Part shown: positions 1 through 64,000 of the stretch, piece after piece
Numbering within the stretch: position 1 is the first letter of the stretch
How the letters are laid out: every line of letters begins with the position of its first letter
Assembly: GCA_945861875.1 (NCBI GenBank)
Contig: CAMAWC010000004.1
Span: 4,597 to 68,596 of the forward strand
From: Bordetella parapertussis
Lineage (GTDB): Bacteria > Pseudomonadota > Gammaproteobacteria > Burkholderiales > SG8-39
Length of the DNA stretch: 64,000 bases
Direction: 5' to 3'
Position numbers and translations under genes: made by a program
Notes under the pieces: model-generated
Told to the model about the DNA's origin: nothing
Databases searched by the model: none
The model's input: the letters and a program-made list of their open reading frames with translations, nothing else

Positions 1-2
1 CC

Positions 3-374
3 TTGAGCGCCAGCGACGGCATGGAGGATGAATGGGCCGAGCGCTGGCGGGTTGAGGGTGGCCATGCGCAGTACCAGGAGCTTGGAGAACGGACGCCAAT
101 CGAGGCGGGCATGCGCAAGGAACTCGAACGGCTCGCCGGCAGCCTTTGTGACGAATGGATCTGGTTTGCCGCGAGCCCGGCCGAGGAGACCATAGTCGAG
201 CGCCAGCGCTACGAGCAGTACGGCCTCGCCACGCACGAAGCCAACGTGCGCTCGGTCAAATTGCGCACGGTCATGCAGGCCTTGCCCGAGGGCGGCTATG
301 TCTTCGCCTCGGTGCGGCCCGAGGTGATTGAAGCGCGCGATCTGCTGCTGCGCTGCTGGATCGTAGCGCATTGA
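3..374 (+). CDS. hypothetical protein (C-terminal part; 5' end outside window)
   Basis: Frame is open from the window edge to TGA 372-374. Third codon positions are G/C-rich like the neighbours. No family recognised by eye. Confidence 0.45.
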   Translation: MSASDGMEDEWAERWRVEGGHAQYQELGERTPIEAGMRKELERLAGSLCDEWIWFAASPAEETIVERQRYEQYGLATHEANVRSVKLRTVMQALPEGGYVFASVRPEVIEARDLLLRCWIVAH

Positions 375-375
375 G

Positions 376-506
376 GGAAGCTCTGATTAAGTCAGTAAAT
401 CGTCATTCCCGCGAAAGCGGGAATCCACCTTGACCTAAAGCATGGATTCATTGAGTCAAAATGGATTCCCGCTTTCGCGGGAATGACGGACTTAATGAGA
501 GCTTCC
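376..506. repeat. compound palindromic intergenic element with two ATTCCC-N8-GGGAAT hairpin cores
   Basis: 401-427 (cgtcattcccgcgaaagcgggaatcca) is the perfect reverse complement of 462-488 (27/27). Outer arms 376-393 and 489-506 match 17/18. Each core is itself a hairpin (ATTCCCGC-GAAA-GCGGGAAT). Confidence 0.85.
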
Positions 507-529
507 TTAGGAAAAACGGAACTGAAATC

Positions 530-1390
530 ATGACAGAAGCCTTTCGCAAAAAATCAGTGCAGTGCGCCAGTCCCTCGGGCCTGCATCGCATGGCCTACAT
601 GGAGTGGGGCAACGCCGCCAATCCGCGCGTGGTGGTATGCGTGCACGGCCTCACCCGCTGCGCGCGCGACTTTGACGCCCTTGCCGCCGAATTATCGCGT
701 GACTATCGCGTGATCTGTCCCGACGTGGCCGGGCGCGGCGACAGCGACTGGCTGAAAAACCCGATGGAATACGCCATTCCCCATTACGCCGCCGACATGG
801 TCACGCTCATCGCCCGCCTCGATGTGGCGACGGTGCACTGGGTCGGCACCTCCATGGGTGGGCTGATCGGCATGATGCTCACCGCGCTGCCCGAGACGCC
901 GGTAAGCCGCATGGTGCTCAACGATGTTGGTCCGGTGGTGACCGCTGTGTCACTCGAGCGCATCGGCACCTATGTCGGCAAGGCGCCGCGCCTGCCTTCG
1001 ATAGAAGCGGCCGAGCAGCTGGTGCGCATGGTCAGCGCGCCGTTTGGTCCGCACAGCGACGCGCAATGGCGTTTTTTGACCGAGCACGTGGTGCGGCGCG
1101 AGGCCGACGGCAGCTATCGCATGCACTACGACCCGGCCATCGCCGTGCCTTTTAACGTCAGTGCGCCGCACAAAGACATGGAATTGTGGAATTTCTGGGA
1201 CGCCATCACCTGCCCGACGCTGGTCATACGCGGCGAGCAGTCCGATCTGCTGACGCGCGACACCCTGGCGCAGATGGCGGCACGCGGTCCCAGGGCAAAA
1301 ACCGCCGAGCTGGCCGGTATAGGGCATGCGCCGACGCTGATGCACGCCGACCAGATTGCCATCGTAAAAGACTTTTTGCTCGCCGCCTGA
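530..1390 (+). CDS. alpha/beta-fold hydrolase
   Basis: ORF 461-1390. Start moved to ATG 530 because codons 1-23 (MDSRFRGNDG...) are a read-through of the palindromic repeat. Nucleophile elbow GTSMGG, HG oxyanion region (VCVHGLTR) and C-terminal GHAP are present. Confidence 0.85.
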   Translation: MTEAFRKKSVQCASPSGLHRMAYMEWGNAANPRVVVCVHGLTRCARDFDALAAELSRDYRVICPDVAGRGDSDWLKNPMEYAIPHYAADMVTLIARLDVATVHWVGTSMGGLIGMMLTALPETPVSRMVLNDVGPVVTAVSLERIGTYVGKAPRLPSIEAAEQLVRMVSAPFGPHSDAQWRFLTEHVVRREADGSYRMHYDPAIAVPFNVSAPHKDMELWNFWDAITCPTLVIRGEQSDLLTRDTLAQMAARGPRAKTAELAGIGHAPTLMHADQIAIVKDFLLAA

Positions 1391-1409
1391 ACCCGTTTCC
1401 CCGGAAGTG

Positions 1410-1450
1410 AATGGCTGGAAAGCCGCTATGGACGCGGGTTTCCAGCCATT
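1410..1450. repeat. REP-like hairpin (GGCTGGAAAGCC core), possible terminator of the hydrolase gene
   Basis: aatggctggaaagccgc-tatggac-gcgggtttccagccatt forms a 17-bp stem with one mismatch, starting 20 bp after the stop codon. The core 12-mer recurs at 20791-20802 and 25202-25213. Confidence 0.6.
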
Positions 1451-1481
1451 AGTCTGTGTTCGTGGTGCCTTCCTCTTGTGC

Positions 1482-1522
1482 TTGATCCAGGTCAACGGTC
1501 CGGCGGGGAAGCGTTGTAGCGT
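1482..1522 (+). promoter_or_regulatory. candidate FNR/CRP-family class II promoter of hemG
   Basis: Box TTGATCCAGGTCAA 1482-1495 matches TTGAT-N4-ATCAA at 9/10. The -10-like TAGCGT 1517-1522 starts 28.5 bp from the box centre. The box centre lies 108.5 bp upstream of the hemG ATG. Confidence 0.6.
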
Positions 1523-1596
1523 AGCGAGTGCGACGGTACGCGCAGCGTTGCCGCCGGCACAAACACGGCGGAGCGACACGCAAAGCGCGCTAAAGC

Positions 1597-2130
1597 ATGT
1601 CCAGAATACTCATTCTTTATTCGACCACCGACGGCCATACAGTGGAGATTTGCGAGCGGCTGCGGACGGTGATTGAGGCGCTCGGGCACACGGTAACGCT
1701 GGCCGGCTTTTCTTCCTTCCCCGGCGCCGAAATGGCGGGTTTTGAACGCATTGTGATCGGTGCGAGCATCCGTTACGGCAGGCACAGCCGGCAGTTGATT
1801 GAATTCATCAATCGCAACGCCGGCATCCTGAATGCCCGACCCGGTGCTTTTTTTTCAGTAAGCGTGGCCGCGCGCAAGCCCAAGAACAGCAAGCCCGGGA
1901 CAAATGCCTATATGCAGGCCTTTTTGCGCAAGGTGTCATGGCGGCCGGCGCAACTGGCTGTTTTTGCCGGCAAGATCGATTACCCGCGTTACGGTTTTTT
2001 TGACCGCCTGATGATCAGGCTGATCATGTTGGTCACCGGCGGGCCGACCGATCCGCAGGCGGTGGTGGACTTTACCGACTGGAATCAGGTTGAGGCTTTT
2101 GGCCGGACCATCGGTGGCGCTGAGGGCTAG
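1597..2130 (+). CDS. hemG: quinone-dependent protoporphyrinogen IX dehydrogenase HemG (flavodoxin-like)
   Basis: 177 aa. Flavodoxin N-terminus MSRILILYSTTDGHT. Near-colinear with E. coli HemG as I recall it (VIGASIRYG, YPRYGFFDRLMIRLIM, TDWNQV). Confidence 0.9.
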   Translation: MSRILILYSTTDGHTVEICERLRTVIEALGHTVTLAGFSSFPGAEMAGFERIVIGASIRYGRHSRQLIEFINRNAGILNARPGAFFSVSVAARKPKNSKPGTNAYMQAFLRKVSWRPAQLAVFAGKIDYPRYGFFDRLMIRLIMLVTGGPTDPQAVVDFTDWNQVEAFGRTIGGAEG

Positions 2131-2142
2131 CGCCGGTCAGGC

Positions 2143-2183
2143 TTGATCTGCATCAAAACCGGTATTGGCCGGCTTGCTAGGGT
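2143..2183 (+). promoter_or_regulatory. candidate FNR/CRP-family class II promoter of maeA
   Basis: Box TTGATCTGCATCAA 2143-2156 is a perfect 10/10 consensus. The -10-like TAGGGT 2178-2183 starts 28.5 bp from the box centre. The centre lies 105.5 bp upstream of ATG 2255. Confidence 0.7.
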
Positions 2184-2254
2184 AGGCGGCACCGTCTGTG
2201 CGTATGAACGAGGGGAGTATTCGCGCCGATCCGTATCTGTGTAGAGGAGGAAGC

Positions 2255-3907
2255 ATGAATAGCAAGCCCGGGAAGCGTGACGCTTCCGCTATGCCGCGCG
2301 GCACCGATTTGCTGCACGATCCGCTGCTCAACAAGGGCACGGCGTTTACCGCGGCCGAGCGTGACGCGCTGGGTTTGCGCGGCCTGTTGCCGCCGCATAT
2401 TCATACCCAGGAAGAGCAGATGGGCCGCATTCTGATGAACCTGCGGCAAATGCCCGATCCGCTCGACCGCTTTATAGCCCTTAACGCGCTGCACGATCGT
2501 AACGAGGCGCTGTTCTTTCGCACCATCTGCGAAAACGTCGATGAAATACAGCCGCTCATTTACACGCCCACCGTCGGGCTTGCGTGCCAGCGCTTCGGGC
2601 AGATTTTTCAGCGCCCGCGCGGCATGTTCATCAGCGCCGCCGACCGTGGCCGCATCAAGTCCATACTCGCCAACTGGCCCTACCAGGCCGGCATCATTGT
2701 CGTTACCGACGGTGAGCGCATTCTTGGCCTTGGCGACCAGGGCGCCAACGGCATGGGCATCCCGGTGGGCAAGCTCTCGCTTTATACGGCCTGTGCCGGC
2801 GTGAACCCGCGGTTGTGCCTGCCGGTGACCATCGATGTCGGTACCAATAATGAGACGCTGCTCAATGATCCTTATTACGTCGGCCTCAAGCAGCGGCGCA
2901 TTACCGGCGCCGCCTACGACGAGCTGATCGAGGAGTTTGTCACCGCCGCGAACGAGGTGTTTACCGGTGTGCTGATCCAGTTTGAGGACTTTGCCAACCA
3001 CAACGCTTTTCGCCTTCTGGCCAAATACCGCGACCGCATCTGCACCTTTAACGATGACATCCAGGGCACGGCGGCGGTGGTGCTCACCGGGCTTTTGTCG
3101 GCCTTGCGTATCACCGGCGGCAAATTGCAGGACCAGCGCCTGCTGTTTCTCGGCGCGGGTGAGGCGGCGACCGGCATTGCCGACTTGGTGGTCGCGGCCA
3201 TGGTCGCGCAAGGTGTCGCCGAGGGCGTGGCGCGGCAGTGCTGCTGGCTGGTCGATTCCAAGGGGCTGGTGGTCAAAAGCCGCGGCGATCTTGCCGCGCA
3301 AAAGAAACCCTACGCACATGAACATGCGCCTGTCGCCGAATTCCCGGCAGCGGTGCGCGCACTCAAACCGACGGCGATCATCGGTGTGGCCGCGGTGGGC
3401 GGCACCTTTACCAAGGAGGTGCTCGCCGACATGGCGCGGATCAATGCGCAACCCATCGTGTTCGCGCTGTCCAACCCGACGTCCAAGTCCGAATGCACGG
3501 CACAGCAGGCCTACGAGGGCACCGGCGGCAAGGCCTTGTTTGCCTGCGGCAGCCCCTTCGACCCGGTAACGCTGGCCGGGCGCACCTATGTGCCGCGCCA
3601 GGGCAACAACTCCTATATTTTCCCCGGCGTCGGCCTTGGCGCGATAGTCAGCCGCACGCGGCGCGTCACCGACGAGATGTTCCTTGCCGCAGCGCACACG
3701 CTGGCAGCGCAGGTGAGCGAAGCGGACCTGGCACAGGGCAGCCTGTACCCGGCGCTGGCGCGAATCCGCGAGGTGTCGGCGGCGATTGCCGCGTCGGTTG
3801 CGACGATTGCCTACGAGCGCGATCTGGCCGGCAAACCGCGTCCGGTGGACATCCAGGCCGACATCAAGTCGCACATGTACGACCCGCGCTATGAGAGTTA
3901 TGCCTAG
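2255..3907 (+). CDS. maeA: NAD-dependent malic enzyme
   Basis: ORF 2198-3907. ATG 2255 follows GGAGGA. Malic-enzyme N-terminus LHDPLLNKGTAFTAAERDALGLRGLLPP. Dinucleotide fold FLGAGEAATGIA. About 550 aa. Confidence 0.93.
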   Translation: MNSKPGKRDASAMPRGTDLLHDPLLNKGTAFTAAERDALGLRGLLPPHIHTQEEQMGRILMNLRQMPDPLDRFIALNALHDRNEALFFRTICENVDEIQPLIYTPTVGLACQRFGQIFQRPRGMFISAADRGRIKSILANWPYQAGIIVVTDGERILGLGDQGANGMGIPVGKLSLYTACAGVNPRLCLPVTIDVGTNNETLLNDPYYVGLKQRRITGAAYDELIEEFVTAANEVFTGVLIQFEDFANHNAFRLLAKYRDRICTFNDDIQGTAAVVLTGLLSALRITGGKLQDQRLLFLGAGEAATGIADLVVAAMVAQGVAEGVARQCCWLVDSKGLVVKSRGDLAAQKKPYAHEHAPVAEFPAAVRALKPTAIIGVAAVGGTFTKEVLADMARINAQPIVFALSNPTSKSECTAQQAYEGTGGKALFACGSPFDPVTLAGRTYVPRQGNNSYIFPGVGLGAIVSRTRRVTDEMFLAAAHTLAAQVSEADLAQGSLYPALARIREVSAAIAASVATIAYERDLAGKPRPVDIQADIKSHMYDPRYESYA

Positions 3908-3968
3908 AGTAGGATGTTGCCTGGAAGGGAAGAATATTTTTCAACGGAACTTCAACCAAGGAGCGCAT

Positions 3969-4256
3969 ATGAAAACCATAGCGATTGCGGCCGTCCTGGC
4001 CATTGGCGTTTTTGGAGCGGGGGCGGCGGGCGCATCCGAGGCGCTGGCCAAGAGCAGCGGCTGCCTCGGCTGCCACGCACTGGATACCACCAAGAAGGTC
4101 GGGCCGGGATTCAAGACGATAGCCACCGCAAACAAGGGCAAGGCCGATGCCGAAGCAACGATCAGCGCCAAGATCATCAGCGCCAAGGGGCACCCCAAGG
4201 TCAAGGCCGGTGATGACGACGTAAAGACCATGACAAAGTGGATTCTTACGCTGTAG
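3969..4256 (+). CDS. monohaem class I cytochrome c (c551/c552-like), periplasmic
   Basis: ATG 3969 follows AAGGAG. Signal peptide MKTIAIAAVLAIGVFGAGAAGA. Single CLGCH motif followed by KKVGPGFK. 95 aa. Confidence 0.85.
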   Translation: MKTIAIAAVLAIGVFGAGAAGASEALAKSSGCLGCHALDTTKKVGPGFKTIATANKGKADAEATISAKIISAKGHPKVKAGDDDVKTMTKWILTL

Positions 4257-4264
4257 CGATGTTT

Positions 4265-4305
4265 CCCCGCGGCCTGCACCCGGCGCAGGCCGCGGGGGTC
4301 TTTCG
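4265..4305 (+). terminator. rho-independent terminator after the cytochrome c gene
   Basis: 13-bp perfect stem ccccgcggcctgc / gcaggccgcgggg with a 7-nt loop, followed by gtctttcg. Confidence 0.6.
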
Positions 4306-4332
4306 ACAGTAATTTCATCGCGTGAGCAATTG

Positions 4333-4373
4333 TTGATCTGGCGCAAACAGGCCGCTGCGCGCTGGACTACCCT
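4333..4373 (+). promoter_or_regulatory. candidate FNR/Dnr-type class II promoter of the multihaem c::b gene
   Basis: Box TTGATCTGGCGCAA 4333-4346 (8/10) is the identical 14-mer to 19029-19042. The -10-like TACCCT 4368-4373 starts 28.5 bp from the box centre. Confidence 0.5.
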
Positions 4374-4508
4374 GCAGTCAGTTGTTCTGCGACCGGTATT
4401 GGTGTGGTGAAACTCGTGCTTGCCAGCTGGCAAGGTGATGCCAGCATCCTATAAAAAAGGGCGGCGTTTGCAGTGCTCCGTTTTCAATGTTGCAGGGGAA
4501 AAGACAAC

Positions 4509-6299
4509 ATGATGCGAATTCCGGGATCGGCTTTATTGAGGGTGACAGCTTGCCTGCTTGCCATAAGCAGTCTCGGTGCGCTGTCTGCGGGGGCCGCCGA
4601 TGCGCCGGCTGGCGCCGTCGCCCCAGTCGCAAGCACAGCGGCAACCGACAAACCGGATAACGACACCTGTCTCGCGTGTCACGGCAATGCGGGCTTCTCC
4701 GCGCCGGGAGCCGGCGGGAAGGAGCGCCCGCTGCATGTGGCGCAGGATAAATTCGGCGCCAGCTCGCACGGGAAGTTGGAGTGTGTTTCCTGCCATACCG
4801 CCATCACCGATGTTCCGCACAAGAATATCCCGGCCGAGGGCAGCCCGGCCCGCGCCGCACAGCGCAAGGGCATTCCCGAGCTTTGCGGCACCTGCCACGC
4901 CAAGCAGCGTGACGAATATGCGACTTCGGTGCACGGGCGCGAGGCCCTGGAAAAAGGCAACCCCGCAGCGGCGGTCTGCTCCGACTGCCACAAGCCCCAT
5001 GCGGTGCAGGACCCGACGGGCGATGTCGCGCGGCTGACCATCACCAAGAGCTGCGGCAGTTGCCACAAGGACATGCTCAGGACTTATACCGAAACCTATC
5101 ACGGCCAGATCAACGCCCTCGGTTACGCCAATACGGCCAAGTGCTTTGACTGCCATGGCAGTCACGGCATCCAGCGCGTCGGCGATCCTGCGTCGTCGGT
5201 GCACCGCAAGAACCGCCTCGAAACCTGCCAGAAGTGCCACATCAACGCCAGCGAGGGCTTTGCCACCTTTGCACCGCACGGCGACGCGCGCGACTTTGCC
5301 CGTTACCCGATGATCTGGTTGGCGCAAAAAATGATGGTCGGCCTGCTGGTCGGCACCTTTGCCTTCTTCTGGCTGCATACGGCCATGTGGTTTTACCGCG
5401 AATACAAGGAGCGCAGCGAGCGCAAATCGCGGCCGCAGGTGCTGGCTAGCGCCTTGCCAACCGGGACGACAGGCAAGCATTTCCAGCGCTTTAGCGCGAC
5501 CTGGCGCGTGGCCCATCTGAGCTTCGCGCTAAGCCTGATGGTGCTGACCCTCACCGGCATGCCGGTGTTTTATCCGGAAAGCAGCTGGGCACCGGCGGTG
5601 ATGAAGCTGCTGGGTGGCCCGCAGACGGCGGCGATTATCCACCGCGTGGCTGCCGTGGTCTTTGCCGGGGTGTTTTTCTGGCACCTGGGCTATGTGGCGC
5701 TGCGCCTGGCGCGCAACTGGAAAAACTTTCGTATTTTCGGCTCCGATTCGTTGATACCCGGCCTGCAGGACCTCAAGGACATTATTGCGATGTTCACTTG
5801 GTTCATCGGCAAGGGCACGCGGCCGATATTCGACCGCTGGACCTACTGGGAGAAGTTCGACTACTGGGCGCCGTTCTGGGGTGTGACCATCATCGGCGTG
5901 AGCGGCCTGATGATGTGGCTGCCCAACCTGACGGCTTCCTTCCTGCCTGGCTGGGTGTTCAACATCGCCGCGATCTTCCATGGCGAGGAGGCCTTCCTCG
6001 CGGTGGTGTTCCTGTTCACCGTGCACTTTTTCAACAACCACTTCCGGCCGGACAAGTTTCCGCTTGATATCGTCATGTTCACCGGCACCATGACGCTGGA
6101 GGCCTTCCGCCACGAGCACGGCGTGCAGTACCAGCGACTGCTCGATTCGGGGGAACTGGAGAAGCACCTCGTCGATGCGCCGTCCCAACCGATGACTCTG
6201 GGGGCGAAGATCCTGGGCACCGTGCTGATCATCGTCGGCCTGACCTTGCTGGTGTTCGTGCTGGCCGGGTTCCTGCAGGGTTTTTCGGGAGGACACTGA
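4509..6299 (+). CDS. heptahaem cytochrome c fused to a polytopic dihaem-b-like membrane domain (CbcL-like quinol/quinone oxidoreductase candidate)
   Basis: ORF 4473-6299, with ATG 4509 the likely start (MMRIPGS..., signal peptide). Seven CXXCH motifs: CLACH, CVSCH, CGTCH, CSDCH, CGSCH, CFDCH, CQKCH. About 6 hydrophobic helices follow, two carrying His pairs 14-15 residues apart. Confidence 0.85.
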   Translation: MMRIPGSALLRVTACLLAISSLGALSAGAADAPAGAVAPVASTAATDKPDNDTCLACHGNAGFSAPGAGGKERPLHVAQDKFGASSHGKLECVSCHTAITDVPHKNIPAEGSPARAAQRKGIPELCGTCHAKQRDEYATSVHGREALEKGNPAAAVCSDCHKPHAVQDPTGDVARLTITKSCGSCHKDMLRTYTETYHGQINALGYANTAKCFDCHGSHGIQRVGDPASSVHRKNRLETCQKCHINASEGFATFAPHGDARDFARYPMIWLAQKMMVGLLVGTFAFFWLHTAMWFYREYKERSERKSRPQVLASALPTGTTGKHFQRFSATWRVAHLSFALSLMVLTLTGMPVFYPESSWAPAVMKLLGGPQTAAIIHRVAAVVFAGVFFWHLGYVALRLARNWKNFRIFGSDSLIPGLQDLKDIIAMFTWFIGKGTRPIFDRWTYWEKFDYWAPFWGVTIIGVSGLMMWLPNLTASFLPGWVFNIAAIFHGEEAFLAVVFLFTVHFFNNHFRPDKFPLDIVMFTGTMTLEAFRHEHGVQYQRLLDSGELEKHLVDAPSQPMTLGAKILGTVLIIVGLTLLVFVLAGFLQGFSGGH

Positions 6300-6303
6300 C
6301 GGC

Positions 6304-6344
6304 TTGATCCATGTCAAGACGCGCGGCGCGTGGCGGTGTATTTG
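6304..6344 (+). promoter_or_regulatory. candidate FNR/CRP-family class II promoter of the c5-OFOR-frd operon
   Basis: Box TTGATCCATGTCAA 6304-6317 (9/10) is identical to the rquA box. The weaker -10-like TATTTG 6339-6344 starts 28.5 bp from the box centre. The box begins 5 bp after the upstream stop codon. Confidence 0.55.
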
Positions 6345-6384
6345 TAGAGCGTGTTGTTAGAGCGCAAACAAAGGAGGAATGATC

Positions 6385-7044
6385 ATGAGTGACAAGATGC
6401 CCGGCGTATGGCGGCAGGTGGCGGTGGTGGCGATGCTTGCCTTTGCCTTGCCCCTTGGGGCACAACAGGCGGCGGCACAGCAAGCGGCGGCCCCCAAGGC
6501 CGGCGATCGCAGCGGCAAGCAGGTGGTCGATGCCACCTGCGCCTCCTGTCACGCCAGCGGCGCCAACGGCGCGCCGAAGATCGGTGACGTCAAGGCCTGG
6601 AGCGCACGCTCCAAGCAAGGCCTGTCCAGCCTGACCAAGGAAGCCATCGGCGGTATTCGCAAAATGCCCGGGCACGGCGGCGACGCGACCCTGACCGACC
6701 TGGAAATCGGCCGTGCCGTGACCTACATGGTCAACCAGTCCGGCGGCAAGTGGACCGAACCTGCGAGTCCCAAGGACATGGCAAAAGAGCGCAGCGGCAG
6801 GCAGATTGTTGAAATGCAGTGCTACCGCTGCCATGAAAACGGCACGGGCGGGGCGCCGAAAATCGGCGACCGGCAAGCCTGGATACCGCGGGTCAGCCAG
6901 GGCTTGGATAACGTCACGCGCTCGGCCATACGCGGGCACGGCGGCATGCCGGCGCGCGGCGGCATGGCCGATGTCAGCGACACCGAGTTGCGCAACGCGA
7001 TTGCCTACATGCTCAATTACGGCACCGGCGCGGAAAAGAAATGA
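6385..7044 (+). CDS. dihaem cytochrome c, two c5-type domains
   Basis: ATG 6385 lies 6 nt after AGGAGGA. Signal peptide present. Two CXXCH motifs (CASCH, CYRCH), each followed by G..GAPKIGD..AW, which is typical of cytochrome c5. Confidence 0.85.
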   Translation: MSDKMPGVWRQVAVVAMLAFALPLGAQQAAAQQAAAPKAGDRSGKQVVDATCASCHASGANGAPKIGDVKAWSARSKQGLSSLTKEAIGGIRKMPGHGGDATLTDLEIGRAVTYMVNQSGGKWTEPASPKDMAKERSGRQIVEMQCYRCHENGTGGAPKIGDRQAWIPRVSQGLDNVTRSAIRGHGGMPARGGMADVSDTELRNAIAYMLNYGTGAEKK

Positions 7045-7081
7045 GTCTCACGGCCATGGCCTAACAGGCTGGGGGGCAACC

Positions 7082-7666
7082 ATGTTCCAGGTGCGCATTC
7101 ACGGCAGGGGCGGTCAGGGCGTGGTCTCGGCCGCGGAAATGCTCTCGGTGGCCGCATTCGACGAAGGGCGTTTCGCCCAGGCTTTCCCCAGCTTCGGTTC
7201 TGAGCGCATGGGTGCGCCGGTGATGGCCTTTTGCCGCATCGACAGGCGCGAGATCCGCTCGCGCGAACCGGTGATGCAGCCCGATGCGCTGATCATCCAG
7301 GACCCGACCCTGCTGCACCAGGTGGACTTGTTCAGCGGGCTCGCCGCCGGCGGCTTCATCCTCATTAATTCCAGGCGCAGTGCCGAGGAACTGGGCATAG
7401 CCGAACTGGCGCACGGCATCGGACACGACCACCTGTGTACGGTGCCGGCGAGTGATTTAGCCCTCAAGCACACCGGCAGGTCGATGCCCAATGCCGCGCT
7501 GCTGGGCGGGTTTGCCGCCATCACCGGGCAGTTGCACCTCGATTCGGTGACCAAGGCGATACGCGAAAAGTTTCCCGGCAAGGTGGGCGAGTCCAACGTG
7601 GCCGCCGCCGAGGCCGCCTACGAGCACGTCATGAAGGAGCGGCAATCGCCGGCTACCCATGCTTAA
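7082..7666 (+). CDS. 2-oxoacid:ferredoxin oxidoreductase, gamma subunit
   Basis: MFQVRIHGRGGQGVVSAAEMLSVAAF...FPSFGSERMGAP is the characteristic POR/KOR gamma N-terminus. 194 aa. Confidence 0.9.
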   Translation: MFQVRIHGRGGQGVVSAAEMLSVAAFDEGRFAQAFPSFGSERMGAPVMAFCRIDRREIRSREPVMQPDALIIQDPTLLHQVDLFSGLAAGGFILINSRRSAEELGIAELAHGIGHDHLCTVPASDLALKHTGRSMPNAALLGGFAAITGQLHLDSVTKAIREKFPGKVGESNVAAAEAAYEHVMKERQSPATHA

Positions 7667-8912
7667 GCAAACCGAAGGCTCACACGCCATCGCCGAAGCG
7701 GTGGCCTTATGCCGCCCGGAGGTGATTTGCGCGTACCCGATCACACCCCAGACGCACATCGTCGAGGGCCTGGGCGAGATGGTCAAGGACGGTTCCCTCA
7801 CCGGCTGCGAGTTCATCAACGTCGAGTCCGAATTCGCCGCCTTGTCGGTGGCCATAGGCTCGTCGGCCGCCGGGGCGCGCAGCTACACCGCCACGGCCAG
7901 CCAGGGCATCCTGTTCATGGCCGAGGCGGTATATAACGCCGCCGGCCTCGGCCTGCCCATCGTCATGACCATAGGCAATCGCGCCATTGGCGCACCCATC
8001 AACATCTGGAACGACCACTCGGACAGCATGTCGATGCGCGACGCCGGTTGGATACAGCTTTATGCCGAGAACAACCAGGAGGCGGCCGACCTGCACATCC
8101 AGGCGTTTCGCCTCGCTGAGGAATTGTCCTGCCCGGTGATGGTCTGCGTCGACGGTTTCATTCTGACCCACGCCTATGAGCGCGTGGACATTCCGACGCA
8201 GGCCCAGGTGGACGAATACCTGCCGCCGTTCGAACCGGTGCAGCAGCTTGACTGCGACGATCCGGTGTCCATCGGCGCCATGGTCGGGCCGGAGGCGTTT
8301 TTTGAGGTGCGTTACCTGCAGCACTACAAGCAGCAGCGCGCCCTTGAGCTCATTCCGCACTTTGCCGAGGAATTCAAGAACCTGTTCGGGCGCGAGGCCG
8401 GCGGCCTGGTGCGCGCCTACCAGTGCGACGACGCTGAAACCATCGTCGTGGCACTGGGTTCGGTCAACGGCACCATCAAGGATGTGGTCGATGAGATGCG
8501 CGCAGCGGGGCACCGCATCGGCGTGCTGACGCTGTGCTCCTTCCGGCCGTTTCCTCTGACTGCTGTGCGCACGGCGCTGATCAAGGCAAAGCGCGTGGTC
8601 GTACTGGAGAAGTCCCTCGCCGTCGGCATCGGCGGCGTGGTCTCCGATGGCGTGCGCAAGGCCTTGTCCGGCGTGGTATTGCGCGGCTACACGGTGATTG
8701 CCGGACTGGGCGGTCGCGCCATTACCGGTAAATCGCTGCGCGCCTTGTTTGAGAAGGCCGAGCGCGACGAACTCGAGATGCTCAGTTTCCTTGATCTGAA
8801 TTGGGACGTGGTCGAGCGCGAGCTCGAGCGCGGGCGGCAACAACGGCGCTCCGGACCGACCGCCGAGAACATCCTGCGCGACCTCGGTCCGGCCGGCGCG
8901 CGCATAGGCTAG
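7659..8912 (+). CDS. 2-oxoacid:ferredoxin oxidoreductase, alpha subunit
   Basis: 417 aa. EGSHAIAEAVALCRPEVICAYPITPQT is the alpha-subunit signature. The start overlaps the gamma stop codon. Confidence 0.9.
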   Translation: MLKQTEGSHAIAEAVALCRPEVICAYPITPQTHIVEGLGEMVKDGSLTGCEFINVESEFAALSVAIGSSAAGARSYTATASQGILFMAEAVYNAAGLGLPIVMTIGNRAIGAPINIWNDHSDSMSMRDAGWIQLYAENNQEAADLHIQAFRLAEELSCPVMVCVDGFILTHAYERVDIPTQAQVDEYLPPFEPVQQLDCDDPVSIGAMVGPEAFFEVRYLQHYKQQRALELIPHFAEEFKNLFGREAGGLVRAYQCDDAETIVVALGSVNGTIKDVVDEMRAAGHRIGVLTLCSFRPFPLTAVRTALIKAKRVVVLEKSLAVGIGGVVSDGVRKALSGVVLRGYTVIAGLGGRAITGKSLRALFEKAERDELEMLSFLDLNWDVVERELERGRQQRRSGPTAENILRDLGPAGARIG

Positions 8913-8923
8913 CGGGGGACATC

Positions 8924-9925
8924 ATGACGCTGCAATCGGTGAAGTTCTACCAGACCGGCACCTTTACCGTGGGCAACCGCCTGCTCGAAGCGGCCGATCG
9001 CACGGTGCAGGCGAACATGCGCCGCACCAATTCGCTCAACTCCGGCCACCGCGCCTGCCAGGGTTGCGGCGAGGCGCTCGGTGCGCGCTACGCCATCGAC
9101 GCGGCGATGCAGGCGACCAACAACCGCATCATGGCGGTCAATGCCACCGGCTGCCTGGAAGTGTTCTCCACGCCTTACCCGGAGACTTCCTGGCAGATTC
9201 CGTGGATACATTCGCTGTTCGGCAATGCCGCGGCGGTGGCATCGGGCGTGGCGGCGGGGCTGCGGGTAAAGGGGCGCAAGGATGTGCGCGTGGTGGCGCA
9301 GGGCGGCGATGGCGGCACCACCGACATCGGTTTTGGCTGCCTGTCGGGCATGTTCGAGCGCAACGACGACGTGCTCTACATCTGCTATGACAACGAGGCC
9401 TACATGAACACCGGCGTGCAGCGCTCCAGCGCCACGCCGCCGGCGGCGCGCACCGCCACCACCATGGCGGTGGGCGCGCATCCGGGCAATGTCTTTGGCA
9501 CCGGCAAGAACCTGCCGCTGATCGCCATGGCGCACAACATCCCCTACGTCGCGACGGCCTCGGTGGCCAACCTGCACGACCTGGAGGCCAAGGTGACGCG
9601 CGCCATGGGCATGCACGGTGCGCGCTACGTCCATATCCATGTGCCATGCCCGCTGGGCTGGGGATCGCAACCCGCCGACACCATGCTGGTCGCACGTATG
9701 GCGGTTGAGTCGGGACTGTTTCCACTGATCGAGGCCGAGCACGGCGAAGTGACCGGGCGTTACCGGTTGCGCAAGCAGGTTCCGGTCGAGGACTACCTCA
9801 AGTTGCAAAAGCGTTTTTCCCACTTGTTCGGCACCAAAGGCGAACCGGCCACCGTGGCCGCCATCCAGGCCATGGCTGATGCCAATATCCGCAGGTTTGG
9901 TCTTGCCCAGCCGGTTAGCGCATGA
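8924..9925 (+). CDS. 2-oxoacid:ferredoxin oxidoreductase, beta (TPP-binding) subunit
   Basis: ATG 8924. CQGCG cluster ligands. TPP motif GGDGGTTDIGFGCLSGMFERNDDVLYICYDNEAYMNTG. Confidence 0.9.
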   Translation: MTLQSVKFYQTGTFTVGNRLLEAADRTVQANMRRTNSLNSGHRACQGCGEALGARYAIDAAMQATNNRIMAVNATGCLEVFSTPYPETSWQIPWIHSLFGNAAAVASGVAAGLRVKGRKDVRVVAQGGDGGTTDIGFGCLSGMFERNDDVLYICYDNEAYMNTGVQRSSATPPAARTATTMAVGAHPGNVFGTGKNLPLIAMAHNIPYVATASVANLHDLEAKVTRAMGMHGARYVHIHVPCPLGWGSQPADTMLVARMAVESGLFPLIEAEHGEVTGRYRLRKQVPVEDYLKLQKRFSHLFGTKGEPATVAAIQAMADANIRRFGLAQPVSA

Positions 9926-11559
9926 ACAAGCCGCTGAACAAACCTTTTGCCATCACGCTGGACCCGGGCTCCAGCCTTGCCAATCACACCGGTACCTGGC
10001 GCACCGAGCGCCCGGTGTATCTTGACCGCCTGCCGCCGTGCAATCACGCCTGCCCGGCCGGGGAAGACATCCAGGGCTGGCTCTACCACGCCGAAAGCGG
10101 CGACTACGAACGCGCCTGGCGCGAGCTGGTGAAGAACAATCCGATGCCGGCGTTGATGGGACGGGTGTGCTACCACCCCTGCGAAGACAGCTGCAACCGC
10201 GGCAAGCTCGACAGCGCGGTAAGCATCCATGCCGTGGAGAGGTTCCTTGGCGATCAGGCGTTAAAGCAAAAATGGCAATTTGCGCCTGAGGCAGCCGCGA
10301 GCGGCAAGCGCGTGCTGGTGGTGGGGGCGGGGCCCTCCGGCCTCTCGGCGGCCTACCACCTGACCCGGCTTGGCCATAGCGTGACCATTTACGAAGCGGG
10401 CCCGATGGCGGGTGGCATGATGCGTTTCGGCATTCCGAAATACCGTCTGCCGCGTGACGTGCTGGACGGCGAGATTGCGCGCATCCTCGACATGGGCATT
10501 GAGCTGAAGCTCAACACCCGCGTCGACGACATCCTCGAATCCATGGCCAAGGGCGGTTTTGATGCGGCCTTTCTGGCGGTGGGTGCGCATATCGGGCGCA
10601 GGACCGACATTCCGGCGCGCGACGCGGGCAAGATCCTCGATGCGGTGATGGTGTTGCGCGGCATGGAAACAGGCGAGATGCCGCAACTGGGCCGGCGTGT
10701 CGTGGTCTACGGCGGCGGCAACACGGCGCTGGATGTGGCGCGCACCGCCAAGCGCCTTGGCGCAGCCGAGGCGATGATCGTCTACCGGCGCACGCAGGCG
10801 CAGATGCCGGCGCACGAGGCCGAGTTGCAGGAGGCCCTCGACGAAGGTGTGATGGTGAAATGGCTCAACACCATCAAGAGCATCGACCAGACGCACTTTA
10901 CCGTGGAAAAAATGGCCCTCGACGACAAGGGCTTTCCGCAACCGACCGGCGAAATGGAAACCATAGAGGCCGACACCCTGGTGCTGGCGCTGGGCCAGGA
11001 CGTCGATTTGTCGCTGCTCGACAAGGTGCCGGGCCTGGCCATCGAAAAAGGCGTGGTGCGGGTGGACAAGAACATGATGAGCGGCTACCCCGGCATTTTC
11101 GCCGGCGGCGATATGGTGCCCTCGGATCGCACCGTCACGGTGGCCATAGGTCATGGCAAAAAGGCCGCGCGCAATATCGACGCCTGGCTGCACGGCAAGA
11201 CCGCGGCAGCCGTTGAAAAGCACGAGCTGGCGCGCTTTGACCTGCTCAACACCTGGTATTACGCCGATGCGCCCAAGACGGTGCAGCCGGTGCTTGACAT
11301 GCTGCGCCGCCAATCGAGTTTTGACGAGGTGCTGGGCGGCCTCGATGAGGGCAACGCCTTGTTCGAGGCGCGGCGTTGCCTGTCCTGCGGCAACTGTTTC
11401 GAGTGCGACAACTGCTACGGCGTGTGCCCGGACAATGCGGTGACCAAGCTGGGCCCGGGCAAGCGCTTCGAGTTCAATTACGACTACTGCAAGGGCTGCG
11501 GGCTTTGCGTGTCGGAATGCCCCTGCGGCGCGATAAAGATGACCCCCGAAACGATGTGA
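9922..11559 (+). CDS. GltD-like NAD(P)H flavoprotein fused to a 2x[4Fe-4S] ferredoxin (OFOR delta-like) module
   Basis: N-terminal Fe-S region (CPAGEDIQGW...CYHPCEDSCNR). Two Rossmann motifs (VVGAGPSGLSAAY; VYGGGNTALDVART). C-terminal CLSCGNCFECDNCYGVCP...CKGCGLCVSECPCG. The start overlaps the beta-subunit stop. Confidence 0.85.
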   Translation: MNKPLNKPFAITLDPGSSLANHTGTWRTERPVYLDRLPPCNHACPAGEDIQGWLYHAESGDYERAWRELVKNNPMPALMGRVCYHPCEDSCNRGKLDSAVSIHAVERFLGDQALKQKWQFAPEAAASGKRVLVVGAGPSGLSAAYHLTRLGHSVTIYEAGPMAGGMMRFGIPKYRLPRDVLDGEIARILDMGIELKLNTRVDDILESMAKGGFDAAFLAVGAHIGRRTDIPARDAGKILDAVMVLRGMETGEMPQLGRRVVVYGGGNTALDVARTAKRLGAAEAMIVYRRTQAQMPAHEAELQEALDEGVMVKWLNTIKSIDQTHFTVEKMALDDKGFPQPTGEMETIEADTLVLALGQDVDLSLLDKVPGLAIEKGVVRVDKNMMSGYPGIFAGGDMVPSDRTVTVAIGHGKKAARNIDAWLHGKTAAAVEKHELARFDLLNTWYYADAPKTVQPVLDMLRRQSSFDEVLGGLDEGNALFEARRCLSCGNCFECDNCYGVCPDNAVTKLGPGKRFEFNYDYCKGCGLCVSECPCGAIKMTPETM

Positions 11560-11612
11560 CAAACGGCACCGCCGTATCGTGAGAACGGCGCCTGGCGGCA
11601 AGGAGAGCAGCA

Positions 11613-13403
11613 GTGGATGTGTTTAAAGCGGATGTGGCGATTGTGGGCGCGGGCGGCGCCGGCTTGCGCGCGGCCATAGCCGTGGCCGAGGCCGACCCGA
11701 AACTGGTCGTTGCGCTCATTTCCAAGGTCTACCCGATGCGCAGCCACACCGTGGCGGCCGAGGGCGGCGCGGCGGCGGTGACGCGGCCCGACGACAGCCT
11801 GGAACACCACTTCAACGACACCGTCGGTGGCGGCGACTGGTTGTGCGAGCAGGACGTGGTCGAGTACTTTGTCGCCCACGCCCACGAGGAAATGGTGCAG
11901 ATGGAACACTGGGGTTGCCCGTGGAGCCGCAAGGAGGACGGCCACGCCAACGTGCGCGCCTTTGGCGGCATGAAAATCGAGCGCACCTGGTTTGCCGCCG
12001 ACAAGACCGGCTTTCACATGTTGCACACCTTGTTTCAGACCTCGATCAAGTATCCGTCGATCAAGCGCTTTGACGAGCATTTTTGTGTCGACCTGCTGGT
12101 CGAGGACGATCGCGTCCAGGGTGTGGTGACCATCGAAAACGCCAGCGGCGAGTTCACGTTGATCCAGGCGAAATCAGTGATTATCGCGACCGGCGGCGCC
12201 GGCCGCGTGTTTCGCGAGAACACTAACGGCGGCATTGTCACCGGTGATGGCATGGCGCTCGCCTACCGCCACGGCGTGCCGCTGCGTGACATGGAATTCG
12301 TGCAATACCACCCGACCTGCATGCCCGGCACCGGGTTGCTGTTTACCGAGGCTTGCCGTGGCGAAGGCGGGTTTTTGCTCAACAAGGATGGCTATCGCTA
12401 CCTGCAGGACTACGGCCTCGGACCGGCGACGCCGGAGCCGCGCAACAAGGCGATGGAACTGGGGCCACGCGACCGCTTGAGCCAGGCCTTCTGGCACGAA
12501 AAACAAAAGGGCAGGACAGTCGACGGCCGTCACGGCGCGGTGGTGCACCTTGATTTGCGTCATATCGGCGAACAAAAGCTGCGCGAGCGCCTGCCGCAGA
12601 TTTACGAACTGGCCGAGCAATTTCTTGGCGTCGATCCGGCGCACGAACCGATTCCGGTGTTGCCGGCGGTGCACTACACCATGGGCGGCATTATCGCCGA
12701 CGGCAAGTGCGCCTCAACGCTGCCGGGGCTGTACTCGGTCGGCGAATGTTCCAGCGTCGGCATACACGGCGCCAATCGCCTCGGCTCGAACTCACTCACC
12801 GAGCTGATCGTTTTTGGCAAGGTCGCCGGTATCGAGGCGGCGCAGTACGCGCGCTCGGTCAATCACGGCGATGCTGCGACACTGGGAAAACAAGCCGATG
12901 CGGTGGCCGCAAAGGCCCTTGGGATAGCCACCGGCAATGGTGGCACGGAACGCATGGCGGTGTTGCGCACCGAAATGGCCAAAACCATGGAGGAGGGCTG
13001 CGGTATCTATCGCCTTGGCACCGAGATGCAAGCCACCTGCGACAAGATCGACGAATTGAAGCAGCGCTACCGCAACCTCAAATTGGACGATAAGTCGCGG
13101 GTCTGGAATACCGAGTGGCTGCTGGCCATTGAGCTTGGGTACCTGCTCGATGTGGCGCAGGCGATGGCTTACTCGGCCTTCAACCGCAAGGAATCGCGCG
13201 GCTCGCACCAGCGCCTGGACGGCTATGAGCAGCGCGACGATGCGAACTACCTCAAACACACGTTGGCCTATTTCAGCGGCGACGGCGCACCGCGAATCGC
13301 CTACGGTGATGTAAAAATAACCAAATCCAAACCGGGAACCCGCGCCTATGGCGCCGCCGGCGAGAAGGCCGATGCAGACCGAAAGGCAGCCGCCCATGAC
13401 TGA
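11613..13403 (+). CDS. frdA: fumarate reductase flavoprotein subunit
   Basis: GTG start. Near-colinear with E. coli FrdA as recalled (ADVAIVGAGGAGLRAAIA, SKVYPMRSHTVAAEGG, GDWLCEQDVV, HYTMGGI, GANRLGSNSL). Confidence 0.95.
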   Translation: MDVFKADVAIVGAGGAGLRAAIAVAEADPKLVVALISKVYPMRSHTVAAEGGAAAVTRPDDSLEHHFNDTVGGGDWLCEQDVVEYFVAHAHEEMVQMEHWGCPWSRKEDGHANVRAFGGMKIERTWFAADKTGFHMLHTLFQTSIKYPSIKRFDEHFCVDLLVEDDRVQGVVTIENASGEFTLIQAKSVIIATGGAGRVFRENTNGGIVTGDGMALAYRHGVPLRDMEFVQYHPTCMPGTGLLFTEACRGEGGFLLNKDGYRYLQDYGLGPATPEPRNKAMELGPRDRLSQAFWHEKQKGRTVDGRHGAVVHLDLRHIGEQKLRERLPQIYELAEQFLGVDPAHEPIPVLPAVHYTMGGIIADGKCASTLPGLYSVGECSSVGIHGANRLGSNSLTELIVFGKVAGIEAAQYARSVNHGDAATLGKQADAVAAKALGIATGNGGTERMAVLRTEMAKTMEEGCGIYRLGTEMQATCDKIDELKQRYRNLKLDDKSRVWNTEWLLAIELGYLLDVAQAMAYSAFNRKESRGSHQRLDGYEQRDDANYLKHTLAYFSGDGAPRIAYGDVKITKSKPGTRAYGAAGEKADADRKAAAHD

Positions 13404-14166
13404 GCCTGTCAAAACCATTCGCATCGAGGTGTTGCGCTACCGCCCGGAGCAGGACAGCGAGCCGGTGGTGCAGGCCTACGACGTGCCTTTTACCGACGAC
13501 ATGTCGGTGCTGCAGGGGGTGCAATACATCAAGGATTACCTTGACGGGACGCTGAGCTTTCGCTGGTCCTGCCGCATGGCGATCTGCGGCAGCTGCGGCA
13601 TGATGATTGGCGGCGTGCCCAAGCTCTCCTGCCAGACCTTTTTGCGCGACTACTACCCGGCGGGACTGCGCATTGATCCGCTGGCGCATTTTCCGATCGA
13701 GCGCGACCTGGTGGTCAACATCGAGGATTTCATCAGCAAGCTTGAAAGCATCAAGCCCTACATCGTGCCCAAGGAAGCGCGTACGCTGGAGCAGGGGGAA
13801 TACCTGCAAACGCCGGGGCAGCTGGAGCAGTTCCTGCAGTTCAGCGGCTGCATCAATTGCACGTTGTGCTACTCGGCCTGCCCGCAGTACGGGCTGGATT
13901 CAAAGTTTACCGGCCCGGGGGTGCTTGCCTTGCTGCACCGCTATAACGCCGATTCGCGCGACGGGGCGAGCGCAGAACGCATGCAGCTGGTTCACACGGA
14001 GGAAGGGGTGTGGGGCTGCACCGCGGTAGGCTATTGCTCGGAAGTCTGCCCCAAGGGTGTGGATCCCGCCAATGCGGTCAACCAGAACAAGACAGCGAGT
14101 GCGATGGACTATTTCCTCAGGTTCGTAAGGCCCCAAGGGGCTGAAAACAAGGGAGGTGCCAAATGA
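13396..14166 (+). CDS. frdB: fumarate reductase iron-sulfur subunit
   Basis: ATG 13396 overlaps the frdA stop. RWSCRMAICGSCGMM, FSGCINCTLCYSACP and GYCSEVCPKGVDP match E. coli FrdB. Confidence 0.95.
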   Translation: MTEPVKTIRIEVLRYRPEQDSEPVVQAYDVPFTDDMSVLQGVQYIKDYLDGTLSFRWSCRMAICGSCGMMIGGVPKLSCQTFLRDYYPAGLRIDPLAHFPIERDLVVNIEDFISKLESIKPYIVPKEARTLEQGEYLQTPGQLEQFLQFSGCINCTLCYSACPQYGLDSKFTGPGVLALLHRYNADSRDGASAERMQLVHTEEGVWGCTAVGYCSEVCPKGVDPANAVNQNKTASAMDYFLRFVRPQGAENKGGAK

Positions 14167-14561
14167 GTGCGCGCCGTCCGTATGTGCGCTCCATGGACGG
14201 GTGGTGGCGCCGCGACCCGTTCTTTGTCCGGTACATGGCGCGGGAAGCGACCGCGGTATTCGTCGTGGCCTATGCGGTGGTGCTGCTGGTCGGGGTTTTG
14301 CGCTTGTCGCAGGGTGAGGCCGCGTTCAACGGCTGGCTGGCGGCGCTGCGCAGTCCCGCTTCAGTGGCGTTCCACGTGTTCCTGCTGGCGATTTTTGTTT
14401 ATCACACCTGGAGCTGGTTTCGCATCATGCCCAAGACCATGCCGCTGATCCTGCCCGATGGCCGGCGCCTGCAGCCGGGGCTGATTACCGGCGCCGGGCT
14501 CGCGGTGGCCGCGGTGTTGTGCCTGGGTGGATTGCTCGTCCTGATGGGGGTGAAGCCATGA
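14163..14561 (+). CDS. frdC: fumarate reductase membrane anchor subunit C
   Basis: 132 aa with 3 TM helices. N-terminus RRPYVRSMDGWWRRDPFFVRYMAREATAV parallels E. coli FrdC ([31 protein letters not shown]). Confidence 0.9.
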   Translation: MSARRPYVRSMDGWWRRDPFFVRYMAREATAVFVVAYAVVLLVGVLRLSQGEAAFNGWLAALRSPASVAFHVFLLAIFVYHTWSWFRIMPKTMPLILPDGRRLQPGLITGAGLAVAAVLCLGGLLVLMGVKP

Positions 14562-14914
14562 AGCGCTCGAACGCGCCGATTTTCTGGTCGATGTTCGGCG
14601 CCGGCGGCATGATTTCGGCGCTGATCGGCCCGTTACTGGTGTTTGTCACCGGCATTGCCGTGCCGCTTGGCCTGCTGTTGCCGCCCGATACGATGAACTA
14701 CGCGCGCATGCTCGGTTTCGCGCAGAACTGGCTGGGCAAGGCATTCCTGTTTGCCGTCATTTCGCTGTTCATGTGGCATGGCGTGCACCGCATTTTCCAC
14801 AGCCTGCACGACATCGGCATACCTACGGGAACCCTGGCCAAACTCGCTTGTTACGGTTTTGCCCTGGCCGGTACGCTGGTAGCGGGGTATGTGCTGATAG
14901 CAATCGGATTCTAG
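14558..14914 (+). CDS. frdD: fumarate reductase membrane anchor subunit D
   Basis: ATG 14558 overlaps the frdC stop (ATGA). KRSNAPIFWSMFGAGGM parallels E. coli FrdD (KRSDEPVFWGLFGAGGM). 118 aa. Confidence 0.9.
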   Translation: MKRSNAPIFWSMFGAGGMISALIGPLLVFVTGIAVPLGLLLPPDTMNYARMLGFAQNWLGKAFLFAVISLFMWHGVHRIFHSLHDIGIPTGTLAKLACYGFALAGTLVAGYVLIAIGF

Positions 14915-14937
14915 GGGGGGCGCCACAGCGGGGAAGT

Positions 14938-14978
14938 TTGACGCAGATCAACAGGCGAGCCGGAACCTTCCCTATTCT
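14938..14978 (+). promoter_or_regulatory. candidate FNR/CRP-family class II promoter of tctBAC
   Basis: Box TTGACGCAGATCAA 14938-14951 (9/10). The -10-like TATTCT 14973-14978 starts 28.5 bp from the box centre. A short leader carrying GGAGGAGG precedes ATG 14997. Confidence 0.55.
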
Positions 14979-14996
14979 GTCCTTGGAGGAGGCTAA

Positions 14997-15488
14997 ATGG
15001 ACAATAAGGACATTCGCCCACGCCGGTCATTGGGCGCAGTATTCAGGCAGCAGGATGTCATAGGCGGTCTGGTGGTGTTTGCCGTGGGCGTGTTTGCCTT
15101 CTGGCAGTCGGCCAACCTGCCAATTGGCACACTCGGGGGCATGGGTGCCGGCATGTTGCCGCGATCTCTGGCCGTATTGCTAGGCCTTCTCGGATTGCTG
15201 CTGGCGTTGTCGGCGGCGCCCAAGGACGGGCCTGCGCTCGAAAAATTATCAATACGCGGGCCGGTATTAATCCTTGGCGCTGTCGTTGTATTCGGCTTGG
15301 CGGTACGACCCCTCGGACTTGCGGTTGCCGGACCCGTCGCCATAATGATTGGAGCCTTTGCCAGCGAAGACGTGCGCTGGCTTGAGGCGCTGGTGTTTGG
15401 CCTGCTGATCACAGCTTTTTGCACCGCCTTGTTCAAGTTCGCCCTCGGACTGCCAATTCCGCTGGCGCCGTGGCTTTTGGGTTATTGA
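14997..15488 (+). CDS. tctB: tripartite tricarboxylate transporter small membrane subunit TctB
   Basis: 163 aa with 4 hydrophobic helices, immediately upstream of tctA. Strong RBS. Confidence 0.8.
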   Translation: MDNKDIRPRRSLGAVFRQQDVIGGLVVFAVGVFAFWQSANLPIGTLGGMGAGMLPRSLAVLLGLLGLLLALSAAPKDGPALEKLSIRGPVLILGAVVVFGLAVRPLGLAVAGPVAIMIGAFASEDVRWLEALVFGLLITAFCTALFKFALGLPIPLAPWLLGY

Positions 15489-15498
15489 GGCCGGCGCC

Positions 15499-17001
15499 AT
15501 GTATGACTTGATCGCCAATCTTGGACTTGGCTTTGCCACCGCGCTGACACCGGTCAACCTGGCGCTGTGTTTTGTCGGTTGTCTGGTTGGCACCCTCGTT
15601 GGCGTTTTGCCGGGAGTGGGGCCGATCGCGACCATCGCCATGCTGATGCCGCTTACCCTCAAGGCCGAGCCGACCGGGGCGCTGATCATGCTCGCGGGCA
15701 TTTATTACGGCGCGCAATACGGTGGTTCGACCACGGCGATCCTCGTCAACATGCCCGGGGAAGTGACCTCGGTGGTGACCGCCCTCGATGGCCACATGAT
15801 GGCGAAAAACGGCCAGGCCGGCATTGCCCTCGGCACCGCCGCAATTGCTTCGTTTTTCGCCGGCACGGTTGCAACGCTGGTAATCGCCGCTATTGGCGCG
15901 CCATTGACCAAGCTGGCCCTGTTGTTCGGTCCGGCGGAGTACTTCGGGCTGATGGTGTTCGGTCTTGGTCTGGCGATCGTCCTGGCGCACGGCTCTGTGC
16001 TAAAGGCCATCATCATGGTGGTGTTCGGGCTGCTGCTTGCCACCGTCGGCACCGATCTTGAAACCGGCCAGGAGCGTCTTACGCTCGGCTTGTCCGACTT
16101 GTCTGACGGGGTTGATTTCGCCGTGCTTGCCATGGGCGTGTTCGGCATCGCCGAGATTTTGCGCAATCTGGAAAACCCGGAATCGCGCAATGTGGCGGTC
16201 GCCAAGATAGGCAAGTTGCTGCCATCCATCGACGACTTGCGCCGTTGTTTCGGTCCGATCGTACGTGCTACCGGCATTGGGTCGGTATTGGGAATCCTGC
16301 CGGGCAATGGCGCGGTGCTCGCACCCTTTGCGTCCTATACGCTGGAAAAAAAGCTGGCCAAGGATCCCTCGCGCTTCGGCAAGGGGGCGATTGAAGGCGT
16401 GGCGGGGCCGGAGGCGGCCAATAATGCCGGTGCGCAGACGGCGTTCATTCCGCTGTTGACCCTGGGCATCCCGCCCAATGCGGTGATGGCGCTGATGGTC
16501 GGGGCGATGACCATACACGGCATCATTCCCGGCCCGCAGGTGATGACCAAGGCGCCGACGCTGTTCTGGGGAATGATCGCCTCGATGTGGATAGGCAACC
16601 TGATGCTGCTCATCATCAACCTGCCGCTGGTCGGCCTTTGGGTGAGGCTGCTCAAGGTGCCCTACCGGCTCATGTCCATCACCATCCTGCTGTTTTGCAG
16701 CATCGGCATTTACTCCATCAACAACAGCCCGTCCGACGTCTACTTCACCGCATTTTTTGGTTTGGTTGGTTACGCGTTTATCAAGCTCGGCCTGGAACCT
16801 GCGCCGATGCTGCTCGGATTCGTGCTTGGCCGCCTGATGGAGGAAAAGCTCAGGCAGGCGCTGGCGCTCTCGGAGGGTAGTTTCATGACCTTTGTCGAGC
16901 GGCCGGTCGCGGCGGTGCTGCTGCTTCTAGCGCTTGTGGTGATGGTGATCGCGGTGTTGCCGGCGATGAGCAAGCGGCGTGATGAGGCGTTCCAGGAGTG
17001 A
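15499..17001 (+). CDS. tctA: tripartite tricarboxylate transporter large permease TctA
   Basis: 500-aa polytopic protein with typical TctA blocks (GVLPGVGP, YGGSTTAILVN(M)PGE, PGNGAVLA). Confidence 0.92.
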   Translation: MYDLIANLGLGFATALTPVNLALCFVGCLVGTLVGVLPGVGPIATIAMLMPLTLKAEPTGALIMLAGIYYGAQYGGSTTAILVNMPGEVTSVVTALDGHMMAKNGQAGIALGTAAIASFFAGTVATLVIAAIGAPLTKLALLFGPAEYFGLMVFGLGLAIVLAHGSVLKAIIMVVFGLLLATVGTDLETGQERLTLGLSDLSDGVDFAVLAMGVFGIAEILRNLENPESRNVAVAKIGKLLPSIDDLRRCFGPIVRATGIGSVLGILPGNGAVLAPFASYTLEKKLAKDPSRFGKGAIEGVAGPEAANNAGAQTAFIPLLTLGIPPNAVMALMVGAMTIHGIIPGPQVMTKAPTLFWGMIASMWIGNLMLLIINLPLVGLWVRLLKVPYRLMSITILLFCSIGIYSINNSPSDVYFTAFFGLVGYAFIKLGLEPAPMLLGFVLGRLMEEKLRQALALSEGSFMTFVERPVAAVLLLLALVVMVIAVLPAMSKRRDEAFQE

Positions 17002-17051
17002 AACACATAAAACGCGGTTCACAGTAGCCAGTTTTCCAAAAGGAGATAAGC

Positions 17052-18029
17052 ATGAAACGCATCCTAATTACGGCATTCGCCTTCGGTCTGTCGCTGGCGG
17101 CCACCCTGGCCCTCGGCCAAGCTTACCCATCCCGGCCTGTCACCATCATCGTTCCATTCGCCGCCGGTGGACCGACCGACATCATTGCCCGCATCGTCGG
17201 AGAATATTATTCCAAGGCGCTAGGTCAGCAGTTCGTCGTGGAGAACGTCGCCGGGGCGGGCGGTACCACCGGAATAACGCGTGGCGCACAATCCAAATCT
17301 GACGGCTACACCATCATGATGGGGCACATGGGGACGCACGGTGCGGCACCCGCACTCTACGCCAATCTCAAATACGATCCGGCCAAGGATTTCGAACCGA
17401 TCGGCCTGGTGGCGGGGACGCCGATACTGATCGTGGCGAGGAAGGATTTCCCGGCGGCAAACATGAAAGAGTTTGTGGCGCGTATCAAGGATCCTGCGGC
17501 CAAAGCCAAGCAGGCGCACGCCGGCGTCGGTTCGGTGTCCTTCACCACCTGCACGCTGCTCACTTCGCAGATAGGCGTGAAGAACATTGTTGTCGCCTAC
17601 CGCGGTACCGGACCGGCGTTGAACGACCTGGTCGGCGGCCAGGTGGACTACATGTGCGACCAGATCGTCAACCTCGTGTCGCAAGTCCAGGGCGGCGCCG
17701 TCAAGGCCTATGCCATCGCCACACCCGAGCGTTCGCCGGCGCTGCCGGATGTCCCGACCACCAAGGAGGCGGGGTTTCCCGATTATCAGGTGAGCGCCTG
17801 GAACGCATTGTTCGCGCCCAAGGGCACGCCCAAGGACATCATGGCCAAGCTCAACGAGACTCTGGTCAAGGCGCTCGACGACCCGGCCACGCGCAAGCGC
17901 CTCCTTGAACTGGGCAGCGTAATTCCGGACAAGGCGGGTCGTTCGCCCGAAGAACTCGCCGCACTGGTCAAAAACGAGGTTGCGCGCTGGACGCCGATAT
18001 TGAAGGCTGCCGGGGCAGTCGGACAGTAA
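17052..18029 (+). CDS. tctC: TctC/Bug-family periplasmic substrate-binding protein
   Basis: Signal peptide followed by YPSRPVTIIVPFAAGGPTD, the Bug-family hallmark. 325 aa. Confidence 0.9.
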   Translation: MKRILITAFAFGLSLAATLALGQAYPSRPVTIIVPFAAGGPTDIIARIVGEYYSKALGQQFVVENVAGAGGTTGITRGAQSKSDGYTIMMGHMGTHGAAPALYANLKYDPAKDFEPIGLVAGTPILIVARKDFPAANMKEFVARIKDPAAKAKQAHAGVGSVSFTTCTLLTSQIGVKNIVVAYRGTGPALNDLVGGQVDYMCDQIVNLVSQVQGGAVKAYAIATPERSPALPDVPTTKEAGFPDYQVSAWNALFAPKGTPKDIMAKLNETLVKALDDPATRKRLLELGSVIPDKAGRSPEELAALVKNEVARWTPILKAAGAVGQ

Positions 18030-18160
18030 AGCGTGCAAAAAACCCGTCGATTGCGCCGCGGCGCGCATCCGACGGCGTTGCGCCCGGCATGGTCGGGACG
18101 ATGGGCGCGCAGGCTGCTTACCTTACTTGGTTGCGGGCCGGGCCGACCCCGGATGCAGGG

Positions 18161-18871
18161 TCAGACCGAAATCACCAGCTTCTGGTACAGCCCGCCGTAG
18201 TAGGTCCGCTTGCTGATCTGTTCGGGGCGTATGCCTTCGGGCAGCCAGCTGCTGATGTCCTGCCGCCACAAGTCCATGGCAAACGGCTCAAGCCAGTCCA
18301 GCACCGGCCGGAACAGGTAGCGCAATGGGTGCAGGGGTCCGGGGAGGTGGTAGTCGACGATGACCACCTTGCCGCCGGGTTTGACCACCCTGATGGCTTC
18401 GCTGAGTGTTTTTGTGCGCACCGCCTCGGGTTGCTCGTGCAGCAGGAAAAACAGCACCGCCTGGTCGTAGCTTGCGTCGGCAAAGCCGAGCGCCGCCGAG
18501 TCACGCTGGTACAAGACCACTGGGGCGGAAGCGGGGAGTTTCTTGCGCAAATTGCCCAGCTGTATGGACAGGATATCGACCACATCCAATTCGCCGCCCG
18601 GGGCGATGCGCCCGGCGAGCATGGGGGAGAAGTTACCGTAGACGCAGGCGACCTGCAGGCTGCGCCCGGTGACGGAGGCACCGAGTTCATCCAGTGCGGC
18701 GTCGCGCAGGCGCGCGAAATTGCCCCACAGAATGGCATTCACCAGCCATTGGCGCTCAAACATGCGCACGGCATTGGGGTGGACATAAGCCCACCAATAG
18801 ACCTTTTCCAGATACGCCGGGATTGCCGCAGCCGGTAGTTCGATCGCTTTTTGTTCGCCTGCGTAAGCCAT
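18161..18871 (-). CDS. rquA: RquA-like class I methyltransferase-fold protein (candidate rhodoquinone biosynthesis enzyme)
   Basis: 236 aa with SD AGGGGGG. Methyltransferase fold with an atypical motif I, LQVACVYGNF, in place of E/DxGxGxG. Also ILWGN, FFLLHEQP, VVIVDYH, LEPFA and GGLYQK blocks that I recall as RquA-type. Confidence 0.6.
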   Translation of the reverse strand: MAYAGEQKAIELPAAAIPAYLEKVYWWAYVHPNAVRMFERQWLVNAILWGNFARLRDAALDELGASVTGRSLQVACVYGNFSPMLAGRIAPGGELDVVDILSIQLGNLRKKLPASAPVVLYQRDSAALGFADASYDQAVLFFLLHEQPEAVRTKTLSEAIRVVKPGGKVVIVDYHLPGPLHPLRYLFRPVLDWLEPFAMDLWRQDISSWLPEGIRPEQISKRTYYGGLYQKLVISV

Positions 18872-18932
18872 GCAGCCCCCCTTTTTTGTTTGCTTTGCGC
18901 AGTATCGGTTTGGGTCGAACCTGCACGAGTAT

Positions 18933-18974
18933 AAGGTATTGGATGCCGGTGGCGGGTATGTTGATCCATGTCAA
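18933..18974 (-). promoter_or_regulatory. candidate FNR/CRP-family class II promoter of rquA
   Basis: Box TTGATCCATGTCAA 18961-18974 (9/10). On the minus strand the -10-like TACCTT (18938-18933) starts 29.5 bp from the box centre. The centre lies 96.5 bp upstream of the rquA ATG. Confidence 0.6.
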
Positions 18975-19028
18975 TCCGCTGCCGCGTACAAGAGGGAATT
19001 CGTGATTTCTGGCGGGAGTGCCGCCGGC

Positions 19029-19069
19029 TTGATCTGGCGCAATCTGGCGCAATGCCGGCGGCGTAGCGT
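19029..19069 (+). promoter_or_regulatory. candidate FNR/Dnr-type class II promoter of the bifunctional kinase gene
   Basis: Box TTGATCTGGCGCAA 19029-19042 is identical to 4333-4346. The -10-like TAGCGT 19064-19069 starts 28.5 bp from the box centre. The box overlaps the tandem 10-bp repeat atctggcgca x2 (19032-19051). Confidence 0.5.
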
Positions 19070-19096
19070 AACAGCGGGTCATTCGAGGATTGCTCC

Positions 19097-20737
19097 GTGT
19101 CTGCGACTGATAAACATGCGGCGCCGCTGCGGCCCACGCCGGGGGACGGCGAGGCGGCGTACACGCGTCTGATCGCGGCATTGCGCGAACCGTCGCGCCA
19201 TGCCGGACTGGTCGGGCCGGTGGAATTGCTCGAGACACATTGCTCCAGCGTCCTGCTCGTCGGCGGTTTTGCGCTCAAGCTGAAGAAGCCGGTCAACCTG
19301 GGTTTCCTGGATTTCAGCTCGTTGGAGGCGCGCCGCTTTTATTGCAACGAGGAGTTGCGCCTGAACCGGCGCACCGCGCCGCAACTGTATCTTGATGTCG
19401 TTCCCATCGGCGGTAGTGAAGCGGAGCCGGTCATTGGCGCAGAACCCGCCATCGAGTATGCAGTCAGGATGCGGCGCTTTGCGCAGGATGAGTTGCTCTA
19501 TCGCATCGCGCGGGACGGGGTGCTCACGCCGCAGCATGTCGACGGGCTGGCGGCTGCGGTGGCGCAATTTCACGCCGTGGCAGCGGTTGACCCGGAGCGG
19601 TCTTACGGTTCGGCGGCGCAGATCAGGGAGGCGATGCGCGCCAATTGCGCCGAACTCGCGGCGCTGGTGCAAGGACCGCGTGAGCAGGGGCTGCTGGGTG
19701 CGCTGGCTGACTGGTCGGCCGCGCAGTGTGCGGCACTGGCACCACAGTTCGACGCGCGCCGTGACGCCGGCATGGTGCGCGAGTGCCACGGCGACCTGCA
19801 CCTGGGCAATATCGCCTTGATTGAAGACCGGCCGACGCTGTTTGATTGTATCGAGTTCAATGCGGCATTCCGCAACATCGATGTGATCAGCGACAGCGCC
19901 TTCCTGACTATGGACCTCATTTACCACGGTCTCGCGCCGCTGGCGTTTCGTTTCATCAACGCCTATCTTGAGCGAAGCGGTGACTACGCGGCGATGGCCG
20001 TGCTGCGTTTTTACCTTGTGCAGCGCGCACTGATCCGCGCAAAAGTGGCGCGAATCCGCGCCTTGCAACCGGGTATCACCGTCGAACAGAGGGGCGCCGC
20101 AGATAGCTCGTTCTGCGGCCACCTGCTTCTGGCGCGGCGCCTGGCACGCCGCGGGCGCGCTGCGCTGATTGTGATGCACGGGCTGTCCGGCTCGGGCAAG
20201 AGCAGCATCGCCCAGGTCTTGCTCGAGGCGCTGGGTGCGGTGAGGCTGCGCTCGGATGTGGAGCGCAAGCGCCTGTTTGGACTGGAGGCGGTGGGGCGCA
20301 CGGGCGCCACGCCGGACGGCGGAATCTATTCGACAGAGGCCGGCGCACGCACCTACGCGCGCCTGGCGGAAATCGCCGGCAGCCTGCTCGCCGCGGGCTA
20401 TCCGGTCATTGTCGACGCCGCATGCCTGCAGCGCGACCAGCGCGAATTGCTGTGCCGCGTCGCCGGGGAGCAGGGCCTGCCCTTTGCGATTGTTTCGTGC
20501 GAGGCCGCATTGCCGGTATTGCGCGAGCGGGTCGCACGGCGGGAGCAGCAGGGTGCTGATGCGTCCGATGCGGACTTGGCAATCCTCGAACGGCAACGTC
20601 GCACATTGCAGCCGCTGGGCGCCGATGAAATGGTGCACGTCATCCGGATTGCCACCGCTGTCGATGGCGCGGGCGGGCAGGGCGTCGCCACCGCGCTGGC
20701 GCGGCGTCTCGGCCTGGTCAGATACCGCAACGCATAG
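19097..20737 (+). CDS. bifunctional phosphotransferase (APH-like)/P-loop ATP-binding protein
   Basis: GTG start, 546 aa. N-terminal kinase-like domain (HGDLHLGNI). C-terminal P-loop GLSGSGKSS. Confidence 0.8.
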   Translation: MSATDKHAAPLRPTPGDGEAAYTRLIAALREPSRHAGLVGPVELLETHCSSVLLVGGFALKLKKPVNLGFLDFSSLEARRFYCNEELRLNRRTAPQLYLDVVPIGGSEAEPVIGAEPAIEYAVRMRRFAQDELLYRIARDGVLTPQHVDGLAAAVAQFHAVAAVDPERSYGSAAQIREAMRANCAELAALVQGPREQGLLGALADWSAAQCAALAPQFDARRDAGMVRECHGDLHLGNIALIEDRPTLFDCIEFNAAFRNIDVISDSAFLTMDLIYHGLAPLAFRFINAYLERSGDYAAMAVLRFYLVQRALIRAKVARIRALQPGITVEQRGAADSSFCGHLLLARRLARRGRAALIVMHGLSGSGKSSIAQVLLEALGAVRLRSDVERKRLFGLEAVGRTGATPDGGIYSTEAGARTYARLAEIAGSLLAAGYPVIVDAACLQRDQRELLCRVAGEQGLPFAIVSCEAALPVLRERVARREQQGADASDADLAILERQRRTLQPLGADEMVHVIRIATAVDGAGGQGVATALARRLGLVRYRNA

Positions 20738-20769
20738 TTCGTCGGCATGGCGCCGGACGGGGTGATTGA

Positions 20770-20802
20770 CTGGAAACGCAGGCGGGACACGGCTTTCCAG
20801 CC
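20770..20802. repeat. REP-like hairpin between convergent genes
   Basis: ctggaaa-N17-tttccag forms a 7-bp stem. It contains the 12-mer ggctttccagcc (20791-20802) shared with the hairpins at 1410 and 25198. Confidence 0.4.
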
Positions 20803-20812
20803 GGTCACCCGG

Positions 20813-22126
20813 TCAGGACGCGGTCCCGGCCATGCTGCGGAGCTTGGCGCGCACCAGGCTGATGTGGCTGCGCAGGTGATAAAGATAATCAGTGTAGGCG
20901 AGCGGGGTGGGGATGTGGATGACGCTTTGCTCGATAACGTCGAGTCGCTGCTGCAAGGCCTTGATGTCGGCCGCGTCGTGCGCCGATTCCAGGTCCCCTT
21001 CAAGCACCTTGAGCTTGCCGTACCAGCGGTAAATGCGCGACTTGATGCGCCAGGAGTAGACGACGGGCGCGAGCTTTACCAGCGGGACAAGCACCACCAG
21101 CAGCGGGATCAGCATGACGAACAAGCGGTCGAACAGCACGGCCATCCAGAAGGGCAGGTGGCGCTGCAGGAAGGGCGGACCCTGCTTGATGTATCGCCGG
21201 GCGTCGAGGCTTTGCGCGATATCGAGGTTTGCGGAAGACGGGAATTCCCCGGTCTTGTGCAGCATGCCGGCGTCGCTATGCACCTCGGTGGCCGCCTGCA
21301 GCAACAAGGACAGCAGCGCCGGGTGCAGGTCGTCGCGTACCACCAGGTTGGCGGTCGGGGCGATGAGGTGGACATCGCGCGGTGGCAGGTCATCAATGAG
21401 GTCAATCCCGCCCTTGGGCAGTACGACATGCGACAGGAAGGGCAGATAGCGGGTGTAGGCCTCGGCGTGGCTGAAGTTCATCAGTTGGATCGACCTCGCG
21501 TGCATCATTTTTCTGACTGTCGGCGATTCCGGGGCGCCGATGATCATGGCGACGTCGATGCTGCCCTTGATGAGGGCATCGGCGGCGTCGCCGGCGCCGA
21601 GCGGGAGAAAAGTGGTGTTGGTGTCATCCAGTCCGGCCAGTTTGAGTGCCTGCAGCGCCAGCGGCCGGGTGCCGCTACCTTCGGGACCGACGGCAATCTT
21701 CTTGCCGCGAAACGAACGCAGGCGGTCGGCCTCCGGCCCGTTGCGGTAAAACACCCAGAGTGGCTCGTAGTACAGGCTGGCAAGGCTCATCAGGTTGCCG
21801 CTGTCCTCCGATTTGGCGATGCCGCCTTGTACGAATCCGACGGAGATACCCGATGTGTCGTCCTTCAGGCGTTTAAGGTTGTCGACCGAACCGGCCGAGG
21901 GCCTTATTTCCACCTCGATGCCTTCGCGCGCGAGGATATCGCGGTACTGCAGGGCGAAGTTTTCGTAAGCGCCGCCTTCGGCGCCGCTGGTCATGATGAC
22001 TTTGTGCGGCGGCGCCGGCTGGACATACTGGTAGGCGATCCAGCCGGTGGCGACAAGAATGGCGAGGATCGGGAACAGCGTGCCCCAGAAATCGCGGGCA
22101 AGGATGGATTGGACTATTTTGGGCAT
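20813..22126 (-). CDS. membrane-anchored TAXI-family TRAP solute-binding protein
   Basis: ORF 20813-22366, trimmed to ATG 22126 (MPKIVQSIL...). N-terminal TM helix. TAXI core (MTSGAEGGAYENFA, IRPSAGSVDNL, VGFVQGG). C-terminal TM helices plus a charged tail. Confidence 0.8.
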   Translation of the reverse strand: MPKIVQSILARDFWGTLFPILAILVATGWIAYQYVQPAPPHKVIMTSGAEGGAYENFALQYRDILAREGIEVEIRPSAGSVDNLKRLKDDTSGISVGFVQGGIAKSEDSGNLMSLASLYYEPLWVFYRNGPEADRLRSFRGKKIAVGPEGSGTRPLALQALKLAGLDDTNTTFLPLGAGDAADALIKGSIDVAMIIGAPESPTVRKMMHARSIQLMNFSHAEAYTRYLPFLSHVVLPKGGIDLIDDLPPRDVHLIAPTANLVVRDDLHPALLSLLLQAATEVHSDAGMLHKTGEFPSSANLDIAQSLDARRYIKQGPPFLQRHLPFWMAVLFDRLFVMLIPLLVVLVPLVKLAPVVYSWRIKSRIYRWYGKLKVLEGDLESAHDAADIKALQQRLDVIEQSVIHIPTPLAYTDYLYHLRSHISLVRAKLRSMAGTAS

Positions 22127-22173
22127 GGCGGCGGGGTATTCAAGGCAGTGTACCAACTGTGACGGGCGGGGTG

Positions 22174-22932
22174 TTAGGTCGGCGTGCGCGCAAGGGGATC
22201 CTGACGGTAAAACGCGGCCAGTTCGCGATATATGGCGGGAAACTCGGCAACAAGGCCCGGCGCATCGGTGAAGAACGCCTCGCTCGCCACGGCGAAGAAT
22301 TCCGCCGGATGCTCGGCCGCATAGGGATCCATACGCGTATGCGCGCCGCGCCCGACCGCACCGCAAAAGCGCGCGAAGGCCGACTCGAAGGCGAGTTCCC
22401 AGCGCTCGCGGTCCATGCCGGCGTGCGGCGCCGGAAAACCGTCATCGTTGCCGCGCAGCATGTGAATCTTGTGGGCGAACTCGTGTATGACGACGTTATA
22501 ACCGGGCTCGCTGAGGCTGGCGTCCTGCCAGGACAGTATCACCGGGCCGTCCGGCCAGGCTTCGCCGGAGAGTTCGTCGTCGAACTCGTGCACCACGCCG
22601 GCCTCGTCAACGATTTCCCGCGCCACCCTGAACTCACCCGGATAGACGATGACGCCGACCCAGCCTTCGTAACATTCGAGGCCGAGGTTAAGCACCGGCA
22701 GGCAGGCCTGGACGGCGATTGCGACCCGCGCTTCGTTCGAGAGGACCAGGCCGGCGGCGCCGTGCAATTGTTTCTGGTCAAGGAAGGCGATAACCATTTC
22801 GCGCAGGCGCAGCAAATCGGGCGGGTTGAGCGCGGTGATGAAGGCATAGGGCGCAATGGCGCGCCGCCACAGCGACTCGTCAAGCTCGCTTTGCTTGCGT
22901 CGACGTTGCTGCAGGTTACCGAACCAGCCCAT
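22174..22932 (-). CDS. mtfA: M90-family zinc metallopeptidase MtfA
   Basis: 252 aa. HEFAHK zinc motif in the context NVVIHEFAHKIHML. EFFAVASEAFF block typical of MtfA. Confidence 0.85.
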   Translation of the reverse strand: MGWFGNLQQRRRKQSELDESLWRRAIAPYAFITALNPPDLLRLREMVIAFLDQKQLHGAAGLVLSNEARVAIAVQACLPVLNLGLECYEGWVGVIVYPGEFRVAREIVDEAGVVHEFDDELSGEAWPDGPVILSWQDASLSEPGYNVVIHEFAHKIHMLRGNDDGFPAPHAGMDRERWELAFESAFARFCGAVGRGAHTRMDPYAAEHPAEFFAVASEAFFTDAPGLVAEFPAIYRELAAFYRQDPLARTPT

Positions 22933-22945
22933 GTCAGCGCGCGGC

Positions 22946-24064
22946 TCAGGCGACCATTGCCCGCGTCTTGATGGCTTCGTTGACGCGCGGCATGACCTGG
23001 GTGGCCATCAGTTCCATGGATCTCCTTGCCAGCACCGGGTCGACCCAGTCCATCCCGGCGTAGACAATTTCGCCAAAGTCGCCGGCCTGCTCGCGCAATG
23101 CGAGGATGCCGTCCACCACTTTGTTTACGCTGCCCGAGATCACCAGTTCGTCGCACAGGCGGTCGACTGTGACGGCGCTGTCGTCTTCGTCGGCGTGTTT
23201 TTTGAATATGACGTGGCGCTTGGCCATCATCATTTTGGTGCGCAGCTGCTGGTAGTAATAGCGATAGGGATTGTCCGGTGTCTTGTTGCCATAGGCGGCG
23301 GCAACCTTGTCATCGTCGGCGACAAAAATGGTGCGCGCGACGCGCCAGTCGGCGGGGGCGGCGACCTTGCCCGCTTTTGTCTTGCCTTGCGCATAGTTGG
23401 CCCAGTGCGAGGGCAGCCAGTGCGGCAGCAGGAAGTTGGCCGACATCGGGTGAAAGTCGCGCTCGCCCATGGCGATCACGCCCTTGGAATGCGGCGCCAC
23501 GACGGTGCCGACAATTTCCGGGCGTGGTTTTTGGTAGGGTTTGTACATGATGCCGCGGCCGATATCGAGTTTTTGCGTTTTTGCCGTCGAGACCTTGAAG
23601 CGGTTGTCGGGGAAGTCGATGTCATAGGGCGGGTCGCGCTCCCAGATGGCGAGGATCACGTCGATGGCTTCGGCGAACAGCTTGTTGCGCTCCTCCTGCG
23701 CCAGGCCAAGTCCAAGAGCCTCGGCATCGGAGGACAGCGCGCCCGGGCTGATGCCGAATATGAAGCGGCCCTTGGCAAGATGGTCGAACATCGCCGCGTG
23801 CGCCGCGACCAGGGTGGGGTGGGTGTGTGACAGGTTGGAGGTGCCGGTGCCGAGCAGGATGGTCTTGGTGTCGTGGATCAGCGTGGCGAGGAAGATGAAG
23901 CTGTTGGTGACGTTCTCGGCGCGGTCGGTAAGATGCTCGCCGACAAAGGCATCATGAAAACCCAGTTTGTCGGCGAGGATGATGGCCTCGCGGTCCTCCT
24001 GCAGCGTGACGATCGGGTCGCGATCGAGCGGATGGAGCGGCATGGTGAAATAGCCGAGTCGCAT
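22946..24064 (-). CDS. LLM-class (luciferase-like) flavin-dependent oxidoreductase
   Basis: 372 aa. MRLGYFTMPLHPL...AFVGEHLTD and the TIM-barrel LLM pattern. Confidence 0.85.
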   Translation of the reverse strand: MRLGYFTMPLHPLDRDPIVTLQEDREAIILADKLGFHDAFVGEHLTDRAENVTNSFIFLATLIHDTKTILLGTGTSNLSHTHPTLVAAHAAMFDHLAKGRFIFGISPGALSSDAEALGLGLAQEERNKLFAEAIDVILAIWERDPPYDIDFPDNRFKVSTAKTQKLDIGRGIMYKPYQKPRPEIVGTVVAPHSKGVIAMGERDFHPMSANFLLPHWLPSHWANYAQGKTKAGKVAAPADWRVARTIFVADDDKVAAAYGNKTPDNPYRYYYQQLRTKMMMAKRHVIFKKHADEDDSAVTVDRLCDELVISGSVNKVVDGILALREQAGDFGEIVYAGMDWVDPVLARRSMELMATQVMPRVNEAIKTRAMVA

Positions 24065-24101
24065 GTTGTGTTCCTTGATTGCGTGAGCGATTGTCGGGAA
24101 G

Positions 24102-25070
24102 TTATTGCGCTTCTATGCCGGCGGTCTTGACGTATTCCTTCCAGCGCTCGATTTCCTGCGCGACAAACCGGCGGTAGTCTTCGCGTGACATGGCGCGCGT
24201 TTCCATTCCCAGTTGGTCGAGTTTTTGTTTCACGCCCGGATCGGCGAGGGCCTTGCTTACCCAGGCGTGCAGCGCTTCGACGATTTCCGGCGGCGTACGC
24301 GCCGGGGCGGCAAGGCCCAAATAAGCCTGCAGTTCATAACCCGGGTAGGTTTCGGCGATGGCCGGAACGGTGGGCCAGGGCTTGTGGCGTGTCGCGCCGG
24401 TGACGCCAAGCGGGATTACCTTGCCGCCTTCGATATGGGCCGATCCCGAGGGGTATTCGAGGAACACCACCTGGATTTGCTTGCCCATCAGGTCGGTGAC
24501 GGCATTGCCTATGGTCTTGTAGGACGCCCCGGTGAGTTGCGCGCCGGTTTTGGCGCGGAACAGTTCGGCCGACATTTGCGATGCCGAGTTGTAGTGGCCG
24601 AAAAACACCTTGCCCGGATTGGCCTTGGAATAACTGACCAGTTCGGCGATGGAATTAATGCCGCTGCCCGGCGGTACCACGGCGACCGATCCAAAGGTGC
24701 CGAACAGCGCGATGTTGTCAAAATCCCTGACCGGATCGTAGGGAACCTTCTTGTACAGGCTCAGATTGGCCGCATGGGTGGTGTTGGTGGTGAGGATGAG
24801 GGTGTATCCGTCGGCCGGGGCGTTCTTTGCCGCCTCGGTGCCGATGATGCCGTTGGCGCCGGGTTTGTTCTCGATGATGACCGGCTGTTTGGTCTGTGCT
24901 TCGAGGTATTGCCCAAAGGTGCGCGCGGTCAGGTCGCCGGAACCTCCCGGACCAAAGGGCACGATGATGCGTATGGGCTTGTTCGGGTAGCCCTGGGCGT
25001 GTGCCAGTCCTGCCATCAACATGCCGGTCAACAGGGCGTGGCGCATCAGGATCAACAGGCGGCATTGCAT
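24102..25070 (-). CDS. Bug/TctC-family periplasmic substrate-binding protein
   Basis: ORF trimmed to ATG 25070 (GGAG lies 8 nt upstream). Signal peptide followed by YPNKPIRIIVPFGPGGSGD. Confidence 0.85.
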   Translation of the reverse strand: MQCRLLILMRHALLTGMLMAGLAHAQGYPNKPIRIIVPFGPGGSGDLTARTFGQYLEAQTKQPVIIENKPGANGIIGTEAAKNAPADGYTLILTTNTTHAANLSLYKKVPYDPVRDFDNIALFGTFGSVAVVPPGSGINSIAELVSYSKANPGKVFFGHYNSASQMSAELFRAKTGAQLTGASYKTIGNAVTDLMGKQIQVVFLEYPSGSAHIEGGKVIPLGVTGATRHKPWPTVPAIAETYPGYELQAYLGLAAPARTPPEIVEALHAWVSKALADPGVKQKLDQLGMETRAMSREDYRRFVAQEIERWKEYVKTAGIEAQ

Positions 25071-25197
25071 TGTGGGGCTCCGGGAGAAGTTTTTTGCGAA
25101 CGAGAGCATAGCATCGGCGACCTTGATTTCGCTGATGAAACACTGCCAGGATAGGGTATTCAAGCACGCCCCGGAACGACCATATTGCAACCAGGCA

Positions 25198-25240
25198 AAT
25201 CGGCTGGAAAGCCACGACTGGCGCGGCTTTCCAGTCGATT
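25198..25240. repeat. REP-like hairpin (GGCTGGAAAGCC core)
   Basis: aatcggctggaaagcc-N11-ggctttccagtcgatt forms a 16-bp stem with one mismatch, in the divergent intergenic region. Confidence 0.6.
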
Positions 25241-25298
25241 GCCATGGTGAAGAGGCGGTTTCGACCGGAATTCGGTTCGCAAATAGTCGCGAAAGTGC

Positions 25299-25327
25299 TT
25301 GACCCCATTGGATTAACTGCGTACAAG
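25299..25327 (+). promoter_or_regulatory. candidate sigma70 promoter of cspA
   Basis: TTGACC 25299-25304, 17-bp spacer, TACAAG 25322-25327. This would give a leader of about 145 nt, as in other cspA genes. Confidence 0.35.
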
Positions 25328-25479
25328 TCGGGTGCAGGATTTTCTTTTGCAGTGCTCGCTGGTCCGTTGTAACCGCTCAGGCGGTGCCTCCAAGGTCGTC
25401 GTGTCTCTTCTCTCGAATTTCTCGCATTTTTTTGCATCGGGCGTTTTGCCCAATTTAAATTTTTAGGAAGAACAGATAC

Positions 25480-25686
25480 ATGGCTACCGGTACAGTTAAG
25501 TGGTTCAATGACGCCAAAGGTTTTGGCTTTATCACCCCCGAAGATGGCAGCAAAGACCTTTTTGCCCACTTCTCGTCCATCAGCGGCGACGGGTTCAAAT
25601 CCCTCAAAGAAGGCCAGAAGGTCTCCTTCGAAGTAACAGCCGGCCCCAAGGGTGACCAGGCAGTGGCCATCAAGGCGATCGACTGA
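25480..25686 (+). CDS. cspA: cold-shock protein, CspA family
   Basis: 68 aa. [23 protein letters not shown]...LFAHFS contains the RNP1/RNP2 motifs. Confidence 0.96.
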
Positions 25687-25705
25687 TCGTTTTGCGTGTG
25701 CAGTA

Positions 25706-25733
25706 AAAAGCTCGGGAAACCGGGCTTTTTTTT
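25706..25733 (+). terminator. rho-independent terminator of cspA
   Basis: 7-bp stem agctcgg/ccgggct (one G-U pair) with a GAAA tetraloop, followed by T8. Confidence 0.8.
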
Positions 25734-25758
25734 CGCCTTTTGCCCATGGGGCTCTGAT

Positions 25759-25799
25759 TTGACCTGAATCAAATGCTCCCGTGAGGCGGGTTCTATGCT
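25759..25799 (+). promoter_or_regulatory. candidate FNR/CRP-family class II promoter of the extradiol dioxygenase gene
   Basis: Box TTGACCTGAATCAA 25759-25772 (9/10). The -10-like TATGCT 25794-25799 starts 28.5 bp from the box centre. The centre lies 105.5 bp upstream of ATG 25871. Confidence 0.55.
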
Positions 25800-25870
25800 C
25801 CAGCGTGTGCCGGTGGACTGCTATGCCGGTCGTATCGCATTTTTGAGTGGCGAAACGCTGGAGGACGATC

Positions 25871-26887
25871 ATGGCCGACAAACAAACCGTTCGCGAGCCC
25901 ATCCGGGATATCGCCCACCTCGGCAGGGTTGAACTGCTCACGCCCAAGCCGGACAAAAGCCTGTGGTATTTCCGCGATGTGCTCGGCATGGAAGTCGCGC
26001 ATGCGCAGGGCCAATCCGTCTACTTGCGCGGTTACGGCGATTACGCCGCAAGCACGCTCAAGCTCACCGATGCGTCCAGTGCCGGGGTGGGCTGCATTTC
26101 ATGGCGTGCGGCCAGTCCGCAGGCCTTGCTGCGGCGTGCCGCGGCTATCGATGCCACCGGACTCGGTCTGGGATGGAGTGAAGGTGAGTATGGCCGCGGA
26201 CGCGTCTACCGCTTTCACGACCCGGACGGCCATTTGATGGAAATCTATTACGACGAGGAGCGCTATGTCGCCCCGGCGCATTTGCGTTCCGCGCTGAAGA
26301 ATATGCCGATGAAGTACACCGGCCGCGGCGTCGGTGTGCGCCGCCCCGACCACCTCGCCCTGCTGGCGAAGGATGTGGCGGCCAACCGGCGCTTTGTGCA
26401 AGAGCAATTGGGCTTCACCCTGCGCGAACAGGTGCGCTTTGACAACGGCAAGGTGGAGATCGGCTCGTGGCTCAGTTCATCGCAGGTGCACCACGAGGTG
26501 GCCTATGTCACCGACGTCAAGGGCGGCAGCGGAAGGCTGCATCATTTCTCACTGTGGGTGGACAACCGCGAGGAGGTGCTGCGGGCGGCGAGCATCCTGT
26601 CCGAGAACGGCATATTCATCGAGGCCGGTCCGGCGATGCACAACAACTCGCAGGGCTTTTATCTGTATTCGTATGAGCCCGGTGGCAACCGTGTCGAGGT
26701 CTATTCGGGCAGTTTTCTTGTGTTCGCGCCGGATTTTGAGCCGGTGACCTGGAACGAAGAGGAGCGCGGCACCGGCGTCTATTGGGGCGGTGCGCTGCCG
26801 GAGAGTTTTCTCACCTATGCCACCCCGGATATTGCCGCCGCCATGCCCGCAGCCGCGAAAAAGCTGCCGGTGTTCGATCCGCACTAG
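25871..26887 (+). CDS. two-domain type I extradiol ring-cleavage dioxygenase (catechol 2,3-dioxygenase-like, VOC superfamily)
   Basis: ATG 25871 lies 5 nt after GGAGGA. Metal-ligand contexts RPDHLAL, LHHFSLWV and YSYEPGGNRVEVY are present. Confidence 0.8.
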   Translation: MADKQTVREPIRDIAHLGRVELLTPKPDKSLWYFRDVLGMEVAHAQGQSVYLRGYGDYAASTLKLTDASSAGVGCISWRAASPQALLRRAAAIDATGLGLGWSEGEYGRGRVYRFHDPDGHLMEIYYDEERYVAPAHLRSALKNMPMKYTGRGVGVRRPDHLALLAKDVAANRRFVQEQLGFTLREQVRFDNGKVEIGSWLSSSQVHHEVAYVTDVKGGSGRLHHFSLWVDNREEVLRAASILSENGIFIEAGPAMHNNSQGFYLYSYEPGGNRVEVYSGSFLVFAPDFEPVTWNEEERGTGVYWGGALPESFLTYATPDIAAAMPAAAKKLPVFDPH

Positions 26888-26904
26888 GGCACGTGGCTCT
26901 GGCA

Positions 26905-26996
26905 TATCCCCCGGATCAGTTCGAACTTATTTGACGCGTAGCGGTGCTTCGTCCATCAAGGCAATTTGCTCCTTAAGTTCCAGGATCCGGTCTTGC
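26905..26996. repeat. 92-bp perfect direct copy of the srkA 3' end plus 22 bp of downstream DNA (copy 1, non-functional)
   Basis: 26905-26996 is identical base-for-base to 27032-27123. Confidence 0.95.
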
Positions 26997-27010
26997 ATCT
27001 GAAACGAACA

Positions 27011-27028
27011 AAGGGGCGATGCCCCCTT
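27011..27028. terminator. short GC hairpin between the two repeat copies (possible bidirectional terminator)
   Basis: aaggggc-gat-gccccctt is flanked by T-rich tracts on both strands. The stem is short and bulged. Confidence 0.35.
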
Positions 27029-27031
27029 GTT

Positions 27032-27123
27032 TATCCCCCGGATCAGTTCGAACTTATTTGACGCGTAGCGGTGCTTCGTCCATCAAGGCAATTTGCTCCT
27101 TAAGTTCCAGGATCCGGTCTTGC
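27032..27123. repeat. 92-bp direct repeat copy 2 (the genuine 3' end of srkA)
   Basis: Identical to 26905-26996. It covers the last 70 nt of the srkA CDS (including the stop codon) and the 22 nt after it. Confidence 0.95.
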
Positions 27124-28055
27124 CAATAGCGGTGGGTGTTGAACCATGGAAACGCCGCGGGAAAGGCGGGGTCGTTCCAGCGCCGCGCAATCCAGGCGGA
27201 GTAGTGGATCAGGCGCAGTGTGCGCAAGGCTTCCATGAGGTGCAGTTCGCGCGTATCAAACTCGTGAAAGTCCTCGTAACCGGACAGCACCGCAGACAGT
27301 TGCTTGGTCATGGCGGCGCGGTTGCCCGAGAGCAGCATCCACAAGTCCTGGATCGCCGGCCCCATGCGCGCATCGTCGAAGTCGACAAAATGCGGTCCAT
27401 CGCCGGTCCATAGCACGTTGCCCGCGTGGCAATCGCCGTGCAGGCGCAGGTAGTTCACTTCGCCGGCGCGTTCATAACAATTTTCCACGCCGGCGAGGGC
27501 AAGATCGGCCGCGCTGGTCCAGGCTTCTTCGAGGTCTTCGGGGATGAAACGGTGTTCCAGCAGCCAGTCGCGCGGTTCATCGCCAAAGGACTCGATGTCA
27601 AGGTCGGGGCGGGCGTCGAAGGATGTGAGCGCGCCGACGGCATGGATACGGCCGATAAAACGCCCCATCCATTGCAGCGTTTCGCGGTCCTCGAGTTCCG
27701 GCGCCCGCCCGCCGCGGCGCGGATAGACGGCAAAGCGAAATCCGCCAAAGGTGTGCAGTGTGCTGCCCTTGATTTTGGCTGCCGCCACGACCGGCAATTC
27801 GCGCCCGACAAGCTCCGCGACAAAAGCATGCTCTTCGGCGATCTGTTCATCCGTCCAGCGCGCCGGGCGGTAGAACTTCGTCACGACGGAATCCGCTCCC
27901 GGAATGCCGTCTTCAAGATAAATCTGGTAGACGCGATTTTCATAGCTGTTGAGGCCGAGCATTCGCCCGTCGCCGCGCAGGCCCACGCTCTCAAGGGCGT
28001 CGAGTACGGTATCCGGTGTCAGGCCGGCATAGGGCGCTGAAGCGATGGCATCCAT
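27054..28055 (-). CDS. srkA: stress-response serine/threonine kinase SrkA (YihE/RdoA family)
   Basis: ORF trimmed to ATG 28055. LNSYENRVYQ, FYRPARW, LHGDCHAGNVLW and FVDFDDARMGPAIQDLWML are typical of YihE. Confidence 0.88.
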   Translation of the reverse strand: MDAIASAPYAGLTPDTVLDALESVGLRGDGRMLGLNSYENRVYQIYLEDGIPGADSVVTKFYRPARWTDEQIAEEHAFVAELVGRELPVVAAAKIKGSTLHTFGGFRFAVYPRRGGRAPELEDRETLQWMGRFIGRIHAVGALTSFDARPDLDIESFGDEPRDWLLEHRFIPEDLEEAWTSAADLALAGVENCYERAGEVNYLRLHGDCHAGNVLWTGDGPHFVDFDDARMGPAIQDLWMLLSGNRAAMTKQLSAVLSGYEDFHEFDTRELHLMEALRTLRLIHYSAWIARRWNDPAFPAAFPWFNTHRYWQDRILELKEQIALMDEAPLRVK

Positions 28056-28182
28056 GCCGGTATTGTACGTGTGCGGACCTTGAGTTTCCGCATAACTGCG
28101 TTCGGCGTACCTCGCGGCCGGTGGGGGGTGATGGCGTAAAATGCGGGCCAACAGGAATCAATACGTAAAAGAAGGTGGAGCG

Positions 28183-29175
28183 ATGCAGGTTCGTGCAAGA
28201 CGAACGTTTTGGGCCGCGGCGACGGTTGCCATGGGCATGCTTTATTCCGCATTGTCGTTGCCGGTAGCAGCGCAGGCCTGGCCGGTCAAGCCGGTGCGGC
28301 TGATCGTGCCGTTTGCCCCTGGCGGTTCGGCCGATACCCTGGGTCGCCTAGTGGCGCAAAAATTAAGCGAAAATTTTCGTCAAAACTTCGTCGTCGAGAA
28401 TCGCGGCGGCGCGGGCGGAGTCATCGGGTCCGAATTGGTGACGAAAGCAGTCCCAGATGGTTATACCCTGCTGGTTTCCGGTGTCGCCTCGCACTGCATC
28501 GCCCCGGCGATGTCGAAGGATTTTCCTTTTGATCCCTTGCGCGACTTCAGCCATATCGCCTTGTTCGGCGGTCCGCCGGGCGTGCTGGTGGTCCATCCTT
28601 CGGTGCCTGCCCGCGATCTCAAGGAGTTCATTGTGATGCTCAAGGCGCAACCCGGTAGTATCAGTTATGGTTCGCCGGGCAATGGCACGCAGGGTCACCT
28701 GCTGGGCGAGCAACTCAAGCAGGTCGCCGGCATCCAGATGACACACGTGCCCTATAAGGGAGCCGGTCCGGCGGTCGCCGACATGATCGCCGGTCACGTT
28801 GCCGCGGGGTCAACCACCTTGTCAACTGCGGCCACACAGATTCGGGCCGGAAAGCTGCGTGCCCTGGCGGTAAGTTCGGCCAGGCGACTGGCGGAATTTC
28901 CAGAGGTGCCGACCTACGCCGAACTGGGCTACCCTGAACTTACGGCGACCATCTGGTTCTCGCTGTCCGGACCCGCAGGGATGCCGCGCGAAATCGTCAA
29001 CCGCCTCAATGCCGAGGTCAGGCGCGTTCTGCAGCAACCGGACGTGCGCGAGCGCTTGAAGTTGGAGGGGATAGAGGCGGGAGACCTTGATCCGCAGGCC
29101 TTTACCGCGTTTGTCGCCGCTGAACTCAAGCGCTGGGGGCCGGTGGTGCGTGCCGCCGGAGCGCGTGCTGATTGA
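28183..29175 (+). CDS. Bug/TctC-family periplasmic substrate-binding protein (TphC/IphC-like position)
   Basis: ATG 28183 follows GAAGGTGGAG. Signal peptide followed by WPVKPVRLIVPFAPGGSAD. Confidence 0.85.
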   Translation: MQVRARRTFWAAATVAMGMLYSALSLPVAAQAWPVKPVRLIVPFAPGGSADTLGRLVAQKLSENFRQNFVVENRGGAGGVIGSELVTKAVPDGYTLLVSGVASHCIAPAMSKDFPFDPLRDFSHIALFGGPPGVLVVHPSVPARDLKEFIVMLKAQPGSISYGSPGNGTQGHLLGEQLKQVAGIQMTHVPYKGAGPAVADMIAGHVAAGSTTLSTAATQIRAGKLRALAVSSARRLAEFPEVPTYAELGYPELTATIWFSLSGPAGMPREIVNRLNAEVRRVLQQPDVRERLKLEGIEAGDLDPQAFTAFVAAELKRWGPVVRAAGARAD

Positions 29176-29193
29176 TCTGGAAAGGAAGGAACG

Positions 29194-30477
29194 ATGCTGA
29201 CGCAGGAACAAAACGAGCAACTTACGAAAACCGGTCGGGGCACGCTGATGGGCGATTTATTGCGCCGCTATTGGGTGCCGGCGCTGTTGGCGGAGGAGGT
29301 CGCCGAGCCTGACGGCGCGCCGGTGCGGCTGCAATTGCTGGGTGAAAAGCTGATTGCGTTTCGTGACAGCAGCGGCAAGGTTGGCGTGCTGGACGAATTT
29401 TGCGCGCATCGCGGGGTGTCGCTGTGGTTCGGCCGCAACGAGGAGGGGGGCTTGCGCTGCCCCTATCATGGCTGGAAGTACGATGTCACCGGTCAATGCA
29501 CGGAGCTACCCTCCGAGCCCGAGCACACGGGCATACGCCGCGACATGAAACTGGCGTCCTATCCGACGCTGGAGCAGGGCGGCGTGGTGTGGATTTACAT
29601 GGGGCCGCCAGGTTTGCAGCCCGATCCGCCCGGCCTGGAATGGACGCTGGTGGCACCCGAGCGGCGCTTTGTTTCCAAGCGGTTGCAAGAGTGCAATTTT
29701 TTGCAGGCGCTCGAAGGGGGCATAGACTCCAGTCACGTTTCGTTCCTGCACGCCGGTGCGCTGCACAAGGATCCGCTGTTCGTCGGAAGCCGCGGCAACG
29801 AGTACAACCTGCGCGATCGCATGCCGTTTTTTGATGTGGTTGATTTTGACGGCGGCCTGCTGATAGGGGCACGTCGCAATGCCGATGCAGACCGCTACTA
29901 CTGGCGGATTACCCCCTGGATCATGCCCTGGCACACGATTATTCCGCCGCGCGCCGGGCATCCGCTTGGCGCGCACGTTTGGGTACCCATTGACGATGAG
30001 CGCTGCTGGACCTGGAGCATCAACTACCATCCGGCGCGCGCGCTCAGCGACAAGGAAGTGACGGCGATGAATAACGGTGCCGGCATACATGTGAAATACG
30101 TCCCCGGCACATATGTTCCGCTCGCGAACAAATCAAACGACTACCTGATGGACAGGACCGGGCAAAAGCGCGGCGATACCTATAGCGGCGTGGAGGGCAT
30201 TTCGATGCAGGACGCGTCGCTGCAGGAATCCATGGGGCCGTTGCAGGACCGGGCCAAGGAGCACCTCGTGCTCACCGACAAGGGCATTGTCGCGACGCGC
30301 GCACGTCTGCTCAAGGCGGCAAAACTCAATCGCGATGGCAAGGCGGTGCCCGCGCTTGATGAAAAATCGCAGCGCGTGCGCTCCTGCGCCATCGAGTTGC
30401 CGCATGCGGTGCACTTCAAGGATGGCGCCATGGACGGCCTGTTCCGCGAACTCGATACCGATCCGGTGACGGTATAG
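29194..30477 (+). CDS. Rieske [2Fe-2S] aromatic ring-hydroxylating oxygenase, phthalate-family alpha subunit
   Basis: Rieske motif CAHRGVSLWFGRNEEGGLRCPYHGW. Mononuclear iron motif EGGIDSSHVSFLH. 427 aa. No beta-subunit gene is adjacent. Confidence 0.88.
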   Translation: MLTQEQNEQLTKTGRGTLMGDLLRRYWVPALLAEEVAEPDGAPVRLQLLGEKLIAFRDSSGKVGVLDEFCAHRGVSLWFGRNEEGGLRCPYHGWKYDVTGQCTELPSEPEHTGIRRDMKLASYPTLEQGGVVWIYMGPPGLQPDPPGLEWTLVAPERRFVSKRLQECNFLQALEGGIDSSHVSFLHAGALHKDPLFVGSRGNEYNLRDRMPFFDVVDFDGGLLIGARRNADADRYYWRITPWIMPWHTIIPPRAGHPLGAHVWVPIDDERCWTWSINYHPARALSDKEVTAMNNGAGIHVKYVPGTYVPLANKSNDYLMDRTGQKRGDTYSGVEGISMQDASLQESMGPLQDRAKEHLVLTDKGIVATRARLLKAAKLNRDGKAVPALDEKSQRVRSCAIELPHAVHFKDGAMDGLFRELDTDPVTV

Positions 30478-30484
30478 ACCGGCA

Positions 30485-31468
30485 ATGGCACTTCCGCGCA
30501 TAGCCATCGCGCTCGGGGATCCGGCCGGCATAGGTCCGGAAATCGCGCTCAAGGCAGCATTGGATGCGGGCGTTCGCGGGATTTGCCGTCCGCTGTTGGT
30601 GGGGGACCGGAGTGTAGTCGATGCGCACGCCAGGCTGTGCGGGCTTGCGCCGCCCATCAGGGGCTACCGGCAGGCGGCGGCGATCGATTGGGTCGCAGAT
30701 GGCCTTGCCATGCTGGAGTTGGACCAGTTTTCCGCCGAACCGTTTGCGCTCGGCGAGGTTCGTGCCGCACACGGCAGGGCTGCTTGCGACGCGGCGCAGG
30801 CGGCGATCCAGGCGGCGCTTGATGGCGAGGTCGATGCGGTCGTTGCTGCACCGCAGACGGAGACGGCAATAAAGCTGGCCGGCATAGCCTTCGACGGTTA
30901 TCCGTCGTTTGTCGCGCGCTGCACCGGGGTGCCGGCGGAGGACGCGTTTCTGATGATTTGCTTTGACGCTACGCGCATCGTCCACGCCACCCTGCATGTC
31001 AGCCTCAGGCAGGCGATTGAACTGATCACCCGCGAGCGTGTCGGCGCGGTCATCCGGGCGGCCGATACCGCGCTCAAGCGCATCGGCATTGCCAGGCCGC
31101 GTTTGGCCGTATCCGGATTGAATCCGCACGCCGGCGAAGACGGGCTGTTCGGGAGCGAGGAAAAAGAGTTTATCGGTCCGGCCATTGGCGCGGCAAAGGC
31201 GGCGGGGATCAATGTCGCGGGTCCGTTTGGCGCGGACACCATGTTCCACCATGCCGGGTACGACGCATTCATTGTGATGATCCACGACCAGGGACATATC
31301 GCGGCCAAGTTGCAGGCGCGTAATCGCACCGCCGGGTTGACCATTGGCACACCGGTTCTTTTTTCGTCCGTGGCCCACGGCAGTGCGCTCGATATTGCGG
31401 GAAAAAACCTCGCCAGCCCGGCGGCGGTAATAGAAGCCGTGCGGCGGCTGGCCGGCGCGGTGTCCTAG
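30485..31468 (+). CDS. PdxA-family NAD-dependent dehydrogenase (TphB/IphB-like cis-diol dehydrogenase candidate)
   Basis: IAIALGDPAGIGPEI N-terminus. GLNPHAGE..G and His-rich metal-site blocks of the PdxA family. Confidence 0.85.
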   Translation: MALPRIAIALGDPAGIGPEIALKAALDAGVRGICRPLLVGDRSVVDAHARLCGLAPPIRGYRQAAAIDWVADGLAMLELDQFSAEPFALGEVRAAHGRAACDAAQAAIQAALDGEVDAVVAAPQTETAIKLAGIAFDGYPSFVARCTGVPAEDAFLMICFDATRIVHATLHVSLRQAIELITRERVGAVIRAADTALKRIGIARPRLAVSGLNPHAGEDGLFGSEEKEFIGPAIGAAKAAGINVAGPFGADTMFHHAGYDAFIVMIHDQGHIAAKLQARNRTAGLTIGTPVLFSSVAHGSALDIAGKNLASPAAVIEAVRRLAGAVS

Positions 31469-33564
31469 AAGGCGAGGCTGGCGTTTAGCAGGATGGCGGC
31501 GGTGCGGCGCGGCGCGGTCTCGAAATAGCGCGCGTTGGTGTCGCCAACGATTATCGAGCCGATGTAGTTGATATTTGCGATGTTGTCGATGCGCAGGGTC
31601 TCGCTGAGGCGCCAGCCGCGGGCTTTTTGCTGAAAGCCAAAACGCATGTTGACGACAGTGTAGGCGGCTGCGGCGTCGCTGTTCTGGTCATCGACAAAGA
31701 CCTTGCTGGCATGACGCGCTTCTAGGGCGGTGCTGAATCCGTACGGCAGGTACTGCCAGCGCAGTTCGGCATTTTCAGAGGTGAGGGGCACACCGGGCAG
31801 GCGGTTGCCGGCGGCCACAGCGGGCGAGGTCGAACTGGTGAACGAATCGACATATTTTGCATCGACCATGGTGTAGGCGAAGTAGGCGTCAAAACCGGCC
31901 GGCAGCAGTGATTGCCAGGACGCTTCCCAGCCGTTGCGCTCGGTGCGCGTGGCGTTCTTGTAGATGGTGCGGCCGCCGGTCGCCGAGTCGACGACGATTT
32001 CATCGCTGGTATTGGTTTTGAAGCGCGCCAGGGTGACGCGGTTATCGGCGTTGATGCTGCCTTTTAATCCGATTTCGTAATTGGTGCTGAGGCCGGGATT
32101 GAGCGACCTATTCATGCCGGTGCCGCCGTTGCGATAGGCAAGTTCGGTAAACGTGGGGGTTTCGAAAGCGCGACCGGCACTGGCGTAGGCGCTTAACTCC
32201 GGGGTCAGGTGGTAGATGAGTCCGGCGACGGGGCTGGTATTGGCGAATACGATCTGCCCGCTGTCATCGGGATTTCTCGAGGTGACATAAAAATCTTGCA
32301 GACCCATTGAAACTCGGGTCGACCGGATGCCAAGGCTCAGGCTGGTGCGCTCGGTAAAACGCCAGTCGACCTGCGCAAATACATTGGTCGATTCGACACG
32401 GTTGTTTTCGTCGCGGCGCAGCGTTCCCATTTCGCCACCCCTATTGTCGAAGCCGCGGCGCCTGTCCTGCATCATGTCCTGCTCCAGGCCGACAGTGGCG
32501 GAGAGCGGTCGGCCGAACAGACTGCTGTCGACGATCCAGTTCAGCGAACCTCCGCCGAAATAACGTTGCAGGTCGACCACGCCGCCAGAATAGGTATTGA
32601 CGCTGGCGGTGGTTGGCACGGGGATGCTCTGGTACTGGCGGACATCCCGGTCGCCACCATAGAGCGCGAGGCGCAGGGTGTTGCCGGTGTCGATAAGTTT
32701 GTCGACAGTCAGCCCGACCTGTTGCTGCCGGGTGGCTTTACGGGTGTTGAACTGGATGGTGACCGGATCCGCCTGCCGCGGATTGGCCGCCACCTGCGCC
32801 CGGGTGAGGCCGAGCGGGTCGAGCGCATTGGGCTGGTTAAGCGAGTTGAGTATAAGCGAGGCCAGCGTATCGTCACTGACGCGCCACTTGACCTTGGCGT
32901 TGAATTGCTCGCGGTTGGCGCTGGAATGATCGCGCCAGCCATCGATGTGAAACTGCGACCAGTCGGCAATGTAATTGAACGCTCCGGATTGACCTCCGAG
33001 CTGAAGATTAAAGCGTTGCGCGCCATAACTGCCGGCCATAAATTCGCCGGACAAGGTTGGGCGTAACGGTCCGTCCTTGGTGAAAAGTTGGATCACTCCG
33101 CCGGGCGCATTGCCGTATAAAGTGGCGAAGGGGCCGCGCATGACTTCAATGCGCTGGGCCGACGACAGGTCAAAGGTTGCCGACTGTCCCTGGCCATCGG
33201 GCATGGTCGCTGGTATGCCGTCGGCGTAAAGTTTTACGCCGCGGATGCCGAAGTTGGAGCGAAAGCCGAAACCACGCACCGACAATTGCAGATCCTGCGC
33301 GTAGTTCTGGCGATTCTGGATTATCACTCCCGGTACGCGTCCGAGGGTTTCCGACAGGTTGACCTGGGGCTGGCCTTGCTGCAGTGTTTCGGCGCCCAGA
33401 ACGTCGATCGCACCTGGGATGTCTAGATTTCTGCGCTCAGTGCGTGTTGCGGAGACGACAATGCCATCATCGAGTTCCGTGGATTGTGCCGCGGCTTGCA
33501 GGCAGATGAGTATGCCCAGCGACCCCAGCGCTGCGGGCAGGACGGCATTTTGTTTGCCTGACAT
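31465..33564 (-). CDS. TonB-dependent outer-membrane receptor
   Basis: ORF trimmed to ATG 33564. Signal peptide. Plug region IVVSATRTERRNLDIPGAIDV. Beta-barrel ending in aromatic ...LNASLAF. Confidence 0.88.
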   Translation of the reverse strand: MSGKQNAVLPAALGSLGILICLQAAAQSTELDDGIVVSATRTERRNLDIPGAIDVLGAETLQQGQPQVNLSETLGRVPGVIIQNRQNYAQDLQLSVRGFGFRSNFGIRGVKLYADGIPATMPDGQGQSATFDLSSAQRIEVMRGPFATLYGNAPGGVIQLFTKDGPLRPTLSGEFMAGSYGAQRFNLQLGGQSGAFNYIADWSQFHIDGWRDHSSANREQFNAKVKWRVSDDTLASLILNSLNQPNALDPLGLTRAQVAANPRQADPVTIQFNTRKATRQQQVGLTVDKLIDTGNTLRLALYGGDRDVRQYQSIPVPTTASVNTYSGGVVDLQRYFGGGSLNWIVDSSLFGRPLSATVGLEQDMMQDRRRGFDNRGGEMGTLRRDENNRVESTNVFAQVDWRFTERTSLSLGIRSTRVSMGLQDFYVTSRNPDDSGQIVFANTSPVAGLIYHLTPELSAYASAGRAFETPTFTELAYRNGGTGMNRSLNPGLSTNYEIGLKGSINADNRVTLARFKTNTSDEIVVDSATGGRTIYKNATRTERNGWEASWQSLLPAGFDAYFAYTMVDAKYVDSFTSSTSPAVAAGNRLPGVPLTSENAELRWQYLPYGFSTALEARHASKVFVDDQNSDAAAAYTVVNMRFGFQQKARGWRLSETLRIDNIANINYIGSIIVGDTNARYFETAPRRTAAILLNASLAF

Positions 33565-33571
33565 TGTCGGT

Positions 33572-34174
33572 TCAGGGCGAACCCAGGCTGGAGAGATACT
33601 CGGCGAGAACGTCGATATCGGCAGCAGGCAGCGCACGTGCGGCCGAGGTCATGTTGCCGTCCATGTCAAAGCGGGTGCCGGCATGAAAACCCTGCAACTG
33701 CGTGCGCAGGTATTCCGCATGCTGCCCCGCAAGTCGCGGAATGTGCTGCACACCAAGAAGGGCGGGGCCGTGACAGACGGTGCAGTTGTACTGTTGCGCC
33801 AGGCGTTTGCCGATGGCTGTTTTTTCTGCAGCCAGTTGCTTTGGCGGCGGTGGCTTTTGCGCCGAAAAGAAGGCGGCAAGGTCGTTAAGGTCGGCATTCT
33901 TGAGATTGGCCGTGAGCGGCGACATTTGCGCGTTCTTGCGGTTGCCTTCGCGGAAAAAATACAGCTGGGTTGAGATGAACTGGGCTGGCTGGCCGGCAAT
34001 GGAGGGAATGCTCGGATCGGTGGAGTTGCCGGTCGCGCCGTGACAGGCGGTGCAGGTCTCGGCCTTGCGTCGTCCGGCCTCGATATCGGCGGCTATGACG
34101 CCGGAGGTGGCACAAAGAAAAACCGCGGCGAACAGCGCCGCGGTTTTTGTGGTGATAGAGCGAAAGATCGTCAC
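33572..34174 (-). CDS. dihaem cytochrome c (c4-like)
   Basis: GTG 34174 overlaps the upstream stop (GTGA). Signal peptide. Two CXXCH motifs (CTACH, CTVCH). Confidence 0.8.
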   Translation of the reverse strand: MTIFRSITTKTAALFAAVFLCATSGVIAADIEAGRRKAETCTACHGATGNSTDPSIPSIAGQPAQFISTQLYFFREGNRKNAQMSPLTANLKNADLNDLAAFFSAQKPPPPKQLAAEKTAIGKRLAQQYNCTVCHGPALLGVQHIPRLAGQHAEYLRTQLQGFHAGTRFDMDGNMTSAARALPAADIDVLAEYLSSLGSP

Positions 34175-35430
34175 TTTTTGCTGTAGCTGACCCGGTAGAC
34201 GATGCCATTGTAGTCGTCGGTGAAGAGCATGGCGCCATCGGGCATCTGCATCACGTCGACCGGGCGGCCCCACATCGGCGGGTCACCTTTGTTGTCGGTA
34301 AGGAAGCCTTCAAGGAAGGGCTCGTACTTGGCGACCTTGCCCTTGGCATCCAGCACCACGCGCATGATGTTGTAGCCCTGCTTGGTGCTGCGGTTCCACG
34401 AGCCGTGCATGGCAATGAACAGGTTGTTCTTGTACTCGGCCGGGAACATGCTGCCGGTGTAAAACCGCAGACCCAAGGGGGCGATGTGCGCACCCAGCTT
34501 TTGCGCCGGCGGGGTGAATTCGGAACAAGATTTATTTTTGCCGAACTCCGGATCCAGCAGGTCACCCTGGTGACAGTAGGGGTAGCCGAAGTGCATGCCT
34601 TTTTTGGGCGCGGTGTTCAACTCGTCGTGGGGCGTGTCATCGCTGAGCCAGTCCCGGCCGTGTTCGGTGAACCACAAGGCCTTGGTGGTTGGATGCCAGG
34701 TGAAACCCACGGAGTTGCGCACGCCGTGTGCATACTCCTCGACCATGCCTGTTTTGATATCCACACGGCTGATGGTGCCCTGGAAGTAGCCGGGCATGAC
34801 AATGTTGCCGGGCGCGCCGACGTTGTAATAGAGTTTGCCGTCCGGACCCATGGCGAGGTGCTTCCAGAAGTGGCCGGGCTGTTTCTGCGGGTCGAGATTG
34901 CCGACCACCAGCTTGGGTGCCGGCGGATTATCGAGATTGTTCTCGATGTCGTCGTAGCGGGTGATCTGGTGACGTTCGGCTACATACAGCGTGCCCTTGT
35001 CGAAGACAATGCCGTTAGGCGTGTTTAGTCCTTTAAGCAGGGTCTTTACTGCGCGCTTGCCGTTTTTGTCGACTATGGCGTAAACATTCTTCGCATTGCG
35101 GTTGCTGACGAAAACCGTGCCCTTGCTGCCAAGCGCGAGGAAGCGCGCTTCCGGCACATCGTCTGCCCAGACTTCGACTTTAAAGCCGGCCGGCACCTTG
35201 AGTTTGTCTACGGGCAGATCCTTGGCCGGGCGACCGGTCATGTGCGGCGCAAACGGGTGCAGTGGCGAGGCGGCTTGCTCGGCCGAGCGACCTTGCTGCC
35301 ATGAGGGAGCGGGCGCGGCTGGCGCTGCAGCCGGGGCCGCAGCCGGAGTCGCCGGAGCGGTCTGTGCTGTTGCGCTTGTACTAACGACTGCGGCGAACAG
35401 CGCAGCGGACAGGATGGTGCGTGTGAACAT
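34171..35430 (-). CDS. PQQ-dependent sugar/sorbosone dehydrogenase family beta-propeller protein
   Basis: ATG 35430 follows AAAGGGGAG. Signal peptide plus an Ala/Pro linker. Blocks NGIVFDKGTLYVAE, HGVRNSVGFTWHP and FGYPYCHQG. Confidence 0.85.
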   Translation of the reverse strand: MFTRTILSAALFAAVVSTSATAQTAPATPAAAPAAAPAAPAPSWQQGRSAEQAASPLHPFAPHMTGRPAKDLPVDKLKVPAGFKVEVWADDVPEARFLALGSKGTVFVSNRNAKNVYAIVDKNGKRAVKTLLKGLNTPNGIVFDKGTLYVAERHQITRYDDIENNLDNPPAPKLVVGNLDPQKQPGHFWKHLAMGPDGKLYYNVGAPGNIVMPGYFQGTISRVDIKTGMVEEYAHGVRNSVGFTWHPTTKALWFTEHGRDWLSDDTPHDELNTAPKKGMHFGYPYCHQGDLLDPEFGKNKSCSEFTPPAQKLGAHIAPLGLRFYTGSMFPAEYKNNLFIAMHGSWNRSTKQGYNIMRVVLDAKGKVAKYEPFLEGFLTDNKGDPPMWGRPVDVMQMPDGAMLFTDDYNGIVYRVSYSKK

Positions 35431-35701
35431 GGCTATCTCCCCTTTGGAGTTTGTGCAACGATGTTTCGGAAATACTTCGAACGGTATTTTTATTGTGCGT
35501 TCCTCGCTGAGTGTAGTCGCAAACACATGGCTTGCACAATCTTAACGTCTGCGTGTTTGATTTTGTTGTTGCGTTGCAATATCTGGAGATAACTCTGGCC
35601 ATCGCAAGGGAGCGTGCAGCACGCCGGCACCCGTTTGTCATGTTGCATTGATTGAGCGCTCCATGCGAATGCATTGAAGGTGGCGATTCAAGGTAAAATT
35701 C

Positions 35702-36544
35702 GTGGACTTATTTCGGGATGATGCCCAAGTGATAACTGCTGCAGACACGCTTGTAGATGTTTCCGGGTTGAGTTTTTCATTTGGTGAGTACGAAGTCCTG
35801 AAAGGCTTGTCGCTTAAGGTGCCGCGCGGCAAGGTCACGGCCATTCTCGGCCCCAGCGGCTGCGGCAAGACCACGCTGCTGCAGTTGATCGGCGGTCAGA
35901 TCGAGCCGTCATCCGGCACGGTCACGGTCGAGGGCAAGGTGGTGAGCGAACTCGATACCGCGGCGCTCTATGAAATGCGCCGCAAGATGGGGGTGATGTT
36001 CCAGGTCAGCGGCTTGTTTTCAGATTTGTCCGTGTACGAGAACATCGCCTTCCCGATGCGCGAACATACGAAATTGTCCGAGGGCATGATCCGTTCGCTG
36101 GTGCTGATGAAGCTTGAGGCGGTGGGCTTGCGCAATGCGCGCGACCTGATGCCCAGCGAATTGTCCGGTGGCATGCAGCGGCGCGTGGCGCTGGCGCGGG
36201 CGATTGCGCTCGACCCGATGCTCGCCCTGTACGATGAACCGTTTGCCGGGCTGGATCCGATTTCGCTCAACCAGGTGGCGGTTCTGATCCGTGAGCTCAA
36301 TGACGCGCTGGGCACCACTTCGGTGGTGGTGAGCTACGACATCAGCGCATCACTCAAGCTGGCCGACTATGTCTATGTGATTTCCGGGGGCGTCACGGTG
36401 GGGCAGGGCGTGCCGGAGGAAATGATGGGTTCCGAGGATCCCTTTCTCAAGCAGTTTTTTCATGCACTTCCCGACGGCCCCATCAGTTTTCACTTCCCGG
36501 CCCGGCCTTATGCCGAGGATCTGGGCTGCGAGACCCCGGCCTGA
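35702..36544 (+). CDS. mlaF: MlaF-like ABC transporter ATP-binding protein (orphan paralogue; H-loop His replaced by Tyr)
   Basis: Colinear with E. coli MlaF as recalled, including the C-terminal tail DGPISFHFPARPYAEDL. Walker A GPSGCGKT, signature LSGGMQRR and Walker B LYDEP are intact. The H-loop reads VVSYD (TAC 36335-36337). Confidence 0.85.
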   Translation: MDLFRDDAQVITAADTLVDVSGLSFSFGEYEVLKGLSLKVPRGKVTAILGPSGCGKTTLLQLIGGQIEPSSGTVTVEGKVVSELDTAALYEMRRKMGVMFQVSGLFSDLSVYENIAFPMREHTKLSEGMIRSLVLMKLEAVGLRNARDLMPSELSGGMQRRVALARAIALDPMLALYDEPFAGLDPISLNQVAVLIRELNDALGTTSVVVSYDISASLKLADYVYVISGGVTVGQGVPEEMMGSEDPFLKQFFHALPDGPISFHFPARPYAEDLGCETPA

Positions 36545-36684
36545 CATCCGGCCGGCCTGCCAGGCGGTTCGCCGGCCGTGCTGCACTGCAATGCCGCTAA
36601 TTGCCATGCGGACGTGAGTAGCATCCCGGACGGTGGGGTAGTATGCTTTTGAAAACCGCCCGGCATTGATGAAAAGGAGTGGCC

Positions 36685-37155
36685 ATGCTCGTCAAGGAAG
36701 TTCTCAAACTCAAGGGCAGCACGATCCATACCGTCCCGCCTGATGCGCAGCTTTCGGACGCGGTGATCAGCATGGCCGAGCACGACATCGGTTCGGTCGT
36801 GGTGATGCATGCCGGCAAGTTGGTGGGCATGCTGACGTTCCGCGAAGTGATCGCCATGCTGGCCAAGCGGCAGAAGGAAAAGCGCATTGGCCCGACGCCG
36901 CCGATTGCCGAGTTCAAGGTGAGCGAGGCGATGCAAAGCGATCCGGTGACCACGGATCCGTCGATGGATGTCGATGAACTGCGCAGTGTCATGCTCAAGC
37001 ACCATGCACGTTACGTGCCGGTGCTCGATGGCGAGGTGTTGCTGGGGGTGATTTCCTTTCACGACGTGGCCAAGGCCGTGCTTGAGGAAAAAAACTTCGA
37101 GAACAAAATGCTCAAGGCCTACATCAAGGACTGGCCGGAACCCGAGCAGGCCTGA
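36685..37155 (+). CDS. CBS-pair domain protein
   Basis: ATG 36685 follows AAGGAG. Two CBS repeats (DIGSVVVMHAGKLVGMLT; ARYVPVLDGEVLLGVIS). Confidence 0.85.
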   Translation: MLVKEVLKLKGSTIHTVPPDAQLSDAVISMAEHDIGSVVVMHAGKLVGMLTFREVIAMLAKRQKEKRIGPTPPIAEFKVSEAMQSDPVTTDPSMDVDELRSVMLKHHARYVPVLDGEVLLGVISFHDVAKAVLEEKNFENKMLKAYIKDWPEPEQA

Positions 37156-37257
37156 GGGCCGATAGTGCACGAAGCGCCCGGCGCATTGCCCGGGTGCGCG
37201 AGACGGCTGGTAGAAAAGCCAGTCTTTACCAAAATCCCCCAAGAGAGCGCACCTCCG

Positions 37258-38226
37258 ATGTTTTATCTGCCGGTCCGACGCCTGTTCTGTTTTGTTATCG
37301 CCGCCCTGGTCTTGCCCATCGCCGCATTGGCGCAGGATTTTCCGAACAAGCCGGTGACGCTGATCGTGCCATGGCCTGCGGGAGGATCCACGGATTTGGC
37401 CATGCGCGCCCTGGCCGAGGCGACGCAAAAATATCTCGGACAGACCATTGTCATCGATAACAAGCCCGGCGGTGGCGGGACGCTGGGCCCGGGCAACATG
37501 GCGCAGACCGCCAGGCCCGATGGTTACACCCTGTCGCAGGCGCCGCTGGGCCTGTACCGCATTCCGCACATGCAAAAAGTGGCGTTCGACCCGCAAAAGG
37601 ACTTTACCTACATCCTCAACCTGACCGGCTACACCTTCGGCTTCGTGGTGCGTGCCGACGCGCCCTGGAAGACCTTCCGTGAATTTCTCGACTATGCCAA
37701 GGCCAACCCGGGCAAGGTGAATTACGGTTCCACCGGTACCGGTACCTCGCCCCACTTGATCATGGAAATGATAGGGGCCAAGGAGGGCATTGATTGGACG
37801 CATGTGCCGTTCAAGGGTAACGCCGATGGCACTGCCGCCCTGCTCGGCGGCCACATCATGGGCATGTCAGATGCCACTGGCTGGGGGCCGCATGTCGACG
37901 CGGGGCGTTTCAGGCTGTTGGTGACTTTTGGCGCCAGCCGGACCAAACGCTGGCCGGCGGTGCCGACCGCCAAAGAACTCGGGCTGGGCATTGTCGCCAA
38001 TTCGCCTTACGGCCTGGTTGGACCCAAGGGCATGGATCCGCGGGTCGTGAAAATCCTGCACGATGCATTCAAGAAGGGCCTTGAGGATCCCATTCACCTG
38101 AGTGCTGTCGAGAAATACGACCAGGAAATTTTTTACATGAGCTCGGAGGAATATGCCAAGTGGGCAGCCGAGACCTATCGCGAGGAACGAAAGCTGATCG
38201 AGCGCCTCGGCTTGCTGGCAAAATAG
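37258..38226 (+). CDS. Bug/TctC-family periplasmic substrate-binding protein
   Basis: Signal peptide followed by FPNKPVTLIVPWPAGGSTD. The start ATG 37258 lacks a strong SD. Confidence 0.82.
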   Translation: MFYLPVRRLFCFVIAALVLPIAALAQDFPNKPVTLIVPWPAGGSTDLAMRALAEATQKYLGQTIVIDNKPGGGGTLGPGNMAQTARPDGYTLSQAPLGLYRIPHMQKVAFDPQKDFTYILNLTGYTFGFVVRADAPWKTFREFLDYAKANPGKVNYGSTGTGTSPHLIMEMIGAKEGIDWTHVPFKGNADGTAALLGGHIMGMSDATGWGPHVDAGRFRLLVTFGASRTKRWPAVPTAKELGLGIVANSPYGLVGPKGMDPRVVKILHDAFKKGLEDPIHLSAVEKYDQEIFYMSSEEYAKWAAETYREERKLIERLGLLAK

Positions 38227-38294
38227 CCGCAAATTGGTCCGACCGTCGGCGGCAAAGTCGGCGGGAACCGCAATCCAGACGGGGCAGTACGGCT

Positions 38295-39614
38295 ATGGGG
38301 CAGGGTGGTCAGTTCGGTTTGCTCTTGCAGCGGCGTTTCGCGCCGTTTTTTATCACCCAATTCCTCGGCGCCGGTAACGACAATCTATTCAAGTTTGCGC
38401 TGACTGTGCTGGCCACTTACAGCGCAGCCGAATGGGGTGGATTGGACCCGCGCTCGGCCGGTGCGGTGATAGGCGGTATTTTCATCCTGCCGTTTGTGCT
38501 GTTCTCGGCCACCTCCGGCCAACTGGCGGACAAGTACGAAAAGTCCGCGCTGATCCGTTTTGTGAAGAATTTCGAAATTGCCGTAATGACCCTGGTGGCG
38601 GTGGGTTTAGTCTGGCGGGTAGTCTGGCTGCCTTTTGCCGGTGTGTTCCTGATGGGCCTGCACTCGACCTTGTTCGGCCCGGTGAAATATGCCTACCTGC
38701 CGCAGCATCTCGAAGAAGGCGAACTGACCGGCGGCAACGGCATGGTCGAGATGGGCACGTTTGTCGCCATTCTGCTGGGCACCATGCTGGGCGGCTTGCT
38801 CGCGGCAATGCCGGGTGCGGGGCCGACCTATGTCGCGGTCGTGTCCCTGACGCTCGCGGTTCTCGGGCGCATTGCGGCCGGCCATGTGCCGCAGTCGGTG
38901 GCGCCCGATCCGGATCTTGTCATCAACTGGAACCCCTTCACCGAAACGCGCAATAACTTGAAGCTCGCGCGGAAAAACCGTACGGTGTTCCTCGCCATGC
39001 TGGGCATTTCATGGCTGTGGTTTTTCGGATCGGTGTTCCTCACCTCCTTCAGCGGCCTTGCCAAAACCGTGCTGGGTGGCGACCAGGGCGTGGTTACGCT
39101 GTTGCTGGCGGTGTTTTCCATCGGCATCGCCGTCGGTTCGCTGCTGTGCGAGCGCATGTCCGCGCGTCCGATTGAAATCGGGCTGGTGCCTTTCGGCGCC
39201 ATCGGCATGACGGTGTTTGCCGCGGATTTGTTTTTTGCCGTGCGCGGCCAGGTGCCTGAGGGGCAGTTGCTGGCTGTCGGCGGTTTCCTCTCCCAATTTC
39301 ACCACTGGCGCGCGCTTGCCGATCTCTTCCTGCTCGCCATGTTCGGCGGCTTTTACAGTGTGCCTCTGTACGCACTGATCCAGAGCCGTTGCGAGTTGCA
39401 TCACCGCGCGCGCATCATCGCCGCCAATAACATCCTCAATGCGCTGTTCATGGTCGTGGCCTCGATCATGGCGGCGGGGCTGCTCGCCGCGGGTTTTTCG
39501 CTGCCGCAACTGTTCCTGATTACCGCGATGCTGAACGCGCTCGTCGCGATTTATGTTTTCGGGCAAGCCCCGGAATTTTGGGTGCGCTTTCTCGCCTGGT
39601 CGCGCATTCGTTGA
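38295..39614 (+). CDS. MFS transporter (LplT/lysophospholipid-transporter-like)
   Basis: ORF trimmed to ATG 38295. FAPFFITQFLGAGNDNLFKFAL and SGQLADKYEKS are typical of the LplT family. 12 TM helices. Confidence 0.8.
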   Translation: MGQGGQFGLLLQRRFAPFFITQFLGAGNDNLFKFALTVLATYSAAEWGGLDPRSAGAVIGGIFILPFVLFSATSGQLADKYEKSALIRFVKNFEIAVMTLVAVGLVWRVVWLPFAGVFLMGLHSTLFGPVKYAYLPQHLEEGELTGGNGMVEMGTFVAILLGTMLGGLLAAMPGAGPTYVAVVSLTLAVLGRIAAGHVPQSVAPDPDLVINWNPFTETRNNLKLARKNRTVFLAMLGISWLWFFGSVFLTSFSGLAKTVLGGDQGVVTLLLAVFSIGIAVGSLLCERMSARPIEIGLVPFGAIGMTVFAADLFFAVRGQVPEGQLLAVGGFLSQFHHWRALADLFLLAMFGGFYSVPLYALIQSRCELHHRARIIAANNILNALFMVVASIMAAGLLAAGFSLPQLFLITAMLNALVAIYVFGQAPEFWVRFLAWSRIR

Positions 39615-39621
39615 GCGCGGG

Positions 39622-39804
39622 CTATCGTTTCTTGTCCCAGACATACCTTACAAAGCGTTGCCAGCGTGTGGTCGGCGGGGTGAGGCGGGCGCGCTGTGCC
39701 TCCCGGTCGCGTGCGACGCTTTTTTGCACCTGCTGGTGCACCTGCCGCAGGGTCAGCCCGCCGGGGCCCTTGAGTTTGTCGGGATCATTCTCTGGCATGG
39801 TCAT
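39622..39804 (-). CDS. small basic hypothetical protein (60 aa)
   Basis: G/C-biased third positions are consistent with coding. There is no clear SD and no recognisable family. Confidence 0.4.
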   Translation of the reverse strand: MTMPENDPDKLKGPGGLTLRQVHQQVQKSVARDREAQRARLTPPTTRWQRFVRYVWDKKR

Positions 39805-39874
39805 CTTTTAGAGATAAATCAGGCCGTTATGCTACACTCCTAAGACCGTTTTTGGCATAAAGTGCGATACCATC

Positions 39875-40975
39875 ATGTCCGGTAATACCCTAGGCAAACT
39901 GTTCTGCGTTACCTCGTTCGGCGAGTCCCACGGCCCGGCGCTGGGCGGCGTGGTTGACGGCTGCCCGCCAGGGATGGCGCTTGCCGAGGCTGACATCCAG
40001 AAGGAATTGGACCGGCGCAAGCCCGGCACTTCCCGCCACGTCACCCAGCGCCAGGAGTCAGACCGGATCGAACTGCTGTCGGGACTTTTCGAAGGGCGCA
40101 CCACCGGTGCGCCGATCGGCTTCGTCATTCGCAACGAAGACCAACGCTCGAAGGACTATGGCGCCATTGCCGAAACCTTCCGGCCCGGCCATGCCGACTA
40201 TACCTACTGGCAAAAATACGGCCTGCGCGATTATCGCGGCGGCGGCCGTTCTTCCGCGCGCGAAACTACCATACGCGTGGCGGCGGGGGCGATCGCCAAG
40301 AAATGGCTGCACGAGCGTTACGGCGTGACCATACGTGGTCGGCTGTCGCAAATCGGTCCGCATGACCTGGCATTCAAGTCCTGGGACGCGGTTTCACAGA
40401 ACCCGTTTTTCTCGGCTGACCCGGACATTGTCCCGAAAATCGAGGACTACATGGACGAACTTCGCCGCGCCGGTGATTCCTGCGGCGCGAAAGTCACCGT
40501 AGTGGCGGAAGGTGTGCCGGTGGGGTGGGGTGAACCGGTTTACGACCGGCTCGACGCCGATCTTGCCTACGCCATGATGGGCATCAACGCGGTCAAGGGT
40601 GTGGAAATCGGTGCGGGATTTTCCGCCATCACCCAGCGCGGCAGTGAGCACGGCGACGAAATGACCCCCGAGGGTTTTTTGTCCAATCACGCCGGAGGGA
40701 TGCTCGGCGGCATTTCGACCGGGCAGGATGTGGTGGTGCATATCGCGCTCAAGCCGACTTCGTCGATTCGCCTGCCGCGGCGTTCCATCAACAAGCAGGG
40801 CGAGGCGGTGACGGTGGAGACCACCGGCCGCCACGACCCTTGTGTGGGGATTCGCGCCACGCCGATTGCCGAGGCGATGCTGGCGATCGTGCTGATGGAC
40901 CATGCCTTGCGCCACCGCGCGCAATGTGGCGACGTGTTGCCTCCGACCAAGCCGATTCCTGGCAAGTTACGCTAA
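39875..40975 (+). CDS. aroC: chorismate synthase
   Basis: [41 protein letters not shown]. 366 aa. Confidence 0.97.
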
Positions 40976-40994
40976 GCACGCTGGCAGCCCCGCT

Positions 40995-43994
40995 TTACCT
41001 TCCCGGCTTTAGTCCTTCGGCATGGGCTTGCAGCAGGCGCAGAGTCGGATCGGTGTCGTCCTCGGCTTGCACGTCCGGCCCGTAGCGCTGCCACAGGGCC
41101 AGGGCCTTGGCGCGGTCGCCCAGACTCAGGTAGCCGGTCATCGCAGAGGTCAGCAGGTAGCGGCGGTGGCCGCGCGGCAAAGTGAAAGTGCCTTCGAGCA
41201 ATTTCTCGCCCATGGCAGCCATCTGCTTGGCATCACGATCGCCGACCGCGGCAAACAATTCTATCCAGCGCTGGTAATCGGCCGGCAGTTTGGCGTAGCA
41301 GGGCGTTGATTCGAGCTTTTGCCAGATTTGTTTCGCCTGCGCGCGCGTGAGCCAGGGATTCACCAGTCGCGCCACTTCGTACAGGCTGTGGAACCAGATA
41401 TCAAAGCTTTGCGGGTCATGGCACTCGAAGCCGCGCAGCCGGGTCAGCTCAAGGTCTTTTTGCAGCACCCTGGGTAACCCGACCGGTTCGGGCGGCTTTG
41501 CGCCGGTGTAAAAAGCGTGTGCGTAATGCGCGCGGCGCGACAACTCGATGCGCGTCATGAACTCATGGCCGTCGTGCGAGGGTTGGCTGCGCTCGGAGCG
41601 GCCCTCGATCATGGGTAGGGCCGGCACGCCACCGTTGCCGAAGTTCACAAACTGGCGCGCATCGGATTGCAGGAAACGGAATTTCGCCGCGTGGGTGTCA
41701 AGGTAGGGAAAGTAGTCGGAGTTGGCCGGCACGGCGAAGCTGTTGAAATACGGCTCCAGAACCGCCCTGCCGCCGAGGCGGCGCAATTCGACATCGCCCA
41801 GATTGCTTACCTGCACGCGCGCGAGTTCCTGTGCCAGGCCGGGAATTTTGGTGATATCTGCAATCGGCCGCGACAGCGTCGCTTTGCCCCCGGCGACGAT
41901 CAGCAGGTCGGAGTCATTGGCGGCGTAGATGACGTAGTCTTCGAAGTTCTCGCCCAGCGCCTTCATCACCGAGGCGAGCAGCGAAATGTCCGTTTCGTAC
42001 ATTTGCAGCCATTGCACCAGCACGCCGCCCTGGTTGAGGTAGCGCTTGGAGAGCCGGTAGAACTCGGTGGTAAACAGGCTCGCCACGCCGCTGACCCAGG
42101 GATTCGAGGGTTCTGAAATGATGATGTCGTAGCGCGCATTGCGCAGAGAGAACGCCGTTTTTGCGTCGTCAAAAATCAGGCGGCTGCGCGGGTCGGCCCA
42201 GACCGAGCCGTTGCGCGCGGAAAAATAGCGCGATGCCTCGGCCATCGCCGGCTCGATTTCGACGGTGTCGAGGGCTTCGAGTTTCAGGTTGGAGAGCAGG
42301 GTGTGGCTGGTCAGTCCGGTGCCGATGCCGATGACGGCAGCGTGTTTGGCGTCGGGCTTGTAGGCAAGCGGTATGGCGCCGGTCATCACCATGGTGAGCT
42401 CGTCGGAGATGCGCTCGCCTTCGCCGAGGTTGATCGCGCCATCGGACTTGCCGTTGGTGCGCAGGGAAAGCCCTTCCTGGAACTGCATCAGACTGACCGA
42501 AGTGGTCTTGCCGTCCTTGTAGAACACCAGTTGCGCGCTCTCCGGCCCGTAGACGTCGCCACGGCGAAACACGCCCGAGGCCATCTTGTAGAGATCGAGG
42601 CTGAATATGGTGAGCGAAAGGCAGACGGCGGCCACCGAGGCGCCGGCGGCGATCCACGCCGGTTTGCGCGCGAGGATTTTTGACAGCAGGATAATGCCAA
42701 GTCCCATGTCCAGCGCCGCTCCCGCGGTGATCATGCCCTTGAGTCCGAGCAGCGGCATGGCGATGTGGGCGGCGATGATGATGCCGGCGATGGAGCCGAT
42801 GGTGTTTGCGGCGTAGACCATGCCAATGGATTTTTCGCCGTGCCCGGTCTTGAGCAACGCGGCGCTGATCAGTGGCAGCGTCATGCCGGCGCAAAACGCC
42901 GCCGGGAACATGACGGCGAGGGCGATGCCGTCGCTGGCCAGCAGGAACAGCGTGTAGCCGGTGTCGGTCTTGCCCAGGGTCTTTACCACCTTGCCCATAA
43001 TGCCGAACATTTCACCGTAGAGGGGCAGGGTGGCCAGTGCCAACAGGCCCATGACGACTTGCACTATCCCAAGGTAACGCTGCACGTTGACGATACGGTC
43101 GATGCGGCGCTTTACCCAGAGGCTGCCCGATGCGATGCCAAGGATAAAGGCCGACAGCATCAATTCGAATGAATGGGTGGAACTGCCCAGCACCACCGAT
43201 AGCATGCGTATCCAGCCGATTTCGTAGATGAAGGAGGCGGTGCCGGTGAGCGCAGCCACCAGCAAAAACAGGTTGATGCCGCCGCTTGCCGAATTCGGCT
43301 GTTGTTCGACGCCCATGGGTTTTTCCGCGCGCGGAAAAGCAACCCAGATTACGACTGCGATGAGCAGGTTTATGGCCGCAGCGGTCTGGATGGTGCCGGG
43401 CAGACCGACCCGTTCGATCAGGAAAAACCCCGCCGCGAGGACACCCAGTGCTGCGCCAAAGCTGTTGGTGAAATAAAGCATCGCCAGGGTGCCGCCGGGC
43501 TCGGCGGGGGCGCGGCGGATTAGGCCGGCACTCATCAGCGGGAAAGTCATGCCCAGCAGCACGGTCTGCGGCAGGATGAGCAGCGCCGCGAGCGTCCATT
43601 TGGCCATGCCGGCGGCGATTTCCCCGCCTGCGGACGGCAGTATTGATGCGTAGGCGATGTCGGTGATGGCGACAAAGACCGGATGGAACACCAGTGCGGC
43701 AAGTCCGATCAGCGCTTCGGCCAGCGCGTAGCCGCGCAGCAGATTTTTCCAGTTTGCCGAGTAGCGGCTGGCGATCCAGGCGCCGGCGCCCATGCCGCCC
43801 ATGAACAGGGCCAGCACCAGCGTCTGTGCGTAAGCGGCGTGCCCGAGGAACAACTTGAGGTAGTGCGTCCAGATCGATTCGTAAATGAGCCCGGCGAAGC
43901 CCGAGAGCATGAACAGGGCAAAGAGGGCGGTGCGTTGTGCGCGCGGGAGCGTGGCCGCGCGTTCGGTCGGAGCGGGGTGTGGGGAAGTGTTCAA
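40995..43994 (-). CDS. fused polytopic membrane domain / spermidine-synthase-like aminopropyltransferase with a long C-terminal extension
   Basis: 999 aa with an apparent TTG start. The N-terminal half is multi-TM (FMLSGFAGLIYE). The methyltransferase-fold core has VIGIGTGLTS and DIIISEPSNPWVSG. The C-terminal ~300 aa are unassigned. Confidence 0.82.
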   Translation of the reverse strand: MNTSPHPAPTERAATLPRAQRTALFALFMLSGFAGLIYESIWTHYLKLFLGHAAYAQTLVLALFMGGMGAGAWIASRYSANWKNLLRGYALAEALIGLAALVFHPVFVAITDIAYASILPSAGGEIAAGMAKWTLAALLILPQTVLLGMTFPLMSAGLIRRAPAEPGGTLAMLYFTNSFGAALGVLAAGFFLIERVGLPGTIQTAAAINLLIAVVIWVAFPRAEKPMGVEQQPNSASGGINLFLLVAALTGTASFIYEIGWIRMLSVVLGSSTHSFELMLSAFILGIASGSLWVKRRIDRIVNVQRYLGIVQVVMGLLALATLPLYGEMFGIMGKVVKTLGKTDTGYTLFLLASDGIALAVMFPAAFCAGMTLPLISAALLKTGHGEKSIGMVYAANTIGSIAGIIIAAHIAMPLLGLKGMITAGAALDMGLGIILLSKILARKPAWIAAGASVAAVCLSLTIFSLDLYKMASGVFRRGDVYGPESAQLVFYKDGKTTSVSLMQFQEGLSLRTNGKSDGAINLGEGERISDELTMVMTGAIPLAYKPDAKHAAVIGIGTGLTSHTLLSNLKLEALDTVEIEPAMAEASRYFSARNGSVWADPRSRLIFDDAKTAFSLRNARYDIIISEPSNPWVSGVASLFTTEFYRLSKRYLNQGGVLVQWLQMYETDISLLASVMKALGENFEDYVIYAANDSDLLIVAGGKATLSRPIADITKIPGLAQELARVQVSNLGDVELRRLGGRAVLEPYFNSFAVPANSDYFPYLDTHAAKFRFLQSDARQFVNFGNGGVPALPMIEGRSERSQPSHDGHEFMTRIELSRRAHYAHAFYTGAKPPEPVGLPRVLQKDLELTRLRGFECHDPQSFDIWFHSLYEVARLVNPWLTRAQAKQIWQKLESTPCYAKLPADYQRWIELFAAVGDRDAKQMAAMGEKLLEGTFTLPRGHRRYLLTSAMTGYLSLGDRAKALALWQRYGPDVQAEDDTDPTLRLLQAHAEGLKPGR

Positions 43995-44076
43995 GGCCTT
44001 GCCGGGATAATGTGTGGCGAGCCGTTAGAATGGCGCGCTTGTTGACGTGCTTTTTGGCTTACCTCGTGATGCGACC

Positions 44077-45243
44077 ATGACGCAGGCTGTTCCTTACTGG
44101 CGACTTTCGGCATTTTACTTTGCGTATTTTGCCTACATCGGTGCTTTTTCGCCGTATTTTAGCTTGTATCTGCAGCACCTGGGCCTCGGCGCCTTTGCCA
44201 TCAGTGTCCTGCTGGCGCTGCAGCAGATGATGCGCATGCTGGGGCCGAATTTCTGGGGGCGCATGGCCGACGCAAGCGGTGCGCGCCTTAAATTGCTGCG
44301 CTTGTCGATGCTGCTCATGGCGGCGAGCTTTTGCTGCCTGTTGTTTGCACAGAGTTTTGCCGGCCTGTTTGCGGTGATGGCGCTTATGAGTTTTTTCGGC
44401 AGCGCGGCGATGCCGCTACAGGAGTCGATGACTTTTGTCTGGCTCAGCGATGCGCCGGATCGCTACGGGCCGATCCGACTGTGGGGGTCCGTCGGCTTTA
44501 TCATCGCGGTCCTCGTTCTGGGCGCGATCCTGGATTTTGTCGCCATTGACTGGCTGCTGTGGATGACGCTGCCGCTGATATTGGCGATGATCGGGTGTGC
44601 ATTTGTGTTGCCGCAACCGGCAGCCACCGCGACGCGGCAGACGCGCGAGCCGCTGTGGCCGGTATTGCGCCGCCCCGAGGTCTGGGCACTGCTGTTATCC
44701 TGTTTTCTGATGGCTGTTGCGCACGGGCCGCTTTACACGTTTTACTCCATCTACCTGGTTGATCACGGCTACGGGAAAAGCACCATAGGGATACTCTGGT
44801 CTCTCGGGGTTGTGGCGGAAATTGCGGTCTTTCTCTTCATGCCACGGCTGCTGCGACGCTGGACATTCTCGGCAATACTCGCGGCCAGTTATTTGTGCGC
44901 GGTGGCCCGATTCCTGATGACCGGATGGGCGGTGGAGTCGGTGCTGATCATGGCGTTGGCGCAAATTCTTCATGCCGCGACCTTTGGTGCTCACCATGTC
45001 GCAGCGGTGGGCTTGATTAACACCTGGTTTCGCGGCGGTCGGCAGGTCGGCGGGCAGGCCTTGTACTTGTCGCTGTCCTTTGGCGCCGGTGGCATGGTTG
45101 GCGGACTGGCGTCGGGCCTGCTGTGGGAGCATGCGGGGGCGGCGGTTACCTTCAGTCTGGCCGCGATGTGCGCTTTTGCCGGATTTTTGCTGATTGCTTG
45201 GCAGGGTGCGAATTTTCCGCGCCATTCGCGGTCAACTGACTGA
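44077..45243 (+). CDS. MFS transporter (HcaT/MFS_1-like family)
   Basis: ATG 44077. YWRLSAFYFAYFAYIGAFSPYFSLYL N-terminus. 12 TM helices. Confidence 0.85.
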   Translation: MTQAVPYWRLSAFYFAYFAYIGAFSPYFSLYLQHLGLGAFAISVLLALQQMMRMLGPNFWGRMADASGARLKLLRLSMLLMAASFCCLLFAQSFAGLFAVMALMSFFGSAAMPLQESMTFVWLSDAPDRYGPIRLWGSVGFIIAVLVLGAILDFVAIDWLLWMTLPLILAMIGCAFVLPQPAATATRQTREPLWPVLRRPEVWALLLSCFLMAVAHGPLYTFYSIYLVDHGYGKSTIGILWSLGVVAEIAVFLFMPRLLRRWTFSAILAASYLCAVARFLMTGWAVESVLIMALAQILHAATFGAHHVAAVGLINTWFRGGRQVGGQALYLSLSFGAGGMVGGLASGLLWEHAGAAVTFSLAAMCAFAGFLLIAWQGANFPRHSRSTD

Positions 45244-45296
45244 GTTCATTTTCACTTTAATAAGTAGGGGCGGAGCTTACATTGACCAAGGTGACT

Positions 45297-46124
45297 ATGA
45301 AATTCAAATCGAGGCAACGGCTGGCAATCACCCTGACTGTTTGCGTGTGCACTTTACTGGCGGCGTGCCAGACCGTGCAGACCACCCAGTCCGGCACGGT
45401 CGGTGTCGATCGCAAGCAGTCGATGATGGTGTCGGCAGAAAAAATGAACCAGAGTGCGGCGCAGGCCTACCGCCAGGTGTTGCAGGAGGAGGGCAAGAAG
45501 GGCGCGGTGAATCATGACCCCGAGCAGGTCAAGCGTGTGCGCGCAATTGCGGCAAGGCTTATTCCCGCCGCCGCTGCGTTTCGTGCCGATGCGCCCGGCT
45601 GGAAATGGGAGGTCAATGTAATTTCCTCCAAAGATGTCAACGCATGGTGCATGCCTGGTGGCAAGATCGCGGTCTATACGGGATTGATCGAACGCATCAA
45701 GCCCAGCGACGATGAACTGGCCGCGGTCATGGGGCACGAAATCGCACATGCGCTGCGCGAGCATGGCCGCGAACGCGCCTCGCAGGCCGCAGGCCAATCG
45801 GTGGCCGCCGGCGTGATTGGCGCGGCAATCGGGATGGGCAGCCTGGGAACCGACATGACCAGCACGGTGCTCAACATCACCTTCGGCCTCCCCAATTCGC
45901 GCCTGCACGAAACCGAGGCTGATCGCATCGGCGTCGAACTGGCCGCGCGCGCCGGCTACGATCCGCGCGCTGCAGTCACCCTGTGGAAAAAAATGGGACA
46001 GGTTGGCGGCGGGCAACCGCCGCAGTTTCTTTCAACCCATCCTTCCAATGAGACGCGGCAACAGGACTTGCTGGTCTATGCCCAGCGGGTGATGCCGCTC
46101 TACGAGCAGGCGAAAAAACCGTAA
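45297..46124 (+). CDS. M48-family zinc metalloprotease lipoprotein
   Basis: Lipobox LLAAC. HEIAHALREH zinc motif and a downstream ETEAD glutamate. Confidence 0.87.
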   Translation: MKFKSRQRLAITLTVCVCTLLAACQTVQTTQSGTVGVDRKQSMMVSAEKMNQSAAQAYRQVLQEEGKKGAVNHDPEQVKRVRAIAARLIPAAAAFRADAPGWKWEVNVISSKDVNAWCMPGGKIAVYTGLIERIKPSDDELAAVMGHEIAHALREHGRERASQAAGQSVAAGVIGAAIGMGSLGTDMTSTVLNITFGLPNSRLHETEADRIGVELAARAGYDPRAAVTLWKKMGQVGGGQPPQFLSTHPSNETRQQDLLVYAQRVMPLYEQAKKP

Positions 46125-46256
46125 TCCCCGGCCGCCGCAGCCGCGATTGGTCGGGGCATCGTGTTTGCCCCCGCGAATGCGGCAGTAAGTCCGCGGCCCT
46201 GTTTGCGCCTTCGGTTATAATCGTCACCCCTTTCTGCATCCTGAAAAATCAGTCAA

Positions 46257-47666
46257 ATGGCACCTCAGACCCTCTACGACAAACTCTGGAACAGCCACGT
46301 TGTGCACACCGACGAGGGTGGCACGGCATTGCTTTATATCGACCGCCACTTGGTGCACGAAGTTACCAGTGCTCAGGCCTTTGACGGCCTGCGTCTTGCC
46401 GGGCGCAAGTTGTGGCGCACCGACTCTGTTGTGGCGACCGCTGACCACAACACGCCGACCGATCATTGGGACGAGGGCATCAAGGAACCGGTCTCCAGGC
46501 TGCAGGTCGAGACGCTCGATGCCAACATCAAGGAGTTCGGTGCGAAGGTGTATTTTCCCTTCCTCGACAAGCGCCAGGGCATAGTGCACGTAATCGGGCC
46601 GGAGCAGGGGGCGACGCTGCCTGGCATGACAGTGGTGTGCGGCGATTCGCATACCAGCACCCACGGTGCTTTCGCCTGTCTCGCGCACGGTATCGGCACT
46701 TCCGAAGTCGAACATGTGATGGCGACGCAGTGCTTGGTGCAAAAGAAGATGCGCAACATGCTGGTCGAGGTGAACGGTCCGCTTGCGCGGGGTGTCACGT
46801 CCAAGGACGTGGCCCTTGCCTTGATTCGGCAGATCGGCACCGCCGGCGGGACCGGCTGCGCGGTCGAATTTGCCGGCAGTACTATCCGCGCATTGTCGAT
46901 GGAGGCGCGCATGACACTTTGCAATATGGCGATCGAGGCTGGCGCGCGCGCCGGCATGGTCGCCGTTGACGAAGTCACGATCAGCTATCTCAAGGGGCGC
47001 ACGTTTGCGCCGCAAGGTGTTGTCTGGGACCAGGCCGCAGCCTATTGGCGCACGCTGAAAAGCGATCCGGGCGCGAAGTTCGACTTCGCCATCCAGATCG
47101 ACGGCGCGAGCCTGAAGCCCCTGGTCACCTGGGGCACATCGCCGGAGATGGTGGTCGACGTGGACGACCGCGTGCCTGATCCGGACAAGGAAAAGGACCC
47201 GACGCGGCGCGAAGGCATGGAGCGCGCCTTGGTATATATGGGCCTCAAGCCCAACACGCCCATGACCGACATCCGGGTGGACAAGGTATTCATCGGATCG
47301 TGCACCAATTCACGCATAGAGGATCTTCGCGATGCCGCCATCGTGGTGCGCGGCAAGCGTGTCGCTCAGAATGTGAAGCTTGCCCTGGTGGTGCCCGGTT
47401 CCGGCCTGGTCAAGGCGCAGGCCGAAAAAGAAGGGCTCGACAAAATTTTCGTTGACGCCGGATTCGAATGGCGCGAGCCGGGGTGTTCAATGTGCCTCGC
47501 CATGAATGCCGACCGCCTGGAACCGGGTGAGCGCTCCGCCTCGACGTCCAACCGCAACTTCGAGGGCCGCCAGGGTACCGGCGGAAGGACGCACCTGGTC
47601 AGCCCTGCGATGGCGGCGGCTGCTGCCGTGGCCGGGCACTTCGTTGACGTTCGTTCATGGAAATAA
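46257..47666 (+). CDS. leuC: 3-isopropylmalate dehydratase large subunit
   Basis: [20 protein letters not shown] and [11 protein letters not shown] aconitase-family motifs. 469 aa. Confidence 0.97.
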
Positions 47667-47676
47667 GGAGCTGCAC

Positions 47677-47799
47677 ATGCTGAAATCAATCATCGGTCTT
47701 GTGGCCATGGCAGCGTTTCTTGCCGGCTGCAATACCATCCAGGGCATTGGCAAGGACGTCAAGAAAGGCGGCGAGGCCATCGAGAAGTCGGCCAAATAA
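47677..47799 (+). CDS. entericidin A/B-family small lipoprotein
   Basis: 40 aa, [40 protein letters not shown]. Lipobox LAGC. AAGGAG SD. Confidence 0.8.
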
Positions 47800-47800
47800 T

Positions 47801-48442
47801 ATGGATAAATTCACCGTAGTGACCGGGTTGGTGGCGCCGATGGACCGCGCCAATGTCGATACCGACGCCATTATTCCCAAGCAATTTCTCAAGTCGATCA
47901 AGCGCACGGGCTTTGGCCCCAACCTGTTTGATGCGTGGCGTTATCTGGATGAGGGCCAACCGGACAAGCCCAATGCCGGCCGTCCGCTGAATCCGGATTT
48001 CATCCTCAACCAGCCGCGTTTCAAGGGTGCTGGCATCCTGGTGGCGCGCAAGAATTTCGGCTGCGGTTCCTCGCGCGAGCACGCGCCCTGGGCGCTGCAG
48101 GAATTCGGCTTTCGCGCGGTGCTGGCGCCGTCGTTTGGCGATATTTTTTACAACAACTCGTTCAAGAACGGTTTTCTTCCCATTGTGCTGACGGAATCGC
48201 AGATCGACCGGATTTTCAACGATGTCGCCGCTTTTCCCGGCTTCAAGCTGGTGATAGACCTGCCGGAGCAGCAGGTGCGCTATCAGGACGGGACGCAGGC
48301 GTTCAAGTTTGAAATCGATTCGCATCGCAAGCAATGCCTGGTCAACGGCTGGGACGATATTGGCCTCACGCTGCGCCACGCCGACAAGATTCGCGCTTTC
48401 GAGGAAAAACGCAAACTCGAGCAGCCCTGGCTGTTTGCTTGA
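47801..48442 (+). CDS. leuD: 3-isopropylmalate dehydratase small subunit
   Basis: ATG 47801. [27 protein letters not shown]. Confidence 0.96.
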
Positions 48443-48455
48443 TTGACAAGTAAGG

Positions 48456-48490
48456 CGCCGGGGCCACGCGGCCCCGGCGTTTTGTTTTTT
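48456..48490 (+). terminator. strong intrinsic terminator-like hairpin between leuD and leuB
   Basis: 10-bp GC stem cgccggggcc/ggccccggcg with a 4-nt loop, followed by ttttgtttttt. Confidence 0.7.
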
Positions 48491-48501
48491 GGGAGAATGA
48501 A

Positions 48502-49569
48502 ATGAAGATTGCAGTGCTGCCGGGTGACGGCATAGGCAAGGAAATCATTGCGCAGGCGGTCAAAGTGCTCAAGGCGTTGGCCAAGGACGGGCTCAAGCTG
48601 GAAATGGAGGAGGCACCCGTTGGCGGCGCCGGATATGAGGCGGCGGGGAACCCGTTGCCGGCGGCGACGCTTGCACTGGCCAAGGAGGCTGATGCGATCC
48701 TGTTCGGGGCCGTCGGCAACCCGAAGTACGACACGCTCGAACGGGCCAAGCGTCCCGAGCAGGCCATTCTGGGTCTGCGCAAGGAGCTCAACCTTTTCGC
48801 CAACCTGCGCCCCTCGATTGTTTATGAGGAACTGGTCGATGCATCGACACTCAAGCCGGAAGTGGTGTCCGGGCTGGATATCCTGATTCTGCGCGAACTT
48901 ACGGGCGACATCTATTTTGGCCAGCCGCGCGGCACCCATGTCCTGCCCAACGGCGAGCGCGAGGGTTTTGACACCATGCGCTACCGCGAGTCCGAGATCC
49001 GGCGAATTGCGCACGTAGGCTTCAAGGCGGCCCGAAAACGCGGCAGCAAACTTTGTTCTGTAGACAAGGCCAACGTCCTCGACACCATGCAGTTGTGGCG
49101 CGATGTGGTCACCGAGGTTGCGCAGGAGTACCCGGACGTTTCGCTGTCGCATATGTATGTCGACAACGCCGCTATGCAATTGGTGCGCAATCCCAAGCAG
49201 TTTGACGTTATTGTCACCGGCAACCTGTTTGGCGACATTCTCTCGGACGAGGCTTCCATGCTGACCGGTTCGATCGGCATGCAACCCTCGGCGTCAATGA
49301 ACGAAAAGGGTGCGGGGCTTTATGAGCCGATTCACGGTTCTGCGCCGGATATCGCCGGCAAGGACATCGCCAATCCCCTGGGAACGATACTTTCAGCGGC
49401 GATGATGCTCCGCTACAGTTTGGAACAGGAAGCTCTGGCCTTGAAAATCGAGGCCGCCGTGAAAAAGGTCCTTGCGCGCGGCCTGCGTACCGCCGACATT
49501 CACCAGTCTGGGACGACCCGGGTCGGCACCGTAGCGATGGGAGACGCGGTGGTTGCCGCCTTGCAGTGA
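48502..49569 (+). CDS. leuB: 3-isopropylmalate dehydrogenase
   Basis: [25 protein letters not shown]. 355 aa. Confidence 0.97.
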
Positions 49570-49637
49570 CTTGGCGGCAAGGGGTTGAAGGTGCATAATC
49601 ACATGTTTACGCTAACTTATTCTGGTAATAAAGCATT

Positions 49638-50744
49638 ATGCGGGTAGGATTTGTCGGATGGCGCGGAATGGTCGGTTCGGTGCTCATGCAGCGCATGATG
49701 GCCGAGCACGATTTTTCACTGATTGAGCCGGTGTTCTTTTCCACCTCGCAGGTGGGAGGGATGGGGCCCTTTGTCGGCAAGGAAACCGCGCCGCTCAAGG
49801 ATGCGCGCAGCCTTGAAGACTTGCGCGCCATGGACGTCATCGTGACCTGCCAGGGCGGCGACTACACCAATGATGTGTTTCCGCGCCTTCGTGCCAACAG
49901 CTGGAAAGGCTACTGGATCGACGCTGCGAGCGCACTGCGTATGCAGGACGATGCGGTGATTATTCTCGACCCGGTCAATGCCGATCTGATCAGGGCGGCG
50001 CTGGCGCGAGGCGGCAGGAATTTTATCGGTGGCAATTGCACGGTAAGCCTGATGCTGATGGGACTGCACGGATTGTTCAAAGCGGGAATGGTGGAATGGA
50101 TGACCGCCATGACCTATCAGGCTGCCTCCGGGGCGGGTGCGCAGAACATGCGCGAATTGCTCACGCAGATGGGCGCGGCCAACGCGGCGGCCGGCAAGTT
50201 GTTGGATGATCCCTCATCCGCAATCCTGGAAATTGACCGCACCGTGGCCGAGACCATGCGCAGTAAGGCGTTTCCGACTGAGCAGTTCGGCGCGCCGCTG
50301 GCTGGCAGCCTGCTGCCATGGATTGACAAGGACCTCGGTAATGGCCAGAGCCGCGAGGAATGGAAGGGGATGGCCGAGACGAACAAGATTCTGGGTAGCG
50401 CGGCAGCCATCCCGGTGGATGGCATTTGTGTGCGTATTGGCGCGATGCGCTGCCACAGCCAGGCGCTCACCATCAAACTCAAGCGCGATGTTCCGCTTGG
50501 CGATATCGAAGCCATGCTCGCTGAGGCAAATCAATGGGTTAAAGTTATTCCAAACCGGCGCGAAGACAGTTTGCGCGAATTGACCCCCACGGCGGTGACC
50601 GGCGGGCTGAGCGTGCCGGTGGGGCGTTTGCGCAAGCTGCCCATGGGGGGGGAGTACCTGTCGGCGTTTACGGTGGGCGACCAGTTGCTTTGGGGGGCGG
50701 CCGAACCGCTGCGGCGCATGTTAAGGATTCTGCTGGAAAAATAG
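49638..50744 (+). CDS. asd: aspartate-semialdehyde dehydrogenase
   Basis: [16 protein letters not shown], active-site GGNCTVS. 368 aa. Confidence 0.97.
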
Positions 50745-50804
50745 GCTTTGGCTTGATCTCGCGGTTTCGCCCTCCAGGTCAAAATAGACTGAAAAATTGG
50801 TCAC

Positions 50805-50833
50805 TTGACGCTAAATCTAAGAAGAACTATCAG
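50805..50833 (+). promoter_or_regulatory. candidate sigma70 promoter of fimV
   Basis: TTGACG 50805-50810, 17-bp spacer, TATCAG 50828-50833, in an AT-richer intergenic tract. Confidence 0.3.
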
Positions 50834-50898
50834 CTTGCATGGCTAACACTATGATGTTATGTTGGTTACCCTCGATTAGGGTGTCCAAGGGTGGCAGT

Positions 50899-53625
50899 GT
50901 GGGAAAAATCACCATCAAAATATGCTTATCGGCACTAGTACTTTTGCTGCTGCCACTGACCGCCTCGGGGGCGGGTCTGGGCAAGATCACGGTGCAATCC
51001 GCGCTGGGGCAGCCGCTGCGTGCCGAGGTGGAAGTATCCTCGGTACAGCCGGGTGAAGTCGATTCCCTTGTTGCCCGCATGGCGCCGGCCCAGGCATACC
51101 GTGATGCCGGAATTGAAGTCAATGCGGCGCTGATCTCTATCAAGTTCGCGACCGAGCGGCGGCCCGATGGCCGTCATGTCGTGGTGCTGACTTCGTCCGC
51201 GCCGATCAATGAACCGTTTCTTGACATTCTCATCGAGCTGTCCAGTTCCAACGGTCGCCTGATTCGCGAGTACACCTTTTTGCTTGACCCCCCTGAATAC
51301 AAGGTACCGCAAGTTGCCGCGCCGCCAGTAGCGCCTGTCGCACCTCCGGCCGCACGCATACAACCGGTTGAGCAACCGCGGCAACCGGAAATGCGCGTGC
51401 CCGTACCAGCTGAGCAGAAACCGCCCGTATCGGCCCCTGTCCAGACGGCATCCAAGGCCAAGGGCGGCGCAGCATATGAAGTAAAGCGCGGAGACACACT
51501 CGCCAAGATCGCCAGAACGACCAAGCCGGATGGCGTTTCCCTGCAGCAGATGCTCATCGCGCTGTATCGCGGCAACACCGATGCGTTTGACGGCGACAAC
51601 ATCAACCGCCTGCGTTCGGGACGCATTCTCACCGTGCCCGACAAGGAAGCGGTGGCCGCTGTCGATCAGGCTGAAGCGCAGCGCTTGGTTATTGCGCAGG
51701 GGCAGGAATTTAACGAATACCGCCGCAAGCTAGGCGCAAGCGTGGCCCAGGCGCCGGCACATGCGGAAGGCAAGCGTCGCAGTTCGGGAGGGAAGATCAC
51801 TTCCCAAACTGAAGACAAACCATTGCCGGCGAAGGATCAGAAAGACCAGCTGAAGCTGTCCAAGGCAGAGGCCGGCAAGGCCGGCGGCAAATCCGCGGCG
51901 GACGATCTTATTGCCAAGGACAAGGCGATTAAGGAAGCCAACGATCGCGTTGCGGAACTGGAAAAGACGGTCAAGGAATTGCAAAAAGCGCTGGAACTGG
52001 CGAGCAAATCGATGGCCGGTATGCAGCAGCAGGCACAGGTTAAGCCGGCTGCGGCGCTGGCAGCGAAAGCCGATGGAGTTAAAGCGGATGCAGCGAAAAC
52101 GCCGGTGGTTGTTGCGGAGCCGGCCAAGGCAGCGCCAGCGGCGGCAGCCAAGGCGGACGCGGCTAAAGCCCCTGAAGCTGCGAAAGCCCCAGATGCCGCG
52201 AAAGCGGCTGCAGCGCCTGATGCGCCGAAGCCGGCCGAACCTACTGAGGCGACCAAGGTGAGCGACGCACCGAAGGCTGAGCCCGCCAAAGCGGCGCCCA
52301 AGGCTGCGGCCAAAGCGCCGCCACCGCCGCCGCCCAGCTTTGTTGATGAATTACTCGACGATCCGGCGATGCTGGGTGGGGCCGGGGCGGTACTGATCGG
52401 GTTGCTTGGATACGGCGCGTACGCTTATCGTAAAAAGCGCCAGTCGCAGTTTGAAAACAGCATCATGGGCGCGTCAACGCCGATGGATTCGAGTTCGGTG
52501 TTTGGAACCTCTGGTGGGCAGAACGTCGACACGGGCAGCAGCCAGTTCCAGACCGACTTCAGCCAAGGCGGGGTCGGGACCATCGATACCGACGAGGTTG
52601 ACCCGATAGCTGAAGCTGATGTCTATATTGCCTATGGACGTGACGCCCAGGCGGAGGAGATCCTCAAGGAGGCTCTGTCCAAGGATCCGTCGCGGCACGT
52701 TGTTACAGCCAAATTGCTGGAGATATATGCGTCGCGCAAGGATCTAAAATCCTTCGAGTCGACGGCTGCGGGTCTGAATACCGCAACAGGTGGACAGGGC
52801 CCTGAGTGGGAAAAAGCCCTTGCCCTAGGGCAATCGATAGATCCACAAAATCGGCTATATGGCGGCGGTGGTGCTGTCCCGTCGGCAGCGCCGGACGAGT
52901 CTGCCACGGTTGCGATTGCTGCTGCCGCGCCCGATATCGAGTTGGATGTCTCGCTGGATGAGCCGGCTCCGGAGGCCGCCGTCGAGGTCTCAGCCGGCCT
53001 TGATTTTGATTTGGGCGCTCCGGGAGGGGAAGCTGCGACCGGAACAGATGCTGCCCTGGACATCAGTGCTGCTCAGCCTGAAGAGGCGCCAATGGACTTG
53101 GGCTTCGACCTGAGCCTGGACGCCGAACCCAAGGCCGCCGCCAGTACTGATTTCACGCCTGAAGGAACGCAGATTTTCGTACCCACTGCAGGTGGCGCCG
53201 AAGACGCAGGCGCTTCCATGGAGCCCGCGCTCGATGGCGGACTGGATATCAGTTTCGATTTGCCGTCACCGGATGCTCCGGCTGGCGATGGAACTGCCGC
53301 CGATGCAGGCCTAAGCGGCGCTTCCATCGATTTTGATCTCGCCCTGGGTGAGCCGGCCGACAAGCCGGAGGAAGTCGCTGCGGCGCCACTTGAAATGGAT
53401 TTGTCCTCGATCAGCCTTGATTTGGGCGCGCCCGGTGATGCTGATGCGGTGGCCCCGACGGGCGATGCACGATGGCAGGAAGTTGCAACCAAGCTTGACC
53501 TCGCCAAGGCCTATGAGGAAATGGGCGACAAAGATGGTGCGCGCGACCTGCTCAAGGAAGTCATGAAAGAAGGCGACGGGGCGCAACAGCAACAGGCAAA
53601 GACTTTGTTGGTAGCGCTCGGCTGA
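50899..53625 (+). CDS. fimV: FimV/HubP-family polar landmark protein (LysM peptidoglycan-binding)
   Basis: ORF 50839-53625. GTG 50899 is preferred because it gives a signal-peptide-like N-terminus. N-terminal LGKITVQSALGQPLRAEVEV. LysM domain YEVKRGDTLAKIA. One TM helix. Acidic repeats. C-terminal LDLAKAYEEMGDKDGARDLL motif. Confidence 0.88.
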   Translation: MGKITIKICLSALVLLLLPLTASGAGLGKITVQSALGQPLRAEVEVSSVQPGEVDSLVARMAPAQAYRDAGIEVNAALISIKFATERRPDGRHVVVLTSSAPINEPFLDILIELSSSNGRLIREYTFLLDPPEYKVPQVAAPPVAPVAPPAARIQPVEQPRQPEMRVPVPAEQKPPVSAPVQTASKAKGGAAYEVKRGDTLAKIARTTKPDGVSLQQMLIALYRGNTDAFDGDNINRLRSGRILTVPDKEAVAAVDQAEAQRLVIAQGQEFNEYRRKLGASVAQAPAHAEGKRRSSGGKITSQTEDKPLPAKDQKDQLKLSKAEAGKAGGKSAADDLIAKDKAIKEANDRVAELEKTVKELQKALELASKSMAGMQQQAQVKPAAALAAKADGVKADAAKTPVVVAEPAKAAPAAAAKADAAKAPEAAKAPDAAKAAAAPDAPKPAEPTEATKVSDAPKAEPAKAAPKAAAKAPPPPPPSFVDELLDDPAMLGGAGAVLIGLLGYGAYAYRKKRQSQFENSIMGASTPMDSSSVFGTSGGQNVDTGSSQFQTDFSQGGVGTIDTDEVDPIAEADVYIAYGRDAQAEEILKEALSKDPSRHVVTAKLLEIYASRKDLKSFESTAAGLNTATGGQGPEWEKALALGQSIDPQNRLYGGGGAVPSAAPDESATVAIAAAAPDIELDVSLDEPAPEAAVEVSAGLDFDLGAPGGEAATGTDAALDISAAQPEEAPMDLGFDLSLDAEPKAAASTDFTPEGTQIFVPTAGGAEDAGASMEPALDGGLDISFDLPSPDAPAGDGTAADAGLSGASIDFDLALGEPADKPEEVAAAPLEMDLSSISLDLGAPGDADAVAPTGDARWQEVATKLDLAKAYEEMGDKDGARDLLKEVMKEGDGAQQQQAKTLLVALG

Positions 53626-53643
53626 TTCGCCACTCCGCCCATC

Positions 53644-53676
53644 ACAATCGGCGCCGCGAGCGCCGATTGTTTTTTG
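53644..53676 (+). terminator. rho-independent terminator of fimV
   Basis: Perfect 11-bp stem acaatcggcgc/gcgccgattgt with a 5-nt loop, followed by TTTTT. Confidence 0.85.
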
Positions 53677-53805
53677 TGGAAGGAAAACTGAAAGGATGAT
53701 TGCAATACACACAGTAGCGGCTGGCATGCGAGTCGAGTGTCGAACGGGCAAGGATTGCCTTCGCCTGCGCAATGGTGTCGCAGTATTTCCTTGCATTGCG
53801 GCAGT

Positions 53806-54600
53806 ATGAGAATCGCCCTTGGCATCGCGTACGATGGAACGTCGTTTGAGGGATGGCAAAGCCAGCCGTCGCGCAATACCGTCCAGGACAACGTGGAGCG
53901 CGCGCTTAGCAGCGTCGCCCAACATCCGATACGCATTACCGCGGCAGGTCGTACCGACGCCGGAGTGCATGCCATGGCACAGGTCGTGCATTTTGATACC
54001 GATGTTTTCCGTCAGGATAATGCATGGTTGCGCGGGACAAATACGCTGCTGCCGCAGGCAATCGCTGTTCAATGGGCGATTCCGGTAGCAGACGATTTTC
54101 ACGCGCGCTTTTCCGCGACATCGAGAACGTATCGCTATTTGCTGCACAATTACCCGGTGCGTCCGGCGATCCTCGCGGGTCGGGCAGGCTGGTTCCATGC
54201 GCCACTTGACCTTGCGTCAATGCGTGAAGCTGCCGCGATCTTGGTGGGGGAGCACGATTTCAGTGCCTTTCGCTCGTCCCAGTGCCAGGCCAAAAGTCCG
54301 GTGCGTACCCTGCACAGCGTCGACATCACAAGGCATGGCAGTTACCTGGTCTGCACCTTCAGGGCGAATGCCTTTTTGCACCACATGGTGCGAAATCTTG
54401 TAGGTTGCCTTGTCTATGTAGGCAAGGGAAGGTATGCGCCAGATTGGCTGGCCGGGGTCTTGTTGCATCGCGACCGCGCCTTGTGTGCGCCGACCTTCGC
54501 GCCTGACGGTTTGTATCTGGCCGCAGTGGATTATGGCGACCGTTTCCGTCTGCCCGGGTTTGACCAGGCGGTGCCCTTGTTTGCCACAGGAGGGGAATAA
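53806..54600 (+). CDS. truA: tRNA pseudouridine(38-40) synthase
   Basis: ATG 53806. [20 protein letters not shown], catalytic GRTDAGVHA. Confidence 0.93.
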
Positions 54601-55223
54601 TGCGAACCAGGATCAAGATCTGCGGTATCACGCGCACCGAGGACGCCATGGCTGCGGCTGATGCCGGTGCCGATGCGATTGGCCTGGTGTTTTATGCGCC
54701 CAGTCCGCGCTGTGTTTCCACTTCCAATGCGGCGGAAATAATTCGCGCCCTTCCGCCGTATGTCGGCAGTGTCGCGCTTTTTGTAAACCCGTCCCAGGCG
54801 GAAGTTGAGAACGTGCTCGCCGCATGTCCGGTTTCGGCGATGCAGTTTCATGGCGAGGAGACGGCCAAGTTCTGCGGCCAGTTTGGCCTGCCTTTTGTCA
54901 AGGCGGCGCGGGTCAGGACGGGGTTCAATCTGATAAACTACTTAACTGAATTTCAGGATGCGGCCGGCTGGTTGCTTGACGCTTTTCATGACGATGCCTA
55001 TGGCGGCAAGGGTGCGGTCTTTGACTGGGCCTTGATTCCACCCGGACTCAAGCGGCCGCTAATCCTGTCAGGCGGACTGGGTATCGAGAATGTAGAAGAA
55101 GCGGTAAGGCGGGTGCGGCCGTGGGCGGTCGACGTTTCCAGCGGTGTTGAGGCAAACAAGGGAATCAAGGACGCGGCAAAGATCGTGGCTTTCATCAGAA
55201 AGGTAAAGCATGCAGATGTATGA
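54600..55223 (+). CDS. trpF: phosphoribosylanthranilate isomerase
   Basis: [27 protein letters not shown]. The start overlaps the truA stop. Confidence 0.93.
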
Positions 55224-56409
55224 CCTGCCCGACAGTCGCGGGCATTTTGGGCCTTATGGCGGGGTATTTGTTTCGGAAACCCTGGTTCACGCCCTGGATG
55301 AACTGCGGGTAGCCTACCAGCACTATTCCAAGGATCCGGCTTTTCTTGAGGAATTTCACTACGAACTGAAGCATTTTGTCGGACGTCCAAGCCCCGTCTA
55401 CCATGCCAAACGGCTGTCGGAATTGTGCGGTGGTGCGCAGATATACCTCAAGCGCGAGGATCTCAACCACACCGGCGCGCACAAGATCAACAACACCATC
55501 GGACAGGCCTTGCTGGCTCGTCGCATGGGCAAGAAACGCGTCATTGCCGAGACCGGGGCAGGGCAGCACGGTGTCGCGAGCGCCACGGTCGCCGCCCGCT
55601 TCGGCATGGAATGCATCGTATTCATGGGCTCGGAGGACATCAAGCGCCAGGTCCAGAACGTCTACCGGATGAAACTTCTCGGCGCGACGGTGGTGCCGGT
55701 AGAGTCCGGTTCAAAAACGCTCAAGGACGCGCTCAATGAAGCCATGCGCGACTGGGTTACCAATGTAAACGAAACCTATTACATCATTGGTACCGTTGCC
55801 GGCCCGCATCCCTACCCGATGATGGTTCGTGATTTCAATTCGGTAGTGGGCAAGGAGTGCCTGACACAGGTGCCCGAGATGATCGGGCGCCACCCGGATG
55901 CCGTGCTCGCCTGTGTCGGCGGCGGATCCAACGCGATGGGCATTTTTTATCCCTATATTTCCCACGAGCAGGTGCGCTTGATTGGCGTCGAGGCCGGCGG
56001 GCACGGCATCGACAGCGGTAAGCACGCAGCTTCGCTTACCGCCGGCAAGCCCGGCGTGTTGCACGGCAACCGGACTTATCTGCTGCAGGACAAGAACGGC
56101 CAGATTATCGAGACGCACTCGATCTCGGCCGGGCTGGACTACCCTGGAGTGGGGCCGGAACACGCCTGGCTCAAGGACTCCAAGCGCGCAGAATACGTGA
56201 CGGTAACCGATGATGAGGCGCTCAAGGCTTTCCATGACCTGTGTCGCTACGAAGGCATTATTCCGGCCCTCGAGTCGAGCCACGCCCTGGCCTACGCCGC
56301 CCGACTCGCACCGACCATGGCCAAGGACAAGGTTTTGCTGGTCAATTTATCGGGACGTGGTGACAAGGATATGCAAACCGTGTCCGAACAATCGGCACTC
56401 AAGGCCTGA
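55210..56409 (+). CDS. trpB: tryptophan synthase beta chain
   Basis: [19 protein letters not shown] (PLP lysine), GGGSNAMG. Confidence 0.97.
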
Positions 56410-56441
56410 GGTCCGCGATCGTATCCCTCTACAACGAGGAT

Positions 56442-57206
56442 GTGCTCTCTGGCATGGCCAGGATCGAGGACGCATCAATCGACCTGGTGGTTGCCGATCC
56501 GCCGTACGGACTGGGAAAGGATTACGGCAACGACTCTGACATGCTCTCGGGGGCGGCATACCTTGATTTCAGCAGGCGCTGGGTCGATGTTTTGCTGCCC
56601 AAGCTCACGCCGCACGCGTGTCTGTATGTCTTCCTGTCCTGGCAGAACGCGCCGGAAGTCTTCAGCTACATCAAGACCCGCATGACCATGATCAACGAAA
56701 TCATCTGGGATCGTCGTGTGCCGAGCATGGGCGGGAGCACGAGAAAGTTTAGTTCGGTGCACGATAACATCGGACTGTTTGCCATGTCCAAGGACTACCA
56801 CTTTGACATTGATGCCGTGCGCATTCCATACGATGCAGAGACGAAAAAGGCCCGAACCCGCTCGATTTTTATCGGCAAAAAATGGCTTGAGCTTGGCTAC
56901 AACCCCAAGGACCTGTGGAGCGTGTCGCGCCTGCACCGCCAGGATCCGGAACGCGAAGAGCATCCGACGCAAAAGCCGCTTGAAATCGTCGAGCGCATGG
57001 TTCTGGCGAGCAGTGCGCCCGGCGCAATGGTGCTCGATCCGTTCATGGGCAGTGGTACCACGGCGGAGGCGGCGTTGCTCCACGGCCGGCGGTTTACGGG
57101 TTTTGAGTTGAATCCGGAATATTTTTCCCTGGTCCAGAACCGGGTGGCGCGCCTGCAGAAAAAATCTCGCGCCGCACCGGCCGTTGAATCCTTGTTGAGA
57201 GTCTGA
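56442..57206 (+). CDS. solitary beta-class DNA methyltransferase (N6-adenine or N4-cytosine), inserted between trpB and trpA
   Basis: Motif [12 protein letters not shown] lies N-terminal and motif [14 protein letters not shown] lies C-terminal, with HPTQKPLE between them. No restriction gene is adjacent. The true start may lie upstream (see findings). Confidence 0.85.
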
Positions 57207-57208
57207 TC

Positions 57209-58006
57209 ATGTCGCGTATTAAGGGAGTTTTTAAGTCGCTAGCAGAAAAAAAACGTACCGCACTGATTCCATTTGTCACCGCCGGCGATCCTGATCCGGG
57301 AAAAACCGTGGAACTCATGCATGCGCTTGCCGAGGCGGGAGCCGACGTCATCGAACTGGGTGTGCCGTTCTCGGACCCGATGGCCGATGGCCCGGTGATA
57401 CAAAGGGCAAGTGAGCGGGCGCTGAAACGCGGGGTGGGGCTGGATCGTGTTCTCGAATTCGTGGCCGAATTTCGCAAAAGCAATGCGCGAACGCCGGTTG
57501 TGCTGATGGGCTATGCCAATCCGATCGAGGCGATGGGGGCGGAGGTATTTGCAAAACAGGCGCAAGCCAGCGGCGTGGATGGCGTGCTGGTGGTCGATTA
57601 TCCGCCCGAGGAGTCGGTCGAGTTCTCGCAGCTGATGCGCAAGCACGACATGGATTTGATTTTCTTGCTTGCGCCGACCTCGACGGATGAGCGCATCAGA
57701 CAGGTTGCAAAACTGGCAAGCGGATACATTTATTACGTTTCGCTCAAGGGCGTGACCGGGGCGAAGACGCTTGACTTCGCCGCGGTCGCCGAGAAGTTGC
57801 CGCAGATACGCAAACACACCAGTTTGCCGGTTGGGGTGGGCTTTGGTATCAGGGACGGGGAGACGGCAAAGGCCGTTGCGGGGCTGGCAGACGCTGTGGT
57901 CATTGGCAGTCGGATTATCGAGCAAATGGAAGCGGCCGGCGAGGGGGCGCAAATTGGGTGCGCGCGCGATTTCATCGCCGACATACGCAAGGCTCTGGAC
58001 GCATGA
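57209..58006 (+). CDS. trpA: tryptophan synthase alpha chain
   Basis: [37 protein letters not shown]. Confidence 0.96.
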
Positions 58007-58872
58007 GCTGGTTGCAAAAACTGCTGCCCCCGAAGATCAATCGGTCGGGTACAGGGGTGAAGAAGGTGGTTCCCGAGGGTCTCTGGAGCAAGTGCCCCTC
58101 GTGCAGTGCGGTACTCTACGCGACCGACTTGGAAAGCAACGTCAGCGTTTGTCCAAAATGCGCCTACCATAACCGCCTCTCGGCGAGGGAGCGACTCGAC
58201 ATGCTGCTCGATGCCGAGGGTCGTTTCGAGATCGGCGCCGAGGTCGAACCGGTTGATACCCTGCGCTTCAAGGACAGCAGGAAGTACAGTGAGCGGCTGA
58301 GCGAGGCGCAAAGCTCAACCGGCGAAGGCGATGCGCTGGTGGTCATGCAGGGTGCGGTCAAGACCGTGCCGCTGGTGGTGGCGGCCTTCGAATTTGACTT
58401 CATGGGAGGCTCCATGGGTTCTGTGGTGGGAGAGCGCTTTGTGCGCGGCGTACATGTCTGCCTGGACCAGAACCTGCCGTTCATTTGTGTCGCCGCAAGC
58501 GGCGGCGCACGCATGCAGGAAGGCCTGCTTTCGCTGATGCAGATGGCAAAGACGACGGCGGCGCTGACCCTCCTTTCCAACCGACAGCTACCGTTCATTT
58601 CGCTTCTCACCGATCCGACCATGGGCGGGGTGTCCGCGAGCTTTGCATTTCTTGGCGATGTAGTCATCGCAGAACCGCGGTCCTTGATCGGCTTTGCCGG
58701 GCCACGGGTGATTGAGCAGACCGTGCGGGAAAAGCTCCCCGAGGGATTCCAGCGTGCGGAATTCCTGCTGGAAAAAGGCGCTGTCGACATGATCGTCGAC
58801 AGACGGCAGCTGCGTGACAAACTGGCGAACTTGTTGACGATGTTGATGCGCCAGCCGCCGGCCGGAAGCTAG
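58003..58872 (+). CDS. accD: acetyl-CoA carboxylase carboxyltransferase beta subunit
   Basis: ATG 58003 overlaps the trpA stop. Zn-ribbon CPSC...[16 protein letters not shown]. Confidence 0.96.
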
Positions 58873-60171
58873 GTGCATCCGGTCACGCCACGCGCGGGTG
58901 ATCTGGCTGCCTGGCTCCGGCATATCGAGCAACTGCATCCCAAGACCATGGAGCTTGGGCTCGAACGCGTCGCCAAGGTCAATCGTGAGCTGGCCGTCGG
59001 CCTGAATTGCCCGGTCATCACCGTGGGCGGAACCAACGGCAAGGGTTCGACCTGCGCCATGCTCGAGGCGATTCTGCTCGCCGCGGGGTATCGCACCGGC
59101 CTTTACACCTCGCCGCACCTGCTGCATTACAACGAGCGGGTGCGCATCAACGGATGCAGCGTGGAAGATGATGCGCTGGCCGGGGCGTTTGCCAAGGTCG
59201 AAAAGGCGCGGGGCGGGGTTGCCCTGACTTATTTCGAATTTGGCACGCTGGCGGCATGGGAATTATTTTGCCGCAGCAACCTGGATGTCGTGATTCTCGA
59301 GGTCGGCCTCGGTGGCCGGCTGGATGCGGTGAACCTGTTTGACCCGGACTGTGCGATTCTCACCAGCGTCGACCTTGACCACACCGAGTGGCTCGGCGAA
59401 ACGCGCGAAAAAATAGGTTGGGAAAAGGCGCATATTTTCCGCTCTGGAAGACCGGCGATCTGTGCCGATCCGGTGCCGCCGCAAAGCGTGCTCACCCACG
59501 CTGCCGCGGTCGGCGCAAACCTGCAACTCATCGGACGGGATTTTGGCTACCAGGGGGATCGCCAGCAGTGGGGCTATTGGGGGCGTGGTGGCAAAAAGGC
59601 GGGTCTGGCTTATCCGGCACTGCGCGGCGCCAACCAGTTGCTCAACGCCTCCGCCGCGCTTTGCGCGCTGGACGCGCTGCGGGAGCGTATTCCGGTTGGC
59701 ATGCACGATGTGCGAAAGGGGCTGTCGCTGGTGGAACTGCACGGCCGCTTCCAGGTAATGCCGGGCAGGCCGGTTGTCGTGCTTGATGTTGCACACAATC
59801 CGCACGCCGCTGCCGTACTTGCGGAAAATATCTCGAACATGGGTTTTGCCCCAATCACGATTGCCGTTTTCGGGATGTTGCGCGACAAGGACATCGCCGG
59901 TGTTGTGGCGAGGCTGGCTGGCCGTATTGATCGCTGGCACCTCGCCACGCTGAACCATCCGCGCGGCGCCAGCGCCGCGGACCTGGCTCATGCGCTTGCC
60001 CAGGCGGGGGTAAAAGTCCCGGCTATTGAGTTTGAATCGGCGCAAAGCGCGTATGCATCCGCGGTAGTGGAGGCCGGCGAAAATGATAGAATCGTCGTGT
60101 TTGGATCGTTTATTACCGTCTCTGACGTCATAGCGGCCCGCGCTAATCAACCCACCCCAACTCATGTCTGA
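58873..60171 (+). CDS. folC: bifunctional folylpolyglutamate synthase/dihydrofolate synthase
   Basis: GTG start immediately after the accD stop. VGGTNGKGST P-loop. LEVGLGGRLDA. Confidence 0.93.
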   Translation: MHPVTPRAGDLAAWLRHIEQLHPKTMELGLERVAKVNRELAVGLNCPVITVGGTNGKGSTCAMLEAILLAAGYRTGLYTSPHLLHYNERVRINGCSVEDDALAGAFAKVEKARGGVALTYFEFGTLAAWELFCRSNLDVVILEVGLGGRLDAVNLFDPDCAILTSVDLDHTEWLGETREKIGWEKAHIFRSGRPAICADPVPPQSVLTHAAAVGANLQLIGRDFGYQGDRQQWGYWGRGGKKAGLAYPALRGANQLLNASAALCALDALRERIPVGMHDVRKGLSLVELHGRFQVMPGRPVVVLDVAHNPHAAAVLAENISNMGFAPITIAVFGMLRDKDIAGVVARLAGRIDRWHLATLNHPRGASAADLAHALAQAGVKVPAIEFESAQSAYASAVVEAGENDRIVVFGSFITVSDVIAARANQPTPTHV

Positions 60172-60826
60172 CAGTCAAGACGCACTATTGGTAAAAAAAC
60201 GCGCCCGTCGCCGGTTGATCGGGGCGGTGGCACTCGTGCTTCTGGTCGTCATCGTGCTGCCTATGGTGCTCGACAAGGATCCCAAACCGCTGCAAAACGA
60301 ACTGTCGGTGCAGATTCCGCGCCAGGATGCGGGCGGGTTCAAGACCCGCGTTTTGCCCGCAGCAACGGCTCCCGCCAAGGGCGAGACACCTTCAGATGCC
60401 TCAAAGTCTGCGACGCCGGCCGCCGCGACCACGGCGGCTTTACCGCCTGCCGCAAAGGAGGCTTCCAAAACGGCGGAGAAGCCGGCGTCAAAGGAAGCCG
60501 GAGCCGCAGACCAGTTCAAGCAGCCCGAGGTGAAGGCGCCTGTCACCGTGGTACCGGCGGCTGAGGCAGAACGCGCACAGGCGGCGTTGCGCGATGAATC
60601 CTGGGTGATTCCCATGGGCACGTTCGCCAGCGCCGTGAATGTCAAACAATTGCAGGCCAAACTCGGAGCGGCGGGGGTGAAATCAAGCACCGAAACCGTC
60701 AAGAGCGCAACCGGTGACCAGATTCGCGTACGCGGTGGCCCCTTCAAGACCAAGGCTGAGGCCGAAACCGCGCGCCAGGCGCTGGTCGCGGCGGGCATGG
60801 ATGCGGGGGCGGTAACGACACGATGA
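60164..60826 (+). CDS. SPOR-domain cell-division protein (DedD-like)
   Basis: N-terminal TM helix, Ala/Pro/Lys-rich linker and a C-terminal SPOR fold (WVIPMGTFASAVNV...IRVRGGPFKTKAEAE). Confidence 0.8.
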   Translation: MSDSQDALLVKKRARRRLIGAVALVLLVVIVLPMVLDKDPKPLQNELSVQIPRQDAGGFKTRVLPAATAPAKGETPSDASKSATPAAATTAALPPAAKEASKTAEKPASKEAGAADQFKQPEVKAPVTVVPAAEAERAQAALRDESWVIPMGTFASAVNVKQLQAKLGAAGVKSSTETVKSATGDQIRVRGGPFKTKAEAETARQALVAAGMDAGAVTTR

Positions 60827-61323
60827 CGTGGTTTGATTACGCTGCGCTCGGCGTGATCGGGCTGTCCATGGTGGTTGGGGTGTTTCGCGGTTTTGCCAGA
60901 GAGGTGATTTCCCTGATTGGATGGATTGCCGCGGCGATTGTCGCCTCTTCTGTGGCAACGCAAGCCGCCGAATGGGTGCCGGCTGCGGTAAGCAGCCCGG
61001 TCGCGCGCGTTGCTCTTGCGTTCGTGATAGTGTTTCTCGCGGTTATTGTGGTATCCGCACTGGCAGGTTGGCTGCTCGCTTCGCTGATCAAGGCGGCGGG
61101 CCTGGGGCTTGCGGACAGGATTCTTGGCGCATTGTTCGGTTTTGCCCGGGGCGCGCTGGTTGTCCTGGTAGTGGTAATGCTGTCCGGATTGACAATGCTG
61201 CCGCGGGAAGCGTTTTGGCGCGAGGCGGTACTGAGCGGTCCGCTTGAGACGGCGGTGATGGCGGCAAAGCCGTTGCTGCCGGCAGAACTGGCGCAGCGTA
61301 TGAAATTTAATTTGGTGAAGTAG
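60823..61323 (+). CDS. cvpA: colicin V production membrane protein CvpA
   Basis: 166 aa with 4 TM helices. [15 protein letters not shown]. Conserved position upstream of purF. Confidence 0.9.
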
Positions 61324-61411
61324 GCAGAAAATTGCAAGGCGGGGCGCCGGGCGTTGCTTGCCCGGCCAAACTGGCTTCCTTGTTTCGTCATCTGTAGAGG
61401 GGCTGCTGTTC

Positions 61412-62926
61412 ATGTGCGGAATTCTCGGTGTTGTATCAAAGATGCCTGCCAATCAGTTGCTCTACGACGGGCTGCTGTTGCTGCAGCATCGTGGGCAGGA
61501 CGCGGCGGGCATTGTCACCAGCGAGGGTAAAACCTTTCACATGCACAAGGGTTCGGGCTACGTCCGTGACGTATTTCGCACGCGCGACATGCGCTCGCTC
61601 CCCGGCAGCATGGGCATTGCGCACTGCCGCTACCCAACGGCCGGCTCGGCTTCGAACGCCGCCGAGGCCCAGCCGTTCTACGTCAATTCACCGTTCGGAA
61701 TCGTGCTTGCCCACAACGGCAACCTGACCAACGCCGATGCCCTCAAGCAGGAAATGTTCCGGCAGGACCTGCGCCACATAAATACCAACTCGGATTCGGA
61801 AGTGCTGCTCAACGTCCTCGCGCACGAGCTGGAAATGTGCTCGAAGGGCTTCCGTCTGGATGCCGAGACGATTTTCAACGCGGTCACCAATGTGTACCTG
61901 CGGTGCAAGGGCGCCTACGCCGTGGTGGCCATGATTGCCGGTCATGGAATGCTCGCATTTCGTGATCCCTACGGCATCCGGCCGCTGATCATCGGCCGCA
62001 ACCGCACCGAACAGGGCGACGAGTACCTGCTCGCTTCCGAAAGCGTGGCGCTTGATGCGTTGGGTTTCGAAACCGTGCGCGATGTATTGCCGGGGGAGGC
62101 CATATTCATCGATGAGCAGTCGCGTTTGTTCAGTTTTCAGTGTGTCAAAAGCATGGTGCTCAGTCCGTGCATTTTCGAATATGTCTACCTCGCGCGCCCG
62201 GATTCTCTGATGGACGGTGTGTCGGTGTATGAATCCCGCCTGCACATGGGTGAGCATCTTGCCGAGAAAATTCGCAGGACCATGCCGGATCATGACATTG
62301 ATGTGGTCATTCCTGTTCCCGATTCAAGCCGTCCGAGTGCCTTGCAACTGGCCAAGGGCCTTGGCATCACTTATCGGGAGGGCTTCGTCAAGAACCGCTA
62401 TATCGGCCGCACCTTCATCATGCCCGGCCAGACGATCCGCAGGAAGTCGGTGCGCCAGAAACTCAATGCCATCGACATGGAATTCAAGGGCAAGAACGTC
62501 CTCATCGTCGATGACTCGATTGTCCGCGGCACCACCAGCCGCGAAATCGTGATGATGGCGCGCGAAGCGGGTGCGAACAAGGTCTATTTCGCCTCTGCCG
62601 CACCGCCGGTGCGCTATCCGAATGTTTATGGCATTGACATGCCGACGCGCCAGGAACTGATCGCAACCGGCCGGACCGAGGAGGAAATCGCCCGCGAAAT
62701 CGGCGCCGACGCGGTCATTTACCAGGACCTCGATGCGCTTATCGAAGCCGTGCGCGAGGCCAATCCGCACCTGACTCAATTCGAAACCTCTTGTTTTGAC
62801 GGCAAGTACATCACCGGCGATATCACCAGCGAGTACCTGGAATCGGTGGAGTTGCAACGCAATGGTTCACGCGGTGACGGCAGCGATGAATCCGAACCCA
62901 ACCAACTGGACTTGAACCTGGCCTAG
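61412..62926 (+). CDS. purF: amidophosphoribosyltransferase
   Basis: ATG 61412 gives MCGILGV (Ntn catalytic Cys). [11 protein letters not shown]. PRTase loop [14 protein letters not shown]. Confidence 0.97.
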
Positions 62927-62940
62927 GGCCATTGCGCCGT

Positions 62941-62981
62941 CCGCCGGCAGATTTGACTGTACCGGGCCGGCGGTGTATTTT
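62941..62981 (+). terminator. rho-independent terminator of purF
   Basis: 8-bp stem ccgccggc/gccggcgg with a 17-nt loop, followed by tgtattttc. Confidence 0.6.
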
Positions 62982-63044
62982 CGGTCTGCGCCGATTTGAG
63001 TGTCAGCTTGCGGGCGCGTAAAAAATACGGCTAAAGCGAGGGCA

Positions 63045-63077
63045 ACCCGTCCTGGCTTGGCGCCATGGCGGGTTTTT
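63045..63077 (+). promoter_or_regulatory. terminator-like hairpin plus U5 inside the metZ leader (candidate attenuator or riboswitch expression platform)
   Basis: acccgtcctggc...gccatggcgggt forms about 11 bp with bulges, followed by TTTTT 63073-63077. It ends 16 nt before the metZ ATG. Confidence 0.45.
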
Positions 63078-63093
63078 ACATTTAAGGCTTACG

Positions 63094-64000
63094 ATGTCCG
63101 AAAAATTCGATCTGGAAACACTGGCAGTGCGGGCCGGTATAGTGCGCAGCCAGTTCAACGAGCATTCCGAGGCGCTGTTCCTCACTTCGAGCTATGTGTT
63201 CGAGAACGCCGCGCAGGCGGCCGCCCGCTTCAGCGGGGCGGAGGCGGGGAATATTTACTCGCGCTTTACCAACCCGACGGTCAGCGCCTTCCAGGAGCGG
63301 CTGGCCGCCCTCGAGGGGGCGCAAGCCTGCATGGCGACGGCAAGCGGTATGTCGGCCATTCTTGTCTGCGCCATGACGGTGCTCAAGGCCGGAGACCATG
63401 TCATTGCAACGCACAGCCTGTTCGGTTCGACGGTGCAGTTGTTTGCCAACCAGATGTCCCGTTTTGGCGTGACGACCACATTTGTCGACCTGACCAAGCC
63501 CGAGCAGTGGCAGGCGGCGGTGCGCCCCGAAACACGCATGCTGTTTGTGGAGTCACCTTCCAATCCCCTGACGGAGATTGCCGACATTGCCGCTTTGGCC
63601 GACATCGCGCATCGTGCCGACGCTGTGCTGGTGGTGGACAATTGTTTTTGCAGCCCCGTGTTGCAGCGTCCGCTGGAATTTGGCGCGGACATCATCATCC
63701 ATTCGGCCACCAAATACCTCGATGGCCAGGGACGCGTGCTTGGTGGTGCAATCGTTGCGGACCGCAAGTACATCGACGAGAAGGTCTTGCCGTTTATGCG
63801 CAATGCCGGACCGGCCCTCAGCGCATTTAACGCCTGGGTGCTGCTCAAGGGGATGGAAACCCTGAAGATCAGGATGGAGGCGCAGTCAGCCAGCGCGCTG
63901 GAACTCGCCACCTGGCTGCAGGAACATCCGGGCGTGGAACGCGTTTATTACCCGGGCCTCTCATCACATCCGCAACATGCGTTGGCGATGAAGCAGCAAC
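63094..64000 (+). CDS. metZ: O-succinylhomoserine sulfhydrylase (3' end outside window)
   Basis: This frame is not in the supplied ORF track because it has no stop within the window. I translated it by eye: MSEKFDLETLAVRAG...NIYSRFTNPTV...HSATKYLDGQGR (PLP lysine). The frame stays open to the window end. Confidence 0.9.
   Translation, partial: MSEKFDLETLAVRAGIVRSQFNEHSEALFLTSSYVFENAAQAAARFSGAEAGNIYSRFTNPTVSAFQERLAALEGAQACMATASGMSAILVCAMTVLKAGDHVIATHSLFGSTVQLFANQMSRFGVTTTFVDLTKPEQWQAAVRPETRMLFVESPSNPLTEIADIAALADIAHRADAVLVVDNCFCSPVLQRPLEFGADIIIHSATKYLDGQGRVLGGAIVADRKYIDEKVLPFMRNAGPALSAFNAWVLLKGMETLKIRMEAQSASALELATWLQEHPGVERVYYPGLSSHPQHALAMKQQ

Follow-up and report, generated by a model that had tools for sequence, protein, structure and literature searches.

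The window, the 64-kb stretch of DNA analysed here, carries on its minus strand a gene whose product is, judged by its sequence, a clear RquA orthologue. Rhodoquinone permits fumarate reduction in organisms that otherwise have only ubiquinone, an ability conferred by one enzyme alone, RquA. The gene and the features at its two ends are as follows.

18161-18871, minus strand: rquA coding sequence, an ORF of 236 aa with an ATG start and a TGA stop, matched by NF038261
18876-18883, minus strand: Shine-Dalgarno-like AAGGGGGG, 4 nt 5' of the rquA ATG, read from the sequence
18035-18079, minus strand: intrinsic-terminator-like hairpin (18079-18041) followed by U6 (18040-18035), 3' of the rquA stop, from an RNA fold of 18025-18165

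Homologues whose alignment begins at residue 1 keep the start position of rquA. At the other end, UUUUUU follows the hairpin stem on the rquA strand only. A consensus terminator scan had its sole match inside rquA, on the wrong strand, and an Rfam scan of the window returned nothing near rquA. ORFs on the opposite strand over rquA (18089-18838, plus strand, and others) were rejected as shadow ORFs, all homology being on the minus strand. At third codon positions rquA has a GC content of 0.78, similar to that of the housekeeping genes in the window. The gene therefore looks long resident, and a recent horizontal-transfer island was rejected on the same ground.

An earlier note on this DNA had called the product RquA, and database models bear this out. 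The curated NCBIfam equivalog NF038261 (rhodoquin_RquA), whose cut-off is 175, gave a score of 300.8 bits (E 5.9e-90). The match was full length, with protein residues 17-234 corresponding to model positions 1-216 of 218. UbiE/MenG/UbiG-type NCBIfam models gave ≤39 bits, far under their own cut-offs; the second-best model was MenG (39.2 bits, cut-off 235). Pfam detected Methyltransf_25 (E 1.5e-10), Ubie_methyltran (E 1.1e-8) and Methyltransf_11. These domains support the class I SAM-methyltransferase (Rossmann-like) fold that had been claimed for the 236-aa protein, as does an AlphaFold2 prediction (mean pLDDT 83, pTM 0.83). The best Foldseek matches of the predicted structure in the PDB were all SAM methyltransferases, including yeast Coq5 (4obw), at TM 0.62-0.64. 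When a solved RquA was sought in the PDB by sequence, only generic methyltransferases were returned, with E 3e-5 or worse.

The sequence blocks quoted in favour of RquA are all present: ILWGN (within NAILWGNF, 45-52), LQVACVYGNF (72-81), FLLHE (142-146), VDYH (172-175) and LEPFA (194-198). The second of these had been assigned to the position of SAM motif I, and two alignments agree. HMMER placed LQVACVYG opposite LDVGCGIG of RebM (3bus), and MAFFT placed it opposite LDLAGGTG of UbiE and LDVGCGGG of UbiG. Divergence of this SAM-binding motif from E/DxGxGxG has been described for RquA (PMC5953543, citing Lonjers 2012 and Stairs 2018).

The window protein was compared with 77 other RquA sequences and deviates at none of the columns conserved in ≥95% of them. 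Residues that are invariant or nearly so in RquA are Q73, A75, C76, Y78, G79, D99, H145, E146, D173, Y174, H175, E195 and P196. Within motif I, Q73, Y78 and G79 were found in 78/78 aligned sequences and A75 and C76 in 77/78. D99 (78/78) aligned with the post-motif-I Asp of UbiE, and residue 124 is D in 68/78 sequences and N in 9/78. The spacing of D99 and D124 is 25 residues, the same as that of D118 and D143 in the R. rubrum enzyme, to which they were mapped by this spacing and the alignment to UbiE. D118 and D143 contact SAM and are required for activity (PMC9814641).

The earlier note had asked for a tree with UbiE and UbiG. A neighbour-joining tree built from the 78 RquA sequences together with UbiE and UbiG of E. 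coli (distance-based, without bootstrap) placed the window protein deep within the RquA clade and apart from UbiE/UbiG. No RquA was more than 0.48 away from it, and UbiG and UbiE of E. coli lay at 0.90-0.91. Pairwise, it shares 26% identity with E. coli UbiE (38 bits), and E. coli UbiG gave no significant match to it. The nearest genome-derived relatives, at 66-75% identity, come from betaproteobacterial MAGs (Sterolibacteriaceae, Usitatibacteraceae). The window also has a gene order of the leuC-leuB-asd-fimV type and encodes several Bug/TctC receptors, both of which are typical of Betaproteobacteria. On these three indirect points the DNA is probably of betaproteobacterial origin. One premise of the earlier note, that Betaproteobacteria generally have only ubiquinone, calls for correction: rquA is commonest precisely in this class (PMC11707229).

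Genes for a fumarate reductase and a transporter lie next to rquA.

11613-14914, plus strand: frdABCD, an E. coli-type (type D, haem-free) quinol:fumarate reductase, identified with NCBIfam equivalog models
11613-13403, plus strand: frdA, NCBIfam 1046 bits (cut-off 854), 63% identity to E. coli FrdA
about 13396-14166, plus strand: frdB, NCBIfam 404 bits (cut-off 333), 55% identity to E. coli FrdB
14163-14561, plus strand: frdC, NCBIfam 93.8 bits, under the cut-off of 143; 35% identity to E. coli FrdC across the full length of 126 residues
about 14558-14914, plus strand: frdD, NCBIfam 140.6 bits (cut-off 60), 47% identity to E. coli FrdD
14997-15488, plus strand: tctB, Pfam TctB
15499-17001, plus strand: tctA, Pfam TctA
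17052-18029, plus strand: tctC, Pfam TctC, with a match to PDB 6HKE

The frd and tct genes are all on the plus strand and rquA is convergent with them, as had been described. FrdABCD comprises a flavoprotein, an iron-sulfur subunit and two small haem-free anchors, FrdC and FrdD. Equivalents of E. coli FrdC R28/E29 and FrdB K228, which we take to be quinone-site residues, are conserved in it. E. coli-type frd adjoins rquA in 36/80 species-representative genomes, in three clade-specific layouts. The physical link between rquA and frdABCD is real and is seen again in other genomes. Its earlier prediction was sound, but it was not new: that rquA lies near complex II/frd genes was already in the literature (PMC5953543, section 8 and supplementary file 4).

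The tctBAC genes, which encode a transporter of the tripartite tricarboxylate type, are a recent insertion between frdD and rquA. They are present in a 96%-identical relative (L082) and absent from a 78%-identical one (L081), in which the gap from frdD to rquA is 32 nt. TctC matched 6HKE with E 9.9e-95 across residues 25-318. This structure is MatC (PMC13390454), which binds malate at about 20 nM (PMC8556258). By this homology tctBAC is a probable C4-dicarboxylate importer. The idea that insertions between frdD and rquA generally carry a transporter found no support and was rejected; the L003 locus has a ~450-aa FAD protein instead. By eye, that FAD protein resembles protoporphyrinogen oxidase.

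The candidate regulatory elements are as follows; the boxes were located by pattern scanning.

18961-18974, unstranded: FNR/CRP-family box TTGATCCATGTCAA, reading TTGACATGGATCAA on the rquA strand, its centre 96.5 nt 5' of the rquA ATG
18928-18940, minus strand: candidate -10 elements AATACC (18940-18935) and TATACT (18933-18928), 20 and 27 nt after the box
14938-14951, unstranded: FNR-like box TTGACGCAGATCAA between frdD and tctB, with TATTCT 21 nt later
6304-6317, unstranded: FNR-like box, a 14-mer identical to the rquA box, 21 nt before TATTTG

The earlier note had put rquA behind an FNR box, and such a box lies at 18961-18974. It has one mismatch to TTGAT-N4-ATCAA and sits in a 225-nt divergent intergenic region common to rquA and the gene at 19097-20737, which it could also serve. 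Both the mismatch and the common region fit the reading that the box is a chance match, or belongs to the divergent gene only, and that rquA is constitutive. The frequency and conservation of the boxes argue against it. There are 9 such boxes in the window against 1.2 expected, and the highest count in 100 shuffles was 4. In the clade of the window, a box lies within 300 nt upstream of rquA at 13/16 orthologous loci, compared with a mean of 0.05 loci and a maximum of 1 in shuffles. Across all 80 genomes, 17 have a box upstream of rquA.

The arrangement of box and -10 element bears on the same question. In a class II FNR-activated promoter, TTGAT-N4-ATCAA is centred near -41.5 from the transcription start. 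An AATACT-like hexamer was found 21 nt after the box in 9 related loci (box-anchored scan of the rquA side, read on the rquA strand), a fixed distance that also speaks against chance or the divergent gene. This spacing of ~21 nt fits the predicted class II arrangement. The -10-like hexamers of the window, AATACC at 20 nt and TATACT at 27 nt, differ from the AATACT at 21 nt of the relatives. With AATACC the box would be centred at roughly -40.5 to -41.5. With TATACT, the stronger of the two, it would be near -46.5 and not -41.5, which favours the constitutive reading. So does a consensus sigma-70 scan, which found no promoter with a -35 element, but a missing -35 element is expected because the promoter would be activator-dependent. 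On balance we regard a chance or divergent-only box as unlikely, and an FNR-type promoter of rquA is preferred.

Similar boxes are associated with the neighbouring genes. The box at 6304-6317 is followed by genes for a dihaem cytochrome c, a 2-oxoacid:ferredoxin oxidoreductase and a GltD-like protein, on the same strand and running into frdABCD. From the shared strand and short gaps we infer that this string through frdABCD is one operon. The window frdABCD lacks its own box within 300 nt. In 6/11 clade loci with a readable frdA upstream region, a perfect box lies 81-88 nt before frdA. No gene for an FNR/Anr/Dnr-family regulator was noticed among those ORFs of the window that were annotated, and the box consensus does not separate the members of this family.

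The chemistry of RquA is known from other organisms. RquA is no methyltransferase; it uses SAM as the amino donor, needs Mn2+, and in vitro required oxygen or another oxidant (PMC9814641). This requirement fits poorly with expression restricted to anoxia. In R. rubrum, rquA is among the genes raised in anaerobic growth (PMC6529003). When homologues sampled across the family tree were expressed in E. coli, 15/16 made RQ8 (PMC11707229, Text S2).

We consider it highly probable that the locus encodes a functional RquA that feeds rhodoquinol to the adjacent FrdABCD under FNR-type low-oxygen activation. RquA would be a membrane-associated protein with a class I SAM fold. In a single step, and with the help of Mn2+ as cofactor, it would exchange one methoxy group of ubiquinone-8 for an amino group that SAM donates, giving rhodoquinone-8 (about -63 mV). 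Rhodoquinol would then be the electron donor to the neighbouring haem-free FrdABCD, and fumarate respiration would be open to an organism with ubiquinone and without menaquinone. Ubiquinone as the substrate is an assumption, since the ORFs annotated in the window included no ubiquinone biosynthesis (ubi) gene. A regulator of the FNR family acting on the 18961-18974 box would activate rquA at low oxygen from a class II-type promoter. Similar boxes stand ahead of the gene string that ends in frdABCD and ahead of the MatC-like tctBAC, which probably takes up malate or fumarate. Because such boxes precede all three units, substrate supply, reductase and quinone may be switched on jointly.

It is improbable that the RquA-family protein is inactive here or acts on another quinone, with the fumarate reductase using another donor. 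One of the 16 homologues tested gave no RQ8 (PMC11707229), ubiquinone in the host is an assumption, and the FrdC score under its NCBIfam cut-off would also suit this reading. Against it, the family-conserved residues are all intact and the base composition suggests a long-resident gene. Adjacency to frd in three independent layouts and a conserved, apparently regulated promoter likewise point to a maintained function. That the protein is an ordinary quinone C- or O-methyltransferase of the UbiE/UbiG/MenG type, given the wrong name through general fold similarity, has almost no probability: Pfam gives only generic methyltransferase domains and Ubie_methyltran, and JGI labels many close homologues 'ubiquinone/menaquinone biosynthesis C-methylase UbiE', but the idea is refuted at the sequence level by the scores (23-39 bits for UbiE/MenG equivalogs with cut-offs of 158-420), by motif I, in which GxGxG is AxVYG and the acidic residue is Q, as is invariant in RquA, and by a tree distance to UbiE/UbiG of about 0.9.

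With a functional, FNR-controlled RquA as the preferred reading, its wider meaning can be considered. Earlier publications already cover the RquA family and its chemistry, how abundant it is in Betaproteobacteria and how close it lies to complex II genes. Our findings fit Stairs 2018, Neupane 2022 and Chobert 2024, and the annotation is sound and largely expected. If the RquA call is correct, it predicts an anaerobic or micro-oxic lifestyle and also which quinone serves the fumarate reductase. Two small things seem new, the conserved putative FNR promoter of rquA and the inserted transporter. The gain consists of three points: a putative FNR-type rquA promoter conserved clade-wide, three separate rquA-frdABCD layouts and a probable inserted C4-dicarboxylate importer. 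It is small because the family is already published and the NCBI curated RquA model matches the gene well above its cut-off.

More tentatively, and with a little less than an even chance of being right, rquA, frdABCD and the MatC-like TTT transporter newly inserted in this lineage may form a single FNR-type low-oxygen regulon in a clade of uncultured Betaproteobacteria. If so, the regulon would provide rhodoquinone-dependent fumarate respiration together with import of its own substrate. With three independent rquA-frdABCD arrangements in the class, the pairing would have been selected for repeatedly. This bears on the question in Chobert et al. 2024 of whether a low-potential quinone is gained together with fumarate reductase. 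RquA would also have to work in vivo where oxygen is scarce, despite its need for an oxidant in vitro.

The locus can be compared with several known systems. The window TctC is a close homologue of MatC (RPA3494), the TTT-family C4-dicarboxylate binding protein of Rhodopseudomonas palustris. In the window the transporter genes follow an FNR-like box and separate frdD from rquA, a setting that we did not find described for MatC. E. coli frdABCD is FNR-controlled and uses menaquinol. The window enzyme likewise has four subunits, is haem-free and has FNR-type boxes in its cluster, but its expected donor is rhodoquinol, and its genes appear to follow a longer same-strand string headed by the 6304 box.

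The homologues of Chobert et al. 2024 (PMC11707229) belong to the same class as the window gene, most rquA in that study being from Betaproteobacteria. FNR sites were sought there upstream of ubiTUV only and not of rquA, and joint gain of fumarate reductase and RQ was left open. In the clade of the window, frd adjacency and an FNR box are both seen.

UbiE/Coq5 and UbiG/Coq3 share with the window protein the fold, the post-motif-I aspartate and a PGG-containing motif after strand 4. The window motif I is not glycine-rich, and H145-E146, D173-Y174-H175 and E195-P196, which are invariant in RquA, have no counterpart in UbiE and UbiG. The expected reaction would be transfer of an amino group instead of a methyl group.

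The closest comparison is with RquA of R. rubrum (Rru_A3227, UniProt Q2RPC3). R. rubrum is an alphaproteobacterium, whereas the host of the window is probably a betaproteobacterium, and the window gene has a type D frdABCD beside it. From residue numbering, the N-terminus of the window protein appears to be about 19 residues shorter, and the two proteins are similar in length if a dispensable N-terminus of some 40 residues is left out of account. Both have the same altered motif I and the same 25-residue aspartate spacing. They also share the predicted class I SAM fold, and the same chemistry, amino transfer from SAM with Mn2+, would be expected of both.

The minus-strand gene read as rquA in the earlier note was found at exactly the coordinates proposed there, and the quoted sequence blocks (ILWGN, LQVACVYGNF, FLLHE, VDYH and LEPFA) are all present in its product. 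The surrounding features are listed by position.

Features of the rquA-frd region
6304-6317: FNR-like box TTGATCCATGTCAA, a 14-mer identical to the rquA box, 21 nt before TATTTG; heads the cytochrome c/oxidoreductase/frd gene string
6806-11559 (+): three-gene 2-oxoacid:ferredoxin oxidoreductase and GltD-like NAD(P)-binding/ferredoxin fusion, directly upstream of frdA
11613-13403 (+): frdA; passes its equivalog cut-off
to 14914 (+): frdB, frdC and frdD; FrdB and FrdD score above their equivalog cut-offs, FrdC below its own
14938: FNR-like box ahead of tctB, 21 nt before TATTCT
14997-18029 (+): tctB, tctA and tctC, after frdD and convergent with rquA
18079-18041 (-): GC-rich, intrinsic-terminator-like hairpin 3' of rquA, six U after the stem, on the rquA strand only
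18161-18871 (-): rquA, ATG start, TGA stop, 236 aa
18961-18974: FNR box TTGATCCATGTCAA upstream of rquA, one mismatch to the consensus TTGAT-N4-ATCAA

A AAGGGGGG run lies 4 nt ahead of the rquA ATG, and the hairpin with its U run looks like the terminator of the gene. ORFs overlapping rquA on the opposite strand were rejected as shadows because all homologues found sit on the minus strand. Third-position GC (0.78) is comparable to that of leuB, leuC, asd and aroC, a composition suggesting that rquA is a long-standing resident of the genome.

The protein was assigned to a family using the NCBI curated RquA equivalog NF038261, which it matches over its full length with 300.8 bits (cut-off 175, E 5.9e-90). 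Scores for the best UbiE/MenG models were 23–39 bits, with cut-offs of 158–420. It was then compared with 77 further RquA sequences, taken from 80 species-representative genomes retrieved by searching with the protein and from two metagenomic contigs. No deviations occur at columns conserved in ≥95% of these sequences, and 61 positions that are ≥97% conserved are identical. The shared residues include Q73, A75, C76, Y78, G79, D99, H145, E146, D173, Y174, H175, E195 and P196; UbiE and UbiG have other residues at most of these positions. BLASTP against E. coli UbiE gave 26% identity (38 bits), and against E. coli UbiG no significant match. In a neighbour-joining tree the protein lies deep within RquA, at a distance of ≤0.48 to any RquA and 0.90–0.91 to UbiG/UbiE; it groups with RquA and not with UbiE or UbiG. 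Model score, conserved residues and tree position together bear out the RquA call, and the gene almost certainly belongs to this family.

The class I methyltransferase fold proposed for the protein is backed by both domain searches and modelling. Pfam detected generic class I methyltransferase domains only (Methyltransf_25, E 1.5e-10; Ubie_methyltran, E 1.1e-8). A confident AlphaFold2 model built with 45 homologues (mean pLDDT 83, pTM 0.83) confines disorder to residues 1–14, and its top PDB structural matches are SAM methyltransferases including yeast Coq5, the UbiE orthologue (TM 0.62–0.64). A sequence search of the PDB returned no RquA structure, the best match being RebM (E 3.3e-5). LQVACVYG falls opposite LDVGCGIG in the RebM alignment and, when aligned by MAFFT with the authentic UbiE and UbiG of E. 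coli MG1655, opposite LDLAGGTG (UbiE) and LDVGCGGG (UbiG). The earlier note was therefore right to place LQVACVYGNF at the glycine-rich SAM motif I; the divergent RquA motif I has been described by Stairs et al. (PMC5953543). D118 and D143 of R. rubrum RquA are required for activity (Neupane et al., PMC9814641). Their probable equivalents, judging by spacing and the UbiE alignment, are D99 and D124. Like the R. rubrum pair they are 25 residues apart, and D99 falls opposite the aspartate that follows motif I in UbiE. D99 is invariant, while position 124 is D in 68/78 and N in 9/78 RquA sequences.

RquA is no methyltransferase. It moves the alpha-amino group of SAM onto ubiquinone, requires Mn2+, uses no PLP, and alone suffices for rhodoquinone synthesis (PMC9814641). 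The gene occurs mainly in Betaproteobacteria (Chobert et al., PMC11707229), and 15/16 homologues sampled across the tree made RQ8 in E. coli (PMC11707229, main text and Text S2). Respiratory genes, those of complex II among them, often lie close to rquA (Stairs et al., PMC5953543), and fumarate reductase flavoprotein genes directly adjoin it in Novispirillum and a Rhodospirillaceae genome (PMC5953543, supplementary table). These results put the earlier interpretation in line with established knowledge. The function is provisionally assigned to the window gene because of family membership, and the enzyme is very probably active in vivo.

The linkage of rquA to frdABCD is real in the window and recurs elsewhere. 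Identity to the E. coli proteins is 63% for FrdA, 55% for FrdB, 35% for FrdC and 47% for FrdD. The counterparts of the E. coli quinone-site residues FrdC R28/E29 and FrdB K228 are kept. Among the 80 genomes, E. coli-type frd genes adjoin rquA in 36; in one further genome (L064) the only frd/sdh homologue there is a distant one. Three layouts track the RquA tree. In 13 genomes plus contig L081, which make up the window's clade, frdABCD is convergent with rquA. The other two are same-strand orders, with rquA immediately ahead of frdABCD in 19 genomes and frdABCD ahead of rquA in 4. At many loci that lack frd, the 10-kb flanks are complete to either side (e.g. Dechloromonas, Thauera, Magnetococcales), so the link is frequent, not universal.

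Ahead of frdA on the same strand lie a dihaem cytochrome c, the oxidoreductase genes and the GltD-like fusion, and still further upstream a multihaem cytochrome and malic enzyme. The stretch 4473-7044 encodes the 608-aa multihaem cytochrome (paired CXXCH, MtrC-like and NapC/NirT-like matches), then the dihaem cytochrome c. In a Piscinibacter locus (L038, 2545-7009) the same four oxidoreductase/GltD-like genes, at 65–77% identity, lie ~3 kb from rquA-frdABCD, a possible sign that a larger anaerobic module is conserved.

The window contains 9 FNR-like boxes against 1.2 expected. The box reported ahead of rquA is present. Comparison between loci gives stronger evidence: in the window's clade a box lies ≤300 nt upstream of rquA in 13/16 loci (shuffles: mean 0.05, maximum 1); one of the three box-less loci had just 32 nt of upstream sequence. 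When upstream sequences were anchored on the box, an AATACT-like hexamer was found 21 nt after it in 9 related loci. If this hexamer lies at -12 or -13, the box is centred at about -40.5 to -41.5, as in class II FNR-activated promoters. The window rquA promoter has AATACC 20 nt after the box and a better TATACT 27 nt after it, and its exact geometry is therefore uncertain. A perfect box precedes frdA by 81–88 nt in 6/11 readable loci of the clade; the window frdA has none within 300 nt upstream. FNR-family control of rquA, the frd gene string and tctBAC is likely. The published FNR-site survey was limited to ubiTUV (PMC11707229), and we found no rquA promoter analysis in eight papers mentioning both rquA and FNR.

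A perfect box, TTGATCTGCATCAA, also lies ~40 nt before the malic enzyme gene 2198-3907 (NF010052, 718 bits; region 2143-3907), and an FNR-like box at 40574-40587 falls inside aroC. The divergent neighbour of rquA (19097-20737) encodes 546 aa, with an AAA_33 kinase-like domain at the C-terminus, and shares with rquA the intergenic region that holds the FNR box; homologues with 53–54% identity are placed in the same divergent orientation in two other rquA loci (L001 and L002).

The tct genes lie between frdD and rquA in the window and a 96%-identical relative (L082) only. In the 78%-identical relative L081, frdD is 32 nt from rquA with no tct genes between, so tctBAC was inserted recently, into a frd-rquA pair that is older. 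TctC (17052-18029) is a close homologue of PDB 6HKE (E 9.9e-95), which is R. palustris MatC (PMC13390454), and also matches BugD (E 5.7e-85). MatC is a TTT-family C4-dicarboxylate receptor binding malate at ~20 nM; BugD binds aspartate (PMC8556258). tctBAC may import C4-dicarboxylates, and such a predicted importer, placed between the fumarate reductase genes and rquA with its own FNR-like box, fits the model below.

Another locus of the clade, L003, carries a different insertion in the rquA-frdD gap (5323-6819). It encodes a protein of ~450 aa that has a GGGxSG motif for FAD binding and, by eye, looks like protoporphyrinogen oxidase. Insertions seem to arise readily between frdD and rquA. The 64 kb also encode at least four Bug/TctC-family periplasmic receptors (17052, 24102 (-), 28141 and 37165); expansions of these receptors are typical of Burkholderiales-type Betaproteobacteria. 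Elsewhere, 40995-43994 (-) encodes a 999-aa fused membrane/spermidine-synthase-like protein (NF037959 MFS_SpdSyn). A SAM-II (SAM_alpha) riboswitch match at 62978-63051 is barely above the gathering score (36.6 bits against 36). It follows a purF-like gene and overlaps the beginning of 63000-63830, an ORF that has no annotation.

In the proposed model, an FNR-family regulator would activate rquA, the gene string ending in frdABCD, and tctBAC at low oxygen. RquA would turn part of the UQ-8 pool into RQ-8, and rhodoquinol would then donate electrons for fumarate reduction. At potentials of about -63 mV for rhodoquinol, +30 mV for fumarate and about +100 mV for ubiquinol (PMC5953543, PMC11707229), fumarate can be reduced by rhodoquinol, not by ubiquinol. 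RquA depends in vitro on oxygen or another oxidant (PMC9814641), and this need remains in tension with a promoter type that implies expression at low oxygen. In R. rubrum, the genes up-regulated anaerobically include rquA (PMC6529003).

The earlier observation is confirmed and its interpretation supported: the window rquA is an ordinary and well-conserved gene of a family already known and experimentally validated. Beyond what is described for that family, the clade-wide FNR-type promoter of rquA, the inserted MatC-like transporter and the three independent rquA-frdABCD layouts are modest additions that are possibly new.
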